From the sequence record NC_073316.1: a DNA stretch of 44,723 nucleotides; one strand, given 5' to 3'. Below, one piece after another: positions 1 to 44,723 of the stretch (within the stretch, counting starts at the first letter, position 1; each line of letters begins with the position of its first letter). A program made the translations under genes and the position numbers. The notes beneath the pieces are model-generated. The model had not been told where the DNA came from. It did not search any database and worked only from the letters and a program-made list of their open reading frames with translations. Origin of the DNA: Escherichia phage vB_EcoS_fFiEco02.

Positions 1-1251
1 ATGAGTATTCAGCTATCCGCTCCTCAGGCGCTGTTCCTGAACTGCGATAACAAATACAAGGCCTATGTCGGTGGCTTCGGTAGCGGTAAGACGTTTGTTG
101 GCTGTCTGGACCTGCTTACATTCATGCTTAAGCACCCCGGTACGCGCCTTGGTTACTTCGGCCCGACCTACCCGGCTATCCGCGACATCTTCTACCCGAC
201 ATTCGAGGAAGCTGCTAACCTCCTGGGCCTTGATGTGCTGGTTAAATCCGGCGACAAAGAGGTCGTCGTTACGAGAGGTAAGACAGTAATCGGTACAGTA
301 ATCTGCCGTTCGATGGATAACCCAGGCTCTATCGTCGGTTTCAAAATAGCCGCGGCGGTCGTTGATGAACTGGACGTTCTGAGCCGCGAGAAAGCGGAAC
401 TGGCGTGGAACAAAATCGTAGCCCGTATGCGTCTGGTTATCCCTGGAGTGGTAAACCACATCTCCGTTACCACGACACCGGAGGGATTCAAGTTCGTCTA
501 CGCCAAGTTCAAAGAGAACCCGACACCGAGTTACTCAATGGTGCAGGCTTCCACCCACGAGAACGCGCGATTCCTGCCGCCTGACTACATTAGCTCGCTG
601 ACCGAGACTTACCCAGCGCAACTGATTAACGCGTACCTGAATGGGGAGTTCGTTAACCTGACATCCGGCAGCGTCTACTACGCCTACGACCGACGTAAGC
701 ATCGCAGCAAAGAGACAATCCAACCGGGCGACACGCTGTACATCGGGCAGGACTTCAACGTTACGAAGAACGCCAGCGCCGTGTATGTGCAACGTAAAGA
801 CGGCTGGCACGCGGTAGCAGAACTGAAGGGCCTGTTCGATACGCCAGATACCGTGCGTGTGATTACCGAGAAGTGGGAGTCGCAAGGCCACCGCATCGTC
901 GTTTACCCGGACGCCAGCGGCAAGAACCGCAAAACCAACTCGGCGTCAATCTCCGATATCGCCTTACTACAGCAGGCCGGTTTTGATGTTCGCGCTAAAT
1001 CCGCCAACCCACCGGTTAAAGACCGTGTTTTAGCCGTGAATACCGCGCTGGAAAAAGGTAAGCTGTGGGTTAACGACCACTTATGCCCTGAGATAGCGAA
1101 GACGCTGGAGCAGCAGGCATATGACGATAACGGAGAGCCTACTAAAGACGGCGTCATTGACCATATGGCGGATGCTCTCGGCTATCCTGTAGTTTATGAG
1201 ATGCCGGTGGTTAAACCAGTAATCAACATCCCGGTGACTTTCGCACTTTAA
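1..1251 (+). CDS. terL: terminase large subunit
   Basis: 416 aa; Walker A GGFGSGKT near N-terminus, Walker B-like VVDELD, C-terminal nuclease-like motifs (IGQDFN, YPDASG, DHMADAL); followed by portal. Confidence 0.85.
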   Translation: MSIQLSAPQALFLNCDNKYKAYVGGFGSGKTFVGCLDLLTFMLKHPGTRLGYFGPTYPAIRDIFYPTFEEAANLLGLDVLVKSGDKEVVVTRGKTVIGTVICRSMDNPGSIVGFKIAAAVVDELDVLSREKAELAWNKIVARMRLVIPGVVNHISVTTTPEGFKFVYAKFKENPTPSYSMVQASTHENARFLPPDYISSLTETYPAQLINAYLNGEFVNLTSGSVYYAYDRRKHRSKETIQPGDTLYIGQDFNVTKNASAVYVQRKDGWHAVAELKGLFDTPDTVRVITEKWESQGHRIVVYPDASGKNRKTNSASISDIALLQQAGFDVRAKSANPPVKDRVLAVNTALEKGKLWVNDHLCPEIAKTLEQQAYDDNGEPTKDGVIDHMADALGYPVVYEMPVVKPVINIPVTFAL

Positions 1252-1263
1252 GAGGATTATTCA

Positions 1264-2745
1264 ATGTTAACTATGAACGGTCAGAATCAGGGTGTTAAGG
1301 CAAAACACCGGGAATGGCTGCATCACTTCAATAAATGGCAGAAGGTGCGCCACGCGCTGGAAGGCGACCTCATCCGTTACCTGCGCAATGTCGGGAAGAA
1401 CGAGCCTGACCCGACCTATGCGGCACAGCGCCAGGAAGAATACGAGAACGGCGCTATCTGCTACAACTTCACTAAACGTACCCTGGCGGGGATGGTCGGC
1501 AGTGTTATGCGTAAAGACCCTGAGCAGATTATCCCGCCTGAACTTGAGTACCTGTTACGCAACGCTGACGGTTCGGGCGTCGGGCTATGGCAGCACGCGC
1601 AGGATACTTTGATGGAAATTGACTCGGTAGGTCGTGGCGGGTTGCTGGTGGACGCCCCGGAGACAGCTGCGGCAACGGCAGCAGAGCAGAACGCAGGATT
1701 ATTAAACCCGGTCATCGCATTCTACACCGCAGAGAACATCATCAACTGGCGATTGACTCGCGTCGGTTCAGTGAACCGCGTAACGATGGTCGTGCTGCGT
1801 GAGGTATGGGAATACTCTGAACCGGGAGCAGAGTTCGAAACAAAGTTCGGTGAGCAGTACCGTGTTCTCGATTTGATTGACGGGCGCTACCGCCAGCGCA
1901 TTTACCGCTTCGATGCCGAAGGTGGCGCTCAGGGCGACGTAATCGAAATCTTCCCGGAACTCGGCGAACAGTTACGCGGCAAAATCCCGTTCACGTTCAT
2001 CGGGGCAAGCAACAACGATGCGACCATCGACGACGCCCCTTTGCTGCCGTTAGCTGAGCTTAATATCGGGCATTTCCGCAACAGCGCGGACAACGAGGAA
2101 TCCAGCTTCGTTGTAGGCCAGCCTACTCTGTTCATCGCCCCTGGCGAGAACATGAGCATGGAACAGTGGAAAGAAGCCAACCCTCACGGCGTGCGCATGG
2201 GGTCGCGTTCGGGCCATAACATCGGTTACGGTGGCAATGCATTTCTTGTTCAGGCAGGAGAGAACAACCTCGCCAAACAGAATATGCTGGATAAAGAGAA
2301 TCAGGCCATTCAGATTGGTGCGCAGCTTATCACCCCGACGCAGCAAATCACCGCCGAATCCGCCCGCCTGCAACGTGGCGCGGATACGTCTGTTATGGCG
2401 ACAATCGCACGTAACGTAAGTATGGCGTATACCGATGCGTTGCGCTGGGTAGCGGCGATGCTAGGGTTGCGTGAAGGCACAGAGATTGAGTTCAAACTTA
2501 ACATGGAGTTCTTCCTGCAACCGATGACCGCTCAGGACCGCGCTCAGTGGATGGCGGACATTAATGCCGGTCTGCTGCCAGCGACCGCTTACTACGCCGC
2601 GTTGCGTAAAGCAGGGGTGACTGACTGGACCGACGAGGATATTCAGAACGCTATTGAGGACGCACCTCTGCCGTTAGGCGCTGTTACTCAGGTGGCAGGA
2701 GAGATTCCGCAGTCGGCGCAGCAGCAAGATGTCACTCAGCAGTAA
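1264..2745 (+). CDS. portal protein (putative)
   Basis: 493 aa ORF directly after terL with SD aagagga 7 nt upstream; position and size typical of portal. Confidence 0.6.
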   Translation: MLTMNGQNQGVKAKHREWLHHFNKWQKVRHALEGDLIRYLRNVGKNEPDPTYAAQRQEEYENGAICYNFTKRTLAGMVGSVMRKDPEQIIPPELEYLLRNADGSGVGLWQHAQDTLMEIDSVGRGGLLVDAPETAAATAAEQNAGLLNPVIAFYTAENIINWRLTRVGSVNRVTMVVLREVWEYSEPGAEFETKFGEQYRVLDLIDGRYRQRIYRFDAEGGAQGDVIEIFPELGEQLRGKIPFTFIGASNNDATIDDAPLLPLAELNIGHFRNSADNEESSFVVGQPTLFIAPGENMSMEQWKEANPHGVRMGSRSGHNIGYGGNAFLVQAGENNLAKQNMLDKENQAIQIGAQLITPTQQITAESARLQRGADTSVMATIARNVSMAYTDALRWVAAMLGLREGTEIEFKLNMEFFLQPMTAQDRAQWMADINAGLLPATAYYAALRKAGVTDWTDEDIQNAIEDAPLPLGAVTQVAGEIPQSAQQQDVTQQ

Positions 2746-2755
2746 GTTCACATAT

Positions 2756-2777
2756 AGCCCCGAAAGGGGCTTTCTTA
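2756..2777 (+). terminator. putative rho-independent terminator/attenuator after portal
   Basis: hairpin agcccc-gaaa-ggggct followed by T-rich tttctt. Confidence 0.35.
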
Positions 2778-2781
2778 TAGT

Positions 2782-3858
2782 ATGCTATTAACTTTAGCGC
2801 CACAGGGTTTATCTATGAGCTTACTTACATCTCTAATCAGCCACCAGATATGGCTGCAACGCACTGCATCCGGTGAGGTGAAAGACCTCGCGCCGTTCAT
2901 TAAGGAGATGCGGGACGAAATAAAACGGCAGGTGCTGTTATTCGGTGACGACGGGCGGAGCACTGCGCGACTGAATAAACTGTTACTCGACCTTGAAGAA
3001 GCACTGACGGGGCTTACAGGTGACTGGCAAACAAAGCTGACAGAAGACCTTAAGGAACTGGCCGCATATGAGGCTGAGTGGAACGTAAAAACACTGACCG
3101 CCAACGTTGACGCGGAATTTGTTACGCCTACTGCCGAACAGGTGTGGGCTGCTGCCGAGTTTCAGCCGCTGTCGTTAAGCGACAAGCCCGTCGATTTCAC
3201 TAAGCTGATGGCAGGCTGGGGTGAAACGGAGGCCGCGCGCCTCGTAACCGGCGTTAAGATGGGGTTTGTTCAGGGCCAAACCACACGGCAGATTGTTAAA
3301 AATGTCGTAGGCGCTGGTGGGCTGGCGGACATCTCTGAACGCAACGCGGCTACGGTAATCCGCACCGCGCTGTCTCACGTATCCAACGAAGCCCGCAACG
3401 AGACATACCGCCAGAACGACGACATCATCGAGAAATACGAATGGGTGTCAACGCTGGACAGCCGTACCAGTACGATTTGCAGGGCCAGAGACGGGATGAC
3501 GTGGGAAATCGGTAAAGGTCCGATGCCCCCCGCCCATTTTGGATGTCGAAGTACCACTGCACCGGTAATCAGTTCGGAGTTCGACTTCCTAGATAAAGGT
3601 GCAAAACGCGCGGCTAAGGGTGCGGACGGCGGTATGCAGGTAAGCGCAGACACCACCTATTACGAGTTCCTGAAACAGCAACCGGCATGGTTCGTGGATG
3701 AAGCACTCGGACCTACCCGCGGTGCTATATTCAGGAATAGTGGGATACCCCCAGAGGAATTCCGGGTAATATCCGTCGACGCTTTTGGTAGACCTTTAAC
3801 CTTGAAGGAGATGGCGGCGTTAGATAACAGGGTTGCTGAATATCTTAGGTCGGTATAA
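2782..3858 (+). CDS. head morphogenesis protein (SPP1 gp7 / Mu F-like minor head protein)
   Basis: 358 aa; motif STICRARDG...PPAHFGCRS characteristic of the phage head morphogenesis domain; follows portal. Start may be the ATG at 2815. Confidence 0.75.
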   Translation: MLLTLAPQGLSMSLLTSLISHQIWLQRTASGEVKDLAPFIKEMRDEIKRQVLLFGDDGRSTARLNKLLLDLEEALTGLTGDWQTKLTEDLKELAAYEAEWNVKTLTANVDAEFVTPTAEQVWAAAEFQPLSLSDKPVDFTKLMAGWGETEAARLVTGVKMGFVQGQTTRQIVKNVVGAGGLADISERNAATVIRTALSHVSNEARNETYRQNDDIIEKYEWVSTLDSRTSTICRARDGMTWEIGKGPMPPAHFGCRSTTAPVISSEFDFLDKGAKRAAKGADGGMQVSADTTYYEFLKQQPAWFVDEALGPTRGAIFRNSGIPPEEFRVISVDAFGRPLTLKEMAALDNRVAEYLRSV

Positions 3859-3916
3859 AGTATATCTAGTAGCTAGCTTTGGTCGGTGAACTACTAAAAA
3901 TAGAGAAAGAATATAA

Positions 3917-3971
3917 CCCCATGAAGGTATGCCTATCTCTGGCATCGACCAATCTTCATGGGGTTTTCTTA
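3917..3971 (+). terminator. rho-independent terminator (long hairpin + T-tract)
   Basis: 10-bp stem ccccatgaag/cttcatgggg with internal atgcc/ggcat pairing, followed by ttttctta. Confidence 0.5.
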
Positions 3972-3982
3972 TAGGGTTTAAT

Positions 3983-4552
3983 ATGGGAATTGTTTTTGGT
4001 GTGGGTATTAACGATGTTTCACCAATAAGTTGCGGAGGGGTGCATATAGCGTCCTACGCCGTATGGAAGAACATGTTAAAGAGGTGCTACGACAAGAAAT
4101 GGCCGCAAAGAAACAGAACTTATATAGGTTGCCGCGTGTCGGACGATTGGTTGGTGTTCAGTAATTTCAAGGTCTGGTTTGATGATTTTTATGTACCTGG
4201 GTGGCAGATAGATAAGGATTTACTTAACCCGGGAAATAAGGTTTACGATGCTTCTAACTGTGTTTTCATCCCTAAATCCCTCAATACTTTCCTAACAGCC
4301 CACGACGCTCTTCGAGGCGAACACCCACTCGGCGTACATTTCCATAAACAAAAGAAAAGATTCATCGCTCAAGTATCCGTGGATGGCGTATCTGAACAAA
4401 TAGGTGCTTACGAAACCGCTCAAGAGGCACACGTAGCATGGTTTCATAGAAAAATTGAATTAGCATATGAATACAAAGGTCTTTGCGATAGCGTAGACCC
4501 ACGCCTTTTCGAAGGCGTCTTACGTAAGATTAACTCAATGAAAGAGGTTTAG
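3983..4552 (+). CDS. HNH-like homing endonuclease with C-terminal AP2-like DNA-binding domain (putative)
   Basis: paralog of 12934-13566 (shared CxDWLxFSNFxxW, GWxxDKDLL, CxFxPxxLNxFL, C-terminal G..F.....EA motif); track start 3929 lies inside the terminator hairpin so the ATG at 3983 is preferred. Confidence 0.55.
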   Translation: MGIVFGVGINDVSPISCGGVHIASYAVWKNMLKRCYDKKWPQRNRTYIGCRVSDDWLVFSNFKVWFDDFYVPGWQIDKDLLNPGNKVYDASNCVFIPKSLNTFLTAHDALRGEHPLGVHFHKQKKRFIAQVSVDGVSEQIGAYETAQEAHVAWFHRKIELAYEYKGLCDSVDPRLFEGVLRKINSMKEV

Positions 4553-4555
4553 TTT

Positions 4556-5014
4556 ATGGGCTTTTTCAAAGTAACTGATGTACCGTCGCGACGCGTAGTC
4601 CAGTACGCCCGCGTGTCTGGCTCTGGTGAGAACGTGGTATTTATTGAGGACGAAAGTGTACTGGGTACGCCGGTAGATGATATGCCGTTTGCGGATAAAA
4701 CCGGTATTGCACTTCCAGCGGCAGGTATGCTTTATGAGATTCCGTATCTGGCGGATGCTGGCGATGGGTATTTCTCTGTGCAACCGAAAGACACCGAGCT
4801 GGCCGACGGTAGCGCCACCATCACTGTCGAAGTTAAGGCGGGTAAAGCGCCGTATGTACTGACCTGGTACAAAGACGGGAAGGAAGTGGTGAACGCCCCG
4901 GAAGAGGCTCTGTCTCTGACTGTTAATGCGGCTGGTGAATACTTCGTTAAAGTTACTGATGCCGATGGTGCGGAGGCCGTAAGCAAAGCGGCGAAGGTCT
5001 CTAAACCAGGATGA
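4556..5014 (+). CDS. Ig-like domain protein (possible virion decoration/adhesin)
   Basis: C-terminal beta-rich segment TVEVKAGKAPYVLTWYKDGKEV...GEYFVKVTDADG resembles a bacterial Ig-like repeat; similar domain in 8714-9049. Confidence 0.45.
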   Translation: MGFFKVTDVPSRRVVQYARVSGSGENVVFIEDESVLGTPVDDMPFADKTGIALPAAGMLYEIPYLADAGDGYFSVQPKDTELADGSATITVEVKAGKAPYVLTWYKDGKEVVNAPEEALSLTVNAAGEYFVKVTDADGAEAVSKAAKVSKPG

Positions 5015-5018
5015 TAAA

Positions 5019-5048
5019 AGGCCCCATAATGGGGCCTTAGTTTTATTT
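5019..5048. terminator. bidirectional terminator between convergent genes
   Basis: hairpin aggcccca-taa-tggggcct followed by tagttttattt; A/T-rich on both sides. Confidence 0.55.
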
Positions 5049-5564
5049 AAATCGCGCAGGCATTAACACCATAAAGGCCGTGTTTGAAAATTGTATTTTG
5101 CATCCTCTGGTTTGGTCCTGGAAATCGAAACGAGCAATTTCATTTTTGTATGCCTTAGAAATCTTGTACGCGTCTGCCAAATAGCGCAGAGTGAACCCTA
5201 TACTGTCGACAACACCCGGTGTGATGTGCGCCACGCGTCTCCAGTCAGGAAAGTTTCCTTCTACAACATCTACCGGAAGTGTACATATAAGCGCACGATT
5301 ATCGTCATAGAAAGATACACTGCCGTTGTCGTGGTTTACCTCTGCGTAGTTAAATTTAGAAGGCTCTCTCCCTTTGATGTCTATGAGAGTCCCTTTCTCA
5401 ACGTTGGTCTTCACATTGTCGCAGAACAATCTATGACCGTCCGTAGACACTATCAATCCTTCAGGGTCTATGTAAAAAGCGTTCAAATAGTAGCGAACAT
5501 CATTTTTAGCCCTGCATATTTTCGCCCCTACATACGCAGGGAAAGTAATTACTGTAGTAACCAT
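5043..5564 (-). CDS. hypothetical protein (moron with own promoter)
   Basis: 173 aa ORF on the opposite strand to the structural genes, with SD aggaga and its own strong promoter; no recognisable motif. Confidence 0.55.
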   Translation of the reverse strand: MVTTVITFPAYVGAKICRAKNDVRYYLNAFYIDPEGLIVSTDGHRLFCDNVKTNVEKGTLIDIKGREPSKFNYAEVNHDNGSVSFYDDNRALICTLPVDVVEGNFPDWRRVAHITPGVVDSIGFTLRYLADAYKISKAYKNEIARFDFQDQTRGCKIQFSNTAFMVLMPARFK

Positions 5565-5591
5565 TTATCATCTCCTGTTTAAGTTAACCGA

Positions 5592-5620
5592 ATAGTACCC
5601 TATTATATTGGGGTGCGCAA
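5592..5620 (-). promoter_or_regulatory. sigma70-type promoter TTGCGC-N17-TACTAT with GAATAG-N4-CTATTC palindrome
   Basis: 26 bp identical to the promoter at 15561-15589; drives 5043-5564. Confidence 0.6.
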
Positions 5621-5686
5621 ACTATTTGTTTACGTATTCCAGTTATTCCACTCAATTGTAAACGTTGGAATAAACTATTCGAATAG

Positions 5687-5715
5687 TTGACTTTTCACTG
5701 AAAATATGATAAGCT
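5687..5715 (+). promoter_or_regulatory. promoter TTGACT-N17-TAAGCT of structured RNA A
   Basis: near-identical to 37525-37553 (TTGACTTTT.ACT.AAAATATG.TAAGCT); palindrome CTATTCGAATAG directly upstream. Confidence 0.5.
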
Positions 5716-5721
5716 CCACCT

Positions 5722-5918
5722 GAGCTTGTGAAGTATGAACAAGCGACCGCGGCGCGGGCAGGTAACGGAGCGGGACGTAAGTCCTGAGTGTAGTTACGCT
5801 GACGCGTTCGGAAGGGCCATACTCTATTGCTTGTGTAAAAAGTAACTGGTTTACTGAGATTACGCCGTTTCTATGTTTAAATGATAAGGACTAGCGCCCC
5901 GCTTTAAGGCGGGGCTTT
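5722..5918 (+). ncRNA. structured RNA element A (paralog of 37560-37794); candidate cis-acting antiterminator-like RNA or small RNA
   Basis: about 110 nt core conserved with copy B; stems GCTTGT/ACAAGC, CAG-GTAAC/GTTAC-g-CTG and GGAC-GTAA-GTCC show compensatory changes relative to B; ends at hairpin gccccgc-tttaag-gcggggc + ttt; the only ORF inside is not conserved in B. Confidence 0.5.
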
Positions 5919-5939
5919 ACTTATCGAGAAAGGGGAAAC

Positions 5940-6326
5940 ATGAATCTTAAAGCAACTGTCGTAGCGGGAGCATGTTTCATCATCCTGTTATATGCGCACG
6001 GCTACTATCAATACCGCAGCGGCTGGGGTGAAGGCCGTGCTAATCTCGTTTCGCAGCAACAGCAGAAAGCACAGGCTGAGCTGACGAAGAAAACACAACG
6101 GCAGCAGCAGGATGAATCAAAGGCCGCCGCTGCTGACAACGAAGGCAAGACGAAATCAGAGGTGATTACCCGTGAAGTCGTTAAGTACATTAAAACGCCT
6201 GGCCGCAGCGTGTGCACTTTCGACGATGCTCGCGTCCTGCTCAAGTCCCACGCCGTTGTCAACGCCAATTCCATCCCCGGATACGACGATGATGCAGCCG
6301 CCGTGCAAACTGGCACCGCCAAGTAG
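5940..6326 (+). CDS. i-spanin (Rz-like)
   Basis: 128 aa; N-terminal transmembrane segment (VVAGACFIILLYAHGYY), Q/K-rich coiled-coil region; contains the start of a +1-frame lipoprotein ORF. Confidence 0.65.
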   Translation: MNLKATVVAGACFIILLYAHGYYQYRSGWGEGRANLVSQQQQKAQAELTKKTQRQQQDESKAAAADNEGKTKSEVITREVVKYIKTPGRSVCTFDDARVLLKSHAVVNANSIPGYDDDAAAVQTGTAK

Positions 6327-6435
6327 CGACGCTGACGAGGATTTAGCTATCGACGTTCAGAACGCCGAATGTGTACGGCAACTGAGACTGAAAGTGTTCA
6401 TGTTGCAGGATTACGTGAGGAATATTCTGGAATAG
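6172..6435 (+). CDS. o-spanin (Rz1-like lipoprotein), overlapping Rz in +1 frame
   Basis: GTG start with SD gaggtga; signal peptide MKSLSTLKRLAAACALSTMLAS|C with lipobox LASC; Pro-rich mature part; starts inside 5940-6326 and extends 109 nt beyond it. Confidence 0.65.
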   Translation: MKSLSTLKRLAAACALSTMLASCSSPTPLSTPIPSPDTTMMQPPCKLAPPSSDADEDLAIDVQNAECVRQLRLKVFMLQDYVRNILE

Positions 6436-6517
6436 TTGCCTTGTATGTTGGAATAATTTATTCTTGACATGTAAATCCGGGAGGCCCGGATTCCAACGTC
6501 CAGGGGACATACTGACT

Positions 6518-7219
6518 ATGAATCGTTTTTTACACTATCCGTTCCAGGAAGAAGCTGGGGCAGAAGATAAATCTGGCGGTGGCGACGCTCCAAAAATGTT
6601 CACCGCTGAAGAAGTTCAGGCGATGATTGAGAAAGAAGTTGCCGGACTTAAGGCCAATCAGGAAGCATTGCTGGCGGAGAAGAAAGAAGCCGCCCGTAAA
6701 GCAAAAGAGGCCGAAGAGGAACGTCAGCGCGCGCACCAGGAGGCGCTAAAAGCCGCCGGTAAGATGGACGAGTTCGAAAAGACGATTCGTAGCCAGTATG
6801 ACCCGGTGTTAGCCGAGAAAGATGGTCGCATCACCAAAATGGCTGAGCGCATCCTCGGCAGCGAACGTAAAGCGGTGTTAGGCTCTTTCGCAGGTGATTT
6901 CATCACACCGGAAGCAGTAGACATTCTTGCTCCGTTCGTTAAGACTGAGTTTGAAGGCGATGACGTGGTTACTAAGTTTGTTGGTGCAGACGGCAACGTA
7001 ATCACAACTGACCCGGAACAGTTCCGCAAGTACCTGCGCGAACATAAAGCGTTTTCGCATTTGATTAAAGCAAATGCAGCTTCCGGCGGCGGGGCTTCCG
7101 GTGGCAAAGGCGGCGGGGCCGCACCAGCGTTTAAAGACATGAGTGAAGCGGAGCGTTTAGCTCTGTATAAATCGAACCCTGCCGAATTTGAACGGCAACT
7201 TAAAGCCCTGAGGAAATAA
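6518..7219 (+). CDS. scaffolding protein (putative)
   Basis: directly upstream of major capsid gene; charged, Ala/Glu/Lys-rich helical sequence; Gly-rich C-terminus. Confidence 0.55.
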   Translation: MNRFLHYPFQEEAGAEDKSGGGDAPKMFTAEEVQAMIEKEVAGLKANQEALLAEKKEAARKAKEAEEERQRAHQEALKAAGKMDEFEKTIRSQYDPVLAEKDGRITKMAERILGSERKAVLGSFAGDFITPEAVDILAPFVKTEFEGDDVVTKFVGADGNVITTDPEQFRKYLREHKAFSHLIKANAASGGGASGGKGGGAAPAFKDMSEAERLALYKSNPAEFERQLKALRK

Positions 7220-7221
7220 TA

Positions 7222-8271
7222 ATGGCAATTACCACTATCGGCGATATCGTAACTGGCAACATCCCGGTCCTGGCGTCTTATATGACCGAAGACCCGGTAG
7301 AAAAAACAGCGTTCTTCCAGTCCGGTATTCTGACCCCGACTCCGTACGCCGCTGAGATTGCCCGTGGCCCGTCCAACATCGCCAACATTCCTTTCTGGAA
7401 AGCGATTGATACTTCTATTGAGCCTAATTACTCGAACGACGTGTACCAGGACATCGCTACCCCGCGTAATGTGCAAACCGGTGAGATGATGGCCCGCGTT
7501 GCGTACCTGAACGAAGGTTTTGGTCAGGCTGATTTGACTGTCGAACTGACCAGCCAGAACCCGCTGCAATCCGTAGCATCCCGTCTGGGTAACTTCTGGC
7601 AACGCCAGGCGCAACGCCGTCTAATTGCTACCGCGCTCGGTCTGTACAACGACAACGTAGCCGCTACCGATGCTTACCACGAGAAGGATGACATGGTTAT
7701 CGACGTGTCTGCTACTATGGGCTTCGACGCAGGCGCATTCATCGACGCTACCCAGACTATGGGTGATGCGCTGATGGGCAACGGTGGCGAGGTGCTGGGC
7801 GCTATCGCGATGCACAGCTTCGTTTATGCGCAGGCGCGTAAGCAGCAGCTTATCGACTTCATCAAAGATGCCGACAACGACACCTTGTTCGCCACCTACC
7901 AGGGCTACCGTGTGATTGTTGACGACAGCATGACCGTAGTTGGTACTGGCGATAGCCGTAAGTTCATTTCTATCATCTTCGGCAACGGTGCTATCGGTTA
8001 CGGTGAAGGCAATCCGTCCAACCCGCTGGAATACGAACGCGAAGCGTCTCGCGGTAACGGTGGCGGCGTCGAAACCCTGTGGACTCGTAAGGCCTGGCTG
8101 CTGCACCCGTTTGGTTACAGCTTCACCAGCGCGGTAATCACTGGCAACGGCACCGAGACTGTCGCACGTTCTGCCTCCTGGCAGGACCTGGCGAACGCCT
8201 CCAACTGGAACCGTGTTGTTGATCGTAAGCATGTACCGATTGCATTTCTGGTAACTGGTGTCGGTGCTTAA
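7222..8271 (+). CDS. major capsid protein (putative)
   Basis: 349 aa ORF after scaffold, followed by a strong terminator; position and size typical of HK97-fold capsid protein. Confidence 0.7.
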   Translation: MAITTIGDIVTGNIPVLASYMTEDPVEKTAFFQSGILTPTPYAAEIARGPSNIANIPFWKAIDTSIEPNYSNDVYQDIATPRNVQTGEMMARVAYLNEGFGQADLTVELTSQNPLQSVASRLGNFWQRQAQRRLIATALGLYNDNVAATDAYHEKDDMVIDVSATMGFDAGAFIDATQTMGDALMGNGGEVLGAIAMHSFVYAQARKQQLIDFIKDADNDTLFATYQGYRVIVDDSMTVVGTGDSRKFISIIFGNGAIGYGEGNPSNPLEYEREASRGNGGGVETLWTRKAWLLHPFGYSFTSAVITGNGTETVARSASWQDLANASNWNRVVDRKHVPIAFLVTGVGA

Positions 8272-8286
8272 GGTTAATATATAATC

Positions 8287-8311
8287 GAGAGGGACTTCGG
8301 TCCCTCTTTTC
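8287..8311 (+). terminator. rho-independent terminator after capsid gene
   Basis: hairpin gagagggac-ttcg-gtccctct followed by tttt. Confidence 0.6.
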
Positions 8312-8330
8312 ATTTACTAAGAGGTAATTT

Positions 8331-8702
8331 ATGGCTAAGACCGGAAAAGGCTTGCCGCGCAGCCTTCAGAATGTTGACTTCGGCGACTTGGATATCAGCG
8401 TAGGCTGGGAAGAAGTAACAGGTAAACCGGCGGTAATCGCCGCGGGGGCGACCCAAGAGGCGGCACGTACCGCTATTGGTGCAGGTACGTCAAGCCTTGC
8501 GATCGGAACAACTTCGACTACCGCGATGGCGGGAAATAAGTTCGTTCAGGGCGCTGCGGTTACAGACGTCGGCACGCAGACCGTTACGGGTGAAGAGGCT
8601 GCCGCGGTTGCTACGTCCGCACAGACTGCGGTTAACGCGGTAGGCACTCAACTTAACGCCTTACTGGCACAACTTCGTGCCGCTAAAATCATCGCATCCT
8701 GA
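8331..8702 (+). CDS. hypothetical virion protein (Ala/Thr/Gly-rich)
   Basis: 123 aa ORF with SD aagaggt; low-complexity A/T/G-rich sequence; location in head module. Confidence 0.4.
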   Translation: MAKTGKGLPRSLQNVDFGDLDISVGWEEVTGKPAVIAAGATQEAARTAIGAGTSSLAIGTTSTTAMAGNKFVQGAAVTDVGTQTVTGEEAAAVATSAQTAVNAVGTQLNALLAQLRAAKIIAS

Positions 8703-8713
8703 GGAGCTTAAAA

Positions 8714-9049
8714 ATGGTTGATGTAATTAAACGTCGTATTACTGGTGTGTCCGCCGATACCGTGGGTGCTAAAATCGATATGGCAAATATCTCGCCAGCG
8801 TCTTTCTCTTCCGCGCTGGCGGCTACTACCTCCGTTACCACAGGTGGAACCATGACACTGACCGTAACGGGCGGTCTGGAGCCGTGTTCCTACCAGTGGT
8901 ACAAGAACAACAACACCATCGACGGAGCCACCGCAGCTACCTATGCGAAGGCGTCCACTACTACCGCAGATTCAGGCACGTATAAAGTGGTTGTTCACGA
9001 TGTGTATGGTAATATTATCTCCAGCAGCACCGTAGCAACTGTGTCTTAA
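8714..9049 (+). CDS. Ig-like domain protein (possible decoration protein)
   Basis: motif SYQWYKNNNTIDGAT...SGTYKVVVHDVYG resembles an Ig-like repeat; paralogous domain to 4556-5014. Confidence 0.45.
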   Translation: MVDVIKRRITGVSADTVGAKIDMANISPASFSSALAATTSVTTGGTMTLTVTGGLEPCSYQWYKNNNTIDGATAATYAKASTTTADSGTYKVVVHDVYGNIISSSTVATVS

Positions 9050-9085
9050 TACAACGGCCCTTCGGGGCCGTAATAAGGAAAGGTC

Positions 9086-9265
9086 ATGGCAGATAATTAT
9101 GTAATCCGCGAAAAATACACCCACGTTGATGTTGTTGACGGTCAGGTGATACCAGTTCGCGGTGTTGTAGAAGCGGACGATCTGGTTGCAACCCAACCGG
9201 ACAGCGAAGAAGCGCACAACAACGGCGGCGGTACTAAGCGTCGTCGCCGTAAGTCAGAGGAATAA
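9086..9265 (+). CDS. small hypothetical protein (59 aa)
   Basis: ORF below the track cutoff; SD aaggaaagg upstream; basic C-terminus. Confidence 0.3.
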   Translation: MADNYVIREKYTHVDVVDGQVIPVRGVVEADDLVATQPDSEEAHNNGGGTKRRRRKSEE

Positions 9266-9268
9266 TTT

Positions 9269-9781
9269 ATGCCGCTAATCGTGGAAACGGGAGAAATCGT
9301 ACCTGGCGCTGACAGTTACATTAGTCTGGCTGACGCCCGCGCGTTAGCGGCTAATTATGGTCTGGAGCTACCCGCAGACGATACCGCAGCAGAGGTGGCC
9401 TTGCGCAACGGTGCTACTTATGTCGGGCTTGCAGAACCGCAGATGTGCGGGCGACGCGTATACGCCGAACAGTCTCTTGCGTACCCACGCACCGGTGTTA
9501 CGCTAAATGGCTTCCCTGTAGCAAACAATGTCATCCCGAAGCAGGTGATTCTTGCGCAGGTAATCGCCGCTGCTACATATGGCGCGGGTACGGAAGTGCG
9601 GGCCAACTCGGACGGTCGCGCAGTACAGACCGAGCGTGTCGAGGGTGCGGTAACAGTGACCTACTTCAACAACGGCAGCAGTGGGGCTACAACCGCGATT
9701 ACCGCCGCCGACGACGCCTTACGTCCGTTACTGTGCGGTGGTCTTAACAATGGCTTCTCGTTTAATGTGTACCGGGGTTAA
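9269..9781 (+). CDS. head-tail connector/adaptor protein (putative)
   Basis: 170 aa; position between head and tail genes. Confidence 0.4.
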   Translation: MPLIVETGEIVPGADSYISLADARALAANYGLELPADDTAAEVALRNGATYVGLAEPQMCGRRVYAEQSLAYPRTGVTLNGFPVANNVIPKQVILAQVIAAATYGAGTEVRANSDGRAVQTERVEGAVTVTYFNNGSSGATTAITAADDALRPLLCGGLNNGFSFNVYRG

Positions 9782-9783
9782 AA

Positions 9784-10398
9784 ATGGCGAAGACTAAATC
9801 TGAGATATTTACCCTTATAGGGCAGGAGTTACCCGACAACACGACGGGGCTTATCACTCCGGCCAAGCTGCGCGGTGTTCTTACGCAGATGGCTGACTCA
9901 GCTATTTACGCCACTCCTGGCGTTAAAGAGGTTGAAGTTCTCCGTGCCGCGTCTACCGTAACACAAGCGCCTACCGCGGTAGATACGACATTGCAGTTAA
10001 CTTTCGGTCCCGCGCAGGGTAGCGCATCTGACCCGGTAATGATTAATGCAGCGGGTCTGGTTACGTTCAACACTGCAGGCAACTACGCCGTTCGCATCAA
10101 GTTACAGGCGGGGCGCACTGGAGCGAGCGGGACGTCCGTCCTGTTATCGCGCATTCTTCTTAACGGCGCACAGTACGGCTCGCCAGCAGCTACTAAACTG
10201 GTAAGTGCTGATACTACAATCCCGATTGAATCTCGCGTCGTTATTAACACAACCGCAGGCCAGACGTTTGCCGTTCAGATTATGCGGGATAGTGCCGGGA
10301 CCAACTTCGGCGGCGTATACCCGCAAGTTGCTACCGTAACCGCATGGGGTACAGCACCATCCGCATTACTGGTTATTTCGAGACTGGAGGCCGCCTGA
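9784..10398 (+). CDS. hypothetical structural protein
   Basis: 204 aa; tightly packed in the structural operon. Confidence 0.4.
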   Translation: MAKTKSEIFTLIGQELPDNTTGLITPAKLRGVLTQMADSAIYATPGVKEVEVLRAASTVTQAPTAVDTTLQLTFGPAQGSASDPVMINAAGLVTFNTAGNYAVRIKLQAGRTGASGTSVLLSRILLNGAQYGSPAATKLVSADTTIPIESRVVINTTAGQTFAVQIMRDSAGTNFGGVYPQVATVTAWGTAPSALLVISRLEAA

Positions 10399-10492
10399 TG
10401 AATAAGTTCACATGTGGTGTAGTTTTTGGTTTTCTTACCGCGGTAGTCTTGCACAGTTACGGTGTTCTTTTGACGCTGCAAGAGGTGCTAAA

Positions 10493-10852
10493 ATGAGCAC
10501 CGCTTTCAGTAAACGTATGCAAGGCGTCGGCACACGCCTGCTAACCAAATTCGGTAGCACGGTATCTCTTGTTCGCGCTGGCTCGAAAGTGTGGGATGAA
10601 GTTCTCGGTGAGTATGTCCGGTCCGCGGATGAAGTGCTGCCGTTGAAAGCTGTTCCGGTTCCGGTAAACGCAAGCCTGGTAAACGGTACGACGATTCGGG
10701 CGGGCGACATGATTGTTAAAGCCGATTGCAGCGTCGTTCCGAAGATGGAAGACAAGGTACAATTCGGCGGCGAGCAATGGTCTGTCGCAGGTATCGAGAA
10801 GAAGATGGTTAACGATGATGTCGTGGCGTATTTTATTCAGGTGAGAAAATGA
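10493..10852 (+). CDS. head-tail joining / tail completion protein (putative)
   Basis: ATG at 10493 preceded by SD aagaggtg; track start 10412 is an upstream alternative start. Confidence 0.4.
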   Translation: MSTAFSKRMQGVGTRLLTKFGSTVSLVRAGSKVWDEVLGEYVRSADEVLPLKAVPVPVNASLVNGTTIRAGDMIVKADCSVVPKMEDKVQFGGEQWSVAGIEKKMVNDDVVAYFIQVRK

Positions 10853-11244
10853 GTTTCGCGCTTGATGTCTCTAAGTTCGTGGAAAAGGCGAAGAAGAATC
10901 CTGAGAAGGTGATGCGTCAGGTGTCTATTAAGCTGTTTTCCGCTATCATAAAGGCGAGTCCGGTAGATACAGGCCGCTTTCGTATGAACTGGATGGCATC
11001 TGGCGGTACTCCTGCTTCCGGGGTTACAGATGCTACGGATAAATCAGGAAACACGGCAACCGGAAACGCTACAAGTTTCGTACTGAAAGACGCAGACTGG
11101 CACGAGTTCACGCTGACAAATAATCTGCCGTATGCACAACGGCTGGAGTATGGCTGGTCGCAGCAAGCGCCACAAGGATTTGTCCGGGTGAATGTGTCCC
11201 GCTTCCAGCAACTCATTAACGAAGAAGCCAACAAGGTGAAATGA
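10849..11244 (+). CDS. neck/tail component (putative)
   Basis: 131 aa; ATGA overlap with the neighbouring gene suggests translational coupling. Confidence 0.4.
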   Translation: MSFALDVSKFVEKAKKNPEKVMRQVSIKLFSAIIKASPVDTGRFRMNWMASGGTPASGVTDATDKSGNTATGNATSFVLKDADWHEFTLTNNLPYAQRLEYGWSQQAPQGFVRVNVSRFQQLINEEANKVK

Positions 11245-11657
11245 TGGGCTACTTTGAGGACTTAACCAAAGCATTTGATGTGCCGCTGGTAGCCTTCGGA
11301 ACAACCAACGGCATCAAGGTCTCGCTTGAAAACATCGACGCGCCGACGTCAACCGATACGCCGTATCTGGCAAGTTACATGTTACTTGCGGATACAGAAC
11401 AGGCGGATTTGTTCTTCACAGAACAACGCTCAGGTGTTTATCAGGTCGACATTAACTACGCATCGGTGGAAGGTAGCGCGCCAATCAATAAAATGGCAGA
11501 CTTACTTAACACGGCATTTAAAGCAGGTAAGTCATTTTCACGTAACGACATCTGCGCCGAGGTTCAATCGGTAAGCCTGGGGCCGCTGATTGTAGAAAAC
11601 GGATGGGCCAAACGACCATTGTCAATTAACTTTATTGCATTCACCAAGAGGCTGTAA
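11241..11657 (+). CDS. tail component (putative)
   Basis: 138 aa; overlaps the upstream stop. Confidence 0.4.
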   Translation: MMGYFEDLTKAFDVPLVAFGTTNGIKVSLENIDAPTSTDTPYLASYMLLADTEQADLFFTEQRSGVYQVDINYASVEGSAPINKMADLLNTAFKAGKSFSRNDICAEVQSVSLGPLIVENGWAKRPLSINFIAFTKRL

Positions 11658-11659
11658 AT

Positions 11660-12826
11660 ATGGCTACAACTCCTTTTAAGGGCGCGAATACAGCGCAATT
11701 CTATGTGGCGGAAGTGACCCCGGGCGTAACCCCAGACAACCCTGTCTGGTTGCCGTTGCGCAATACGGGCGGTGTTCCTGCGGTAACCCGCGATGTGCTG
11801 ACCTCCAACGAACTCGACGGCAGCCGAGAAACTACATCCATCCGAACCGGCAACAAACAGGTTAGCGGGGAGTACGCCATCGAACTTAGCTCCCGTAGCC
11901 AGGATGATTTCCTCGCGGGTGCTATGGCTTCTACGTGGCAAGATGGGGTAGAGATTACGGGTGCAGAAATTACGGTCGCTCCAGCAGGTAAAACATTCAC
12001 CCGCGCTGCTGGTGACTTCATTACTGACGGTGTAGAAGTTGGCGACCTGATTGCGTTCACCGACTTAACCGGCGACAACGCAAAACCGTTTATCGTGACC
12101 GAGGTTTCTGCTCTTGTAGTTACGGGTTCTGGCATTCAACACACGCTGACAGCAGAGACTGTAACCACCGGCGCTAAAACTGGCGATAAACTGGAAACCG
12201 GTAACGCGTGTAAGACGTTCTCCATCATGACATGGTTCAAAGGACAGTGCGGGAACCCTAACGCGTACATGTTAACCAAAGGCGTGGAAATCTCCGGTTT
12301 CACCATTGAACAGGCCGTAAACGCGATGGTGACAGGCAGCTTCCCGTTCATCGGCCTGAGTCAGGAGATTCTTTCCAGCCCGCCGGCAGGTTCCAACTTC
12401 TCTCAGGTCACATTCACTGACAAGCCGTTCTCATCCGTAGATGTGTCTGTGTTCGATGGTTCTATGCCGTTGCGTTGCGATACTCTGACCATCACCAACG
12501 ACAACGGTGCTTCCGCGCAGTTCGAACTCGGCAACAGTAGCGTTGCGTTCGTGGAACGTGGCCGCGCGGCTAATACATTCTCCATCTCCGGCAAGCTGTA
12601 CGACATGGCGATGATTCAGAAGTTTATCAACGAACAGCAGGTAGAGATTAACTCTATTCTGGCGGGGGTAAACGGGGCTATGTCTTTCAGCCTGAAACGT
12701 GCCGAGTTGACCGCAGTTACGCCAGAAATATCTGGCCCAGAATCAATCACCCAGAGCATAGAGGGGCAGTCCACCGGCAATCAGTACCAGTCATCTATCG
12801 TAATTCAGCGTATTAGTTACACATAA
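11660..12826 (+). CDS. major tail protein (putative)
   Basis: 388 aa ORF upstream of the chaperone/tape-measure genes; beta-rich composition. Confidence 0.5.
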   Translation: MATTPFKGANTAQFYVAEVTPGVTPDNPVWLPLRNTGGVPAVTRDVLTSNELDGSRETTSIRTGNKQVSGEYAIELSSRSQDDFLAGAMASTWQDGVEITGAEITVAPAGKTFTRAAGDFITDGVEVGDLIAFTDLTGDNAKPFIVTEVSALVVTGSGIQHTLTAETVTTGAKTGDKLETGNACKTFSIMTWFKGQCGNPNAYMLTKGVEISGFTIEQAVNAMVTGSFPFIGLSQEILSSPPAGSNFSQVTFTDKPFSSVDVSVFDGSMPLRCDTLTITNDNGASAQFELGNSSVAFVERGRAANTFSISGKLYDMAMIQKFINEQQVEINSILAGVNGAMSFSLKRAELTAVTPEISGPESITQSIEGQSTGNQYQSSIVIQRISYT

Positions 12827-12933
12827 CTTGTGGTATAAGAAGAGTAAAGGATAGCTTTAGCGGGCGAAAAAGAGAGGGGTCGTGCCCTCTCTTTCCTTTA
12901 TACGGTAAATACACGAGCCTGACGAGGTGAATA

Positions 12934-13566
12934 ATGTTCTTGTATGAAGAATTTGAAAAGATACCAGCATCAAAACGGGCGGTATCATGCCGTAAAACAA
13001 TCTGCGGAGTCGGTGTCAACGATGCAGATTTCACCACCAGTATTTTCAACGGCAAAAAGTCTGTTAACCACCCGGTGTACGATATTTGGTGTGCGATGAT
13101 ATTCAGGTGCTACCATGGGTCCGTTAAGCATCCAACATACTCAGGAGTGGTAGTGTGTGAAGACTGGCTGTATTTCTCCAACTACTTTAAATGGTACAAA
13201 GATAACTACGTAGAGGGTTGGCATGTTGACAAAGATTTGCTTACGGATTCTAAAGAATACTCACCGGATACCTGTATATTTGTCCCAAGAGTTTTAAACA
13301 ACTTTCTAACCGACAGCGCAGCGGCTAGAGGTGACCTACCGATAGGCCTTACTTATAGGAAAACAAACGGCAAGATTCGATGCAGGGTTAATAATCCGCT
13401 AACCGGGGTGCGCGAAAACTTAGGCGATTTTACCGATTTGGATGAAGCCATCAAGGCCAGAACGCTGCGGAAGTTAGAGATAGCCGGAGAACTTAAGCCA
13501 CTTATGGATTCCATAGACGGGAGAATCTATCCGAGGGCCGTTTCTGTAATTAAGGCACAACGATAA
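12934..13566 (+). CDS. HNH-like homing endonuclease with AP2-like domain (paralog of 3983-4552)
   Basis: shared motifs CEDWLYFSNYFKW, GWHVDKDLL, CIFVPRVLNNFL and C-terminal LGDFTDLDEAIKA; SD gaggtga. Confidence 0.55.
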   Translation: MFLYEEFEKIPASKRAVSCRKTICGVGVNDADFTTSIFNGKKSVNHPVYDIWCAMIFRCYHGSVKHPTYSGVVVCEDWLYFSNYFKWYKDNYVEGWHVDKDLLTDSKEYSPDTCIFVPRVLNNFLTDSAAARGDLPIGLTYRKTNGKIRCRVNNPLTGVRENLGDFTDLDEAIKARTLRKLEIAGELKPLMDSIDGRIYPRAVSVIKAQR

Positions 13567-13570
13567 AACT

Positions 13571-13594
13571 AAGGCCCCTTTCGGGGCCTTTTTC
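13571..13594. terminator. bidirectional terminator
   Basis: hairpin aaggcccc-tttc-ggggcctt flanked by A/T runs on both strands; between convergent genes. Confidence 0.55.
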
Positions 13595-13825
13595 TTACTC
13601 ATCAATATTGCTTCGGTACTCCCGTAACTTCTCCAGACTTTCAATTGCTTCCGCTAAGTCTGTCCCGGTATCTTTGTGGCCGCGAAGACCCATGCACAAT
13701 AACTTCTTCAATGCGTGCTGTAACGCCGGGTCGCGTATACCGAATGCGCGTAGTACATCGTAAACGTCTACAGTCATAGTGCTGCCGTAGGTGTTTGTCA
13801 TTGTGCGGTTGTATTTATTTGTCAC
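13595..13825 (-). CDS. hypothetical small protein
   Basis: 76 aa, last gene of the - strand island. Confidence 0.45.
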   Translation of the reverse strand: MTNKYNRTMTNTYGSTMTVDVYDVLRAFGIRDPALQHALKKLLCMGLRGHKDTGTDLAEAIESLEKLREYRSNIDE

Positions 13826-14015
13826 TGTTAACTCTCTTAAATCTGGCTATGCCTGACTCGTTAATGTTGCCTATTTCAAAGAAGCTGCGATATTTAGGCG
13901 AATACATTCTTACATCGCCATTCTCTAGGGTGGTCCCTTCATATACAGCACCTACTTCGAATCCATTTTTCTCCGCGTACGGACTAACATCGGTACATTC
14001 ATACATGTCTTTCAT
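13815..14015 (-). CDS. hypothetical small protein
   Basis: 66 aa, overlaps the neighbouring genes in the island operon. Confidence 0.4.
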   Translation of the reverse strand: MKDMYECTDVSPYAEKNGFEVGAVYEGTTLENGDVRMYSPKYRSFFEIGNINESGIARFKRVNSDK

Positions 14016-15142
14016 CCCAGCATCTCCGGTGAAATAGTTAAACGTGCGACCTCGCCATATTCGGCGCTATAAGTAATTACGTTTGCACTGCGGCCCGACA
14101 TCCACCCACCACGGGAGGCATATGCATCTTTAGCCGCGAGAGTGCGGTGTTGCTCAACAATCATGTTATGGCTTTCTACAATCTTTTGGTGGTGCAGGTG
14201 ACCCACGTGGGCGTAGCTGTAAACACTCTCGCCGAACGCTTTGCGGAACTTGGCGATCATAACCGGTTCGATAGCGTCGAATCGTGCTTTATGCCCATGA
14301 TGGAAGAACAGCGTCGTTTTGCCGTGTTGCACCATCTTGTAAACATCCGGCGACGTATCGACGAACACACGCGGCTCGTTGTCGTATAGCGTACTGAACA
14401 TCTCAGCCAACCAAATCATGCCACTCTCGTCGTGGTTCCCTCGCACAATAAGCAAGCGAACATTTTTATGTTTAACCAGCGCCATATCTACAACACGGCG
14501 CACCATACGAATCATGTAGCGTACAAGTTTCTGATAGCGCGTGTCGGCGTCAAGAACGTGACCACTTGCGGGTGTAACCGCGTCCAGACTATTGAAGTGT
14601 GCAAGGTCGCCCAGCAGGTTAATAACTCCTGTTCCGGCGTCAGGCGCTTTCTGGAACGCAGCATCAAACCAGCGAGAGAACAGGTCTTCCGCGATTTTCA
14701 TATCCCAGTCGTCGCCGCTCTCGTCGGCCCACGCCAGCATACCGAGATGAAAATCAGATACCGTGTAAAGATTGAGTAACTTATCGTCGCGTTTGGCGCG
14801 AACGGCTTTAACAGGCGCAACGGGGGTAATCTCTGACTTCATGCCTTCGATTACGGCTTTCATCAACTCGACCTGACGTTCTGCGTCAGTGTCGGTCTTA
14901 ACCCATTGCAGTTTAGTGTTGCCGAACTCGTCCACCAGAGACGACGTACCTTTAATCTTGTAGCCGTCAGGCACAAGGTGACTAACGTCGCGACCGTGGC
15001 CTACACCTTTCTTAGCCAGCTTCGCTTTACGGATACGGATAACGCGGTCTGAGATGCCGTATTTACGGGCGATGTCGATATTCTTCATACCGGCGTTCAA
15101 TTCTTCCTGCAACTGTTCGTCGGTTATTTTCTTCCGGGCCAT
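14012..15142 (-). CDS. HTH domain + Mre11/SbcD-like calcineurin-type metallophosphoesterase
   Basis: N-terminal HTH-like NIDIARKYGISDRVIRIRKAKL; phosphoesterase motifs SDFHLG, GDLAH, GNHD, HHGH, GHLHH; SD aggaataagc. Confidence 0.6.
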   Translation of the reverse strand: MARKKITDEQLQEELNAGMKNIDIARKYGISDRVIRIRKAKLAKKGVGHGRDVSHLVPDGYKIKGTSSLVDEFGNTKLQWVKTDTDAERQVELMKAVIEGMKSEITPVAPVKAVRAKRDDKLLNLYTVSDFHLGMLAWADESGDDWDMKIAEDLFSRWFDAAFQKAPDAGTGVINLLGDLAHFNSLDAVTPASGHVLDADTRYQKLVRYMIRMVRRVVDMALVKHKNVRLLIVRGNHDESGMIWLAEMFSTLYDNEPRVFVDTSPDVYKMVQHGKTTLFFHHGHKARFDAIEPVMIAKFRKAFGESVYSYAHVGHLHHQKIVESHNMIVEQHRTLAAKDAYASRGGWMSGRSANVITYSAEYGEVARLTISPEMLG

Positions 15143-15206
15143 GCTTATTCCTCGTGCTTAGGATTTGTCCTATTTAACCACAGTGGATTCCTTTAAATAA
15201 AGGCGA

Positions 15207-15533
15207 CTATTTACTTTCCGCGCCTATCGCCCACCCAGTCATTACCATTTGCAGGCGGGTGGCGGTCAGTAGGCTGTAAAACGCGTCCCCGTTTTTCTCT
15301 ACCGAACGTATCACCGTATATGTTACGGCTTGCGGAGGTAGGCCAGATTTACCAACCCCTACGGCAGCATCACACTCGCGAACAGCAGAGTCCTTAAACG
15401 CCTTTACAATAGTAGGGTCGGCTTTCGCAAGTACACCAGAAGTAATAAGAACAGATTCACTAAATACCTGTTCGCACGGGGACCCAAAAGTAGCAAAAGA
15501 CATAAACCCCAGGGATAATACTAATTTACGCAT
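15207..15533 (-). CDS. secreted small protein (candidate superinfection-exclusion/periplasmic factor)
   Basis: 108 aa with N-terminal signal-peptide-like segment MRKLVLSLGFMSFATFG; own strong promoter. Confidence 0.5.
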   Translation of the reverse strand: MRKLVLSLGFMSFATFGSPCEQVFSESVLITSGVLAKADPTIVKAFKDSAVRECDAAVGVGKSGLPPQAVTYTVIRSVEKNGDAFYSLLTATRLQMVMTGWAIGAESK

Positions 15534-15560
15534 AATTATTTCCTCAGTAAGTTACAGGTG

Positions 15561-15589
15561 AATAGTACCCTATTATATTGGGGTGTGCA
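15561..15589 (-). promoter_or_regulatory. sigma70-type promoter TTGCAC-N17-TACTAT with GAATAG-N4-CTATTC palindrome
   Basis: 26-bp identity with the promoter at 5592-5620; drives the - strand island. Confidence 0.6.
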
Positions 15590-15697
15590 AGTAGTGTGCT
15601 AGAATAAGTTTGCGCCTAGTGTCGCACACGAAAAGCGGGTGGTTCCCGTCTGGCGCGTCAACCTTAACCTGTAACCTCTTAACCAAAGGATTAAAGA

Positions 15698-16114
15698 ATG
15701 AAACTTTCTGATTTTTATTTTGCTGACCGCCATGCTGTAGGCACTAAAATGCCTATCCTTCTGCCGAGTGGTAAAGACTCCGGTGAATGGTTGCAGGTCA
15801 TTGGCCCAGATTGTGATGCTGGCGTTCGTGCGGGCCGTGCTTACACCACGGCAATTCGACGCCTTACGGAAGAACTTGCGCCGTTAGATAAAGAGTGCGA
15901 GGCGCTGAATAACTGGGCGCGCTATAACGATGAGAAGGGCTGGCGGGTGATGGACCTGAACAAGCAGCTTGCCGTGGAAATTGTCACCGGTTGGTCATTC
16001 GACGAACCGTTCAGCAAAGAGGCTCTGGCTAACCTGTTTGACCAGTACAGCGGACTGGCAGAAGCCGTAGTTAAGCACCACACCGATAGCCGCGAGAAAC
16101 TCTCGGAAAAGTAA
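15698..16114 (+). CDS. tail assembly chaperone (gpG-like)
   Basis: 138 aa ORF immediately upstream of tape measure; the -1 frame is open from its 3' end into 16204-16476. Confidence 0.55.
   Translation: MKLSDFYFADRHAVGTKMPILLPSGKDSGEWLQVIGPDCDAGVRAGRAYTTAIRRLTEELAPLDKECEALNNWARYNDEKGWRVMDLNKQLAVEIVTGWSFDEPFSKEALANLFDQYSGLAEAVVKHHTDSREKLSEK
16105..16114 (+). other. candidate -1 programmed ribosomal frameshift site (GGAAAAG + stop)
   Basis: Lys codon AAG before TAA can slip to AAA in the -1 frame, which stays open (…KVKALYEF…) into the downstream ORF. Confidence 0.35.
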
Positions 16115-16203
16115 AAGCGCTGTATGAATTTGCGCAATGGTGCTTTGTTGACCGTCACAAGCGTAAGCAATTCGACGACATCGCGGCGGGGCACCAGGCG
16201 GCT

Positions 16204-16476
16204 TTGATTGCAATGGGCGTGATTAAAGAACCGCAGATGAAAGAAACGACGGGGCCAGAATGCCCCGTTTCTCTTATCGACGTGTTCGAGAAATACCGTG
16301 CCATTAAATTCCTACAGCGCGAAACAGATGATACTATCGTTATAATCCCGCGCGATGCGCTCAAATGGCAAGATTTGGTAGCGTTTCGTGATGTCGCCGG
16401 TTACGGCATAAGTTTGTTCGAAGCCGAGGTTATCATGGGCTTAGACGGAATATTTGAGGGCAGAGAAGATGGCTGA
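16204..16476 (+). CDS. tail assembly chaperone frameshift extension (gpT-like)
   Basis: -1 frame relative to 15698-16114 and open from 16090; probably expressed as a G-T fusion rather than from its own start. Confidence 0.45.
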   Translation: MIAMGVIKEPQMKETTGPECPVSLIDVFEKYRAIKFLQRETDDTIVIIPRDALKWQDLVAFRDVAGYGISLFEAEVIMGLDGIFEGREDG

Positions 16477-18781
16477 TACGGCTTCCCTAATTACCAGAGT
16501 AAAAACAGAAGGCGCCGACGTAGCCGCCAAACAGCTTGACGCTATGGCGTCGTCCGCAGACCGTGCGGATACCGCAGTAAACAAGCTGACCCCGGATGTT
16601 AATAAAGTTAACACAGCCACCTCTAAAGCGGCCTCTGACGGTTTCGCTAAGTTCCGTAACGCCGCCGGGCAGGTTGGCTTCCAGGTGCAGGACATGGTCG
16701 TCCAGTTGCAGTCCGGAACGTCCGCATTCGTAGCGATAGGACAGCAAGGTTCGCAGCTTGCAGGTGCTTTCGGCCCTGGTGGTGCGGTGCTTGGGGCCGT
16801 AATTGCTCTTGCGTCAGCAATCGGCGGTGTCCTGTACAAATCACTAACCGAAGCAGAAGGCAGTTCAAAAGACCTGGAAGCCGCGCAGAAACAGTTAAAA
16901 GACACCTTCCAGCAAACAGCATCCGGCTCTCTCGAACTGACAGACGGCCTTATCCAGCTCACCCAAATCAGCCGAGAAGCGGCGGAGACTCAGCTTGCTC
17001 TGGCTAAGGCTAACGCGGACCTTATCGCACAGCAAACAGCTAAAGCTGTTCGTGAGGACGCGGAATCATGGGAAACATGGAAAGCCTCCACTGCATCAGC
17101 TATTAGCCAGTACGATGCATTGGTTTCTAAGGGTGCTGATGTAGGCGACACTTTAGAAAAACTAGGCGGAACCTACGAGGGTAACATCGTAGGCGTAAAC
17201 ATGCTGGCGCAGAATATCGCGGAGCTTAGCAGTAAGTTCGGGGTTAACCGCGACCGGGCGCTGGAGATGATAGCGGCGCAGAGCGCGTTCAACAAAGAGC
17301 CTATCGCCGAGAATGCCCGTCGCATCGCCGATGTGTTTACCGATTGGCTCGGTAATACAAAACAGTTGAACCCGGAACTTATCCGCCTGACCGACAATGC
17401 CAACAAGAACGCCACGGCACTGGAGAACGCTGAGAAGTCAGCAAACGCGGCCGCAGAGGCCCAAAAGAATCTTGGTCGTAACGTCAACTCAACCACGCAG
17501 AGGTTCCAGGAACAGAACGAAGCTATCGTCAAAAACCAGCAAATCGCCACCCTCGGCGACCGAGAGCGTATCCGAGCGCAAGCTGAACTTGATAAACAGG
17601 CGTTCGCTAAACGTGAAGCGGTCACCAAAGAACAGATAGCCGCATATAACGCGGCCCGGGATGCGGAAGCGCAGCAAGACATCGCTCGCATCGACGCGAC
17701 CGAAAAAGAGAAGGCAGACCGAGAGGCTAAATCAAACGAGAAACGTCTGGCGGCACAAGCCAAACGCGAAGAAGCTGCAGCCGCACGGCAGAAAAAAGCG
17801 GCGGAAGATTTCCTGGCTACTGTCGACCGCACTACTGGAGACGAAATTTCTCGTATCACGGCAGCAGAAGAGCAGAAACTGGCGAAACTTGAAGAGTTCA
17901 ACCGCGCCGGGACGATAAGCCAGCAGCAGTATGAAGATGCCAAAACTCAAATTATGCTCACAGCCGAGCAGGCCAGACAGGAAGAACTGGATAAGAAAAG
18001 AAAAGAGCAGCAGGAAAAGCAGCAGAAAGGCGATGACTTCATGGCCCAGATTATGGGGCAGAACGCCGCCGAGCTTGAGCTTCTCGACATCCAGGAACAG
18101 CAGAAACTGGCTGTCGCAGATAAGTACCGCGAACAGGGTCTGATTAGCGAGAAGCAGTACCAGGCCGCGCTTAACGCCATCAACGAGCAGTACGCCACGA
18201 AACGCGCCGACGCAACGGCAACTGCTTTCGGTAACATGGCTTCAAACATCGGTTCAGCGTTGGGTGAGGCTTCTGGCGCATATAAGGCATTCGCTATTGT
18301 ACAGGCCACTATCGCCACGTACACCGCGGCTATTGAGGCGTATAAGTCAACGGCTGCCATCCCTGTTGTCGGCCCATTCCTGGCCCCTGTAGCCGCTGCC
18401 GCTGCCGTTGGGGCGGGTATGGCGCAGATTTCCGCTATCAGGTCAGCACGTGAACAGGGCGGTCAGTTATCTGCGGGGCAGGCTTCTACTATCGCCGAAC
18501 GTGGTAAACCAGAAGTTATCATGCCCGCTGGTGCGTCACGTGTACGCACTGCGCAGCAGATGAAAGAAATTATGGGACAAAACGGGTCTTCTTCCGGCCC
18601 GTCTAATGTTACTATCGTAAACAACACGAGTTCTCAAATCGGCAACGTATCCACTGAGCAAGATGATGAAGGCCGTTTGCGTATCATCATCGAGGAGCAA
18701 GTAGCTGCGTCTTTGCAGAACAGCAACAGTAAGATTAGCAAGGCCCGCAAGGCCACAAGAAACGCGCCTGGTTTCAAGTAA
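16469..18781 (+). CDS. tail tape measure protein
   Basis: 770 aa, Ala/Gln/Glu-rich coiled-coil sequence, position after chaperones; ATG at 16469 with SD gagggcagagaag. Confidence 0.8.
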   Translation: MADTASLITRVKTEGADVAAKQLDAMASSADRADTAVNKLTPDVNKVNTATSKAASDGFAKFRNAAGQVGFQVQDMVVQLQSGTSAFVAIGQQGSQLAGAFGPGGAVLGAVIALASAIGGVLYKSLTEAEGSSKDLEAAQKQLKDTFQQTASGSLELTDGLIQLTQISREAAETQLALAKANADLIAQQTAKAVREDAESWETWKASTASAISQYDALVSKGADVGDTLEKLGGTYEGNIVGVNMLAQNIAELSSKFGVNRDRALEMIAAQSAFNKEPIAENARRIADVFTDWLGNTKQLNPELIRLTDNANKNATALENAEKSANAAAEAQKNLGRNVNSTTQRFQEQNEAIVKNQQIATLGDRERIRAQAELDKQAFAKREAVTKEQIAAYNAARDAEAQQDIARIDATEKEKADREAKSNEKRLAAQAKREEAAAARQKKAAEDFLATVDRTTGDEISRITAAEEQKLAKLEEFNRAGTISQQQYEDAKTQIMLTAEQARQEELDKKRKEQQEKQQKGDDFMAQIMGQNAAELELLDIQEQQKLAVADKYREQGLISEKQYQAALNAINEQYATKRADATATAFGNMASNIGSALGEASGAYKAFAIVQATIATYTAAIEAYKSTAAIPVVGPFLAPVAAAAAVGAGMAQISAIRSAREQGGQLSAGQASTIAERGKPEVIMPAGASRVRTAQQMKEIMGQNGSSSGPSNVTIVNNTSSQIGNVSTEQDDEGRLRIIIEEQVAASLQNSNSKISKARKATRNAPGFK

Positions 18782-18785
18782 TAAT

Positions 18786-18803
18786 ATGGCCCTTTCGGGC
18801 CAT
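18786..18803. terminator. hairpin between convergent genes (weak terminator)
   Basis: atggccc-tttc-gggccat; no strong U-tract. Confidence 0.35.
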
Positions 18804-18806
18804 AAC

Positions 18807-19553
18807 TTACTCGCTGCGTACTTTTCCGTTACATAGCTCCGTGAACTCAGCTATTATCTCGCTGTTGGCCACCATCCACTCACTGGCCCCATCAAAGTTG
18901 CTTAGCTCCGCCGATACGTGTGCGCGGTGAAAGTATCGCTCTAACATACGGCAACGAGCACCATTAGCGTCTTGGTATACACTAAGCACATGGAACTCAA
19001 ACGGAGTGGAGCGCTCCAGTTGAGCAAGTCGCTGTTTTAACTTGTTAGTAATACCTATTTTAAGGTATTTACCACATGCAGAAAGAAGTCCGTAAATGTA
19101 CCCTGGTTTGTTAGAGTCGTAGCCGTGTTTGGCGCACGACGGACAACCATGCCTGTGCACTAAAATATTATTAACCCCTGTAGCAAACACCCCGTGGTCA
19201 TTACATGCGCGTATCGCTTTGGAGTTTTTGTTTAGGTACGCGCCGCCTTCAAAACCCACGAACGTATATCGAACATCCGCGGATTTTATTTGCTCAATAA
19301 CGGCATCTGTATTCTTGCGGTAGGCAGCCGCCGCGGCTTCTCGACTGCATTTCATACACCCGTGTCCTCCAGAGATGCTACGGGCTATAGCTGAAAATTC
19401 ACCGTGGGACGGGCAAATAAGTCTAATCTTGCTAGTCGAGTCAATGTACTCACTACCATCATAACTTGCGGATATTGTGTACTTCCCGCCGTGTTTCTTT
19501 AAATCTAACTCGACCATTTTCTTCCGTTCTTCCCAACCAATTTTAACGCTCAT
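18807..19553 (-). CDS. GIY-YIG-type nuclease with N-terminal CxxHG…GCxxC zinc-finger repeats (putative homing endonuclease)
   Basis: motif GYIYGLLSACGKYLKIGITNKLKQR (GIY…YIG…R); two repeats CPSHGEF…GCMKC and CNDHGVF…GCPSC; SD aaggaggag; opposite strand inside the tail module. Confidence 0.6.
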   Translation of the reverse strand: MSVKIGWEERKKMVELDLKKHGGKYTISASYDGSEYIDSTSKIRLICPSHGEFSAIARSISGGHGCMKCSREAAAAAYRKNTDAVIEQIKSADVRYTFVGFEGGAYLNKNSKAIRACNDHGVFATGVNNILVHRHGCPSCAKHGYDSNKPGYIYGLLSACGKYLKIGITNKLKQRLAQLERSTPFEFHVLSVYQDANGARCRMLERYFHRAHVSAELSNFDGASEWMVANSEIIAEFTELCNGKVRSE

Positions 19554-19686
19554 ACCTACCTCGCTCCTCCTTGTTGTAGTAGCATGCTATTCGACGACGC
19601 CCTGTTTGGCAACTTAAACGCGGTGACGCTATGCTTCTCACCATGGTAACATTGACCTTAACATCCAATCTATCGAGGTTCTAATA

Positions 19687-20187
19687 ATGGGTGACTTATA
19701 CTTCCCACGTAGCCTTAAGCCAATTGTATCGAAAGGCTACTCGATGACCAGACGTAACAACGTCTGGAGCGTTGATTTAGCCGGTGGCGGGGTGCGCCAG
19801 GGCCGTGACACGTATTACGACGTGTTCCCGATAAGCGTAACCCTGATTACCTCAGCACTAGGGCGGCAGGCGTTTCTGTCGTTCCTTGAGAAAGTCGATG
19901 GTGGTGCTTCAAGTTTCTGGATGGCGCATGACTTCGGCATGGGTATCGAGGATTATCAGGTAACTATCACGTCAACCATCGCAGAGTCCACAGAAGATGG
20001 CATTAACTGGACGATTACTTTCACGGCAACCGTTGAGAAATCGCCGTTCCAGGATGAGGATAACCAGTGCCTTGTCAACAATCTGCCTGATTTGTATGGC
20101 TGCTATGGTGACAGGCTAGGATGTTTCCTTAAAGCCTACGGAACTGCACAATCAACGTTTCCACGAATTTGGGACCCGATGCAATGA
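19687..20187 (+). CDS. minor tail protein (distal tail, gpM-like position)
   Basis: 166 aa, first gene after tape measure. Confidence 0.45.
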   Translation: MGDLYFPRSLKPIVSKGYSMTRRNNVWSVDLAGGGVRQGRDTYYDVFPISVTLITSALGRQAFLSFLEKVDGGASSFWMAHDFGMGIEDYQVTITSTIAESTEDGINWTITFTATVEKSPFQDEDNQCLVNNLPDLYGCYGDRLGCFLKAYGTAQSTFPRIWDPMQ

Positions 20188-20699
20188 GCCAGGAATCAGT
20201 AGAAGCCGCCTATCGCCGTAAGCTGGCCTCAAATCCCGACGGCGAGATGGACTACATCACGTTGCAAATCAGCCACCCGTTGCTGTCGAAGACGTACTAT
20301 CTTGTTCGAGGGCTACAGGAACTTACGGCAACACTGGAGACAGGCGAAACAATCACGTTCGAGCCAACACCGATGGAAGCGTCGGGAGCCGCTAACAATA
20401 ACGACATGGACCAGACGACGACGTTTACACTTCCTGACGTCGGAAATTTACTGGACGATGAACTGGATAATATTCCGATGGATAGTACTGAGTTGCCGAA
20501 GTTCATATTTCGCCGTTATGTCAGCACCGACCTGTCTTACCCGGCAGACGGCCCTGTGGCATACGAGGCGCAGACCATAGCTCAGGACAAGGGGCGATTC
20601 TCCGCTAATTTAGGGACACCTATGCTTAACCAACGAAGCACTGGTATACTCATGACACCTAAAGAGATACCTTTATTACGCGGCCTGTTAATAACATGA
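20184..20699 (+). CDS. minor tail protein (gpL-like position)
   Basis: ATG at 20184 overlaps the upstream stop (ATGA). Confidence 0.45.
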   Translation: MSQESVEAAYRRKLASNPDGEMDYITLQISHPLLSKTYYLVRGLQELTATLETGETITFEPTPMEASGAANNNDMDQTTTFTLPDVGNLLDDELDNIPMDSTELPKFIFRRYVSTDLSYPADGPVAYEAQTIAQDKGRFSANLGTPMLNQRSTGILMTPKEIPLLRGLLIT

Positions 20700-21061
20700 A
20701 CATTAACGACTACACGGGAATACCTTACGACTTTCGCAAACGCAATTGCTGGCATCACGTGCGTATTGTCCGTGCGGATGCCGGGTTAGCCACACCGGCG
20801 TTCGACGCTACAAGCCCAACGGCAATTAACGACGCGTTTGACGAAGGGCATCGCAACACGAAGGGGCTTACGAAAATTGATAAGCCTGAGAACTTGTGCG
20901 CGGTTCTTATGGGTAGGCGCCGCGGCGGCAGAATCGTGTGGCACGCCGGGGTCTACTTTGACGGAATGGTGAGTCATTGCGAGATGGCCTCCCGTCAGGT
21001 ACGGCTAGACCGGCTTGTTGACCTGAGCGACCTGTACACGGAGATTGAATTTTGGCGATAA
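20696..21061 (+). CDS. tail assembly protein with NlpC/P60-like motif (gpK-like)
   Basis: 121 aa; Cys in NCWHH and His in WHAGVYF consistent with an NlpC/P60 Cys-His pair. Confidence 0.5.
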   Translation: MNINDYTGIPYDFRKRNCWHHVRIVRADAGLATPAFDATSPTAINDAFDEGHRNTKGLTKIDKPENLCAVLMGRRRGGRIVWHAGVYFDGMVSHCEMASRQVRLDRLVDLSDLYTEIEFWR

Positions 21062-23598
21062 TCCTGCACTACACGCGAAATGCTAACGGTGTTTTCGACC
21101 GCACAAAACACGTCGGGATGCCGATGGAGTTTGTCGTTAACCGTATTCCTGACGGCGTGCCTGTGCGCGTCTACCTCGGCGAAATTGGTGATGATACAGA
21201 CGTAACGGACGACTTCGAAGCGCTTAAAGACGAAGACGCGGTGTATCACATAGTAGAAGGAGCTGGTGGGGGTGCGCTTGTAGTAGGTGCGCTTGTTGCG
21301 TTGGTCGTCGTCGCGGCTACGGTTTTACTAACTAAGAAACCGAATCTGGCGGTAACAGCGACAAATAACCAAGCAAAATCCGCTAATAACAGCCTTACTG
21401 ACCGCTCCAACAAGCCGCGTCCTTACGAGCGCTCCTATGACATCTGCGGGACTGTGCAGACAATCCCTAATGACCTGATGCAGACGTATAAGGCGTTCGA
21501 CAATATCGGGAATTTACTAGAATACTCGTACTATGACGCCGGGCGGGGGCATCTACATATTGAGGCTGATGGGGTCACAGAGGGCGATACCCTGATAAGT
21601 GACATCACAGGCTCCTCTGTTGCCGTGTATGCGCCATATACCTCCCCGAACAACACCACATCTCCGCAGCTACAAATCGGGGACGTCATTGACCAGAAAC
21701 TCTATGTGACATACTCCAACGACGACGTCGACGGTATTGTACTGAAAGCGCCAAACGACATCGGGGCTAACCCAAGCGCCGATGGCACCGCGAAACGTAT
21801 TTCAAACACCGGCTACATCTATGACCCGTCGGGTGACTCCGCTTTTTCTGAGTTTCTTAGCGTCGGTGATGTCGCGGTGCTGAGCAACTTTGACGTTGCA
21901 GGCGTCACTAACCTTAACGGCTCGTTTGAGGTTTTATATGTCGATGACTTCGAAGTAAGACTGGCGGTGAATGGTGCTTCTAATTGGGACGCGTTAACCA
22001 GTGGGCAGACGTATACCTTAACAGAGCGTTCTGATACTTTCATTGGTCCGAGAGACACCTACGACGTATCCCTGACCGACTGGTATTACATGGTGCGCGG
22101 AGAAGTTGACCGGGTGCTTGCTAACGTTGCCGGGCAGAACGGCCTCTACAAATACGACGGTGGTTATAGCCGAGCCAATGTAACCGTAGAACTCCAGTAC
22201 CAGATGATCGATTCTCAGCGTAACCCGATTGGTGATATCTACACCGTACAAGGCACCGTTACCGGTAATAGCACGGATTACGTTGGCACGTCTATCTACG
22301 GGCAATTGCCTACTGCATCGCGTTTCCGCGCCCGTATGCGTCGTATAACGAATTTTGATAAGGACTACGACGGTACCGTAAGCGATGAGATAACATTCAT
22401 CAACCTGTACGGGCAGTCTCTGGACACAACCCCGCACTACGGCAACCGGACAACAGTACATTGCACCCGTAAACAGACACCGCGGGCCACTAGTATTGAC
22501 AACCCTGAACTGCGCATGATTGCGACTGAGATGTGTTACAAATACCTCGGAAATGGGGTATTCGATACTGTAATGACCCCGAACACGCAGGCGGTGCAAT
22601 CACTAATTCGACTGGCCCGCGACCCGGCGGTAGGTAACTTAGAACTGACAACCGCAAACATGGACAAGTTACTTGCCGTGCAGGAAGAGATTGAGTCCTA
22701 TTTTGGCAGCGAATTAGCGGGACAATTCTGCTACACGTTCGACGACTACGACACCACGATGCAGGACATCGTTCAGACTATAGCCGAAGCCGTGTTTTGT
22801 ACTGCGTACCGTAAAGGCGCAGACATTATGCTGCGTTTCGACCGTCCGGTTGCAGGGCCTGAAATGGTGTTCACCCACCGCAGTAAAACTACCGGTACAG
22901 AGAAATGGACGCGCACATTCAACGATTCTACTACCTACGATAGCCTGTCGTTCTCGTACATCGACCCGGATACAAACGTACAGGAAACTATTTATATCCC
23001 GGAAGAACTCGGTGCAAACACTGAGGAATACGAATCGAAAGGCGTGCGCAACTATCAGCAGGCGTACTGGCTGGCGTGGCGTCGCTATCAGCGCAATGCG
23101 TTAAGTAAAGTTGTCGTAGAGTTCGAAGCTACCGAAGAGGGGGCACTCGCTACACCGGGCGGCGTAATCAGTGTCGTTAAAGGCTCGCGTATCGCGCCGC
23201 AGGATGGCTATGTTGTTGCCGTTAATGGGCTTACGCTGACACTGTCACAGCCGGTTACGTTTACCCCCGGCGATGACCACTCCATCATCCTCAAGAAGCG
23301 CGATGGCTCCGTGCAGAGTATTTCTGTTATCAAAGGAAACCACGACCGCGAAGTGATTATGCTCTCCGCGCCGGAGGAAGCAATATACACGGGGAATAGC
23401 GCACTAAAAACTGAGTTTTCATTCGGCAACGAAGCAAGGCATAATGCACAGAAGATAGTTGTTTCTTCAATCGACCCGGGCGACGACCGCACGGTCAAGA
23501 TTACAGGCTACAACTATGACGACGGATTCTATAAATACGACGGCGTCGCTCCATACGGTAGCGGTTTCTCCGACGGATTCAGCAATGGTTTTAATTAA
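21052..23598 (+). CDS. tail tip / host-specificity protein (gpI/J-like)
   Basis: 848 aa; hydrophobic segment near N-terminus; position after the K-like gene; start uncertain (non-ATG at 21052 or ATG at 21121). Confidence 0.55.
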   Translation: MAIILHYTRNANGVFDRTKHVGMPMEFVVNRIPDGVPVRVYLGEIGDDTDVTDDFEALKDEDAVYHIVEGAGGGALVVGALVALVVVAATVLLTKKPNLAVTATNNQAKSANNSLTDRSNKPRPYERSYDICGTVQTIPNDLMQTYKAFDNIGNLLEYSYYDAGRGHLHIEADGVTEGDTLISDITGSSVAVYAPYTSPNNTTSPQLQIGDVIDQKLYVTYSNDDVDGIVLKAPNDIGANPSADGTAKRISNTGYIYDPSGDSAFSEFLSVGDVAVLSNFDVAGVTNLNGSFEVLYVDDFEVRLAVNGASNWDALTSGQTYTLTERSDTFIGPRDTYDVSLTDWYYMVRGEVDRVLANVAGQNGLYKYDGGYSRANVTVELQYQMIDSQRNPIGDIYTVQGTVTGNSTDYVGTSIYGQLPTASRFRARMRRITNFDKDYDGTVSDEITFINLYGQSLDTTPHYGNRTTVHCTRKQTPRATSIDNPELRMIATEMCYKYLGNGVFDTVMTPNTQAVQSLIRLARDPAVGNLELTTANMDKLLAVQEEIESYFGSELAGQFCYTFDDYDTTMQDIVQTIAEAVFCTAYRKGADIMLRFDRPVAGPEMVFTHRSKTTGTEKWTRTFNDSTTYDSLSFSYIDPDTNVQETIYIPEELGANTEEYESKGVRNYQQAYWLAWRRYQRNALSKVVVEFEATEEGALATPGGVISVVKGSRIAPQDGYVVAVNGLTLTLSQPVTFTPGDDHSIILKKRDGSVQSISVIKGNHDREVIMLSAPEEAIYTGNSALKTEFSFGNEARHNAQKIVVSSIDPGDDRTVKITGYNYDDGFYKYDGVAPYGSGFSDGFSNGFN

Positions 23599-23610
23599 AG
23601 AGGACTCTAT

Positions 23611-25947
23611 ATGTCAAGCGGATGCGGTGACGTTTTAAGCCTGGCGGATTTACAGACCGCCAAGAAACACCAGATTTTCGAAGCCGAGGTTATCACCGGC
23701 AAATCCGGCGGTGTTGCAGGTGGCGCCGATATTGATTACGCGACAAATGCCGTTACAGGGCAGACCCAAAAGACGTTACCAGCCGTGTTGCGTGACGCTG
23801 GTTTTTCTCCGGTGTCATGGGACTTTTCCACTGGTGGTACGTTAACCGCTAATGACCGCGACAAAGTGGTGTATGACCCTGTAAGCAAGACGTGGTACTC
23901 GTATACCGGGACTCTGCCGGTTGTTGTCCCCGCATCGTTTAACCCGGTTGGTAACGCTAACTGGAAGCCGCAGACTGACCCGGATTTGCGCAATGATTTA
24001 TCCAGCACAGACAATGCGACATTAGGTGATGCCATGGTCGGCGTCCGACAACCATTTACCGACGCTGTCGGCAGGACGCAACACGATAAAAATAGAGAAG
24101 TAGTTTCCGTTCTGGACTTCTATTTAGGTACTGACCCTGATTACACAAACGCCCTTAACCGAGCGCTTACAGCTAGTAACGGGGTGCTTGTACCGCAAGG
24201 GGAGTATAGTACGTCGCTACTCTCCCACCCGACATGCTCTCTATTCGGAACAGGGGGTGGGGTTTTAAAACAATCAAACGATTCTGGAAACCACTTAATC
24301 TTTGATAAACCTGCAGGAGGGCTACTTAGCACCCTGAGTATTGTAGGAAATAAGGCAACGGACTCCACACAGGGTCAGCAGGTTTCCTTCGCCGGTGGGC
24401 AGGACGTTACTATTAAAGGTATTGATTTTAAAAATGCAAAGGGAACTGGATTTAGTTTAATAGCATACCCTAGTGGTGGGGGTCCGTCTGGATACATTGT
24501 AAGCGGCATACGGGGCGACTACTCCGGGTATGCTACAAATAAAACAGCGGGGTGCGTGATGTTTGAGTCCGCAAGTAATACTATAATCAACGATGTTATC
24601 GCCCGAAACTACCCCCAATTCGGGGCGGTTGAGTTGAAAACAGATGCTAAATGTAATGTTGTTAGTGGCGTCATTGGGCAAAGCTGTCAGCACGTTGTTT
24701 ATAATGGCACCGAGACGACCAATGCCCCTAGCAGTAATATTATCAGTAATGTTGTTGCTAATAACGCTAAGTATGCCGCTGTGGTCGCCGGCAAGGGTTC
24801 AGGTAATCTGGTGACAAATGTCGTAGCTGATTACTCCTCCTCCGAGGCCACGCAGGCACACGGCGTTACAATACAAGGCGACTATAATGCCGCTGATAAT
24901 ATTCTAATGGTTGGGTGCAGCGGAACTAATAGTTTAGGGCAAACGCAAACCGCGACTTCTATTAGGTTTTCAGACGGAGCTAGTAATAACTACGCATCGG
25001 TTTTCCCTATGTATAGTGCTTCCGGGGTTGTTACACTAGCGACAGGGGCTACCCGTAACTTTGTGGAAGTAAAGCACCCTGGACCCAAGAACAGTCTTCT
25101 TAGTTCACTATCTACTATAACCGGGGTCTCTAGCATTGATGGTACTGCCACCAGTAACGTGGTACACGCCCCCGCTATAGGACAATACATAGGGTCCATG
25201 TCCGGTAGGTTTGAGTGGTTCACTAAGTATATAGATACTTCTGCATTGCCTTTTGTGACAGCTGATAAATTCAGACTAATTTCCGATGGGGCTACATCTT
25301 TGGCTATTGGGGGAGGTACGACCTCTCAGATAAGATTACTCACATCTGATGGTACTTTTCGAACTATTTCTCTGGTTAATGGTAATTTACGCTTAGCCTC
25401 TGACACATCGGCGTATATTCAAATAGCCCCGACGGGTATTACACCATCCAGCGCAAACACCGTCGCTATCGGGTCGGCAAGTCGCGCTTTGTCCGGCGGA
25501 TTCACTCAAACAGCGTTTACGGTTACGTCCGACGAGAGAGCCAAGACACTACCCCTGGAATTAACTGACGCTATGTTAGACGCTTGGGCTGAAGTTAATT
25601 TAGTTCAATATAAGTACCTGGATAGGGTTGCAGAGAAGGGGGAGGATGCAGCTAGGTGGCACTTTGGAGTAGTAGCCCAACGAGCAATTGAGGCGTTTAC
25701 CCGGCACGGGTTGGACGCGACTAAGTACGGTTTCCTGTGCTACGATAAGTGGGAAGCGTCTCCGGAAATTATTGATGAGGAATCTGGGGAAGTATTAACA
25801 AAAGCTACGGCGGCAGGGGAGCGGTATGGTATTCGTTATGATGAGGTATTGATATTAGAGGCTGCGTTACAGCGACGTAAAGCAGCTCAGTTAGAGAAAA
25901 GGATTATAGCGCTTGAGGCATTAGTGGCTACCCTGACAAACAGTTAA
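23611..25947 (+). CDS. tailspike / tail fiber with beta-helix and C-terminal S74-type intramolecular chaperone
   Basis: 778 aa; central region with repetitive beta-helix-like short strands; C-terminal TVTSDERAKTLPLELTDAMLDAWAEVNLVQYKY… resembles the auto-cleaving chaperone of endosialidases and T5 L-shaped fibers. Confidence 0.7.
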   Translation: MSSGCGDVLSLADLQTAKKHQIFEAEVITGKSGGVAGGADIDYATNAVTGQTQKTLPAVLRDAGFSPVSWDFSTGGTLTANDRDKVVYDPVSKTWYSYTGTLPVVVPASFNPVGNANWKPQTDPDLRNDLSSTDNATLGDAMVGVRQPFTDAVGRTQHDKNREVVSVLDFYLGTDPDYTNALNRALTASNGVLVPQGEYSTSLLSHPTCSLFGTGGGVLKQSNDSGNHLIFDKPAGGLLSTLSIVGNKATDSTQGQQVSFAGGQDVTIKGIDFKNAKGTGFSLIAYPSGGGPSGYIVSGIRGDYSGYATNKTAGCVMFESASNTIINDVIARNYPQFGAVELKTDAKCNVVSGVIGQSCQHVVYNGTETTNAPSSNIISNVVANNAKYAAVVAGKGSGNLVTNVVADYSSSEATQAHGVTIQGDYNAADNILMVGCSGTNSLGQTQTATSIRFSDGASNNYASVFPMYSASGVVTLATGATRNFVEVKHPGPKNSLLSSLSTITGVSSIDGTATSNVVHAPAIGQYIGSMSGRFEWFTKYIDTSALPFVTADKFRLISDGATSLAIGGGTTSQIRLLTSDGTFRTISLVNGNLRLASDTSAYIQIAPTGITPSSANTVAIGSASRALSGGFTQTAFTVTSDERAKTLPLELTDAMLDAWAEVNLVQYKYLDRVAEKGEDAARWHFGVVAQRAIEAFTRHGLDATKYGFLCYDKWEASPEIIDEESGEVLTKATAAGERYGIRYDEVLILEAALQRRKAAQLEKRIIALEALVATLTNS

Positions 25948-25953
25948 ATAAAC

Positions 25954-25979
25954 AAGGCCCCGTTTGGGGCCTTTTCTCT
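25954..25979. terminator. bidirectional terminator at the late/replication convergence point
   Basis: hairpin aaggcccc-gttt-ggggcctt + ttctct. Confidence 0.55.
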
Positions 25980-26111
25980 ACTCTTCTGATAGCTTCTCCA
26001 GTATGAAAGCAAGTTGCGCATTAGCGGCGTCTCTCTGCTGACGTAGTCGTAGAACCTCTTCTTCCAGTTCCTTGATACGTTTTTGCAATGCCGGAATCGG
26101 GGCTATGATGT

Positions 26112-26297
26112 TCATTTCTTACCTTCGCTTTTCTTGAAACTGCGCTTTATGTCCGGCAGCGTGTAGCAGCGTGACTTTTCGTATTTACCGTCCGAGCTTA
26201 CCAAGACAAAGCTGTTGCCGTCTTTTGATATGTACTCGATGGTGAAAGTATTGAATGAATGTACGCTGTATATTTCATTGCCAACATTAAGTTTCAT
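26112..26297 (-). CDS. hypothetical small protein
   Basis: 61 aa, last gene of the - strand module. Confidence 0.4.
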   Translation of the reverse strand: MKLNVGNEIYSVHSFNTFTIEYISKDGNSFVLVSSDGKYEKSRCYTLPDIKRSFKKSEGKK

Positions 26298-27724
26298 TTC
26301 TTACTCCTACGTTTCATATAATTAAGTAGTTCATCCTGTACAGACCTTTTCTCGTCTGTACGCGCGGCGACAACTTCATCAAGAGTATCTCGGGCTATTA
26401 TTTGATAAATGAATACAGACCGTTTGTACCCAGACTGCATCTGCCTTACCGGACCTATGCGCTCGATAACCTGCAGATAATGCTCCAGGTTCCACCCCTG
26501 ACTCATAAAGGCCATGTGGTGTCCGCCGTGTTGTAGTGACAGCCCGTGACCCGCGGAGGCTGGGTGTATCAGGAGCATAGGTATCTCGCCGCGGTTCCAC
26601 GCTTCCATCTGCTTAGTACCCTTAGCGCCTTTGGCAAACGCCTGTGCCTGTGGGAAACGTTTCAGGATGCGCTCCAGTTCGTGCTTGAACTGATAGGCGA
26701 CCAGTAGTGGTGCGCCCTGTAACTCCTCAACAATTGACTCAAGCGCATCCAGTTTCGTGTCGTGCACTTTCTCCCAGTCTTTCGTTGCTTCTCCGTCCGG
26801 CCCTGACACATATACGGCACCAGATGCGATCTGCAAGCACTTCGACGTCTTCGCCGCGGCGTTAGCCGCTTCAACTTCCCCACTTTCCAGTTCTGCGAAT
26901 AGCTTCTCCTCCATATCTATGTACGCCTGACGCGCTTTCTTCGGCAGGTCAATTTCCACCGGCACGATAATAGGTGCTTCACAACCAAACCACTCGGCGG
27001 CGTCAATCGTCAGGCTGATGTCTTTCATCTTCTGGTGAATTTCATTATCCGCACCAGGGCGAGCGTGGTATTCTCGCGCCATAGCCGATTTGCCTTTCTG
27101 TACCGAGTTGAACCAGCGGTCGGTGAATGCCGTGTACGATGAGCCGAGGCGCTCGCCCGCGTCGATAAACCAGTTCTGGCCCCACAAGTCTTTGAGGCCG
27201 TTAGGTGATGGCGTTCCCGTCAGGTTTATAAAACGCTTGACCTTACCGAACGCAACCTTGCTAAGCGCCTTTGCCCGCTTGCTGCCGCCTGAACGACTGC
27301 GGAATGATTTCAGTTTCGTGCTCTCATCGGCAACGATAACCGTAAAAGGCCAGTCGTCTTTGCCGTAGTAGTCAATCAGCCACTCGATAACTTCGTAGTT
27401 GGTGCATACCACGTTAGCGTCCGACTCCAGCGCCGCGATGCGACGCCTCTCGCTACCGGTCGCATCGACGACACTCAGACAAGGGAAACCCCACTTAGTT
27501 TGTTCTGCGGGCCACGTACCGGATGCAACACGTAACGGGGCGAGGATTAACACGCGGTCCTCTTCCGTAAGCTGCCCGTTGCGGAACAGGCGGTTTAGAA
27601 CCCACATCGTTGCGGAACTTTTGCCCGCGCCCATCGAGGCCCAAATATTACAGCGCGGGTGTTGCAGCATGAACGAAGTCATGAGCTTCTGGTACTCTCG
27701 ACGGATAAATTTAGACATAATCAA
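26294..27724 (-). CDS. SNF2/DEAD-like helicase
   Basis: Walker A MGAGKS, DExx box VADESTKLK, helicase C-terminal block (LIHPASAGHGLSLQ). Confidence 0.75.
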   Translation of the reverse strand: MIMSKFIRREYQKLMTSFMLQHPRCNIWASMGAGKSSATMWVLNRLFRNGQLTEEDRVLILAPLRVASGTWPAEQTKWGFPCLSVVDATGSERRRIAALESDANVVCTNYEVIEWLIDYYGKDDWPFTVIVADESTKLKSFRSRSGGSKRAKALSKVAFGKVKRFINLTGTPSPNGLKDLWGQNWFIDAGERLGSSYTAFTDRWFNSVQKGKSAMAREYHARPGADNEIHQKMKDISLTIDAAEWFGCEAPIIVPVEIDLPKKARQAYIDMEEKLFAELESGEVEAANAAAKTSKCLQIASGAVYVSGPDGEATKDWEKVHDTKLDALESIVEELQGAPLLVAYQFKHELERILKRFPQAQAFAKGAKGTKQMEAWNRGEIPMLLIHPASAGHGLSLQHGGHHMAFMSQGWNLEHYLQVIERIGPVRQMQSGYKRSVFIYQIIARDTLDEVVAARTDEKRSVQDELLNYMKRRSKK

Positions 27725-27915
27725 CCCTTAACGTAGAGTACCAATTCCTTCCGCCCAAACGCCGTAACGTTACCGGTTACGTCTTCGATAACCAGTTTAC
27801 CGTTCGACTCGACGAACACCGTATCAACGGCAACAGGGCGACGGGTCTTAACGTTGAAAATCATGTCGCCCGGTACGATGTCACGTGCTGGTTTGCGGTC
27901 ATATTCGTGTTTCAT
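27721..27915 (-). CDS. hypothetical small protein
   Basis: 64 aa; overlaps the helicase start. Confidence 0.4.
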   Translation of the reverse strand: MKHEYDRKPARDIVPGDMIFNVKTRRPVAVDTVFVESNGKLVIEDVTGNVTAFGRKELVLYVKG

Positions 27916-27945
27916 TTCTCAATTCCTTATATTGTTGGTGTAGGG

Positions 27946-28230
27946 CTAACTATAATAGTTCGCTATTAGGTCGTCAACCTGTTTGAACGACCCGACGACA
28001 AAAACATTCGCGCCGCGTTTGCGCATACGCTCATGCTCACGTAACTGGTGTGGGTCTGGCTTCGTGTTTTCGTCTTTCTTAACCTCGACGAACCAGACGA
28101 TACCGTTGGGGAGAATTACCAGCAGGTCGGGGGCGCCGGAACGCCCCTCGTAGGAAAGTTTACGAACGAGGCCGCCGATAGCCTCGAATCGCTCTTTTGC
28201 GTATTTCTGGATGCGCCCCTCTTTAGTCAT
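27946..28230 (-). CDS. VRR-NUC domain nuclease
   Basis: PD-(D/E)xK-like GAPDLLVILPNGIVWFVEVKK motif; ATG at 28230 overlaps the upstream stop. Confidence 0.6.
   Translation of the reverse strand: MTKEGRIQKYAKERFEAIGGLVRKLSYEGRSGAPDLLVILPNGIVWFVEVKKDENTKPDPHQLREHERMRKRGANVFVVGSFKQVDDLIANYYS
27949..27977 (-). promoter_or_regulatory. promoter TTGACG-N17-TATAGT with AATAG-N4-CTATT palindrome in the spacer
   Basis: same architecture as the promoters at 31677-31705 and 34295-34324. Confidence 0.5.
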
Positions 28231-28379
28231 GAGCGCAGAACCCAAGTTATAAACGCCCCGCCTAAAATGGCAACACCAACAAACTTAAAGAACAGGCCAT
28301 AACAGAACATCGCGGCTATTCCTGCGCCGAGTAGCAGTGCGAGCATGGTTACTATCGTCCAAAATACAAACATTGTCAT
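28227..28379 (-). CDS. small hydrophobic protein (50 aa, putative)
   Basis: below track cutoff; MTMFVFWTIVTMLALLLGAGIAAMFCYGLFF…; ATGA coupling on both sides. Confidence 0.3.
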   Translation of the reverse strand: MTMFVFWTIVTMLALLLGAGIAAMFCYGLFFKFVGVAILGGAFITWVLRS

Positions 28380-28465
28380 AATACGCACCCCTCACGTTTC
28401 GTATGCTCAATCCCGCAGCGCGGACAGATTCGGCAGTCTTCTTCGTAGAACCAGTAAATTTTCAT
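28376..28465 (-). CDS. micro-ORF with Cys cluster (29 aa, putative)
   Basis: DCRICPRCG…C; ATGA overlaps with both flanking ORFs. Confidence 0.25.
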   Translation of the reverse strand: MKIYWFYEEDCRICPRCGIEHTKREGCVL

Positions 28466-28593
28466 TCCAGCACCCACAGATAAATTGCGATGAACATACC
28501 CAGTACGGCGGTCATCATGTCGTATTGACCCTCGTGGTAGTAGACACCGGCTGCGAATCCCGCCAGTACTGCAATAATCAGTTTACTTGGCAT
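28462..28593 (-). CDS. small hydrophobic protein (43 aa, putative)
   Basis: MPSKLIIAVLAGFAAGVYY…; start overlaps the last codons of the polymerase gene. Confidence 0.3.
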   Translation of the reverse strand: MPSKLIIAVLAGFAAGVYYHEGQYDMMTAVLGMFIAIYLWVLE

Positions 28594-30784
28594 AACGTTT
28601 TAACTCCTGACCTTCCGCTACAAGAGGGAACCCCTCCGCCCACTCTGGCAACGCACACATTAATTTTTCCAGTTCAGCCACCGTGTAATACGGCGTATCT
28701 GGAGTTTCACATACCAGTTCATCGTGTACCGAAAGCACGATGGGATACCCGCCACCCTCAACATTAATCATCGCATATGCGAGTAAATCACGGCACAGCG
28801 CCTGAACAATGTTTTCGCAGGCTTTGCCGCCGTGGGTGTACAGGGTAGTCCATTGGCGGGTTAACTGGTTTTCACCCTGATACTTGATTCGCACATTCGT
28901 GCTTACTCGTCCGTCTTCGTCTGTTTCCTTTGTCACACTAACGCCGATTCCCGGATACGAGAGGATGCGGCCCGACGGCAACTCCATACACAACCACCAA
29001 CCTGGAACCTTCCTACCGGATGAATCAAATTCTACCGTACGCCATATGCGGATAGCCCTTTCCCCATTCCTGCGCAAGTGTGCTCCCGCCCAAAATTCAC
29101 GACCAGGATTTCTTACAGCGGCTAAAATACCGTCTTTGATGTCGCGCCAGAACGCTACTGTTTCCGGGTGTGACTCGCGCCACATACGCTTGATTGCGTC
29201 GCAGGTGCGCCACACTTTCTTGTCCAGAATATACGATGGTCGGTCATCCTTCTCACCTGGATGCGGGGGGCGCTTGGCTTCCTGGATGCGCGCCCATTCA
29301 TATCCTCTCGCGGTGGCTGACCAGATGTGGTCCGGGAATGTACCGTCCATTGTTTTAGCCATCTCAATAAGGTCGAGGCCTAAGTTTTTGGTGAACGTAA
29401 CGAATGCTCCGACGCCTCCCTCGTAGCCGAGGCCCAGTTCACATGCTTTGCCTATCTGTCTGATTTCCTTAAAGTTTTTCTTAATATCGTCGGGGTCCAT
29501 GCCAAACATCTTACCTGCAGTTACGCAATAAATATCTAACCCGGCGCGGAAAGTATCAAGCGCGGTTTCTTCGCCTGCCAACCACGCAAGCCCACGACCC
29601 TCAACGTTAGAGTAATCGGCAACAACAAACTTATGCCCCACTTCCGGTATGATGCAGCTACGTACCGTCGATGCTGTTAGCTTGGCTACATCAAAACGGC
29701 GGTGTGCCCGGCCTTTAAGTAACGCTGAAATGCCTTTACCCAGTTCATCATCGTGATAGTACCCGCGCGCCAGGTTCTGTGGTTGGAAGCCTTTACCCGC
29801 CCACCGCAAAGTGCGTTTTGCCCCACCGTACTGTAAACAACCCCGGCGGCGGTCGTCCGATGAGCGGCCCAACAGCAGTGGGTTATATTTCGTTGACGCG
29901 GTGGACGCGGCCCCGAGGCGCATTTCGATAATTGTGCGTGCGTCGTCCGGTAAATCATCGTCCGCCAGCAGGTCGTTAAGCGTCGACTTCTGTGCGTTGT
30001 GTATGCGGTGTGCAGGGGCGAGTTCACGAAGAATCGGCAGAAAGTCCTTACCAGTAAGCGAGCCGCCGTATTTGCGTTGGGCTTCCTCCTGTAACTGCGC
30101 TTTGTGTTTCTCCACGGCTTCAATAGCGGCTTCCGCCAGTGCAACGTCAACCTTAAACCCGCGGTCGTTGATTAACTGGTCCAGTTCCAGTACACGGTCT
30201 TCGAACTCAGAGTTACCCCAACGCGGCAGCTTATGGAAGACTTCACGCATTGCAGTGATGTCGCTCACGGCGTACTTGATGAACAGCGCCCACTCGTCCG
30301 GGTGTGTTTCTGCGGTGTAGCGGCGGATTTTGTAATTCTTCGGTGTCGGTTTAGAGAAACGCTGAATCAGCGCCTTGCCGCGTTTATCTTTTGCATTGTC
30401 AGCAGACACGCCAAGCACTTCACACAGCGCATCAAGTGAACCCGGCAGCGCGTGACGAAACGCCCAAATCATCGTATCAATGGTGTTGCTTACGGGAATA
30501 TCAAAGCCCCAGCAGTGTTTCATGATGAGCCTGTCGAACATTGAGCCGTTGTGCCACACCATCTTAATACGACTGTTCGGCTTAACCAGGCGGCGCAGTG
30601 CGCGGTGCAAATCACCCGGCATGTCGCTGCCGTCGGTGCAATCCCATACCCGCACAGGCTCGTCGTCAAAAGCATATGTGCAGATAAGCACTTCGGTAGT
30701 CGGGTGTTCGGCGTAAGCGTAGGAGCCGACTTTCTTTAAATCGGCTTCGGAGAATGTTTCAAAGTCCAGGTATAAGTAGCTCAT
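28583..30784 (-). CDS. DNA polymerase I (family A) with 3'-5' exonuclease domain
   Basis: Exo I motif LDFETFS; pol motif A VADYSNVEGR, motif B RQIGKACELGLGYEGG, motif C SVHDELV; start taken at the ATG with SD aaggaaaaag. Confidence 0.9.
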   Translation of the reverse strand: MSYLYLDFETFSEADLKKVGSYAYAEHPTTEVLICTYAFDDEPVRVWDCTDGSDMPGDLHRALRRLVKPNSRIKMVWHNGSMFDRLIMKHCWGFDIPVSNTIDTMIWAFRHALPGSLDALCEVLGVSADNAKDKRGKALIQRFSKPTPKNYKIRRYTAETHPDEWALFIKYAVSDITAMREVFHKLPRWGNSEFEDRVLELDQLINDRGFKVDVALAEAAIEAVEKHKAQLQEEAQRKYGGSLTGKDFLPILRELAPAHRIHNAQKSTLNDLLADDDLPDDARTIIEMRLGAASTASTKYNPLLLGRSSDDRRRGCLQYGGAKRTLRWAGKGFQPQNLARGYYHDDELGKGISALLKGRAHRRFDVAKLTASTVRSCIIPEVGHKFVVADYSNVEGRGLAWLAGEETALDTFRAGLDIYCVTAGKMFGMDPDDIKKNFKEIRQIGKACELGLGYEGGVGAFVTFTKNLGLDLIEMAKTMDGTFPDHIWSATARGYEWARIQEAKRPPHPGEKDDRPSYILDKKVWRTCDAIKRMWRESHPETVAFWRDIKDGILAAVRNPGREFWAGAHLRRNGERAIRIWRTVEFDSSGRKVPGWWLCMELPSGRILSYPGIGVSVTKETDEDGRVSTNVRIKYQGENQLTRQWTTLYTHGGKACENIVQALCRDLLAYAMINVEGGGYPIVLSVHDELVCETPDTPYYTVAELEKLMCALPEWAEGFPLVAEGQELKRYAK

Positions 30785-30936
30785 TTCTTTTTCCTTAAAT
30801 CCAGTGCCTTCGTTTCGCTGAGTCTTATTTTCATACAATCACGGCAAATCCACACATGCCTGTACCCGGCGCGGTACTCATCCGCGTACCACGGAAGCGG
30901 TTTCATATATCGGTATACGTGCTTACAGAAAAACAT
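30781..30936 (-). CDS. small Cys/His-rich protein (51 aa, putative zinc ribbon)
   Basis: below track cutoff; MFFCKHVYRY…HVWICRDCMK; stop overlaps the polymerase ATG (ATGA). Confidence 0.3.
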   Translation of the reverse strand: MFFCKHVYRYMKPLPWYADEYRAGYRHVWICRDCMKIRLSETKALDLRKKK

Positions 30937-30952
30937 TATTTTCGACCCTTAG

Positions 30953-30975
30953 TAAAAAGGCCCAATGAAGGGCCT
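30953..30975 (-). terminator. rho-independent terminator after the 30996-31622 gene
   Basis: - strand hairpin aggccc-ttcatt-gggcct followed by ttttt. Confidence 0.5.
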
Positions 30976-30995
30976 CAGTTAAATTGATTCAGATA

Positions 30996-31622
30996 TTAAC
31001 GGCGGCGACGTTCGCGGCGCGGTGCTTCATCTTCTTCGTCGTCTTCCAGGTCATTGACGCTTGCGGCGACTTTAGAACCACCGAACGCTTTACCTTCACC
31101 GACGTACTTAATCGCCAGCAGGTTAACCCCGAGAACTTTATATTTCTGGCTGAACCAGATTTCGACGCTTACGTTAGCGACACAGCCACTGTAAACCTGT
31201 TCGCCTTCAATCTGTTCGCCGTCTACGTTGAAGTCCTGCTCCACCTGAGTCTCACCTTTTTTAGAGGTTACAATCAGCGGCTGCTTCTGCGCCTTCGCTT
31301 TGAAGTAGAAGCCTTCTGGGAAGTCTTCAAACGGGTTATCACGCTCAGCAATGTCTTTAATCGCGCATTTATCCATGTGCTTACCTTCGCCGTAGTTGGA
31401 CTTCATCCATTTCTCGGCAGCAGCTGCGCCTAACGCTTCTTCAACTACAGCGTAAACAGTGTCGTAGAGTGCATCGATTTGAGCGTGGTCAGGCGGCAGG
31501 ATGATAGTCGCGCTATACTGGCCTTTAGTGATGGAGCCATCATCGTTTTCACGGTCTTTTTCGCGTTCGAATACGTTAACCCATGCAGTGTTTACTTTAC
31601 GCAGATTCAGTTTAATTCCCAT
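30996..31622 (-). CDS. putative ssDNA-binding / annealing protein
   Basis: 208 aa; acidic C-terminal stretch DLEDDEEDE; lies downstream of the recombination exonuclease; own promoter. Confidence 0.4.
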   Translation of the reverse strand: MGIKLNLRKVNTAWVNVFEREKDRENDDGSITKGQYSATIILPPDHAQIDALYDTVYAVVEEALGAAAAEKWMKSNYGEGKHMDKCAIKDIAERDNPFEDFPEGFYFKAKAQKQPLIVTSKKGETQVEQDFNVDGEQIEGEQVYSGCVANVSVEIWFSQKYKVLGVNLLAIKYVGEGKAFGGSKVAASVNDLEDDEEDEAPRRERRRR

Positions 31623-31676
31623 CTTAATTTCTCGCTTTTCAGTTTACTCCTGGAAGCTGCCAGGCCAGTGATTAGA

Positions 31677-31705
31677 ACTATAATAGCTAACTATTCAGGT
31701 GTCAA
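31677..31705 (-). promoter_or_regulatory. promoter TTGACA-N17-TATAGT with AATAG-N4-CTATT palindrome
   Basis: consensus -35 and near-consensus -10; palindrome 31682-31695. Confidence 0.55.
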
Positions 31706-31709
31706 CACT

Positions 31710-32951
31710 TTATTCTAAATCTTCTTCACTAACCCGATTCCACTCAGGACGTTTGTCGTTTGCCGTTGCGACACATGGCGCTCCTGGCTTACGGGTAATG
31801 AAGTCTTTCAGTTCATCTTCCGGTATGACTTTAACAGCTTCGGTTGGCGTCATGAGCACTTGCTTCATTAGCGCTATGCCATACTTGCCAGCAACTTTCT
31901 CCGCGTCTTTCCACGCACGATTACCTGGGCGTCCTTCTACCAGTTTGTACCCCGGCACTTTCTTACCGGAATGCAGCGCGGCAGCCATAGCTTTCTCAAC
32001 CTTGTCGATGTGCTGGCGCAACAACGGCAACTTCTCATACTCAGCTACAAGTTGCTCCGGCGTCAGTTCCAGCGCAAAGTCGTCCTCCAGTTCTTCCGCC
32101 AGTACAGCGTTAACGGTTTTTGTACGCGCGGCGCATTGTTCAGAGAACCGACACCACTGACAACCATCGACCGACGGCTTAAAGTCAGACGCTTTCAGGT
32201 TCTTCTTGCCGCGGGAATAGGCATCGAGCGCTAACAGTGCTCGTTTTTGTGCAAACTTAGCGAACAGTTCAAGGCCTTCAACCGAGATGTCCCACTCCGA
32301 CGCACCGCCAGCGCACGGCTGGAAAATTACCAGACGAACCACGGTGATGTTATAACGCCTCTTGAGTCGGCGATAAACACCGAGAGCGTAAAGCATAAGC
32401 TGCTTGTTTTCTTTCGCTTCGACACGATGCCGTCCTGTTTTCAGGTCGCCGATAATGAGAATATGTTCGTCTGTGTTAGCCAGTTCCTGTACGGCAACAA
32501 GGTCAGCAGTCCCGAACGTCTCAACGCCTTCATACCCCGGATGCAATACCTCAGTAAGATTGACGCGCATTTCCAGCTTAGCGTAAGTCGCTACGTCAAT
32601 AATCGCTTTGCAGTAGTCGGTGTACTTGCGCACCTGCTCAATCATATCCGCCGTAATCAGTACCGCGCCTTTCATCGGGCTGATTAGCGCCCTAATCTGG
32701 CCTTTACCTTCATCCAGCACGTAAGCACCGACTTCACGCTCTAACGGCAACGCAGTACCGCGGATATAGGCGTTGAGATGGGCTTCAGCTATGGTGTGCA
32801 TAGCTGTGCCTAATACCGCAGCTTTACCGGACGTATTAGGAATATCTTTCTCGCAGGCCAGTGATGCGGCGCAGCTTAGCCACTTTTTAGCACCTGACGG
32901 CGACAGTAAGGCGTGCACATCGTTATTACCACCGCGCTCTTTTAGTTTCAT
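31710..32951 (-). CDS. PD-(D/E)xK exonuclease, Cas4/RecB-like with Fe-S cysteines
   Basis: motif IIGDLKTG; N-terminal Cys pair (LSCAASLAC) and C-terminal CQWCRFSEQC cluster typical of Cas4-like phage exonucleases. Confidence 0.75.
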   Translation of the reverse strand: MKLKERGGNNDVHALLSPSGAKKWLSCAASLACEKDIPNTSGKAAVLGTAMHTIAEAHLNAYIRGTALPLEREVGAYVLDEGKGQIRALISPMKGAVLITADMIEQVRKYTDYCKAIIDVATYAKLEMRVNLTEVLHPGYEGVETFGTADLVAVQELANTDEHILIIGDLKTGRHRVEAKENKQLMLYALGVYRRLKRRYNITVVRLVIFQPCAGGASEWDISVEGLELFAKFAQKRALLALDAYSRGKKNLKASDFKPSVDGCQWCRFSEQCAARTKTVNAVLAEELEDDFALELTPEQLVAEYEKLPLLRQHIDKVEKAMAAALHSGKKVPGYKLVEGRPGNRAWKDAEKVAGKYGIALMKQVLMTPTEAVKVIPEDELKDFITRKPGAPCVATANDKRPEWNRVSEEDLE

Positions 32952-32966
32952 CGTATGTATGCCTCG

Positions 32967-33155
32967 TTAATAGACCCGCTCTAGGGTGAACACCGCTCCA
33001 ATGAAAGCCTCCTGCTTAATCATTGCGTTTATTGCGGAATTGGCCTTGCGCTCAGTCAATTCAAGGTCATACCCTGCACATAGATAACTATATGTGCCGT
33101 CTTTGTGTCTTACTTTTATTTTGAATCTTGCTGTTTTCATACCCTGTTCTCCCAC
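32967..33155 (-). CDS. hypothetical small protein
   Basis: 62 aa, in operon. Confidence 0.4.
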   Translation of the reverse strand: MGEQGMKTARFKIKVRHKDGTYSYLCAGYDLELTERKANSAINAMIKQEAFIGAVFTLERVY

Positions 33156-33409
33156 TGGTCAATTAAATGCCGCGTCTTATGGTCGCAGTGCATAGCCCAC
33201 CCATACATCGACTCGAAGACATAAAAGTCTGGCTTGGCGAATGTTGTGCGCTTAATCTGTGACACGTGATGGCCTATATCTTTAGGCCGTGGTACTTTGC
33301 CTAAGTACGCCATCTCTTCCATCTGGTGCGCACCCGACGGCGCGCGCAACAGCCATAGCGACTCTGTGTTGTCTCGCCTGTCTACGGCGCGGTAGAGTTG
33401 GTAAATCAT
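33137..33409 (-). CDS. hypothetical small protein
   Basis: 90 aa, in operon. Confidence 0.4.
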   Translation of the reverse strand: MIYQLYRAVDRRDNTESLWLLRAPSGAHQMEEMAYLGKVPRPKDIGHHVSQIKRTTFAKPDFYVFESMYGWAMHCDHKTRHLIDQWENRV

Positions 33410-33624
33410 TTATCCACCTCATGCATTCTCAAGAAGACAATCATAGCGGCGCGTAGAGGGTTTTCGTGCGTACTTTTGGTGAACGAGGCGGAGTGATACG
33501 CTCTATATGTGAACGTATGCCGGTTAACCGTAACGCATTCAATTGATATGTGATTATCAATTATTATAGGCCATGCGTCCTCCACCCGATTACAATAATC
33601 GACTCCTCCGGAAGCTAATTCCAT
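33406..33624 (-). CDS. hypothetical small protein
   Basis: 72 aa, ATGA overlap downstream. Confidence 0.4.
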   Translation of the reverse strand: MELASGGVDYCNRVEDAWPIIIDNHISIECVTVNRHTFTYRAYHSASFTKSTHENPLRAAMIVFLRMHEVDK

Positions 33625-33750
33625 CTGATGCCCCGCGAAACATTTCCGTATAGCGCGCGGCTGACACGTGCATTGATTCCTATGTCTGTTAAATTTCCGT
33701 AGTTCATAATTCCGACCCTCAGTTAAAGCGGCCCGAAGGCCGCGGGATAG

Positions 33751-34263
33751 TTATTCTTCTTCGAAATACTTGTTCTTGATTGCCGTCAGGCGTTCCAGAT
33801 ACTCCACCAGGTCTTCGTCTTTAATCGCGGCAATCTTCATCTTCTTACCGGTGAACTCTTCCAGCAGTTCATCAGAATCATCACACGCGGCATCGCTCGG
33901 ACCTTCGTTAATGGCGTCGTCGATAGCCTGAATCTGGTCGCGCAGAGACTGGTAATCGACTTCTTCTTCCGGCTCTGGCGTCGGTTCCTCTGCTTTAGCT
34001 TTACGCTGCTTGCGTTTAGGCTTCTCTTCTTCTGCCGGTTTAGTGTCGACGATGTCTTCACCTTCGACTGGGAGTTCTTTCGCCTTCTCGACTTCTTCAA
34101 GTGCTTTAGCCAGTTCTTTTTTAACTGTCTCTACCCCCGTTACTGCGACGTCAACAGTCAATTCACCTACCGACTTACCAGTCGGTTGTCTCGCACTGTT
34201 CGCAGCAATCAGTTCATGTGCAACTACGAAACGTTCCAGTAATACTAAGAATTTCTCTAACAT
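33751..34263 (-). CDS. hypothetical acidic protein
   Basis: 170 aa; highly acidic with a central Lys/Pro/Glu-rich linker; own promoter. Confidence 0.45.
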   Translation of the reverse strand: MLEKFLVLLERFVVAHELIAANSARQPTGKSVGELTVDVAVTGVETVKKELAKALEEVEKAKELPVEGEDIVDTKPAEEEKPKRKQRKAKAEEPTPEPEEEVDYQSLRDQIQAIDDAINEGPSDAACDDSDELLEEFTGKKMKIAAIKDEDLVEYLERLTAIKNKYFEEE

Positions 34264-34294
34264 TTGTTTCTCTCCTCTCGTTTGGTATGGGCTA

Positions 34295-34324
34295 ACTATA
34301 ATAGTGAACTATTCACGTTGTCAA
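34295..34324 (-). promoter_or_regulatory. promoter TTGACA-N18-TATAGT with GAATAG-N4-CTATTC palindrome
   Basis: divergent from the XRE gene promoter; palindrome 34300-34314. Confidence 0.55.
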
Positions 34325-34334
34325 TGGGCTTTTC

Positions 34335-34357
34335 TAAAATAATTAATATGGTACTAT
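34335..34357 (+). promoter_or_regulatory. extended -10 promoter (TGgTACTAT) for the XRE regulator gene
   Basis: TACTATTCAC as in the early promoters; weak -35; SD aaggag 9 nt before the ATG. Confidence 0.5.
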
Positions 34358-34388
34358 TCACATATCAACTGACTAAGGAGTAATTGAC

Positions 34389-34604
34389 ATGCAACCATCT
34401 GAACTAGGCATACGTGTAGAACAACGCCGTAAAGAACTCGGCATCTCTCAGCGCCGTCTGGCTGTCCTGGCCGGCGTTTCCCAGGGCGCGATTAACCAGC
34501 TGGCACTCGGCGTAACTCAGGACGTCCGCCCGGCAACGCTGTTTAAACTGGCGGAAGTGCTGGAAGTAGACGCCAAGTGGCTGGCGTTCGGTGAAGGGGC
34601 TTAA
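34389..34604 (+). CDS. XRE-family (Cro/CI-type) HTH transcriptional regulator
   Basis: 71 aa; HTH signature ELGISQRRLAVLAGVSQGAINQLALG; opposite orientation to flanking replication genes. Confidence 0.75.
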   Translation: MQPSELGIRVEQRRKELGISQRRLAVLAGVSQGAINQLALGVTQDVRPATLFKLAEVLEVDAKWLAFGEGA

Positions 34605-34619
34605 CGCCCCTTTCTTTTT
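34595..34619 (+). terminator. rho-independent terminator after the XRE gene
   Basis: hairpin aggggc-ttaac-gcccct + ttcttttt. Confidence 0.55.
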
Positions 34620-34621
34620 AC

Positions 34622-36889
34622 CTATTCCAAATCTTCCTCTGTCGCTACCAGCATTTCATTCGGTTCGTATATTGTCTTCGGAATCTTGTTATCCGTTATC
34701 CTGGTGTTCAGCCTGTAACGGCCGGGTATTATCTGATTGTTTTCGTCAGTACCCGGAACAAGATACCCGGCCTCAACCATTTTCTTAATCTTCCCGCGTT
34801 CTATAGCTTCTTTGGAGTTAAACGCCTTTGCGTTGGGGTCGGACTGTGCCAGCTTATTCGCTGCGGCTACTGTGATACCTTCGTTTCCGTTGTAGGTTCC
34901 TTCCGCCAGTTCAAACGCTGCCAGTATCGTGGCTTCTGAGCTGTTGACGGCGTTCTCTACGGTTTTACGTACGTTTTCTTTACCTTCCTTAGTCAGCCCT
35001 TCTTCCCGCTCTTTCTCCTCGTCAGTTTTGAACGGCTCGAAACCCCACGGCATTAACACAAGCGCTTTGTGCGGCTCCGGCAGGTCCAGGTTTACGATTG
35101 TGCCGTATTCCTCTGTGTTACCCAGGAACTCAACCGCACGGTATTCTTTCGGCGGCGGCGCTTCACGGAACTGTACAGACTCCAGCACCATACCAACCGT
35201 CTTCTGTTGAGGTCCGTGCTTAAATTTAGAGTGGTATACATTTATCTGACGGTCGGTTGCGCGTTCAATTGTCAGTTCCACATCGACGCCTGCGTACAGC
35301 GCGCCACTGCCACGGGCTTTCTTTCCACCCTTCGGGGTATGGTGGACGACGCCTACCGCGGCTTTAGTTGTGTCGCGTACTTCTTTCATGATTGCGATAA
35401 CTTTACCCATACCGATTGCCGTTGATGAACTGTTCTCGTCGAACTTATCGATCGTCAGGGCCAGCGTCTGGTTGAGGGTGTCAAACGCAACCATGCCAAT
35501 AGGTTCATCCCCCGCAGTTTCACGCATCAACTTAATCAGGTTTTTCAGTTTGCCGACTTCACCCACGTCGATGACATGTACATAATCTTTACCTTCTTCG
35601 CCGTATTTAGCCGCAAGGGCATCGATACGTGTACGTGTAGCCGCACCACCTTCACCATCAATATAGAAGTGATGGCAACGCTGGGTATCCGCCCCGGCAA
35701 ACCGGTATCCGGAGGCACTCAGGTACATCATACCCAGTGTATAGAACGATTTATACGTGCCGGATTCCCCGACAATATCCCAGATGCAATCCGACGGCAT
35801 GTACCCTTCAACGACGAAATCAGCCTTTACCGGTTCCGGTAGCTCATCCTCTTCTGAGTCCTCGTCGCCCTCCAGGTCGTCCAGGCTGCATGAAACTGAT
35901 TCACGCGCACCCCAACCGATAGCCTCAGCCACTTTACTGAACGGCAGCCCGGTCGCATCACACACATACTTCCACACCTCTTTTGGTGGCATGCCTTCGG
36001 TTGCCGTAATGTCGGTGTCGTGAATCATGGTTACGTTAGGTGCTTCGTACCCCTCGCGCGGGAAGCACAGCAGGAAGTCATCCGGCCGCGGCGTCGGGTC
36101 GCTGTAGTTCTCTGCGTGTTCCGGCGTAGCTGGCATTTTCAGGCCGCGCGGCGTCATGATACCGCCGTACTCAAACGCCAGTGCTTCAAACGCATCAGTA
36201 AACGCGGTGCGCAGTTCTTCCGGTATCTGGTAATCCGATGCGCTGCTCACCTCGTAATCCGGTATGCCTTCCAGTAACTCATCCGGGTCAATCAGGTCGT
36301 TGCGGCGCGACCAGATAACAGTAGAGCCAACCGGCGGCAGGTACATCGGCTGAGACAGAGTGAACCCGCTGCGGTCCGCGCCCATACCTTTGAAGAAGTG
36401 CTCCAGCAATCCATGACGGACGCGGACGATGTCACCACCTTCAACCGGACGAGCCAGCGGCATGACAACACGAAAGCGCGGCGACTCATCAATATGTGAC
36501 GCCGTGGTATAGAGGCACATGGCTTTACGGCTGCGCTTAACCCGGTGCACCGCTTCCTGGTACTCTTCCGGCGTTGCACTGTCGAAGTCCAGATACGCCA
36601 GCGACGATTTGCTTACAGACGCGTCACAGCGATAAAAGAAGCCTTTACGGGCCTGCTTAAAGTCACCTGTTTCCGGGTCTTTTACGGTGCTGTGTATAGA
36701 ATCGCACGCGGCAGTGATATAACCTGGCGCGGTCTTAGGGTTAATCCCGTCGCGAACAGCATCAAGCGGCTGAATTAACTCTTTCAGGTCATCCAGTGTT
36801 GCCGTATGTGTGGTTCTGACGTTTATATCCTTTTTCTCCGCCCGCGCGTTGCGACGGGACCACGAGTAGGATAAAATTACATCGGACAT
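34622..36889 (-). CDS. primase-helicase (N-terminal primase-like domain, C-terminal RecA/DnaB-like P-loop domain)
   Basis: 755 aa; Walker A GESGTYKS, Walker B-like VAFDTLN; SD aaggaaa. Confidence 0.8.
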   Translation of the reverse strand: MSDVILSYSWSRRNARAEKKDINVRTTHTATLDDLKELIQPLDAVRDGINPKTAPGYITAACDSIHSTVKDPETGDFKQARKGFFYRCDASVSKSSLAYLDFDSATPEEYQEAVHRVKRSRKAMCLYTTASHIDESPRFRVVMPLARPVEGGDIVRVRHGLLEHFFKGMGADRSGFTLSQPMYLPPVGSTVIWSRRNDLIDPDELLEGIPDYEVSSASDYQIPEELRTAFTDAFEALAFEYGGIMTPRGLKMPATPEHAENYSDPTPRPDDFLLCFPREGYEAPNVTMIHDTDITATEGMPPKEVWKYVCDATGLPFSKVAEAIGWGARESVSCSLDDLEGDEDSEEDELPEPVKADFVVEGYMPSDCIWDIVGESGTYKSFYTLGMMYLSASGYRFAGADTQRCHHFYIDGEGGAATRTRIDALAAKYGEEGKDYVHVIDVGEVGKLKNLIKLMRETAGDEPIGMVAFDTLNQTLALTIDKFDENSSSTAIGMGKVIAIMKEVRDTTKAAVGVVHHTPKGGKKARGSGALYAGVDVELTIERATDRQINVYHSKFKHGPQQKTVGMVLESVQFREAPPPKEYRAVEFLGNTEEYGTIVNLDLPEPHKALVLMPWGFEPFKTDEEKEREEGLTKEGKENVRKTVENAVNSSEATILAAFELAEGTYNGNEGITVAAANKLAQSDPNAKAFNSKEAIERGKIKKMVEAGYLVPGTDENNQIIPGRYRLNTRITDNKIPKTIYEPNEMLVATEEDLE

Positions 36890-36947
36890 GTTGTATTTCC
36901 TTCAGCAAGTAATTTAGCCTCGGCGTTCACCGCGTCGGGGCTTTCTT

Positions 36948-37238
36948 TTATCTTTTAGCCAGACATTCCATCAAATGCTCGTACTTACGGTAATAATCTA
37001 CGACAATCTCATCACCGAAATACTGATACACGTACGCTAAGTGGTCAGAGACATCGATGGAAGCCGACATTGCGCTGAGGCTTCTTAGACTAATCAACTG
37101 CAATTCTTCTGTAACGCAAAACGGCGAATATGAGTCCAGTTTACAGGAAACGTTAAAACACAACGCGTATTCACCTTGCACTAAATAAACCATATAAGCA
37201 TTGTCGTTCTCTTTATCGTGGAAAATTACACCTTTCAT
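36948..37238 (-). CDS. hypothetical protein
   Basis: 96 aa, second gene of the leftward operon. Confidence 0.45.
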   Translation of the reverse strand: MKGVIFHDKENDNAYMVYLVQGEYALCFNVSCKLDSYSPFCVTEELQLISLRSLSAMSASIDVSDHLAYVYQYFGDEIVVDYYRKYEHLMECLAKR

Positions 37239-37417
37239 TTCACGTTCTCCTTAATCCACGCTTCAACTTTATTGCGGTCAAATGTCCCTGGTAAACGGCG
37301 GCCCATAACCTTAATACAGCAATCCGGGAATTTGCCACTGCGCAACCAGTTATTAATTGTCTGACGTGTCACCCCGATACGTTCAGCTACTTCATTCTGG
37401 GTCATGTAACGCTGCAT
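37235..37417 (-). CDS. small HTH DNA-binding protein (AlpA/excisionase-like fold)
   Basis: MTQNEVAERIGVTRQTINNWLRSGKFP; ATG at 37417 with SD aggaga; first gene of the leftward operon. Confidence 0.55.
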   Translation of the reverse strand: MQRYMTQNEVAERIGVTRQTINNWLRSGKFPDCCIKVMGRRLPGTFDRNKVEAWIKENVK

Positions 37418-37448
37418 TTTTATATCTCCTGTTTGTTTAGTGGAACCG

Positions 37449-37477
37449 AGTATAGGATAGCGGGAATGTAAAAGCAA
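37449..37477 (-). promoter_or_regulatory. promoter TTGCTT-N17-TATACT for the leftward replication operon
   Basis: hexamers at correct spacing about 30 nt upstream of the HTH gene start. Confidence 0.45.
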
Positions 37478-37524
37478 CCAAAACTGAACACAAAGTTACT
37501 AAGATGCAAAAGATGCTACTGGTA

Positions 37525-37553
37525 TTGACTTTTACTTAAAAATATGCTAAGCT
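37525..37553 (+). promoter_or_regulatory. promoter TTGACT-N17-TAAGCT of structured RNA B
   Basis: paralog of 5687-5715. Confidence 0.5.
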
Positions 37554-37559
37554 TCACTG

Positions 37560-37794
37560 AGCTTGTGAGATATCGCAAGCGACCGCGGAGCGGCAGGGAA
37601 CGCAACGCGTGCCATTAGGCACTTGAGTGTAGTTCCGCTGGCGCTTTCGGAAGGGCCAAAGTCTATTGTTAATCCCGCCTAAATACCCAAGTCACTGATA
37701 ATTAAAAGTTTATATAGTTGCCGTAAGCAAGGTAGAGAGTACTTCACTCCGCTGGGGTGGGCTAACGCCCACCCACTGCGTTGCGTACTCTTTT
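37560..37794 (+). ncRNA. structured RNA element B (paralog of 5722-5918)
   Basis: conserved core; stems GCTTG/CAAGC, CAG-GGAAC/GTTCC-g-CTG, GTGCC-ATTA-GGCAC; ends in a long hairpin + tctttt. Confidence 0.5.
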
Positions 37795-37833
37795 AAGAAA
37801 CGAAAGAATCACAACGGCAACGTAACTATTTTC

Positions 37834-37862
37834 TTGCACACCCCAACATAATAGGATACTAT
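37834..37862 (+). promoter_or_regulatory. early promoter TTGCAC-N17-TACTAT with AATAG-N4-CTATTC palindrome
   Basis: consensus-like hexamers; conserved leader …ATCGAAACGAGA… shared with 39344 and 42424 promoters. Confidence 0.6.
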
Positions 37863-37896
37863 TCACTTATCGAAACGAGACAGATGAGTGAGGGTT

Positions 37897-38085
37897 ATGT
37901 TTAGGAAGGGTCAGTTGGTTAAAGCCGTAGATTATTATTATAGTATTGTTGAAACAGAGTCTGTCGTTTTTCCCGGAACTTATAGGGTGCGTTTTCTCGT
38001 GAAAAGATTAGGTGCGGTAGATTGGTTCCGGGAAGACGAGCTAACACTCATCGGCAACAATTTTAAATTCAAAGGGGCGAAGTGA
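37897..38085 (+). CDS. hypothetical early protein
   Basis: 62 aa from the ATG at 37897. Confidence 0.4.
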   Translation: MFRKGQLVKAVDYYYSIVETESVVFPGTYRVRFLVKRLGAVDWFREDELTLIGNNFKFKGAK

Positions 38086-38321
38086 TGCAAATCATAATTA
38101 CAGATAACACCGTTACCTGTGAAACGGCTAACGATACTCTGGAGAGCATAGGCGTAAATATCGGTGATGTTTTCGATGTACTGGATTCCTGTAACGGTGG
38201 CTGGTGGATTAAGACGGGAAGATACACAATCCCGGTAACTAAGGCCGAAGCGCAAATATACACAACGGCATCGAATCATGATGCTCGCGCCGACGACTCT
38301 GAGGGAGGTTGCCGTAAATGA
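38085..38321 (+). CDS. hypothetical early protein (paralog family with 38654-38845)
   Basis: shared segment IGVNIGDVFDVLDS vs FGVAVGDVFEVVEA. Confidence 0.45.
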   Translation: MQIIITDNTVTCETANDTLESIGVNIGDVFDVLDSCNGGWWIKTGRYTIPVTKAEAQIYTTASNHDARADDSEGGCRK

Positions 38322-38593
38322 ATAACACTGAACTGAAAACAGTAGCGGAATATAACCATAAAATACGTGTCATGCGTCGGGGTGCCGGGCTGGAGCAGTT
38401 TTATAACATGCGGCGCACTGCGACGCGCGACCCCGAGTTTCCGCGAACAGGTTATTATTTCACTGAAGGCATTATTCCGATTCGTGCCCGCAAGGATTAC
38501 GGTTGGGTGCGCGAGACACCTAATCTTATGTGGTGCTGGTATTGTGGTGAGTTCTGGGTGCACGTTAAAGAGAAGATGGTGGGTTATGAATAA
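38318..38593 (+). CDS. hypothetical early protein
   Basis: 91 aa, ATGA-type overlap with the upstream gene. Confidence 0.4.
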   Translation: MNNTELKTVAEYNHKIRVMRRGAGLEQFYNMRRTATRDPEFPRTGYYFTEGIIPIRARKDYGWVRETPNLMWCWYCGEFWVHVKEKMVGYE

Positions 38594-38653
38594 TTACCCG
38601 TTTATTTTAATCGTCAGCGCCGTTTATGAGGCGCACGCGTTGTGGGGGCTGGT

Positions 38654-38845
38654 ATGAGAATTCGAATAACAAAGGTAAACAGTTTTCAACCCGCACCCTA
38701 TGACGACCATCCGCTCTACCATTTCGGCGTGGCTGTCGGTGATGTGTTCGAGGTTGTGGAAGCGCATGGGTACGGGTTTATAGTCGAAACTGATGATGGA
38801 CCGCTATTCATTAGACGCAGTGAGTGCGAAGTTCTGGAGGACTAA
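38654..38845 (+). CDS. hypothetical early protein
   Basis: 63 aa from the ATG at 38654. Confidence 0.4.
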   Translation: MRIRITKVNSFQPAPYDDHPLYHFGVAVGDVFEVVEAHGYGFIVETDDGPLFIRRSECEVLED

Positions 38846-38848
38846 TTT

Positions 38849-38992
38849 ATGAGAGAAGCATTTGAACGGTGGGCCGTCGTCGAGGGTCTGCCGGTTAACA
38901 AGGGTTCAAAGAAAGAGTACCTGAACGTTAAGACGCGTCTCGCGTGGCGGGCGTGGAAAGCTGGTGTGTTGTCTGTTGTGAATCCGAGGTGA
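38849..38992 (+). CDS. hypothetical small protein (47 aa)
   Basis: below track cutoff; tightly packed between neighbours. Confidence 0.3.
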   Translation: MREAFERWAVVEGLPVNKGSKKEYLNVKTRLAWRAWKAGVLSVVNPR

Positions 38993-38995
38993 GAT

Positions 38996-39187
38996 ATGGG
39001 TAAGTGGATTAAGTGTAGTGAGCGGATGCCGGAAAAGCTTGATGATGTGCTGGTTACTGATGGCGAGCATGTCGAGGTTAAATGGTGGAACGGTCGTATT
39101 TGGGATTGTTGGGCACCGCGTAACTCAGATATTAGTTACAAAGATGTAACTCACTGGATGCCGTTACCCGAGCCGCCGGAAGTGTGA
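38996..39187 (+). CDS. small protein resembling DUF551-type phage proteins
   Basis: C-terminal THWMPLPEPPEV, Trp-rich. Confidence 0.4.
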   Translation: MGKWIKCSERMPEKLDDVLVTDGEHVEVKWWNGRIWDCWAPRNSDISYKDVTHWMPLPEPPEV

Positions 39188-39229
39188 TGTTATATTGTAA
39201 CAATAGTTTGGGATTTTACTGAGTGACTT

Positions 39230-39258
39230 ACGCTGCTACACCGCAGCGTATCATTTTT
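39230..39258 (+). terminator. rho-independent terminator
   Basis: hairpin acgctgc-tacacc-gcagcgt + atcattttt. Confidence 0.55.
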
Positions 39259-39343
39259 CTCATTTTTGTTCTATTTCACCAAACGCAACAATCGAAGCGA
39301 CTATTGCAGGAGATGCAACGATACAAACACCAATAAAATTTAC

Positions 39344-39372
39344 TTGCACACTGGGATAGAATAGGCTACTAT
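39344..39372 (+). promoter_or_regulatory. early promoter TTGCAC-N17-TACTAT with GAATAG-N4-CTATTC palindrome
   Basis: palindrome 39359-39374; leader contains ACGAGAGGAGAG. Confidence 0.6.
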
Positions 39373-39403
39373 TCATTTACACGAACGAGAGGAGAGACGG
39401 AAT

Positions 39404-39592
39404 ATGAGTAACAAAAACGAGCATTTGATTAAAGTTACCCCAGTATGGTCGGCGTGGGTTATTGCCTCTGATGGGGAGCACGTACCAAAATTCGTGTTCA
39501 CTGATGAGAAAGTTGCGCGTGAGTGGCTTCGCGCCGGCAAGAAAGGTGAACGCGGCATCATGAAGGTTGGGCTTGTAGGAGACGTATTATGA
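39404..39592 (+). CDS. hypothetical early protein
   Basis: 62 aa; starts MSNKNE with the same 17 nt as the next gene. Confidence 0.45.
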   Translation: MSNKNEHLIKVTPVWSAWVIASDGEHVPKFVFTDEKVAREWLRAGKKGERGIMKVGLVGDVL

Positions 39593-40239
39593 GTAACAAA
39601 AACGAAGTATTCGAGTACCTGATTGACCAGTTACGGCGGCAGCTACCGGTCGTAGATGTTATGGGTGAGATTGAACGGTGGAGTATCGACCGTAGTATCG
39701 CGGGTCGCGGTAACTATACCGACGAGGAAAACGCCATAATCGATGCTTACATCGGCCTGGAGCACAACCCGTACAAGCAACAGTGCGAAGGCCTGGCCCA
39801 TGAAGTGCTGTCACTTAAGAATCAGTTACGTGATGCGTCGGCGCTGGTGGCTGAGTTACAGAAAGAACTTGATATCGCCAATAGCACCGTCGTTCGTTTG
39901 CGTAAAGAGATAGCTAAGTCTACCGGTGACATTGGAGAATACATCGATGCCATGGAGCAATCCGGTTGCTGCAAAGAAGATACTCAGTACAACGCCTGGA
40001 GGCCGCATTATGGTGCGCGACAACCTGTGCCGGATGGGACTATGGTATTTATCCGGTATCGCAACGGGGAGGAGCCGAAACACAGTGTAGCAGCAGAAAA
40101 GCGGTCGTGGATTTGGGATGGAACATACGCAGACATAGTGGAATACAAGATTGACACACAGGAATGTGAACATGACTATCGTTTGGTTCTGTGGTGTAAC
40201 GACTTACAGCAGTGCTCTAAATGCGGGGTGATCAAATGA
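39589..40239 (+). CDS. hypothetical early protein (coiled-coil N-terminal, Cys/Trp-rich C-terminal)
   Basis: 216 aa; ATGA overlap with the upstream gene. Confidence 0.5.
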   Translation: MSNKNEVFEYLIDQLRRQLPVVDVMGEIERWSIDRSIAGRGNYTDEENAIIDAYIGLEHNPYKQQCEGLAHEVLSLKNQLRDASALVAELQKELDIANSTVVRLRKEIAKSTGDIGEYIDAMEQSGCCKEDTQYNAWRPHYGARQPVPDGTMVFIRYRNGEEPKHSVAAEKRSWIWDGTYADIVEYKIDTQECEHDYRLVLWCNDLQQCSKCGVIK

Positions 40240-40499
40240 CCAGCATCTTATTTATCTGGGTATTGTCCGCAGGCCAGATGCAACTAGCGGCATCAGAAAC
40301 GTTTTATTCGATGGAGGCGTGCCAGTCAGCGGCACGCGCCGCAGAGAACGCGCACTTTCTGTTTCAGGGTGACAAGCCCAACGACTCAGAGGTACGCGCC
40401 GCAGAGAACGCGCACTTTCTGTTTCAGGGTGACAAGCCCAACGACTCAGAGGTACGCGCTATCTGCTCGCCTAAGCGACTTGGTAAACAGGAGAAGTGA
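40236..40499 (+). CDS. small protein with N-terminal hydrophobic segment and internal 20-aa tandem duplication
   Basis: MTSILFIWVLSAGQMQLAAS…; AAENAHFLFQGDKPNDSEVR repeated twice. Confidence 0.45.
   Translation: MTSILFIWVLSAGQMQLAASETFYSMEACQSAARAAENAHFLFQGDKPNDSEVRAAENAHFLFQGDKPNDSEVRAICSPKRLGKQEK
40334..40453 (+). repeat. perfect 60-bp tandem duplication (2 copies, plus 7-bp partial third)
   Basis: acgcgccgcagagaacgcgcactttctgtttcagggtgacaagcccaacgactcagaggt repeated head-to-tail. Confidence 0.9.
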
Positions 40500-40501
40500 T
40501 T

Positions 40502-40705
40502 ATGGTACAGAGATACTCTAAGTATGGGTCTGACAACCATTTCGGGGACCGTCACGGGGCGTGGGTTAAGTTTGAGGACTACCAGAATCTTGACCACAAG
40601 CTGTTGGAAGTTGAAGCCGAGTTACAGAAATACAAAGACCAGTTCCCTGATTACGTAGAGTGCGCGAACTGTGGGTCAGTTACACATTTGGAAGGGGTGG
40701 AGTGA
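40502..40705 (+). CDS. hypothetical early protein (MVQRY paralog 1)
   Basis: 68 aa; SD aggaga. Confidence 0.45.
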   Translation: MVQRYSKYGSDNHFGDRHGAWVKFEDYQNLDHKLLEVEAELQKYKDQFPDYVECANCGSVTHLEGVE

Positions 40706-40899
40706 TGGTACAGAGGTATGAGGTGGAAAAATGGGGCCTGCCAGAGCCTGAGATGGCTGAGTACGCATACGGCGATTATGTAGAATACGACGCTTATCTT
40801 AAACTGGAAGCAAAGTTACGTGAATTCGCTGAACAGGTAATGTACGAACCTTGTTCGAAAGTTACAGAAGAAATGGCCCGCGAGATTCTCGGAATATGA
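40705..40899 (+). CDS. hypothetical early protein (MVQRY paralog 2)
   Basis: 64 aa; same N-terminus MVQRY and similar helical YxxYLKLE pattern. Confidence 0.45.
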   Translation: MVQRYEVEKWGLPEPEMAEYAYGDYVEYDAYLKLEAKLREFAEQVMYEPCSKVTEEMAREILGI

Positions 40900-41189
40900 G
40901 CCTTGCAACTGACATCCTGAAACGAAGCGGCCTTGCGCCGCTGTCGCCGAGAGCGAATACACGAATACACAAGCGCCGCCGTAACGCGCTGTTCCCTGAG
41001 ATACAAGAACGGCGCAAAGCCATCCGCGCCTGCGGATTCCAGAGCGGGAAGGCCGTTAATCTAGGCGAGTTTAAGACGAAGGAACGCGCAGCAATCGCTA
41101 ATCGGTTATTTAATTACTGGAAATCGCTGGGATATGATGATATTCCGACGAAACCGCAGAGACGACAATACATCTGGAGACATAAATAA
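40896..41189 (+). CDS. hypothetical basic protein
   Basis: 97 aa from the ATG at 40896 (ATGA overlap); Arg/Lys-rich. Confidence 0.4.
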   Translation: MSLATDILKRSGLAPLSPRANTRIHKRRRNALFPEIQERRKAIRACGFQSGKAVNLGEFKTKERAAIANRLFNYWKSLGYDDIPTKPQRRQYIWRHK

Positions 41190-41219
41190 ACCGTTATTAA
41201 GATAATTCCTACCCGTGGT

Positions 41220-41259
41220 ATCCTCCAGTTACTGCATACTTAATACGCACCTGGAGGAT
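41220..41259 (+). promoter_or_regulatory. stem-loop sequestering the holin ribosome-binding site
   Basis: 9-bp stem atcctccag/ctggaggat; SD ggagga lies in the 3' arm, 6 nt upstream of the TTG start. Confidence 0.4.
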
Positions 41260-41264
41260 TCATC

Positions 41265-41573
41265 TTGGATAAATTTACCGAAACAGTGACGGGGTGGCTT
41301 CTCGCTGCCGCACTAGCCGGAGGGGTAATTGGACTACGACAGCATAAGTCCGTTATTTCTGACCCTATCGACGGCTTCTGCTTTATCGCAACTGGCTTCA
41401 CTTGCGCCGTGTTTGGCGCACCTCTTGCCGCCCAATGGTTTGGCATTACCGGTGAGCGTGAGATAGCTGGCCTCGGATTCATCATTGCCATTCTCTGGAT
41501 ACCCATCTATTCCCGCCTATCCGGTATCGTCGCCGGAGAATACATCGCACGTCGAGGAGGCACAGATGAATGA
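41265..41573 (+). CDS. holin (putative, three transmembrane segments, TTG start)
   Basis: 102 aa with three hydrophobic segments; no in-frame ATG/Met; immediately upstream of second membrane protein and endolysin. Confidence 0.5.
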   Translation: MDKFTETVTGWLLAAALAGGVIGLRQHKSVISDPIDGFCFIATGFTCAVFGAPLAAQWFGITGEREIAGLGFIIAILWIPIYSRLSGIVAGEYIARRGGTDE

Positions 41574-41838
41574 GTTATTCTGGTTCGGTGGTATGCTGGC
41601 AATCGGAGGCGCATCGCTGTTTAATGTGTATCACCCCCGCGTGGACGACGGACTATTTGGCCGGGTGCTCTATATCCTGACAGCTATCGTCTGCGCAGCC
41701 GGGTGTATCCACCTGTTACAGGGCAGCATGTCGCCAACGCTGCCCGAGACGTTAATCACATTAGTTGCGCTGCGCCAGATTCGCCAGGCGTGGCTGTCAT
41801 ACGGAGGACATAAGCGTGTCTCGAAACATTTCAGATAA
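41566..41838 (+). CDS. second small membrane protein (holin/antiholin candidate)
   Basis: 90 aa from the ATG at 41566 with SD gaggagg; two hydrophobic segments. Confidence 0.45.
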   Translation: MNELFWFGGMLAIGGASLFNVYHPRVDDGLFGRVLYILTAIVCAAGCIHLLQGSMSPTLPETLITLVALRQIRQAWLSYGGHKRVSKHFR

Positions 41839-42304
41839 TGGATTGCATTTTACCGCTGCGTTCGAGGGGTTCCGTGGAACTGCATATCGTGCTACGCCGA
41901 ATGAGAAGTACCTGACTATTGGGTACGGTCACTATGGGCCGGACGTAACACCAGGTAAGACCATCACCCCTGGCCAAGGCCTCCTGTTACTGAATCGCGA
42001 TATGGCTAAGGCCGTAGCTGCGGTTGATGCAGCAGCACACCATTCGCTGACACAGGCGCAGTTCGACGCCGTGTGTGACCTGGTCTATAACGCCGGTGCA
42101 GGTGTGGTTGCAGCTACTACTGGCACGGGTAAGGCGCTGCGTTCCGGTGATGTCGCGACGCTACGGGCTAAACTGGCGCTGTTTATCAACCAGAACGGCA
42201 AACCGCTACTCGGCTTGCGTCGCCGTACTGCGGGCCGTCTGGCCCTGTTCGACGGCAAACCGTGGCAGGAGGCAGAGGCTATCGGGCGCGCGGTGAAAGG
42301 TTGA
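41816..42304 (+). CDS. endolysin, T4-lysozyme-like (GH24) muramidase
   Basis: motif EGFRGTAYRATPNEKYLTIGYGH matches the E-G-x-R…Y…T-I-G-x-G-H catalytic region; GTG start with SD ggagga overlapping the upstream gene. Confidence 0.8.
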   Translation: MSRNISDNGLHFTAAFEGFRGTAYRATPNEKYLTIGYGHYGPDVTPGKTITPGQGLLLLNRDMAKAVAAVDAAAHHSLTQAQFDAVCDLVYNAGAGVVAATTGTGKALRSGDVATLRAKLALFINQNGKPLLGLRRRTAGRLALFDGKPWQEAEAIGRAVKG

Positions 42305-42370
42305 CACCTGAGACTAATCCGACGATACTTAAATCACCTCCTGTTCCATCCCTCTGCTCTCCAGTTTTAT

Positions 42371-42401
42371 CCCGGCCCTGACCCAGCCGGGATTTTTTTT
42401 T
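42371..42401 (+). terminator. strong rho-independent terminator after the lysis cassette
   Basis: hairpin cccggc-cctgaccca-gccggg followed by nine T. Confidence 0.7.
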
Positions 42402-42423
42402 ATCTATTTTCTGCAATGACTAG

Positions 42424-42452
42424 TTGACTATTAACATCGACCCTATTATATT
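42424..42452 (+). promoter_or_regulatory. promoter TTGACT-N17-TATATT with conserved early leader
   Basis: leader …ATCGACAACGAGAGGAGAG… as in the other early promoters. Confidence 0.5.
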
Positions 42453-42484
42453 TACTCCATCGACAACGAGAGGAGAGGCAGAGA

Positions 42485-42673
42485 ATGGTGACTAAGATTA
42501 AGCATACCGATAATTGGGGCGATTTCCTGGAGATATATAAGTGCAGGGACGGGTCATTACTTATAACTTGTACCGACGGTGCTATCGACGAATCAGCTAA
42601 TGTTAATATGAGCCTGGATGATTTTATTATCATTGTTGGGCAAGTGGCGGCTTTTTACAGAGATGATAAATGA
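42485..42673 (+). CDS. hypothetical small protein
   Basis: 62 aa. Confidence 0.4.
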   Translation: MVTKIKHTDNWGDFLEIYKCRDGSLLITCTDGAIDESANVNMSLDDFIIIVGQVAAFYRDDK

Positions 42674-42819
42674 AAATCACAGATATCGAAGCATTCGAAG
42701 ACGCGCAACTGATGGCACGTATCGCTGTCAGTAACCTGAGCACTACTGTACCAGCGGACGCGTTCTGGTTCGCCGCGATGCAGACACTGAAAGCAGCTTA
42801 TGCAGGAGAGAAGAAATGA
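42670..42819 (+). CDS. hypothetical small protein (49 aa)
   Basis: below track cutoff; ATGA overlaps on both sides. Confidence 0.3.
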   Translation: MKITDIEAFEDAQLMARIAVSNLSTTVPADAFWFAAMQTLKAAYAGEKK

Positions 42820-42977
42820 GCGAACAAGGTCAAGTAAGCCAACCATTACGAGTAGGCCGTAAAGTCAGTCACACACCGTTCCCGACACGCGAGGAACTGA
42901 TGAAACGTAACAGTTTCCCCGGGCCGGACAAGAACAAGTATCTCAATCGCATGTGGGGAGAGCGTAAAAATGACTGA
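42816..42977 (+). CDS. hypothetical small protein (53 aa)
   Basis: below track cutoff; ATGA overlap. Confidence 0.3.
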   Translation: MSEQGQVSQPLRVGRKVSHTPFPTREELMKRNSFPGPDKNKYLNRMWGERKND

Positions 42978-43158
42978 CCGTGAATACGAGAAAGCGTGTG
43001 TAGAAGCGGCGCTCCGCCCCACCGACAACGGCGAATCGGAGATCGCTTGCCTGGACACTATGATTCAGTACTACGCAAATAAGGTTGACCGCCTGATGGA
43101 GCAACGCCGTGAACTGATTAACCGCTTCAACCTGAACAAAGGTGACACCAATGCCTAA
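42970..43158 (+). CDS. hypothetical small protein
   Basis: 62 aa. Confidence 0.4.
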   Translation: MTDREYEKACVEAALRPTDNGESEIACLDTMIQYYANKVDRLMEQRRELINRFNLNKGDTNA

Positions 43159-43390
43159 AATCACAATTGCATCGCTCGAGCGTCGTATCCTGGTGCTCGA
43201 GTCGGAGAAACAGACGTTAGGCGGGCAACTGTCTATCAATGGTGAGTTTCAACTGGAGGCGTTTAAGTTGCTTCTTGATAAGTTGAGGGCGGACGAAAAG
43301 CCTTGTGCGCATGACTACTACTTACATGTGGTTGGCGGGTTACATCGAGCCACGTGCATTAAATGTGGTGAAGCGTATGGAGTCGCCTAA
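43151..43390 (+). CDS. hypothetical protein with C-terminal CxxC/H cluster
   Basis: 79 aa; coiled-coil N-terminus, PCAHDYY…CIKCGEAYG. Confidence 0.4.
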   Translation: MPKITIASLERRILVLESEKQTLGGQLSINGEFQLEAFKLLLDKLRADEKPCAHDYYLHVVGGLHRATCIKCGEAYGVA

Positions 43391-43559
43391 GCCAGTAGTA
43401 ATTGATGGTGTCCTGTGGAAACCCTACTCGGTTGACCACATCGACGCCGACGGGAAGAAGTTTAGCTTCTACATTTTTGCAATTAGCCGTGAGCACGCCG
43501 CTTGTGTGGTCGATGATATACGAGAAACGGCGTGGCTTGGCGATGAGGTAGTGGGGTGA
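43377..43559 (+). CDS. hypothetical small protein
   Basis: 60 aa from the ATG at 43377. Confidence 0.35.
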   Translation: MESPKPVVIDGVLWKPYSVDHIDADGKKFSFYIFAISREHAACVVDDIRETAWLGDEVVG

Positions 43560-43561
43560 TT

Positions 43562-43732
43562 ATGTTCAGTGACATCGACGCAGCAATCGAAGAAGCAATA
43601 TGGCGGCGCTATAACGGCGAGCAACAGCGGCACTTTTGCCTCGTGCAACGCGGTAACATGATTGCCGTAGCGCAGGACCGGGATAACAAATATCCGAATG
43701 CGATGTGGTCAACGAGGAATTTCTTAGGATGA
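43562..43732 (+). CDS. hypothetical small protein (56 aa)
   Basis: below track cutoff; ATGA overlap with the next gene. Confidence 0.3.
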   Translation: MFSDIDAAIEEAIWRRYNGEQQRHFCLVQRGNMIAVAQDRDNKYPNAMWSTRNFLG

Positions 43733-43971
43733 TTACCAGCATTCCTAACCTGATTAAAGAATTCGGCACGATGGCGGAGACATGCCGACAAACTGGCCTC
43801 AACGAAATGACGATTGCTAAGTACAGCAAAGACGTGAAATGTGAGCGCCACGTAATCTATAACAACCGTCTAATGACGCACGTTAAGACAAGCCCGGTAT
43901 TATTCACGCGCCGCGGTATCACTAAAACCGAGCAACGTATTGCTAAAGAGGAGAACGAATGCGGCTACTAA
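43729..43971 (+). CDS. hypothetical protein (possible HTH)
   Basis: 80 aa; segment QTGLNEMTIAKYSKDV is HTH-like. Confidence 0.35.
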   Translation: MITSIPNLIKEFGTMAETCRQTGLNEMTIAKYSKDVKCERHVIYNNRLMTHVKTSPVLFTRRGITKTEQRIAKEENECGY

Positions 43972-44062
43972 TCATCACTAACGTCTGGGCTATCGCTGTA
44001 GCTAACAACCATTACGGCGGCGATGGTAAAAGAGCCCCACGACACGACCTGTATAACTGATA

Positions 44063-44086
44063 CAAGCCCTCTACGGAGGGCTTTTC
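44063..44086 (+). terminator. rho-independent terminator closing the early region
   Basis: hairpin agccctc-tacg-gagggct + tttt. Confidence 0.6.
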
Positions 44087-44101
44087 TGTACATCCCGCCC
44101 A

Positions 44102-44181
44102 ATCCCCTTATATAATCCCTTTAGACGCGTAGGGCGCGTCTGGTGCGCTCTGATGGTCAGACGCATATGCAAGGGGATTAT
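44102..44181 (+). promoter_or_regulatory. candidate late promoter and/or packaging-initiation region upstream of terS
   Basis: TTATATAAT -10-like box with no -35; inverted repeat atataatccc…gggattatat flanking GC-rich palindromes agacgcg-taggg-cgcgtct and gcgtctg…cagacgc. Confidence 0.4.
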
Positions 44182-44723
44182 ATGAAGCTGAAACTCAAGC
44201 AGCCATCGCCAGAGGTGGTGCAAGCTGCACATGAAGAAGCTGTTAGCGCAAACCGTCGCCGTAAACGACCGCGCGGTAAACAGAGCCTTTATCAATCGTC
44301 CCGTAATTCTGCGGCATTGTGGGACCCGGACTATTGCGACGAGTTAATCCGGTTCTTTGACCGCAACTCATGGGAACTCGTACCTACGTCCAAGGGTGAC
44401 GAACGCCCGCTGATTCAGGATAAACCCCCGTCACTGGCCCGCTTCGCCTTACACATCGGCGTAACTATCCCTATTATTAAGCTGTGGTTGCGTGAGATTC
44501 CGGCGTTTGCAGAAGCCTGTGAAACCGCTCAGGCGCTGGAAGAGGCGTATTTCACTGAGACAGGCGCTGCCGGTATCTCCGCTACGTTTGCTGCGGCTAA
44601 GCTGGGCTTAAGCAAAGAGAAACCTGTTGAATCCTCCGAAGAAACTGCGCCGACTGAGATTGTGTTCACCGTAGCGGAGCCGGTAGGTAAAATCGTTACC
44701 ACGAACATGGGTGAGGTAGGGGA
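44182..44723 (+). CDS. terminase small subunit (putative), 3'-partial in window
   Basis: ORF with SD aagggga runs off the window end; joining the ends gives …GEVGE + TGA at positions 2-4 overlapping terL ATG; directly upstream of terL. Confidence 0.5.
   Translation, partial: MKLKLKQPSPEVVQAAHEEAVSANRRRKRPRGKQSLYQSSRNSAALWDPDYCDELIRFFDRNSWELVPTSKGDERPLIQDKPPSLARFALHIGVTIPIIKLWLREIPAFAEACETAQALEEAYFTETGAAGISATFAAAKLGLSKEKPVESSEETAPTEIVFTVAEPVGKIVTTNMGEVG

Follow-up and report, generated by a model that had tools for sequence, protein, structure and literature searches.

Strand slippage between short direct repeats is a well documented source of duplications and deletions in lacI, T4 rII and T7, and in the established model it leaves a footprint at the junctions, with one repeat retained at each. 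An in-frame internal tandem duplication within a coding gene is also known from human leukaemia, as FLT3-ITD. Here we analysed a tandem duplication in the genome of Escherichia phage vB_EcoS_fFiEco02 (NC_073316.1), a member of Kagunavirus (Guernseyvirinae), and the whole stretch of 44,723 nucleotides is referred to as the window.

Direct comparison of the two copies revealed that positions 40334-40393 and 40394-40453 of the plus strand agree in 60 of 60 bases, with no mismatch. The first copy, ACGCGCCGCAGAGAACGCGCACTTTCTGTTTCAGGGTGACAAGCCCAACGACTCAGAGGT, is directly followed by the second in the same orientation and without any spacer, resulting in the new junction GAGGT/ACGCGCC at 40393/40394. 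The duplicated peptide AAENAHFLFQGDKPNDSEVR comprises 20 residues and lies in frame in the ORF 40236-40499, so that the comparison bears out the preliminary description of a perfect in-frame head-to-tail duplication of 60 bp, or 20 residues, in an 87-aa protein. The remnant of a third copy, described earlier as 7 bp, was found to be 6 bp, ACGCGC at 40454-40459 of the plus strand, where the match ends with C against T. This right-hand direct repeat was already present in the ancestral single-copy allele. The match does not extend leftward either, as C40333 and T40393 differ. Tandem Repeats Finder placed the repeat at 40326-40459 with a period of 60, 2.2 copies, 97% matches and a score of 254, making it the sole substantial tandem repeat of the 44.7-kb window, in which the remaining repeats score 53 or less. 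A perfect repeat of 60 bp is far above chance expectation.

The affected gene belongs to phrog_3766, a family of unknown function (E = 7.2e-42, 142 bits, 66-position profile), and owing to the duplication the profile aligns in two stretches. The coding sequence runs from 40236 to 40499 on the plus strand, its ATG overlapping the upstream stop codon (ATGA). An alternative upstream ATG at 40221 would yield a product of 92 aa; conservation among the homologues starts at MTSILF, the product of the ATG at 40236. Searches of Pfam, NCBIfam and PADLOC gave no match for the protein. A profile search against 1.84 billion representatives yielded 23 matches, mostly phrog_3766 family members, fragments and fusions, with no annotation gained; three of the 23 are proteins of 840-1542 aa with 10-13 matched stretches. 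The upstream gene of 216 aa (39589-40239, plus strand; phrog_6094, function unknown) is the fusion partner in several deletion variants on other contigs, and the downstream gene of 67 aa (40502-40705, plus strand; phrog_29624, function unknown) is untouched by the duplication. The phrog_3766 gene is part of a series of about 14 small hypothetical ORFs on the plus strand, flanked by a minus-strand helicase/primase region and a holin-holin-endolysin cassette. The preliminary description had called it an early gene, for which the present analysis provided no support. Scanning for sigma-70 promoters gave no convincing site just upstream of the gene, the number of sites being not above that in shuffled sequences, and Rfam revealed no RNA element in 39300-41300.

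Some further repeats were noticed in the same genome. The ORFs 39404-39592 (62 aa) and 39589-40239 (216 aa) both start with ATGAGTAACAAAAACGA (MSNKNE...), and these paralogous N-termini may reflect an earlier duplication or recombination immediately upstream of the phrog_3766 gene. The 26-bp element GAATAGTACCCTATTATATTGGGGTG occurs at 5590-5615 (plus strand), 15560-15585 (plus strand) and 37839-37864 (minus strand), two copies being exact and one having 2 mismatches, with 0 expected; its plus-strand copies lie in AT-rich, intergenic-looking DNA, and the element is a candidate phage promoter or regulatory box. In addition, a 17-bp exact repeat with a TATAAT-like core, GGGCTAACTATAATAGT, is found at the distant sites 27943-27959 and 34289-34305.

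The region of the duplication matches 309 phage records, nearly all from Escherichia or Salmonella Guernseyvirinae (Kagunavirus, Jerseyvirus), with vB_VIPECOTPH05A (98.5%) as the best local match. Over positions 20000-44723 the closest genome is that of vB_EcoS_fPoEco01, which is collinear and shows 96.2% identity over 97% of the query. Comparison with related phage genomes, proposed in the preliminary description as a check, was made at the DNA level with five relatives (vB_VIPECOTPH05A, vB_VIPECOMC04, fBC-Eco01, fEg-Eco19 and fPoEco01) and revealed a single copy in every one. When four of the relatives are aligned with the window, a clean gap of 60 bp opens in each of them, as they are single-copy, and fPoEco01 likewise has one copy and encodes a 67-aa protein. 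The 67-aa proteins of the five relatives are 100% identical to the window protein minus one repeat. When one copy is removed, the gene differs from those of the relatives by 1-9 nucleotides per pair, every difference being synonymous. Since the 67-aa protein is invariant and all of the differences are synonymous, the phrog_3766 gene is genuine and subject to strong purifying selection. The 60-bp duplication is a single event that took place after the split from the nearest sequenced relatives. It was earlier judged to be very recent from the absence of divergence between the copies; the single copy in every relative examined supports a recent origin, whereas zero divergence itself is weak evidence, as only about 1 difference is expected per 60 bp at 1.5-4% divergence, even for a duplication as old as the split from the nearest relatives.

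In the single-copy alleles of the relatives, ACGCGC is found on either side of the 60-bp unit. This perfect 6-bp direct repeat is nested within an imperfect 14-mer: on the plus strand of the window, TCAGCGGCACGCGC at 40326-40339, which ends in ACGCGC (40334-40339), matches TCAGAGGTACGCGC at 40386-40399 and at 40446-40459 in 12 of 14 positions. For comparison, one copy was removed from the window and 60-bp duplications were placed at all possible positions of the de-duplicated genome. Junction homology of at least 6 bp is expected for 0.30% of these duplications, and a pair of 14-mers spaced 60 bp apart and matching in 12 or more positions is found at a single site genome-wide, the duplication site itself. 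The direct repeat bracketing the unit in the ancestral allele thus exceeds chance by both measures, which argues against an arbitrary assembly overlap. Folding of the single-copy allele as single-stranded DNA predicts a long, imperfect hairpin, in which CAGAGAACGCGCAC pairs with GTACGCGCTATCTG and most of the unit is enclosed. The minus strand gave -23.4 kcal/mol (z = -3.06) with 0 of 200 shuffles equally good, and the plus-strand hairpin was not significant (z = -1.63). For the duplicated allele, the predicted fold was no better than those of shuffles.

Other instances of the duplication were searched for in several collections. An 80-bp junction query matched 315 phage records and revealed no other copy number among the best 30 of the 315; these 30 align in two pieces with a 74-bp span, the geometry of a single copy, and a one-piece match of at least 98% identity would rank first among the 315 records. 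With a 44-bp junction query in exact-word mode, the collection of 50,697 phage records gave only 28-bp matches ending at the junction. A codon-degenerate pattern of the junction had no match in IMG/VR, and its 30 matches in GTDB genomes and JGI metagenomes all proved, in a tblastn check, to be due to chance and to lie in unrelated bacteria of high GC content. In a collection of 5.8 billion proteins, the duplication was present in 0 of 51 family clusters with more than 1,200 members; the longer phrog_3766 family members of these clusters result from alternative starts or gene fusions. No record was found for the exact 87-aa or 92-aa product. The literature contained no paper that ties Kagunavirus to tandem duplication or describes the 87-aa allele, and a general literature search on slippage gave nothing phage-specific. 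As no other instance was found, the duplication site is not a copy-number-variable locus. The earlier suggestion of a hot spot for variation between isolates therefore does not hold for repeat number, for which no other value was seen in the records and clusters above, but it may hold for illegitimate recombination, given the fusion breakpoints that cluster in a GC-rich stretch of the gene, as described below.

The structure of the single-copy protein was modelled by AlphaFold2 with 28 homologues, yielding a mean pLDDT of 76.2 and a pTM of 0.60. The model contains two strands (residues 2-11 and 14-23) forming a β-hairpin, a helix (26-39), a loop (40-51) and a last strand (52-60), so that the protein is predicted to adopt a β-β-α-β fold. 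Residues 41-50 of the loop have an average pLDDT of about 54. The model of the duplicated protein (pLDDT 60.2) retains the helix at 26-38 and the strand at 72-79, with residues 41-69 mostly below a pLDDT of 50. Both models were built on a shallow, low-diversity alignment; in them, the insertion lengthens the least confident loop, which leads from the helix to the last strand. The BFVD entry A0A7G9VZ10, of 87 aa, shows 72% identity to the single-copy model over 87 columns, as expected for the window's own protein. The loop that takes the insertion is flanked by two conserved cysteines, C29 and C57 (single-copy numbering). Among homologues of 35-55% identity, it is the most variable segment, with insertions and deletions of 1-2 residues, and both cysteines and the N-terminal motif MTSxLFIWV are conserved. 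In the same loop of one closer homologue, P0027 (L038:1001-1213), 9 bp are duplicated in tandem, GGCGACAAG occurring twice to give GDKGDK, which extends the range of such changes to 1-3 residues.

The N-terminus had been described as a signal-peptide-like hydrophobic segment. Residues 1-20 contain no K, R, D or E, so that the positive charge of a Sec n-region is absent, and the hydrophobic core is short: the segment ILFIWVLSA has a mean Kyte-Doolittle value of 2.63, compared with a 19-residue mean of 1.37. The L-A-A/S that follows the hydrophobic core is a possible cleavage site. However, residues 2-23 are modelled by AlphaFold2 as the β-hairpin with a pLDDT of about 85, and the segment is conserved in the 35-55% identical homologues. 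A signal peptide is thus not supported by these results. A spanin or lipoprotein was also considered and ruled out, as the N-terminal segment has no lipobox cysteine.

The left edge of the duplication, at gene nucleotides 99-104, falls within a GC-rich stretch of 37 nt (40317-40353, plus strand; gene nucleotides 82-118). This stretch is rich in CGCG, and its GC content of 75.7% ranks at the 99.8th percentile among the 37-nt windows of the genome, for which the overall value is 50.9%. The breakpoints of gene fusions fall in the same stretch. Among the phrog_3766 family members, the protein database contains many in-frame fusions, in which part of the protein is joined to the upstream phrog_6094, to the family of the 62-aa ORF or to a downstream phrog_9632 gene. 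The junctions were read from the DNA of six contigs (L036, L037, L039, L040, L041 and L042) and, numbered in the single-copy gene, are located at nt 82 (P0037), 88 (P0044), 94 (P0047), 101 (P0049), 102 (P0048) and 118 (P0042), the last sharing 7 bp of microhomology, AACGCGC, with the phrog_9632 gene downstream. Five more fusions, seen as protein sequence only, break at codons 26-33, and one at codon 17. We tentatively suggest that the GC-rich 37 nt might be a recurrent hot spot of illegitimate recombination in Guernseyvirinae, lying behind both the duplication and the fusions with either neighbour, and thus a natural junction for module shuffling; the odds are rather against this suggestion. 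The detection of fusions was restricted to in-frame cases keeping about 25 or more residues, some of the events may share a common origin, and selection could also shape the pattern. Such a junction, if real, would sit among the accessory genes that precede the lysis cassette, and the breakpoint cluster, if confirmed, would reveal a local mosaicism hot spot in related phages.

Based on these observations, we propose that the duplication is a real, isolate-specific, microhomology-mediated in-frame tandem duplication. We consider this reading in full probable, and that the duplication is real at all is very probable. In the proposed mechanism, the nascent strand would detach from the template during phage DNA replication when the second ACGCGC has just been copied, and re-pair at the first ACGCGC, which lies 60 bp further upstream. 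The looped-out nascent strand would perhaps be stabilised by the predicted hairpin across the unit. Recopying of the 60 nt would then lead to a perfect head-to-tail duplication with one ACGCGC at each junction. As 60 is divisible by 3, the reading frame is kept and 20 residues are added. The added residues would enter the loop from the helix to the last strand, between the two conserved cysteines, leaving an intact helix from copy 1 and an intact strand from copy 2. With one intact helix and one intact strand in the model, the change is probably tolerated, and the 20-residue insertion is probably neutral or mildly deleterious. Fixation would most likely have occurred by drift, for example through bottlenecks during plaque purification. 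Against neutrality, a protein that is otherwise invariant is not expected to accept 20 residues without effect, and the insertion could be deleterious and tolerated only in the laboratory, or selected.

An artefact of assembly or finishing, which the preliminary description had put beside a very recent event, might arise when the genome is circularly permuted and an end overlap of 60 bp is left untrimmed after rotation. The perfect identity of the two copies would fit such an origin. The annotation of relatives includes a P22-like small terminase and a circular map, which indicates that assemblies in this group are circular and usually re-oriented, and a k-1 overlap of 60 is possible in some assemblers. 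However, the window has no terminal overlap, the common overlap lengths (odd k of 55, 77 and 127) do not fit 60, and contigs in a de Bruijn graph are not interrupted by repeats as short as 6-14 bp. If the overlap were arbitrary, its length would be divisible by 3 in only one case of three, it would rarely show 6 bp of junction homology, and it would have to fall exactly on the genome's only 12/14 pair of 14-mers at 60-bp spacing. The artefact is disfavoured by the junction homology, and we regard it as unlikely.

If the duplication is real, it might still have been positively selected, when a longer loop between helix and strand, or inactivation of the protein, was favoured on the host used for isolation or propagation. 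A fixed change of 20 residues stands out in a protein that is otherwise invariant in five relatives. Perfect tandem duplications are unstable, and their persistence may need selection; in addition, the gene is destroyed or fused in some natural variants, so that loss of function is viable. This explanation appears improbable to us, about on a par with the artefact. A programmed variable-number tandem repeat, that is, a contingency locus at which frequent changes in copy number vary the protein, would find some support in the small insertions and deletions of the same loop elsewhere, such as GDKGDK in P0027, the loss of a G in several others and the loss of four residues in P0031. Nevertheless, all other sequences found have a single copy, and the window shows neither an array nor decayed older copies nor a third copy. 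The contingency locus is largely refuted and very improbable. A single slippage event, followed by drift, remains the explanation that we prefer.

Events of this kind are well known, and the instance in the window is undescribed but ordinary. It has little import beyond one isolate, where the 87-aa allele is a candidate for PCR confirmation by annotators or in the quality control of phage therapy. For phrog_3766, the results indicate strict purifying selection on a small protein, which nevertheless tolerates a 20-residue insertion in a loop as well as natural fusions, or is sufficiently dispensable to survive them. The family occurs in Guernseyvirinae (Kagunavirus, Jerseyvirus) and a few other siphoviruses; the window protein has 87 aa in place of the usual 66-67, and none of the other members found carries the duplication. 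Similar to FLT3-ITD, the duplication is in frame, comprises tens of bases, has microhomology at its junction and lengthens a segment of the protein with no truncation. FLT3-ITD, however, is recurrent and selected for gain of function, whereas the duplication in the window has occurred once, and nothing indicates selection or an altered function. The closest likeness is to the slipped-strand duplications of lacI, T4 rII and T7, explained by misalignment of the Streisinger type. Shared with them are a head-to-tail copy without spacer, a short direct repeat at the spacing of the unit (here 6 bp perfect, and 12/14 when extended), one repeat per junction and a predicted hairpin across the unit. There is no essential difference from these systems, apart from the event in the window being known from its sequence alone, and it represents a clean textbook case of slippage duplication with the microhomology footprint intact.

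Follow-up and report, generated by a model that had tools for sequence, protein, structure and literature searches.

A selected RNA hairpin over the holin Shine-Dalgarno sequence and a promoter-like motif in fixed register with it in Kagunavirus and related phages

The holin gene of Escherichia phage vB_EcoS_fFiEco02 (NC_073316.1; its 44,723 nucleotides, all of which were analysed, are called the window below) is preceded by a hairpin whose 3' arm contains the Shine-Dalgarno (SD) sequence. Folding and the comparison of related phages established a predicted occlusion of this SD, selection on the hairpin as RNA of the + strand, and a promoter-like motif in a fixed register over the 5' arm. We propose that the hairpin locks the SD on RNA reading through from upstream genes, and that a promoter embedded in the hairpin makes an open holin mRNA. 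We give this proposal about even chances.

The holin start and its hairpin

The window is the genome of a siphophage of the genus Kagunavirus (subfamily Guernseyvirinae). Positions 40800-42400 (1.6 kb) are ~92% identical to Escherichia phage vB_EcoS_fFiEco03. The holin is the first gene of the lysis cassette, which lies on the + strand amid a run of small genes. The leader and the cassette contain the following features:

41216-41224, + strand: TGgTATCCT, an extended -10 promoter-like motif (TG at -15/-14, hexamer TATCCT at 41219-41224) that overlaps the 5' arm
41220-41228, + strand: 5' arm of the hairpin (anti-SD), ATCCTCCAG, from sequence and folding
41229-41250, + strand: 22-nt hairpin loop between the two arms
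41251-41259, + strand: 3' arm of the hairpin, CTGGAGGAT, with the SD GGAGGA (41253-41258) inside, from sequence and folding
41260-41267, + strand: U-rich spacer TCATC and TTG start codon (41265-41267)
41265-41573, + strand: holin gene, 102 aa, with three hydrophobic segments by hydropathy (PHROG 2359 'holin', E=1.3e-28)
41566-41838, + strand: second holin/antiholin-like gene, with ATG start (PHROG 2508 holin, E=3.2e-33)
41816-42304, + strand: endolysin gene, with GTG start and SD GGAGGA (PF00959 Phage_lysozyme, E=4.7e-27)

The first-pass annotation of this DNA had described the holin frame as lacking methionine codons and TTG at 41265 as its only plausible start. The translation of 41265-41573 confirmed that no in-frame Met codon is present, and the upstream stop, homology and the annotation of relatives agree that TTG 41265 is the only credible start. 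Further upstream, the frame is closed by a stop at 41241-41243 before any ATG, GTG or TTG could serve as a start, and the only alternative in-frame start, GTG 41286 (codon 8), is without an SD and lies in a segment that is absent from Dhillonvirus homologs. Furthermore, the N-terminus M-D-K aligns with the ATG-initiated M-D-K of Dhillonvirus holins, which are 44-47% identical, and the GenBank annotation of close relatives uses the same TTG. All Kagunavirus loci start with TTG, as does L102, a metagenomic intermediate lineage. Dhillonvirus holins start with ATG and Jerseyvirus holins with GTG or ATG. Hence, the weak start is not universal, since Dhillonvirus and one Jerseyvirus group use ATG. 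Translational coupling and a leader ORF were both rejected; the upstream stop (41187-41189) lies 31 nt before the 5' arm, and the intervening frame is without ATG, GTG or TTG.

A strong GGAGG(A) SD is present on all three lysis genes. The second holin-like gene begins with an ATG that overlaps the holin stop codon (ATGAATGA, 41566-41573), and has an accessible SD of its own, with an unpaired probability of 0.61. The endolysin start in turn overlaps the end of the second holin-like gene (41803-41838), and no N-terminal hydrophobic segment was visible in the endolysin translation. In the L102 lineage, the endolysin directly follows the holin. That the second holin-like gene is missing there suggests that the first gene is the essential holin.

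The two hairpin arms are 100% complementary and form a perfect 9-bp stem with six G-C pairs. A check against the sequence found the coordinates, the stem and the position of the SD within the 3' arm to be as originally described. The spacer between GGAGGA and TTG 41265 is 6 nt. The folding energy of the leader had been named as a check on the occlusion, and the calculation agreed with it: the hairpin alone is predicted at -14.2 kcal/mol, and the SD is unpaired with a probability of 0.002 in any RNA containing the 5' arm, versus 0.40 in an RNA starting at 41231. The predicted cost of opening the SD is 12.6 kcal/mol with the 5' arm and 5.4 kcal/mol without it. Among 63 heuristically called gene starts in the window, the holin SD ranks second in occlusion. 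The most occluded SD in the window belongs to a start at 37897 on the + strand (unpaired probability 0.00), just 3' of the promoter at 37834, and this start is a heuristic and uncertain call.

The window contains 12 perfect 9-bp inverted repeats with 3-40 nt loops, versus 6.8±3.0 in Markov simulations, and the repeat by itself is within chance. Moreover, the whole 111-nt region folds no better than shuffled sequences (z=-0.83). What lies beyond chance is the placement of the repeat exactly on the holin SD, the occlusion rank of this SD, the near-invariance of the leader and the covariation of the stem. A search of Rfam, RNA thermometers included, gave no match in 41190-41300 at E<=1. The other short-loop, perfect inverted repeats of at least 9 bp are located at 3915-3968, 12869-12894, 27436-27467, 27690-27743 and 34720-34772, and may be terminators or chance occurrences.

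Conservation and covariation of the leader

The homologous leader was recovered from ~150 loci and four further lineages. Five lineages were distinguished, which carry the following leaders:

Kagunavirus (window): TGgTATCCTCCAG-22 nt-CTGGAGGATtcatcTTG
L102: TGgTATCCTCTGGTCGT-7 nt-GTGGCTGGAGGATttattTTG
Dhillonvirus (EP23, SO-1 and others): TGaTATAGTCCCAGTGAG-6 nt-CTTACTGGGACttttttATG
Jerseyvirus group 1 (Jersey, SETP3-like): TG(c/t)TAATCTCCGAA...TTCGGAGATTttttattGTG
Jerseyvirus group 2: TG(a/c)TAA(T/C)CTCCGTA...TACGGAGtcctctcaccgATG

The L102 holin is 65% identical to that of the window, and the Jersey protein is remotely homologous (22% identity, E=2e-7). No such leader precedes the more distantly related holin L100 (33% identity), which indicates that the module is confined to these phage groups.

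Variability was measured over 40 distinct Kagunavirus sequences. Mean heterozygosity was 0.021 in the leader (41214-41264), 0.343 at third codon positions of the holin and 0.056 at first and second positions. The leader is thus ~16-fold less variable than the adjacent third codon positions. Only one of the nine columns of the 5' arm varied among the 40 variants, by an A to G change that keeps a G·U pair. The loop is conserved inside Kagunavirus, and the loops of the other lineages are unrelated in sequence and in length (6-22 nt).

In every lineage the SD, in the form of GGAGGA, GGAGA, GGAG or GGGA, lies inside the 3' arm, and the start codon follows at 5-11 nt. The inner stems differ and are still complementary (CCAG/CTGG, CUGG/CUGG with wobble, CCCAGUGAG/CUUACUGGG, CCGAA/UUCGG and CCGUA/UACGG). 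A count of covariation found 86% of the cells paired, versus 65% in shuffles and 30-49% in controls with a slid partner; in this count the 5' side was anchored on the promoter-like motif. Both sides change in 8 of the 12 pairs, and the 35 compensatory cells were matched by none of 500 shuffles. The 3' register was picked to maximise pairing and the lineages are related, both of which bias these numbers in favour of the structure.

Individual variants are informative as well. The A to G change in the 5' arm with its retained G·U pair is found in the L041 group; in L030, six changes in the 'loop' extend the stem to 14 bp; in Dhillonviruses of the L103 type, an extra C in the 5' arm is matched by an A to G change in the 3' arm; and L102 has a 13-bp stem with four G·U pairs. 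One isolate (L140) carries a change on the complementary side that results in an A·C mismatch. The aligned leaders demonstrate selection on an RNA helix in the + strand sense transcript. The many G·U pairs and the variation in arm spacing of 6-22 nt argue for an RNA helix rather than a DNA palindrome recognised by a protein.

The promoter-like motif and neighbouring transcription signals

The bases TG, T-12, A-11 and T-7 of the motif are invariant in all five lineages, whereas the 'n' and positions -10 to -8 vary, although four conserved bases give weak statistics in lineages that share ancestry. The variants are TGgTATCCT, TGcTATCCT, TGaTATAGT, TGaTATAAT, TGc/tTAATCT, TGaTAATCT and TGcTAACCT. 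The bases upstream of TG also vary between lineages, and the 'n' at 41218 (g/c) is the only common polymorphism of the leader in Kagunavirus (heterozygosity 0.49). TGnTAnnnT stands in a fixed register, immediately over or against the 5' arm, in all five lineages. If the hexamer is taken as -12 to -7, every lineage has its anti-SD core (CTCC/TCCC) near -8 to -4 and the end of its 5' arm somewhere from -3 to +3 (in the window, this arm spans -11 to -3). A purine is found 7-8 nt past the hexamer in every lineage, with A41231 at the predicted +1 in the window.

Conservation of positions -12 to -9 persists in Dhillonvirus and Jerseyvirus group 2, where these positions are not part of the helix, and in L106-108 an outer stem pair has been sacrificed for a perfect TGaTATAAT. 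Most of the hexamer can also be accounted for by pairing with the SD region in Kagunavirus and Jerseyvirus group 1, where TG and T-12 alone are left over. The pattern of constraint matches that expected of an extended -10 promoter. As a -10 hexamer, TATCCT is poor, and no -35 element was recognisable. Two candidates for a repeated phage-specific promoter motif were rejected, as neither was enriched in the window (TGNTATCCT, 31 matches versus 24±5 expected; CGTGNTAT, 6 matches versus 6.2 expected). Since these motifs were not enriched and TGnTAnnnT-like strings are common by chance, with 84 in the window, the argument for a promoter is solely one of positional conservation.

Two other promoter candidates near the holin were also rejected. 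The loop contains TACTTAAT, and the loops of L102, Dhillonvirus and Jerseyvirus are unrelated to it in sequence and length. Upstream lies GAGACA-18-GATAAT (41177-41206), of which the -35 is lost where a different gene is located upstream and the GATAAT is destroyed in L102.

The small genes around the cassette appear to be driven by predicted sigma-70-type promoters, for example TTGCAC-17-TACTAT at 37834 and 39344. The signals that flank the cassette are:

39344-39372, + strand: predicted sigma-70-type promoter TTGCAC-17-TACTAT, one of three near-identical copies
42369-42401, + strand: strong intrinsic terminator ATCCCGGC...GCCGGGAT followed by T9, 3' of the lysis cassette and conserved in relatives

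Transcripts reading into the holin leader probably originate from the promoter at 39344, and a terminator scan found no convincing terminator between this promoter and 41220. The three near-identical elements, each of 29 nt with the sequence TTGCACAC...TAGG(A/G/C)TACTAT, are located at 15562-15590 (- strand), 37834-37862 (+ strand) and 39344-39372 (+ strand). The paper on a relative lists such 29-nt elements as promoters for a 'phage-encoded RNA polymerase' (PMC9825357). Their sigma-70 -35/-10 layout with a 17-nt spacer makes it more likely that they are strong host-polymerase promoters.

Several other noncoding and repeated elements were observed in the window. Directly after the endolysin stop lies a sigma-70-like promoter, TTGACA-17-GATACT, with the terminator ~65 nt further on (42301-42401, + strand). 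The predicted short RNA is pyrimidine-rich and contains the anti-SD-like motifs CACCUCCUG, CAUCCCUCU and CUCUCCAG. This promoter-terminator unit is kept in Kagunavirus loci, in Jersey and in L102 (e.g., L158 42223-42321 and L102 2314-2432), and its terminator stem shows compensatory changes in one locus. In Rfam, the RNA gave weak sub-threshold matches alone (RF02278 toxic sRNA, 25 bits, E=0.11). We consider the unit a candidate phage small RNA or leader. An action of this RNA in trans on the holin SD was rejected, since the predicted duplex (-21.4) does not go beyond shuffles (-16.7±3.7) and no covariation with the hairpin arms was found in Jersey or L102.

Furthermore, 5687-5835 and 37526-37672 (both + strand) are paralogous copies that are 81% identical over ~165 nt. 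In each, ~130 nt of G+C-rich noncoding sequence lie behind the promoter TTGACT-17-TAAGCT. One copy is located in the structural-gene region and the other in the early control region. The pair looks like a duplicated noncoding RNA gene, and had no Rfam match at E<=1. Finally, a 60-nt tandem duplication (2.2 copies, 97% match) at 40326-40459 on the + strand lies inside ORF 40236-40499 and encodes a repeated 20-aa block, AAENAHFLFQGDKPNDSEVR.

Possible mechanisms and comparison with known systems

On the proposed mechanism, RNA that reads through from an upstream, likely early-type promoter (39344) would carry both arms, fold the 9-bp stem and hide GGAGGA, so that the holin would be essentially untranslatable from it. 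RNA polymerase bound at TGgTATCCT would start at ~41231 (41230-41232), within the loop and past the 5' arm. The resulting transcript would have a 34-nt A/U-rich leader that lacks the lock and exposes the strong SD. Holin synthesis would thereby be uncoupled from upstream early transcription and would depend on a weak promoter without a -35 element, which is possibly activator- or gene-dosage-dependent. The TTG start would lower the initiation rate further, and together these features would delay the rise of the holin to its triggering concentration. We infer the read-through, the promoter activity and its start site, the temporal behaviour and the effect on lysis timing from the arrangement of these signals. 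A point against the mechanism is that an always-active sigma-70 promoter would not alone give late timing. The literature on these genera yielded no usable transcriptome or start-site data.

The first-pass annotation had read the hairpin and the TTG start as a plausible translational throttle on lysis timing. The occluded ribosome binding site and the weak start in the window are indeed real, conserved and selected, and lend good inferential support to a lowered translation of the holin. On this reading there would be no internal promoter, all holin mRNA would be read-through RNA with the hairpin, and rare breathing of the stem together with the weak TTG would keep holin production low and constant and so set the lysis time. 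Each lineage has at least one weakening feature (TTG, GTG, a weak GGGA SD or an 11-nt spacing from SD to start), and the SDs of the second holin-like gene and the endolysin are open, so that the dangerous gene alone is damped. In lambda, moreover, a stem-loop controls access to the SD and the holin translation rate sets the lysis time (10.1101/2025.05.14.654169). However, the comparative data point beyond a constant throttle, and the throttle reading is supported in part. An unpaired probability of 0.002 and an opening cost of 12.6 kcal/mol would permit almost no translation, and a terminator-like hairpin, as in Dhillonvirus, would block the endolysin too. Such a throttle also leaves unexplained the invariant TG-n-TA...T register, which persists even outside the helix, and the stem pair that L106 traded for a perfect TATAAT. 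In view of the motif over the 5' arm, the terminator-like sister hairpins and a weak start that is not universal, a constant throttle appears too simple; it is a possible reading of the leader, and on the whole a rather unlikely one.

The sister hairpins raise the alternative that termination or attenuation is the main role of the element, which would shield the lysis cassette from the upstream operon, with SD occlusion as an incidental effect; expression would then need read-through or a phage antiterminator similar to lambda Q at tR'. The hairpins of Dhillonvirus (L042; 12 pairs, loop of 6, tail TTTTTATG) and L102 (13 pairs, loop of 7, tail TTATTTTG) were flagged as terminator-like, the Jersey tail is U-rich (TTTTATTG), and the tail in the window, UUCAUCUU, is moderately so. 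The U-tract is U6 in Dhillonvirus and UUAUUUU in L102; in the window (UCAUCUUG), the eight bases after the stem contain 4-5 U, depending on where the stem ends. The window hairpin has an adequate stem, but its 22-nt loop is longer than the 3-8 nt typical of intrinsic terminators, and it was not flagged in the terminator scan. In Jerseyvirus group 2 a U-tract is absent (tail TCCTCTCACCG), and the SD-containing stem is kept nevertheless. These two observations imply that SD sequestration, and not termination, is the conserved function. No Q-like protein was found either; the upstream ORF has no Pfam match and is replaced by another gene in many Kagunaviruses. We consider termination as the main role improbable, and note that in Dhillonvirus, L102 and Jersey some termination of read-through RNA may occur in addition. 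The perfect 9-bp repeat, which flanks the promoter-like motif, together with the helix-turn-helix regulators in the early region of the window (by homology with fBC-Eco01), could instead suggest a DNA operator that overlaps the holin promoter and is bound by a dimeric regulator of the phage. Yet substitutions preserve RNA pairing through G·U while breaking DNA symmetry, the L102 arms match as DNA at only 9 of 13 positions, the arm spacing ranges from 6 to 22 nt between lineages, and the window has no other exact copy of the half-site, which makes an operator very improbable. That the repeat is a functionless product of chance, of which ~7 are expected per window and with which the fold z-score of -0.83 would agree, is hardly credible given the near-invariant leader, the compensatory changes over five lineages and the exact overlap with the SD.

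In Dhillonvirus the terminator-like hairpin abuts the ATG, so the lysis genes would need an internal promoter or read-through of the terminator, a point in favour of the proposed mechanism. The lock with an embedded promoter can be extended to the other lineages: the same ~10 bases may serve as a -10 element in DNA, as an anti-SD arm in RNA and, in some lineages, as the upstream half of a terminator, and would thereby make the lysis cassette self-insulated. This wider reading is tentative, and we put it slightly below an even chance. If true, transcripts from outside would be locked or terminated, and the holin would be expressed solely from transcripts born inside the hairpin. The module is conserved in register across Kagunavirus, Jerseyvirus and Dhillonvirus, with a stem that co-evolves with the SD of each lineage.

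How long a phage infection lasts is determined by the expression of the holin. Phages of the genera Kagunavirus, Jerseyvirus and Dhillonvirus are often isolated for therapeutic use against E. coli and Salmonella. The lock and embedded promoter, if true, would explain how lysis genes can sit safely in an early-looking gene cluster. Stem strength, a change of TTG to ATG, and mutations of the TG and -10 elements offer handles for the engineering of lysis time. If the simple throttle alone holds, the finding is an ordinary one. We found no mention of the hairpin in the GenBank features of relatives or in the Kagunavirus genome papers, and the record of one relative annotates predicted promoters and terminators, none of which lies in the holin leader. 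The principle is known, and what appears to be undescribed is this instance, with a locked holin, a host-type promoter logic and a distribution over three genera.

The E. coli promoter galP1 (TGcTATGGT) is an extended -10 promoter. The motif in the window resembles it in the TG one base before a T-A-T-x-x-T hexamer and in the lack of a recognisable -35 element, and differs in that its putative hexamer also encodes the anti-SD arm of the hairpin in the RNA. Lambda tR' is an intrinsic terminator before the lysis cassette that is subject to antitermination by Q. The U-tailed hairpins immediately before the lysis genes of Dhillonvirus, L102 and Jersey are similarly placed. In contrast, the window hairpin combines a loop of 22 nt with a poor U-tract, and the search for a Q-like antiterminator was negative.

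In the lambda S gene, a stem-loop (sdi) overlaps the SD and limits ribosome access, and the rate of holin translation sets the lysis time (10.1101/2025.05.14.654169). A stem-loop over the holin SD is likewise predicted in the window. The lambda structure partitions initiation between two in-frame AUGs (Met1 for the antiholin and Met3 for the holin), whereas the window has a single TTG, a much more stable, perfect 9-bp stem and a separate second holin-like gene. A dual start of the lambda type was rejected for the window, where the GTG at codon 8 is the only other in-frame start and has no SD.

In T4 gene e, early read-through RNA sequesters the ribosome binding site, and the late promoters are embedded in the DNA from which the 5' strand of the helix is transcribed; the same control operates in T4 soc, gene 49 and I-TevI (PMC3014915). 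The window shares with gene e a lysis gene located 3' of earlier units, a predicted SD-sequestering helix and a promoter-like motif over the 5' strand. It differs in that T4 locks the endolysin (lysozyme) whereas the window would lock the holin, and in that T4 uses the gp55 late promoter TATAAATA whereas the motif in the window is predicted to be of the host sigma-70 extended -10 type, TGnTAnnnT. Moreover, the start codon in the window is TTG, and the hairpin of sister lineages is also terminator-like. If the proposed mechanism is true, this conserved and compact lock-and-promoter module of the holin would be a host-sigma-70 analogue of the control of T4 gene e.

Follow-up and report, generated by a model that had tools for sequence, protein, structure and literature searches.

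The window, by which we mean the whole stretch of 44,723 nucleotides analysed, is a complete Kagunavirus genome, and fPoEco01, a 99.6%-identical phage, served as its annotated relative. Along the plus strand, a terminator-like hairpin (44064–44083) is followed by a sigma-70-like promoter and then by the leader of the small terminase gene terS (Table 1). The 33-aa ORF that ends the co-directional upstream operon is a hypothetical protein by the fPoEco01 annotation and is preceded by a NinH-like ORF (43705–43971), whose Pfam match to NinH is weak (E = 4.5e-4, under the family cut-off); this operon may be the source of read-through transcripts. The terS gene was identified by a match to phrog_3064 ‘terminase’ (E = 3e-72) and is also annotated as terS in fPoEco01. 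It crosses the window end, where ...GGGGA joins the window start ATGAGT, and its stop codon overlaps the start of terL (GAATGA), the first gene after terS in a plus-strand morphogenesis block of approximately 24 kb; translation of terL would probably be coupled to that of terS through the ATGA overlap. Terminator-like hairpins occur inside this block at 2756, 5018, 5896, 8287 and 13571.

Table 1 Features of the terS control region and neighbouring genes (window coordinates).
Feature	Position	Strand	Basis
terL, large terminase subunit	1..1251	+	PHROG matches, annotation of the relative
33-aa ORF, last small ORF of the co-directional upstream operon	43959..44060	+	ORF list
Intrinsic-terminator-like hairpin, AAGCCCTC-TACG-GAGGGCTT then TTTTCT	44064..44089	+	Inverted repeat, fold
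−35-like hexamer TGTACA	44087..44092	+	4/6 matches, 18 nt upstream of −10
P1 5′ arm (anti-Shine–Dalgarno), overlapping −10 and discriminator	44108..44121	+	Minimum-free-energy fold
−10 hexamer TATAAT	44111..44116	+	6/6 matches
Discriminator CCCTTT	44117..44122	+	Most variable stretch among Kagunaviruses
hp1, AGACGCGU-AGG-GCGCGUCU, 8–9 bp, near-invariant AGG loop	44123..44141	+	Fold, covariation
hp2, GUGCG-C-UCUGA-UGG-UCAGA-CGCAU	44143..44166	+	Fold, covariation
terS translation initiation region (P1 3′ arm)	44171..44185	+	Sequence, fold
terS, small terminase subunit	44182..44723, ending at window positions 1–4	+	phrog_3064, fPoEco01 annotation

The stem arms of the terminator-like hairpin (AAGCCCTC/GAGGGCTT, 44064–71/44076–83, then TTTTCTGT) fold at −15.4 kcal/mol (z = −4.2) and covary among relatives (GCCCTC/GAGGGC, GCCCGC/GCGGGC and GCACTC/GAGTGC). 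A simple consensus terminator scan made no call at 44064–44089 because only four consecutive T residues follow the stem (tail, UUUUCUGU only). An earlier note on this DNA had placed a terminator at 44063–44086, where the stem is indeed present; all of the motifs listed in that note exist in the sequence, each approximately 2 nt to the right of where it had put them. The hairpin most likely closes the upstream operon and marks a mosaic boundary.

Directly downstream, TTATATAAT occupies 44108–44116, and the pair TGTACA and TATAAT matches the consensus at 10 of 12 positions overall in a promoter scan, so that the −35 is recognizable after all, contrary to what had been noted previously. Of the lineages examined, only Jerseyvirus departs from TATAAT at the −10 (TACAAT), and the hexamer is kept even where it is unpaired (SE1-like lineages, L198, L267 and Smarc3). 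TGTACA is conserved in Kagunavirus and Jerseyvirus with a diverged spacer sequence; elsewhere, the −10 is either preceded by TTGCCT, TTGCCA or TTGCTA with a 17-nt spacer or extended (TGnTATAAT), and Dhillonvirus carries TGTTATAAT. At least eight lineages have a −35-like hexamer or TGn at 17–18 nt, the length of the spacer being kept and its sequence diverged, which supports the promoter proposed in the earlier note. The discriminator takes the forms CCC, CCA, CTA, CCT and CAC among otherwise near-identical Kagunavirus leaders. All lineages have an A residue 7–8 nt after the −10, with hp1 beginning 0–2 nt later, and we infer that the most likely transcription start is A44123, 7 nt past the −10.

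The plus-strand promoter scan of the late block, which covered 1–20000, returned no other site with at least 10 of 12 matches; strong promoter-like sites lie upstream of the region, at 42301–42329 and 42424–42452. No phage sigma factor is listed in the fPoEco01 annotation, and a literature search returned no transcriptome or start-site map for Guernseyvirinae or Dhillonvirus phages. On the basis of its sequence signature and the comparison among lineages, the terS promoter is most likely of the host sigma-70 type. Given that the −35 in the window is poor (4/6, with an 18-nt spacer), it may still depend on an activator, as the earlier note had suggested for a promoter with no −35.

Two adjacent, non-exclusive hairpins follow. 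The first, hp1, contains the AGACGCG/CGCGTCT inverted repeat (44123–29/44135–41) and is predicted to lie at the very 5′ end of promoter-initiated mRNA. Of its cells, 98.8–99.3% are paired, and five of its eight pairs change on both sides in the wide alignment, many of the changes being G-U wobbles. In hp2, pairing is complete in the upper stem (100%) and reaches 95% in the lower stem, six of ten pairs change on both sides (compensated variants include UCUGA/UCAGA, UAUGA/UCAUA and GCCGA/UCGGC) and the apical GAUGGUC is invariant. The distance between the AGG of hp1 and GATGGTC is exactly 18 nt in every lineage. This second hairpin, the one that is really conserved, was absent from the earlier note.

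Taken together, hp1 and hp2 reach 99.5% pairing over 36 distinct leaders. A wider alignment of 42 rows, Dhillonvirus and Serratia phages among them, gives 98.1%; it was built to fit the model structure and is therefore biased towards pairing. In the same 42 rows, 11 of the 18 pairs change on both sides, a value matched by none of 500 shuffles, and at most 52% of cells are paired when the partners are slid. A MAFFT alignment of the hairpin core misplaced the 3′ arm of hp2 and was left out. Paired columns hold 61 G-U cells versus 6 A-C cells. In each of the eight lineages tested, the more stable fold is that of the plus strand rather than the minus strand. The hp1 and hp2 fold (−22.4 kcal/mol) dominates the ensemble; RNA from 44108–44187 folds into a three-way junction of hp1, hp2 and an outer helix, P1 (−39.1 kcal/mol, z = −7.1), and the fold of 44095–44200 has z = −3.85. 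Sequence and comparison support base pairing of hp1 and hp2 as sense-strand RNA, and the two are most likely adjacent, deeply conserved hairpins of the terS leader.

The earlier note had instead described mutually exclusive hairpins, which would make the leader a transcription attenuator in which hp1 competes with a GCGTCTG...CAGACGC pairing. The latter inverted repeat exists (44136–42/44158–64), and in the window both pairings are perfect 7-bp inverted repeats that share 44136–44141. However, the central pair of the alternative is lost in 18 of the 36 distinct relatives with neither covariation nor compensatory change, the substitution responsible is itself compensated within hp2, and the ensemble is dominated by hp1 and hp2 rather than by the alternative pairing. 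No U-tract follows either hairpin (hp1 is followed by GGUGCG and hp2 by AUAUGCAAGG), and a conserved leader peptide is absent, as the in-frame upstream GTG/ATG changes non-synonymously. An attenuator at this position is therefore scarcely credible, and we retain the reading of hp1 and hp2 as coexisting hairpins.

Two further candidates were rejected. An N-terminal extension of TerS, or a leader peptide, starting from the in-frame GTG/ATG 39 nt upstream of terS was set aside because the upstream codons change non-synonymously and the terS codons synonymously, and because in the SE1-B and TS33 lineages this start codon does not share the terS frame; this GTG/ATG is also the position at which many Jerseyvirus records start. 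A nut site was considered on account of the boxA-like CGCUCUGA inside hp2, which matches the lambda boxA (CGCUCUUA) at 7/8. It was dismissed because CGCUCUGA is base-paired and changes within a compensated pair, and because Jerseyvirus has CGCUAUGA or CGUUAUGA in its place.

The same module precedes terS in approximately 590 phage records from Guernseyvirinae, Dhillonvirus and Serratia phages (leader matches in 431, 154 and 5 phage records); these are BLAST match counts, and representatives alone were inspected. Where BLAST aligned the leader with that of phage SE1 (54% of the query), identity is approximately 76%, and hp2 and the 3′ arm of hp1 are almost identical in Jerseyvirus and SE1-like phages. 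TerS and TerL are 29% and 45% identical to their SE1-like counterparts, respectively, and the N-terminal ~48 residues of TerS are unalignable. Searching the genome with a covariance model with filters off revealed no second copy of the element (101 bits; the next match has 11.8 bits, apart from a 15.8-bit antisense match at the same locus). An Rfam scan of 43000–44723 with E up to 10 gave no match overlapping 44060–44200, and a scan of genome contigs gave no bacterial or prophage copy of the element. Protein-pattern searches of IMG/VR for more distant terS loci returned only the same ~50 contigs, and DNA patterns anchored on the hairpin loops worked better.

Strong conservation of primary sequence immediately upstream of terS might also reflect a DNA-level terminase recognition site (pac/cos-like, on the model of SPP1 pac), as the earlier note had suggested for the palindromes; packaging sites are commonly located just upstream of terS, as in SPP1 and the cos phages. 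In addition, many GenBank records of relatives begin inside the element, at TATAAT in some cases and with the initial base of hp2 in others. These record starts, however, follow a convention of linearization and for this reason were rejected as physical ends: the BASEL collection linearizes genomes at the terminase gene or operon (PMC11990801), and the common start at −39 coincides with the in-frame ATG, the Jersey record annotating terS from position 40. Read-start or restriction analyses published for three relatives likewise give no fixed end at a defined position. Randomly sheared DNA of the Jerseyvirus Se_F1, sequenced at 796x, had random, permuted ends (PMC9409062), the Kagunavirus fBC-Eco01 had no obvious termini (PMC9825357), and the Jerseyvirus K47 was called P1-like headful by PhageTerm, but its EcoRV digest agreed with the circular map and lacked a pac fragment (PMC10783031).

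Nor does the element track TerS, as it changes little in phages whose TerS has 29% identity and an unalignable N terminus; its substitutions follow sense-strand RNA pairing, with the excess of G-U over A-C cells (61 versus 6) indicating that pairing is preserved on one strand only. Hairpins with covarying stems are unusual among known pac sites. The SPP1 pac region overlaps promoters of the small-terminase gene and is bound as DNA by its TerS. The present region is similar in being conserved non-coding DNA just upstream of terS that coincides with the operon promoter, but differs in that its constraints are those of RNA pairing and are independent of TerS divergence. On these grounds, the palindromes are not supported as a packaging site, which we consider very unlikely. 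Of the interpretation in the earlier note, the promoter is thus supported, and the mutually exclusive attenuator hairpins and the cos/pac-like site are not.

The flanking inverted repeat in that note was recovered at 44110–44122 versus 44171–44183 (13 nt, one mismatch), with a second register at 44101–14 versus 44166–79. Dinucleotide shuffles of 44086–44200 yield a repeat this good (13 nt or longer, no more than one mismatch) in 0.3% of cases, and this and the fold energies place the features beyond chance. Its right arm consists of the Shine–Dalgarno sequence (AAGGGGA, 44171–77) and the terS start codon (AUG, 44182–84). The minimum-free-energy fold pairs 44108–44121 with 44172–44185 to form P1, with a duplex energy of −16.9 kcal/mol (z = −5.9) in the window and z ≤ −2.7 in 9 of 13 representatives. 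Cognate arms pair better than non-cognate arms (permutation test, p = 0.005), and 81–83% of cells are paired versus 36–51% when slid. Covariation in P1 is modest (81% paired versus 78.6% in column shuffles), and many Kagunaviruses have mismatches (discriminator CCC to CCA; A to C in the spacer between Shine–Dalgarno and AUG).

The 5′ arm of P1 shares sequence with the −10 and discriminator, so that only RNA started upstream contains it. The predicted unpaired probability of the AUG is 0.01 in read-through RNA and 0.4–0.7 in RNA from 44122–44123, and that of the Shine–Dalgarno sequence rises from 0.32 to 0.6–0.85. Sequence and comparison therefore predict an occluded ribosome-binding site (RBS) in the long RNA and an exposed one in the short RNA. 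P1 is weakest in L198 and L267, both of which have no terminator and have divergent upstream genes; these lineages keep TATAAT and the hairpins and lose P1. It is also weak in the SE1-A and Serratia lineages despite co-directional upstream genes, and the link between P1 strength and upstream gene orientation comes from only two lineages. We infer that read-through into terS occurs and that P1 is functional.

The junction could be read differently, with TATAAT inactive, terS expressed from upstream promoters through a leaky terminator and the P1–hp1–hp2 junction, formed in every transcript, acting as a translational brake. Such a brake could be constitutive or regulated, with a factor, temperature or processing (for example by RNase III in stacked P1/hp1) as possible means of opening it. 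The great stability of the three-way junction, the strong promoter-like sites upstream and the terminator, whose T-tract is short and which the scan passed over, are consistent with this explanation. Against it, TATAAT is invariant in the lineages where it is unpaired, the −35-like element or TGn keeps its proper distance, the discriminator (P1 sequence under a brake) varies more than any other stretch, and the lineages with divergent upstream genes retain TATAAT and the hairpins without P1. An inactive TATAAT is thus improbable, and the promoter remains our preferred source of terS mRNA.

The hairpins themselves may have more than one role. The 5′ UTR of Escherichia coli ompA reportedly carries a 5′-terminal stem-loop that stabilizes the mRNA, in work by Emory, Bouvet and Belasco from 1992, and a stem near the 5′ end has the geometry that protects mRNA from 5′-end-dependent attack by RNase E. 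As hp1 would in all lineages begin within 0–2 nt of the mRNA 5′ end, it may act as a 5′-terminal mRNA stabilizer of this kind. For an ompA-type stabilizer, however, a stem suffices, leaving the invariant AGG and UGG loops and the conserved second hairpin unaccounted for. Neither pairing alone nor a 5′-stabilizer role explains the invariance of the loops, which suggests a conserved binding partner.

It is accordingly possible, although unlikely, that hp1 and hp2 together bind a factor or modify RNA polymerase, as either a put-like antiterminator or an operator for a translational repressor or other conserved RNA-binding protein; this alternative concerns the role of the hairpins, and the promoter reading stands alongside it. 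The near-invariant AGG loop (in a (C/U)AGGG context), GAUGGUC and the fixed 18-nt spacing, around which the stems covary freely, would fit such a role, as would the invariance of the loops across phages with terminase proteins that are 29–45% identical. The element is also promoter-proximal, consists of two stem-loops and heads a ~24-kb block with several terminator-like hairpins, and the putL RNA of HK022, too, has two stems and follows closely on its promoter (PMC9378689). A put-like role would entail suppression of downstream terminators through the zinc-binding domain of RNA polymerase beta′. Both putL and putR are cis-acting, promoter-proximal pairs of adjacent stem-loops that head a long terminator-containing operon, but they measure ~70 nt and occur twice per genome (PMC9378689), whereas the present element is ~45 nt long and single-copy, with no sequence similarity to put established. 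Further points against this role are that hp1 and hp2 match no Rfam family, that the terminator-like hairpins inside the block, with their weak T-tracts, may be designed for partial termination, and that no candidate binding protein emerged.

In a broader and equally tentative form, to which we give only a minor share of our confidence, hp1 and hp2 would be a previously undescribed family of promoter-proximal, cis-acting RNAs that bind a conserved factor and control late genes, and so would be more than a passive leader. The factor could be of host or phage origin, and could be RNA polymerase (put-like antitermination) or a translational regulator. The candidate family is defined by AGG (context CAGGG) and GAUGGUC exactly 18 nt apart, and heads the terminase/late operon in several genera of enterobacterial siphoviruses (Kagunavirus, Jerseyvirus, other Guernseyvirinae, Dhillonvirus and Serratia phages).

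Considering these data, our favoured interpretation, which we regard as reasonably probable, is that the region controls the Kagunavirus packaging/morphogenesis operon through a terminator, a promoter and a two-hairpin leader, with promoter-started transcripts alone exposing the RBS. The intrinsic terminator would end the upstream small-gene operon, and the host sigma-70-type promoter directly after it would start transcription at approximately 44123, yielding an mRNA that opens with hp1 and hp2, followed by an accessible terS Shine–Dalgarno sequence and AUG. In read-through RNA, the 5′ arm of P1 would close the three-way junction and bury both the Shine–Dalgarno sequence and the AUG, so that the terminase would go untranslated from early or read-through RNA.

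This arrangement has a parallel in T4, in which genes e (lysozyme), soc, 49 and I-TevI have an RBS-sequestering hairpin with a late promoter in its 5′ arm (PMC3014915). As in T4, the predicted pairing partner of the Shine–Dalgarno sequence and AUG overlaps the promoter −10, and transcripts from upstream hold both arms and are predicted to be untranslatable, whereas those from the embedded promoter have no 5′ arm; the predicted start at 44123 lies 1 nt past the P1 5′ arm. The systems differ in three respects. First, the promoter here is sigma-70-like (TATAAT with a weak −35), whereas that of T4 is gp55-dependent (TATAAATA), and we found no T4-type late promoter (TATAAATA, gp55/gp33) in the region, only TATAAT with a −35-like element. 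Second, the arms are ~50 nt apart with two conserved hairpins between them, so that a three-way junction takes the place of a simple stem-loop. Third, the gene that would be regulated is the terminase. By analogy, the region resembles the T4 cases in logic and is no member of the T4 set.

If this interpretation is correct, the main promoter of the structural-gene block would be identified in a large group of coliphages and salmonellaphages that are therapeutic candidates. A tempting misreading is also corrected—the palindromes are no evidence of a packaging site, and GenBank starts inside the element are a matter of convention. The T4 trick of placing a promoter in an RBS hairpin would have been reinvented with a host-type promoter, keeping the terminase from being synthesized early. 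The leader would represent a compact RNA motif of ~45 nt that is more deeply conserved than the adjacent proteins, making it a candidate new entry for RNA family databases and a handle for engineering late-gene expression in small, synthetic-biology-friendly genomes.

The window is a complete Kagunavirus (Guernseyvirinae) genome linearised at the terL start, and a nucleotide search with 43700-44723 found Escherichia phage vB_EcoS_fPoEco01 to be 99.6% identical across the queried 1,024 bases. The ORF that follows the palindromes encodes the small terminase subunit (TerS; phrog_3064, E = 3e-72), and its stop codon overlaps the start of the large-subunit gene terL (GGGGAATGAGT; 44720-44723 joined to 1-4). 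The two genes are probably translationally coupled; the record is cut inside their overlap and the genome is circular or permuted. terS is the first gene of a plus-strand morphogenesis block of ~24 kb, for which a scan of 1-20000 (20001-24723 lying outside it) detected no other promoter-like site of ≥10/12 matches and several terminator-like hairpins. These hairpins occupy intergenic gaps that follow the portal, decoration and major capsid genes, and those at 5018 and 13571 appear bidirectional; they may serve to balance transcript amounts or may create a need for antitermination. The small ORFs upstream of terS form an operon in the same orientation, and its last genes include a NinH-like gene. 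A pair of strong plus-strand promoter-like sites just past the endolysin gene precedes this operon and would drive it as far as the putative terminator at 44064.

Coordinates of features in and around the terS leader and elsewhere in the genome
Feature	Position	Strand	Remarks
Terminator-like stem	44064-71/44076-83		followed by TTTTCTGT
TTATATAAT	44108-16		carries the -10
Outer inverted repeat	44110-22 versus 44171-83		13 nt, 1 mismatch
P1 helix (predicted)	44108-21 with 44172-85		-10/discriminator with Shine-Dalgarno and AUG
AGACGCG/CGCGTCT	44123-29/44135-41		
GCGTCTG/CAGACGC	44136-42/44158-64		
Hairpin hp2	44143-66		
terS start codon	44182		ATG
Hydrophobic ORF, 33 aa (MRLLIITNVWAIAVANNHYGG...)	43959-44060		overlaps end of NinH-like gene; stop 3 nt before putative terminator; hypothetical in fPoEco01 annotation
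Best sigma-70-like matches in genome (10-11/12)	42301-42329, 42424-42452	+	
Best sigma-70-like matches in genome (10-11/12)	34324-34295, 31705-31677	-	
Terminator-like G+C-rich hairpins, late block	2756-2771, 5018-5038, 5896-5915, 8287-8308, 13571-13590	+	

Every motif listed in the earlier note was recovered by reading 43500-44723 and with a repeat finder, about 2 nt further to the right. Among dinucleotide shuffles of 44086-44200, 0.3% contain an inverted repeat as long as the outer one, whose right arm comprises the Shine-Dalgarno sequence and ATG of terS; the segment 44108-44187 has a folding energy of -39.1 kcal/mol (z = -7.1). Because a second hairpin (hp2), absent from that note, adjoins the first (hp1), the minimum-free-energy structure is a three-way junction rather than a choice between exclusive hairpins. 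The suggestion of mutually exclusive, attenuator-like hairpins was not supported: the alternative GCGUCUG/CAGACGC pairing is perfect in Kagunaviruses, but 18 of 36 relatives carry a substitution that disrupts its central pair and is compensated within hp2, no covariation in this pairing was detected among the 36, and neither hp1 nor hp2 is followed by a U-tract.

The promoter part of the earlier interpretation was supported, and a -35-like element, thought unrecognisable, was found as TGTACA 18 nt upstream of TATAAT (10/12 matches overall), although it is weak in the window and may leave the promoter dependent on an activator. The -10 is TATAAT in every lineage except Jerseyvirus (TACAAT) and is kept even where unpaired. 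Depending on lineage, TGTACA, TTGCCT, TTGCCA or TTGCTA lies 17-18 nt upstream, and in Dhillonvirus an extended -10 (TGTTATAAT) replaces the -35; the sequence between the -35-like element and the -10 has diverged across lineages. The six discriminator bases are the most variable positions among near-identical Kagunavirus leaders, and all lineages have an A 7-8 nt past the -10, with hp1 beginning 0-2 nt further on. Such a comparative pattern is the classical mark of a promoter, with a predicted transcript start at ~44123. In Dhillonvirus (as in 'rolling', L256, ~440-535) the T-tract of the terminator abuts the promoter. The terminator-promoter arrangement as such is ordinary.

The same module precedes terS in 431 Guernseyvirinae phage records, 154 Dhillonvirus records (including Sodalis phage SO-1), 5 Serratia phage records and many IMG/VR and metagenome contigs; these totals count BLAST matches, partial ones included, and representative leaders only were read and aligned. 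A search of one bacterial genome per species gave no convincing copy. At least eight lineages were told apart (Kagunavirus, Jerseyvirus, SE1, SE1-A, SE1-B, TS33/L218, L198, L267, Dhillonvirus and Serratia Smarc3). BLAST matched 54% of the query leader to that of phage SE1 at ~76% identity; for the proteins of SE1, identity is 29% in TerS (over residues 49-173 only) and 45% in TerL. TerL of Jerseyvirus and Dhillonvirus share 41% identity (PMC10783031). Judged from these comparisons, conservation of the leader is far deeper than that of the flanking genes. Sequences 5' of the terminator are unrelated even among Kagunaviruses, and the module is thus the left edge of a conserved packaging block. 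Of the 154 matching Dhillonvirus records, 140 have leaders at 95-99% identity, an unusual uniformity for phage non-coding DNA.

Across 36 distinct leaders (alignment A2), 99.3% of hp1 and 99.7% of hp2 cells are paired, compared with 95.6% in column shuffles and ≤60% when partners are slid. A model-based alignment of 42 distinct rows (A4), which adds Dhillonvirus, Serratia and L267 and, being fitted to the structure, favours pairing, has 98.1% of cells paired (shuffles, 89.5%; slid partners, ≤52%) and two-sided changes in 11 of 18 pairs, a number reached in 0/500 shuffles. The hp1 stem occurs as GACGCG/CGCGUC, GAUGGC/GCCGUC and AGGCCC/GGGCUU, and the upper hp2 stem as UCUGA/UCAGA, UAUGA/UCAUA and GCCGA/UCGGC. 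Paired columns hold 61 G-U cells versus 6 A-C cells and the plus-strand fold is stabler than the minus-strand fold in 8/8 lineages tested, indicating that the constraint acts on sense RNA rather than duplex DNA. Both loops are near-invariant (hp1, [C/U]AGGG; hp2 apex, GAUGGUC), with exactly 18 nt from AGG to GATGGTC; invariant loops and fixed spacing go beyond what a passive leader, or a hairpin that stabilises the 5' end, would account for. A covariance-model search picked out a single copy per genome (101 bits; next match elsewhere in the genome, 11.8 bits), and an Rfam scan of 43000-44723 (E up to 10) gave no match to the leader. Binding of the hairpins by a conserved partner, perhaps RNA polymerase or a translational regulator, is a real, though rather unlikely, possibility. 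In the 5' arm of hp2, CGCUCUGA (44146-44153) agrees at 7/8 positions with the lambda boxA sequence, CGCUCUUA; it is base-paired and not conserved in Jerseyvirus, and the match is probably coincidental. Like the present leader, the put RNA of HK022, whose partner is RNA polymerase, has two stems just downstream of its promoter (PMC9378689).

The earlier note had also proposed a terminase packaging site. For Jerseyvirus K47 the PhageTerm call is P1-like headful; its EcoRV profile lacks a pac fragment, although the authors of that study still prefer pac initiation (PMC10783031). In Jerseyvirus Se_F1, sequencing of randomly sheared DNA to 796x indicated random, permuted ends (PMC9409062), and Kagunavirus fBC-Eco01 showed no obvious termini (PMC9825357). 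The element, moreover, does not diverge in step with TerS, and base changes in it follow RNA rather than DNA rules. A packaging site is therefore not supported, although TerS may bind the element DNA. Many Jerseyvirus and some Kagunavirus records (for example, L027, L037, L044, L047, L048 and L052) begin at base 1 of hp2 (ATGCG/GTGCG), an in-frame ATG/GTG that precedes the true terS start by 39 nt; these starts are convention, not physical ends. Within 44143-44184, the stretch ahead of the terS start was rejected as coding sequence, since its substitution pattern is non-coding and two lineages have it out of frame. Several Dhillonvirus records that start precisely at the T of TATAAT (EP23, EK99P-1, JLBYU60 and Sodalis phage SO-1; labels include L269, L284 and L289) probably copy the first deposited genome.

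The outer repeat is predicted to form a helix, P1, of -16.9 kcal/mol in the window, with the -10/discriminator as one strand and the Shine-Dalgarno sequence plus AUG as the other. In 9 of the 13 representatives this duplex is significantly better than those formed by shuffled partners, and cognate arms pair better than non-cognate ones (permutation p = 0.005). By column counts 81-83% is paired, well above slid arms (36-51%) and barely above column shuffles (79-81%), and many Kagunaviruses carry a mismatch, so that selection on P1 is plausible, not proven. In folding calculations, the unpaired probability rises from 0.01 in read-through RNA to 0.4-0.7 in RNA from 44122-44123 for the AUG, and from 0.32 to 0.6-0.85 for the Shine-Dalgarno sequence, a shift that has the same direction in most lineages. 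In transcripts leaking through the putative terminator, P1 would silence terS and, via coupling, terL, whereas promoter-initiated mRNA would lack the 5' arm. Consistent with such a design, P1 is essentially absent from L198 (-1.3 kcal/mol) and L267 (-2.2 kcal/mol), which are also the two lineages without an upstream terminator and with opposite-strand upstream genes; that the two divergent lineages should be the two weakest of ten has a chance of 1 in 45. The T4 genes e, soc, 49 and I-TevI follow the same logic (PMC3014915). Two features merit the notice of specialists: a deeply conserved, covarying two-hairpin leader that is not in Rfam, and a promoter embedded, in T4-like fashion, in the arm predicted to hide the ribosome-binding site of a terminase gene.
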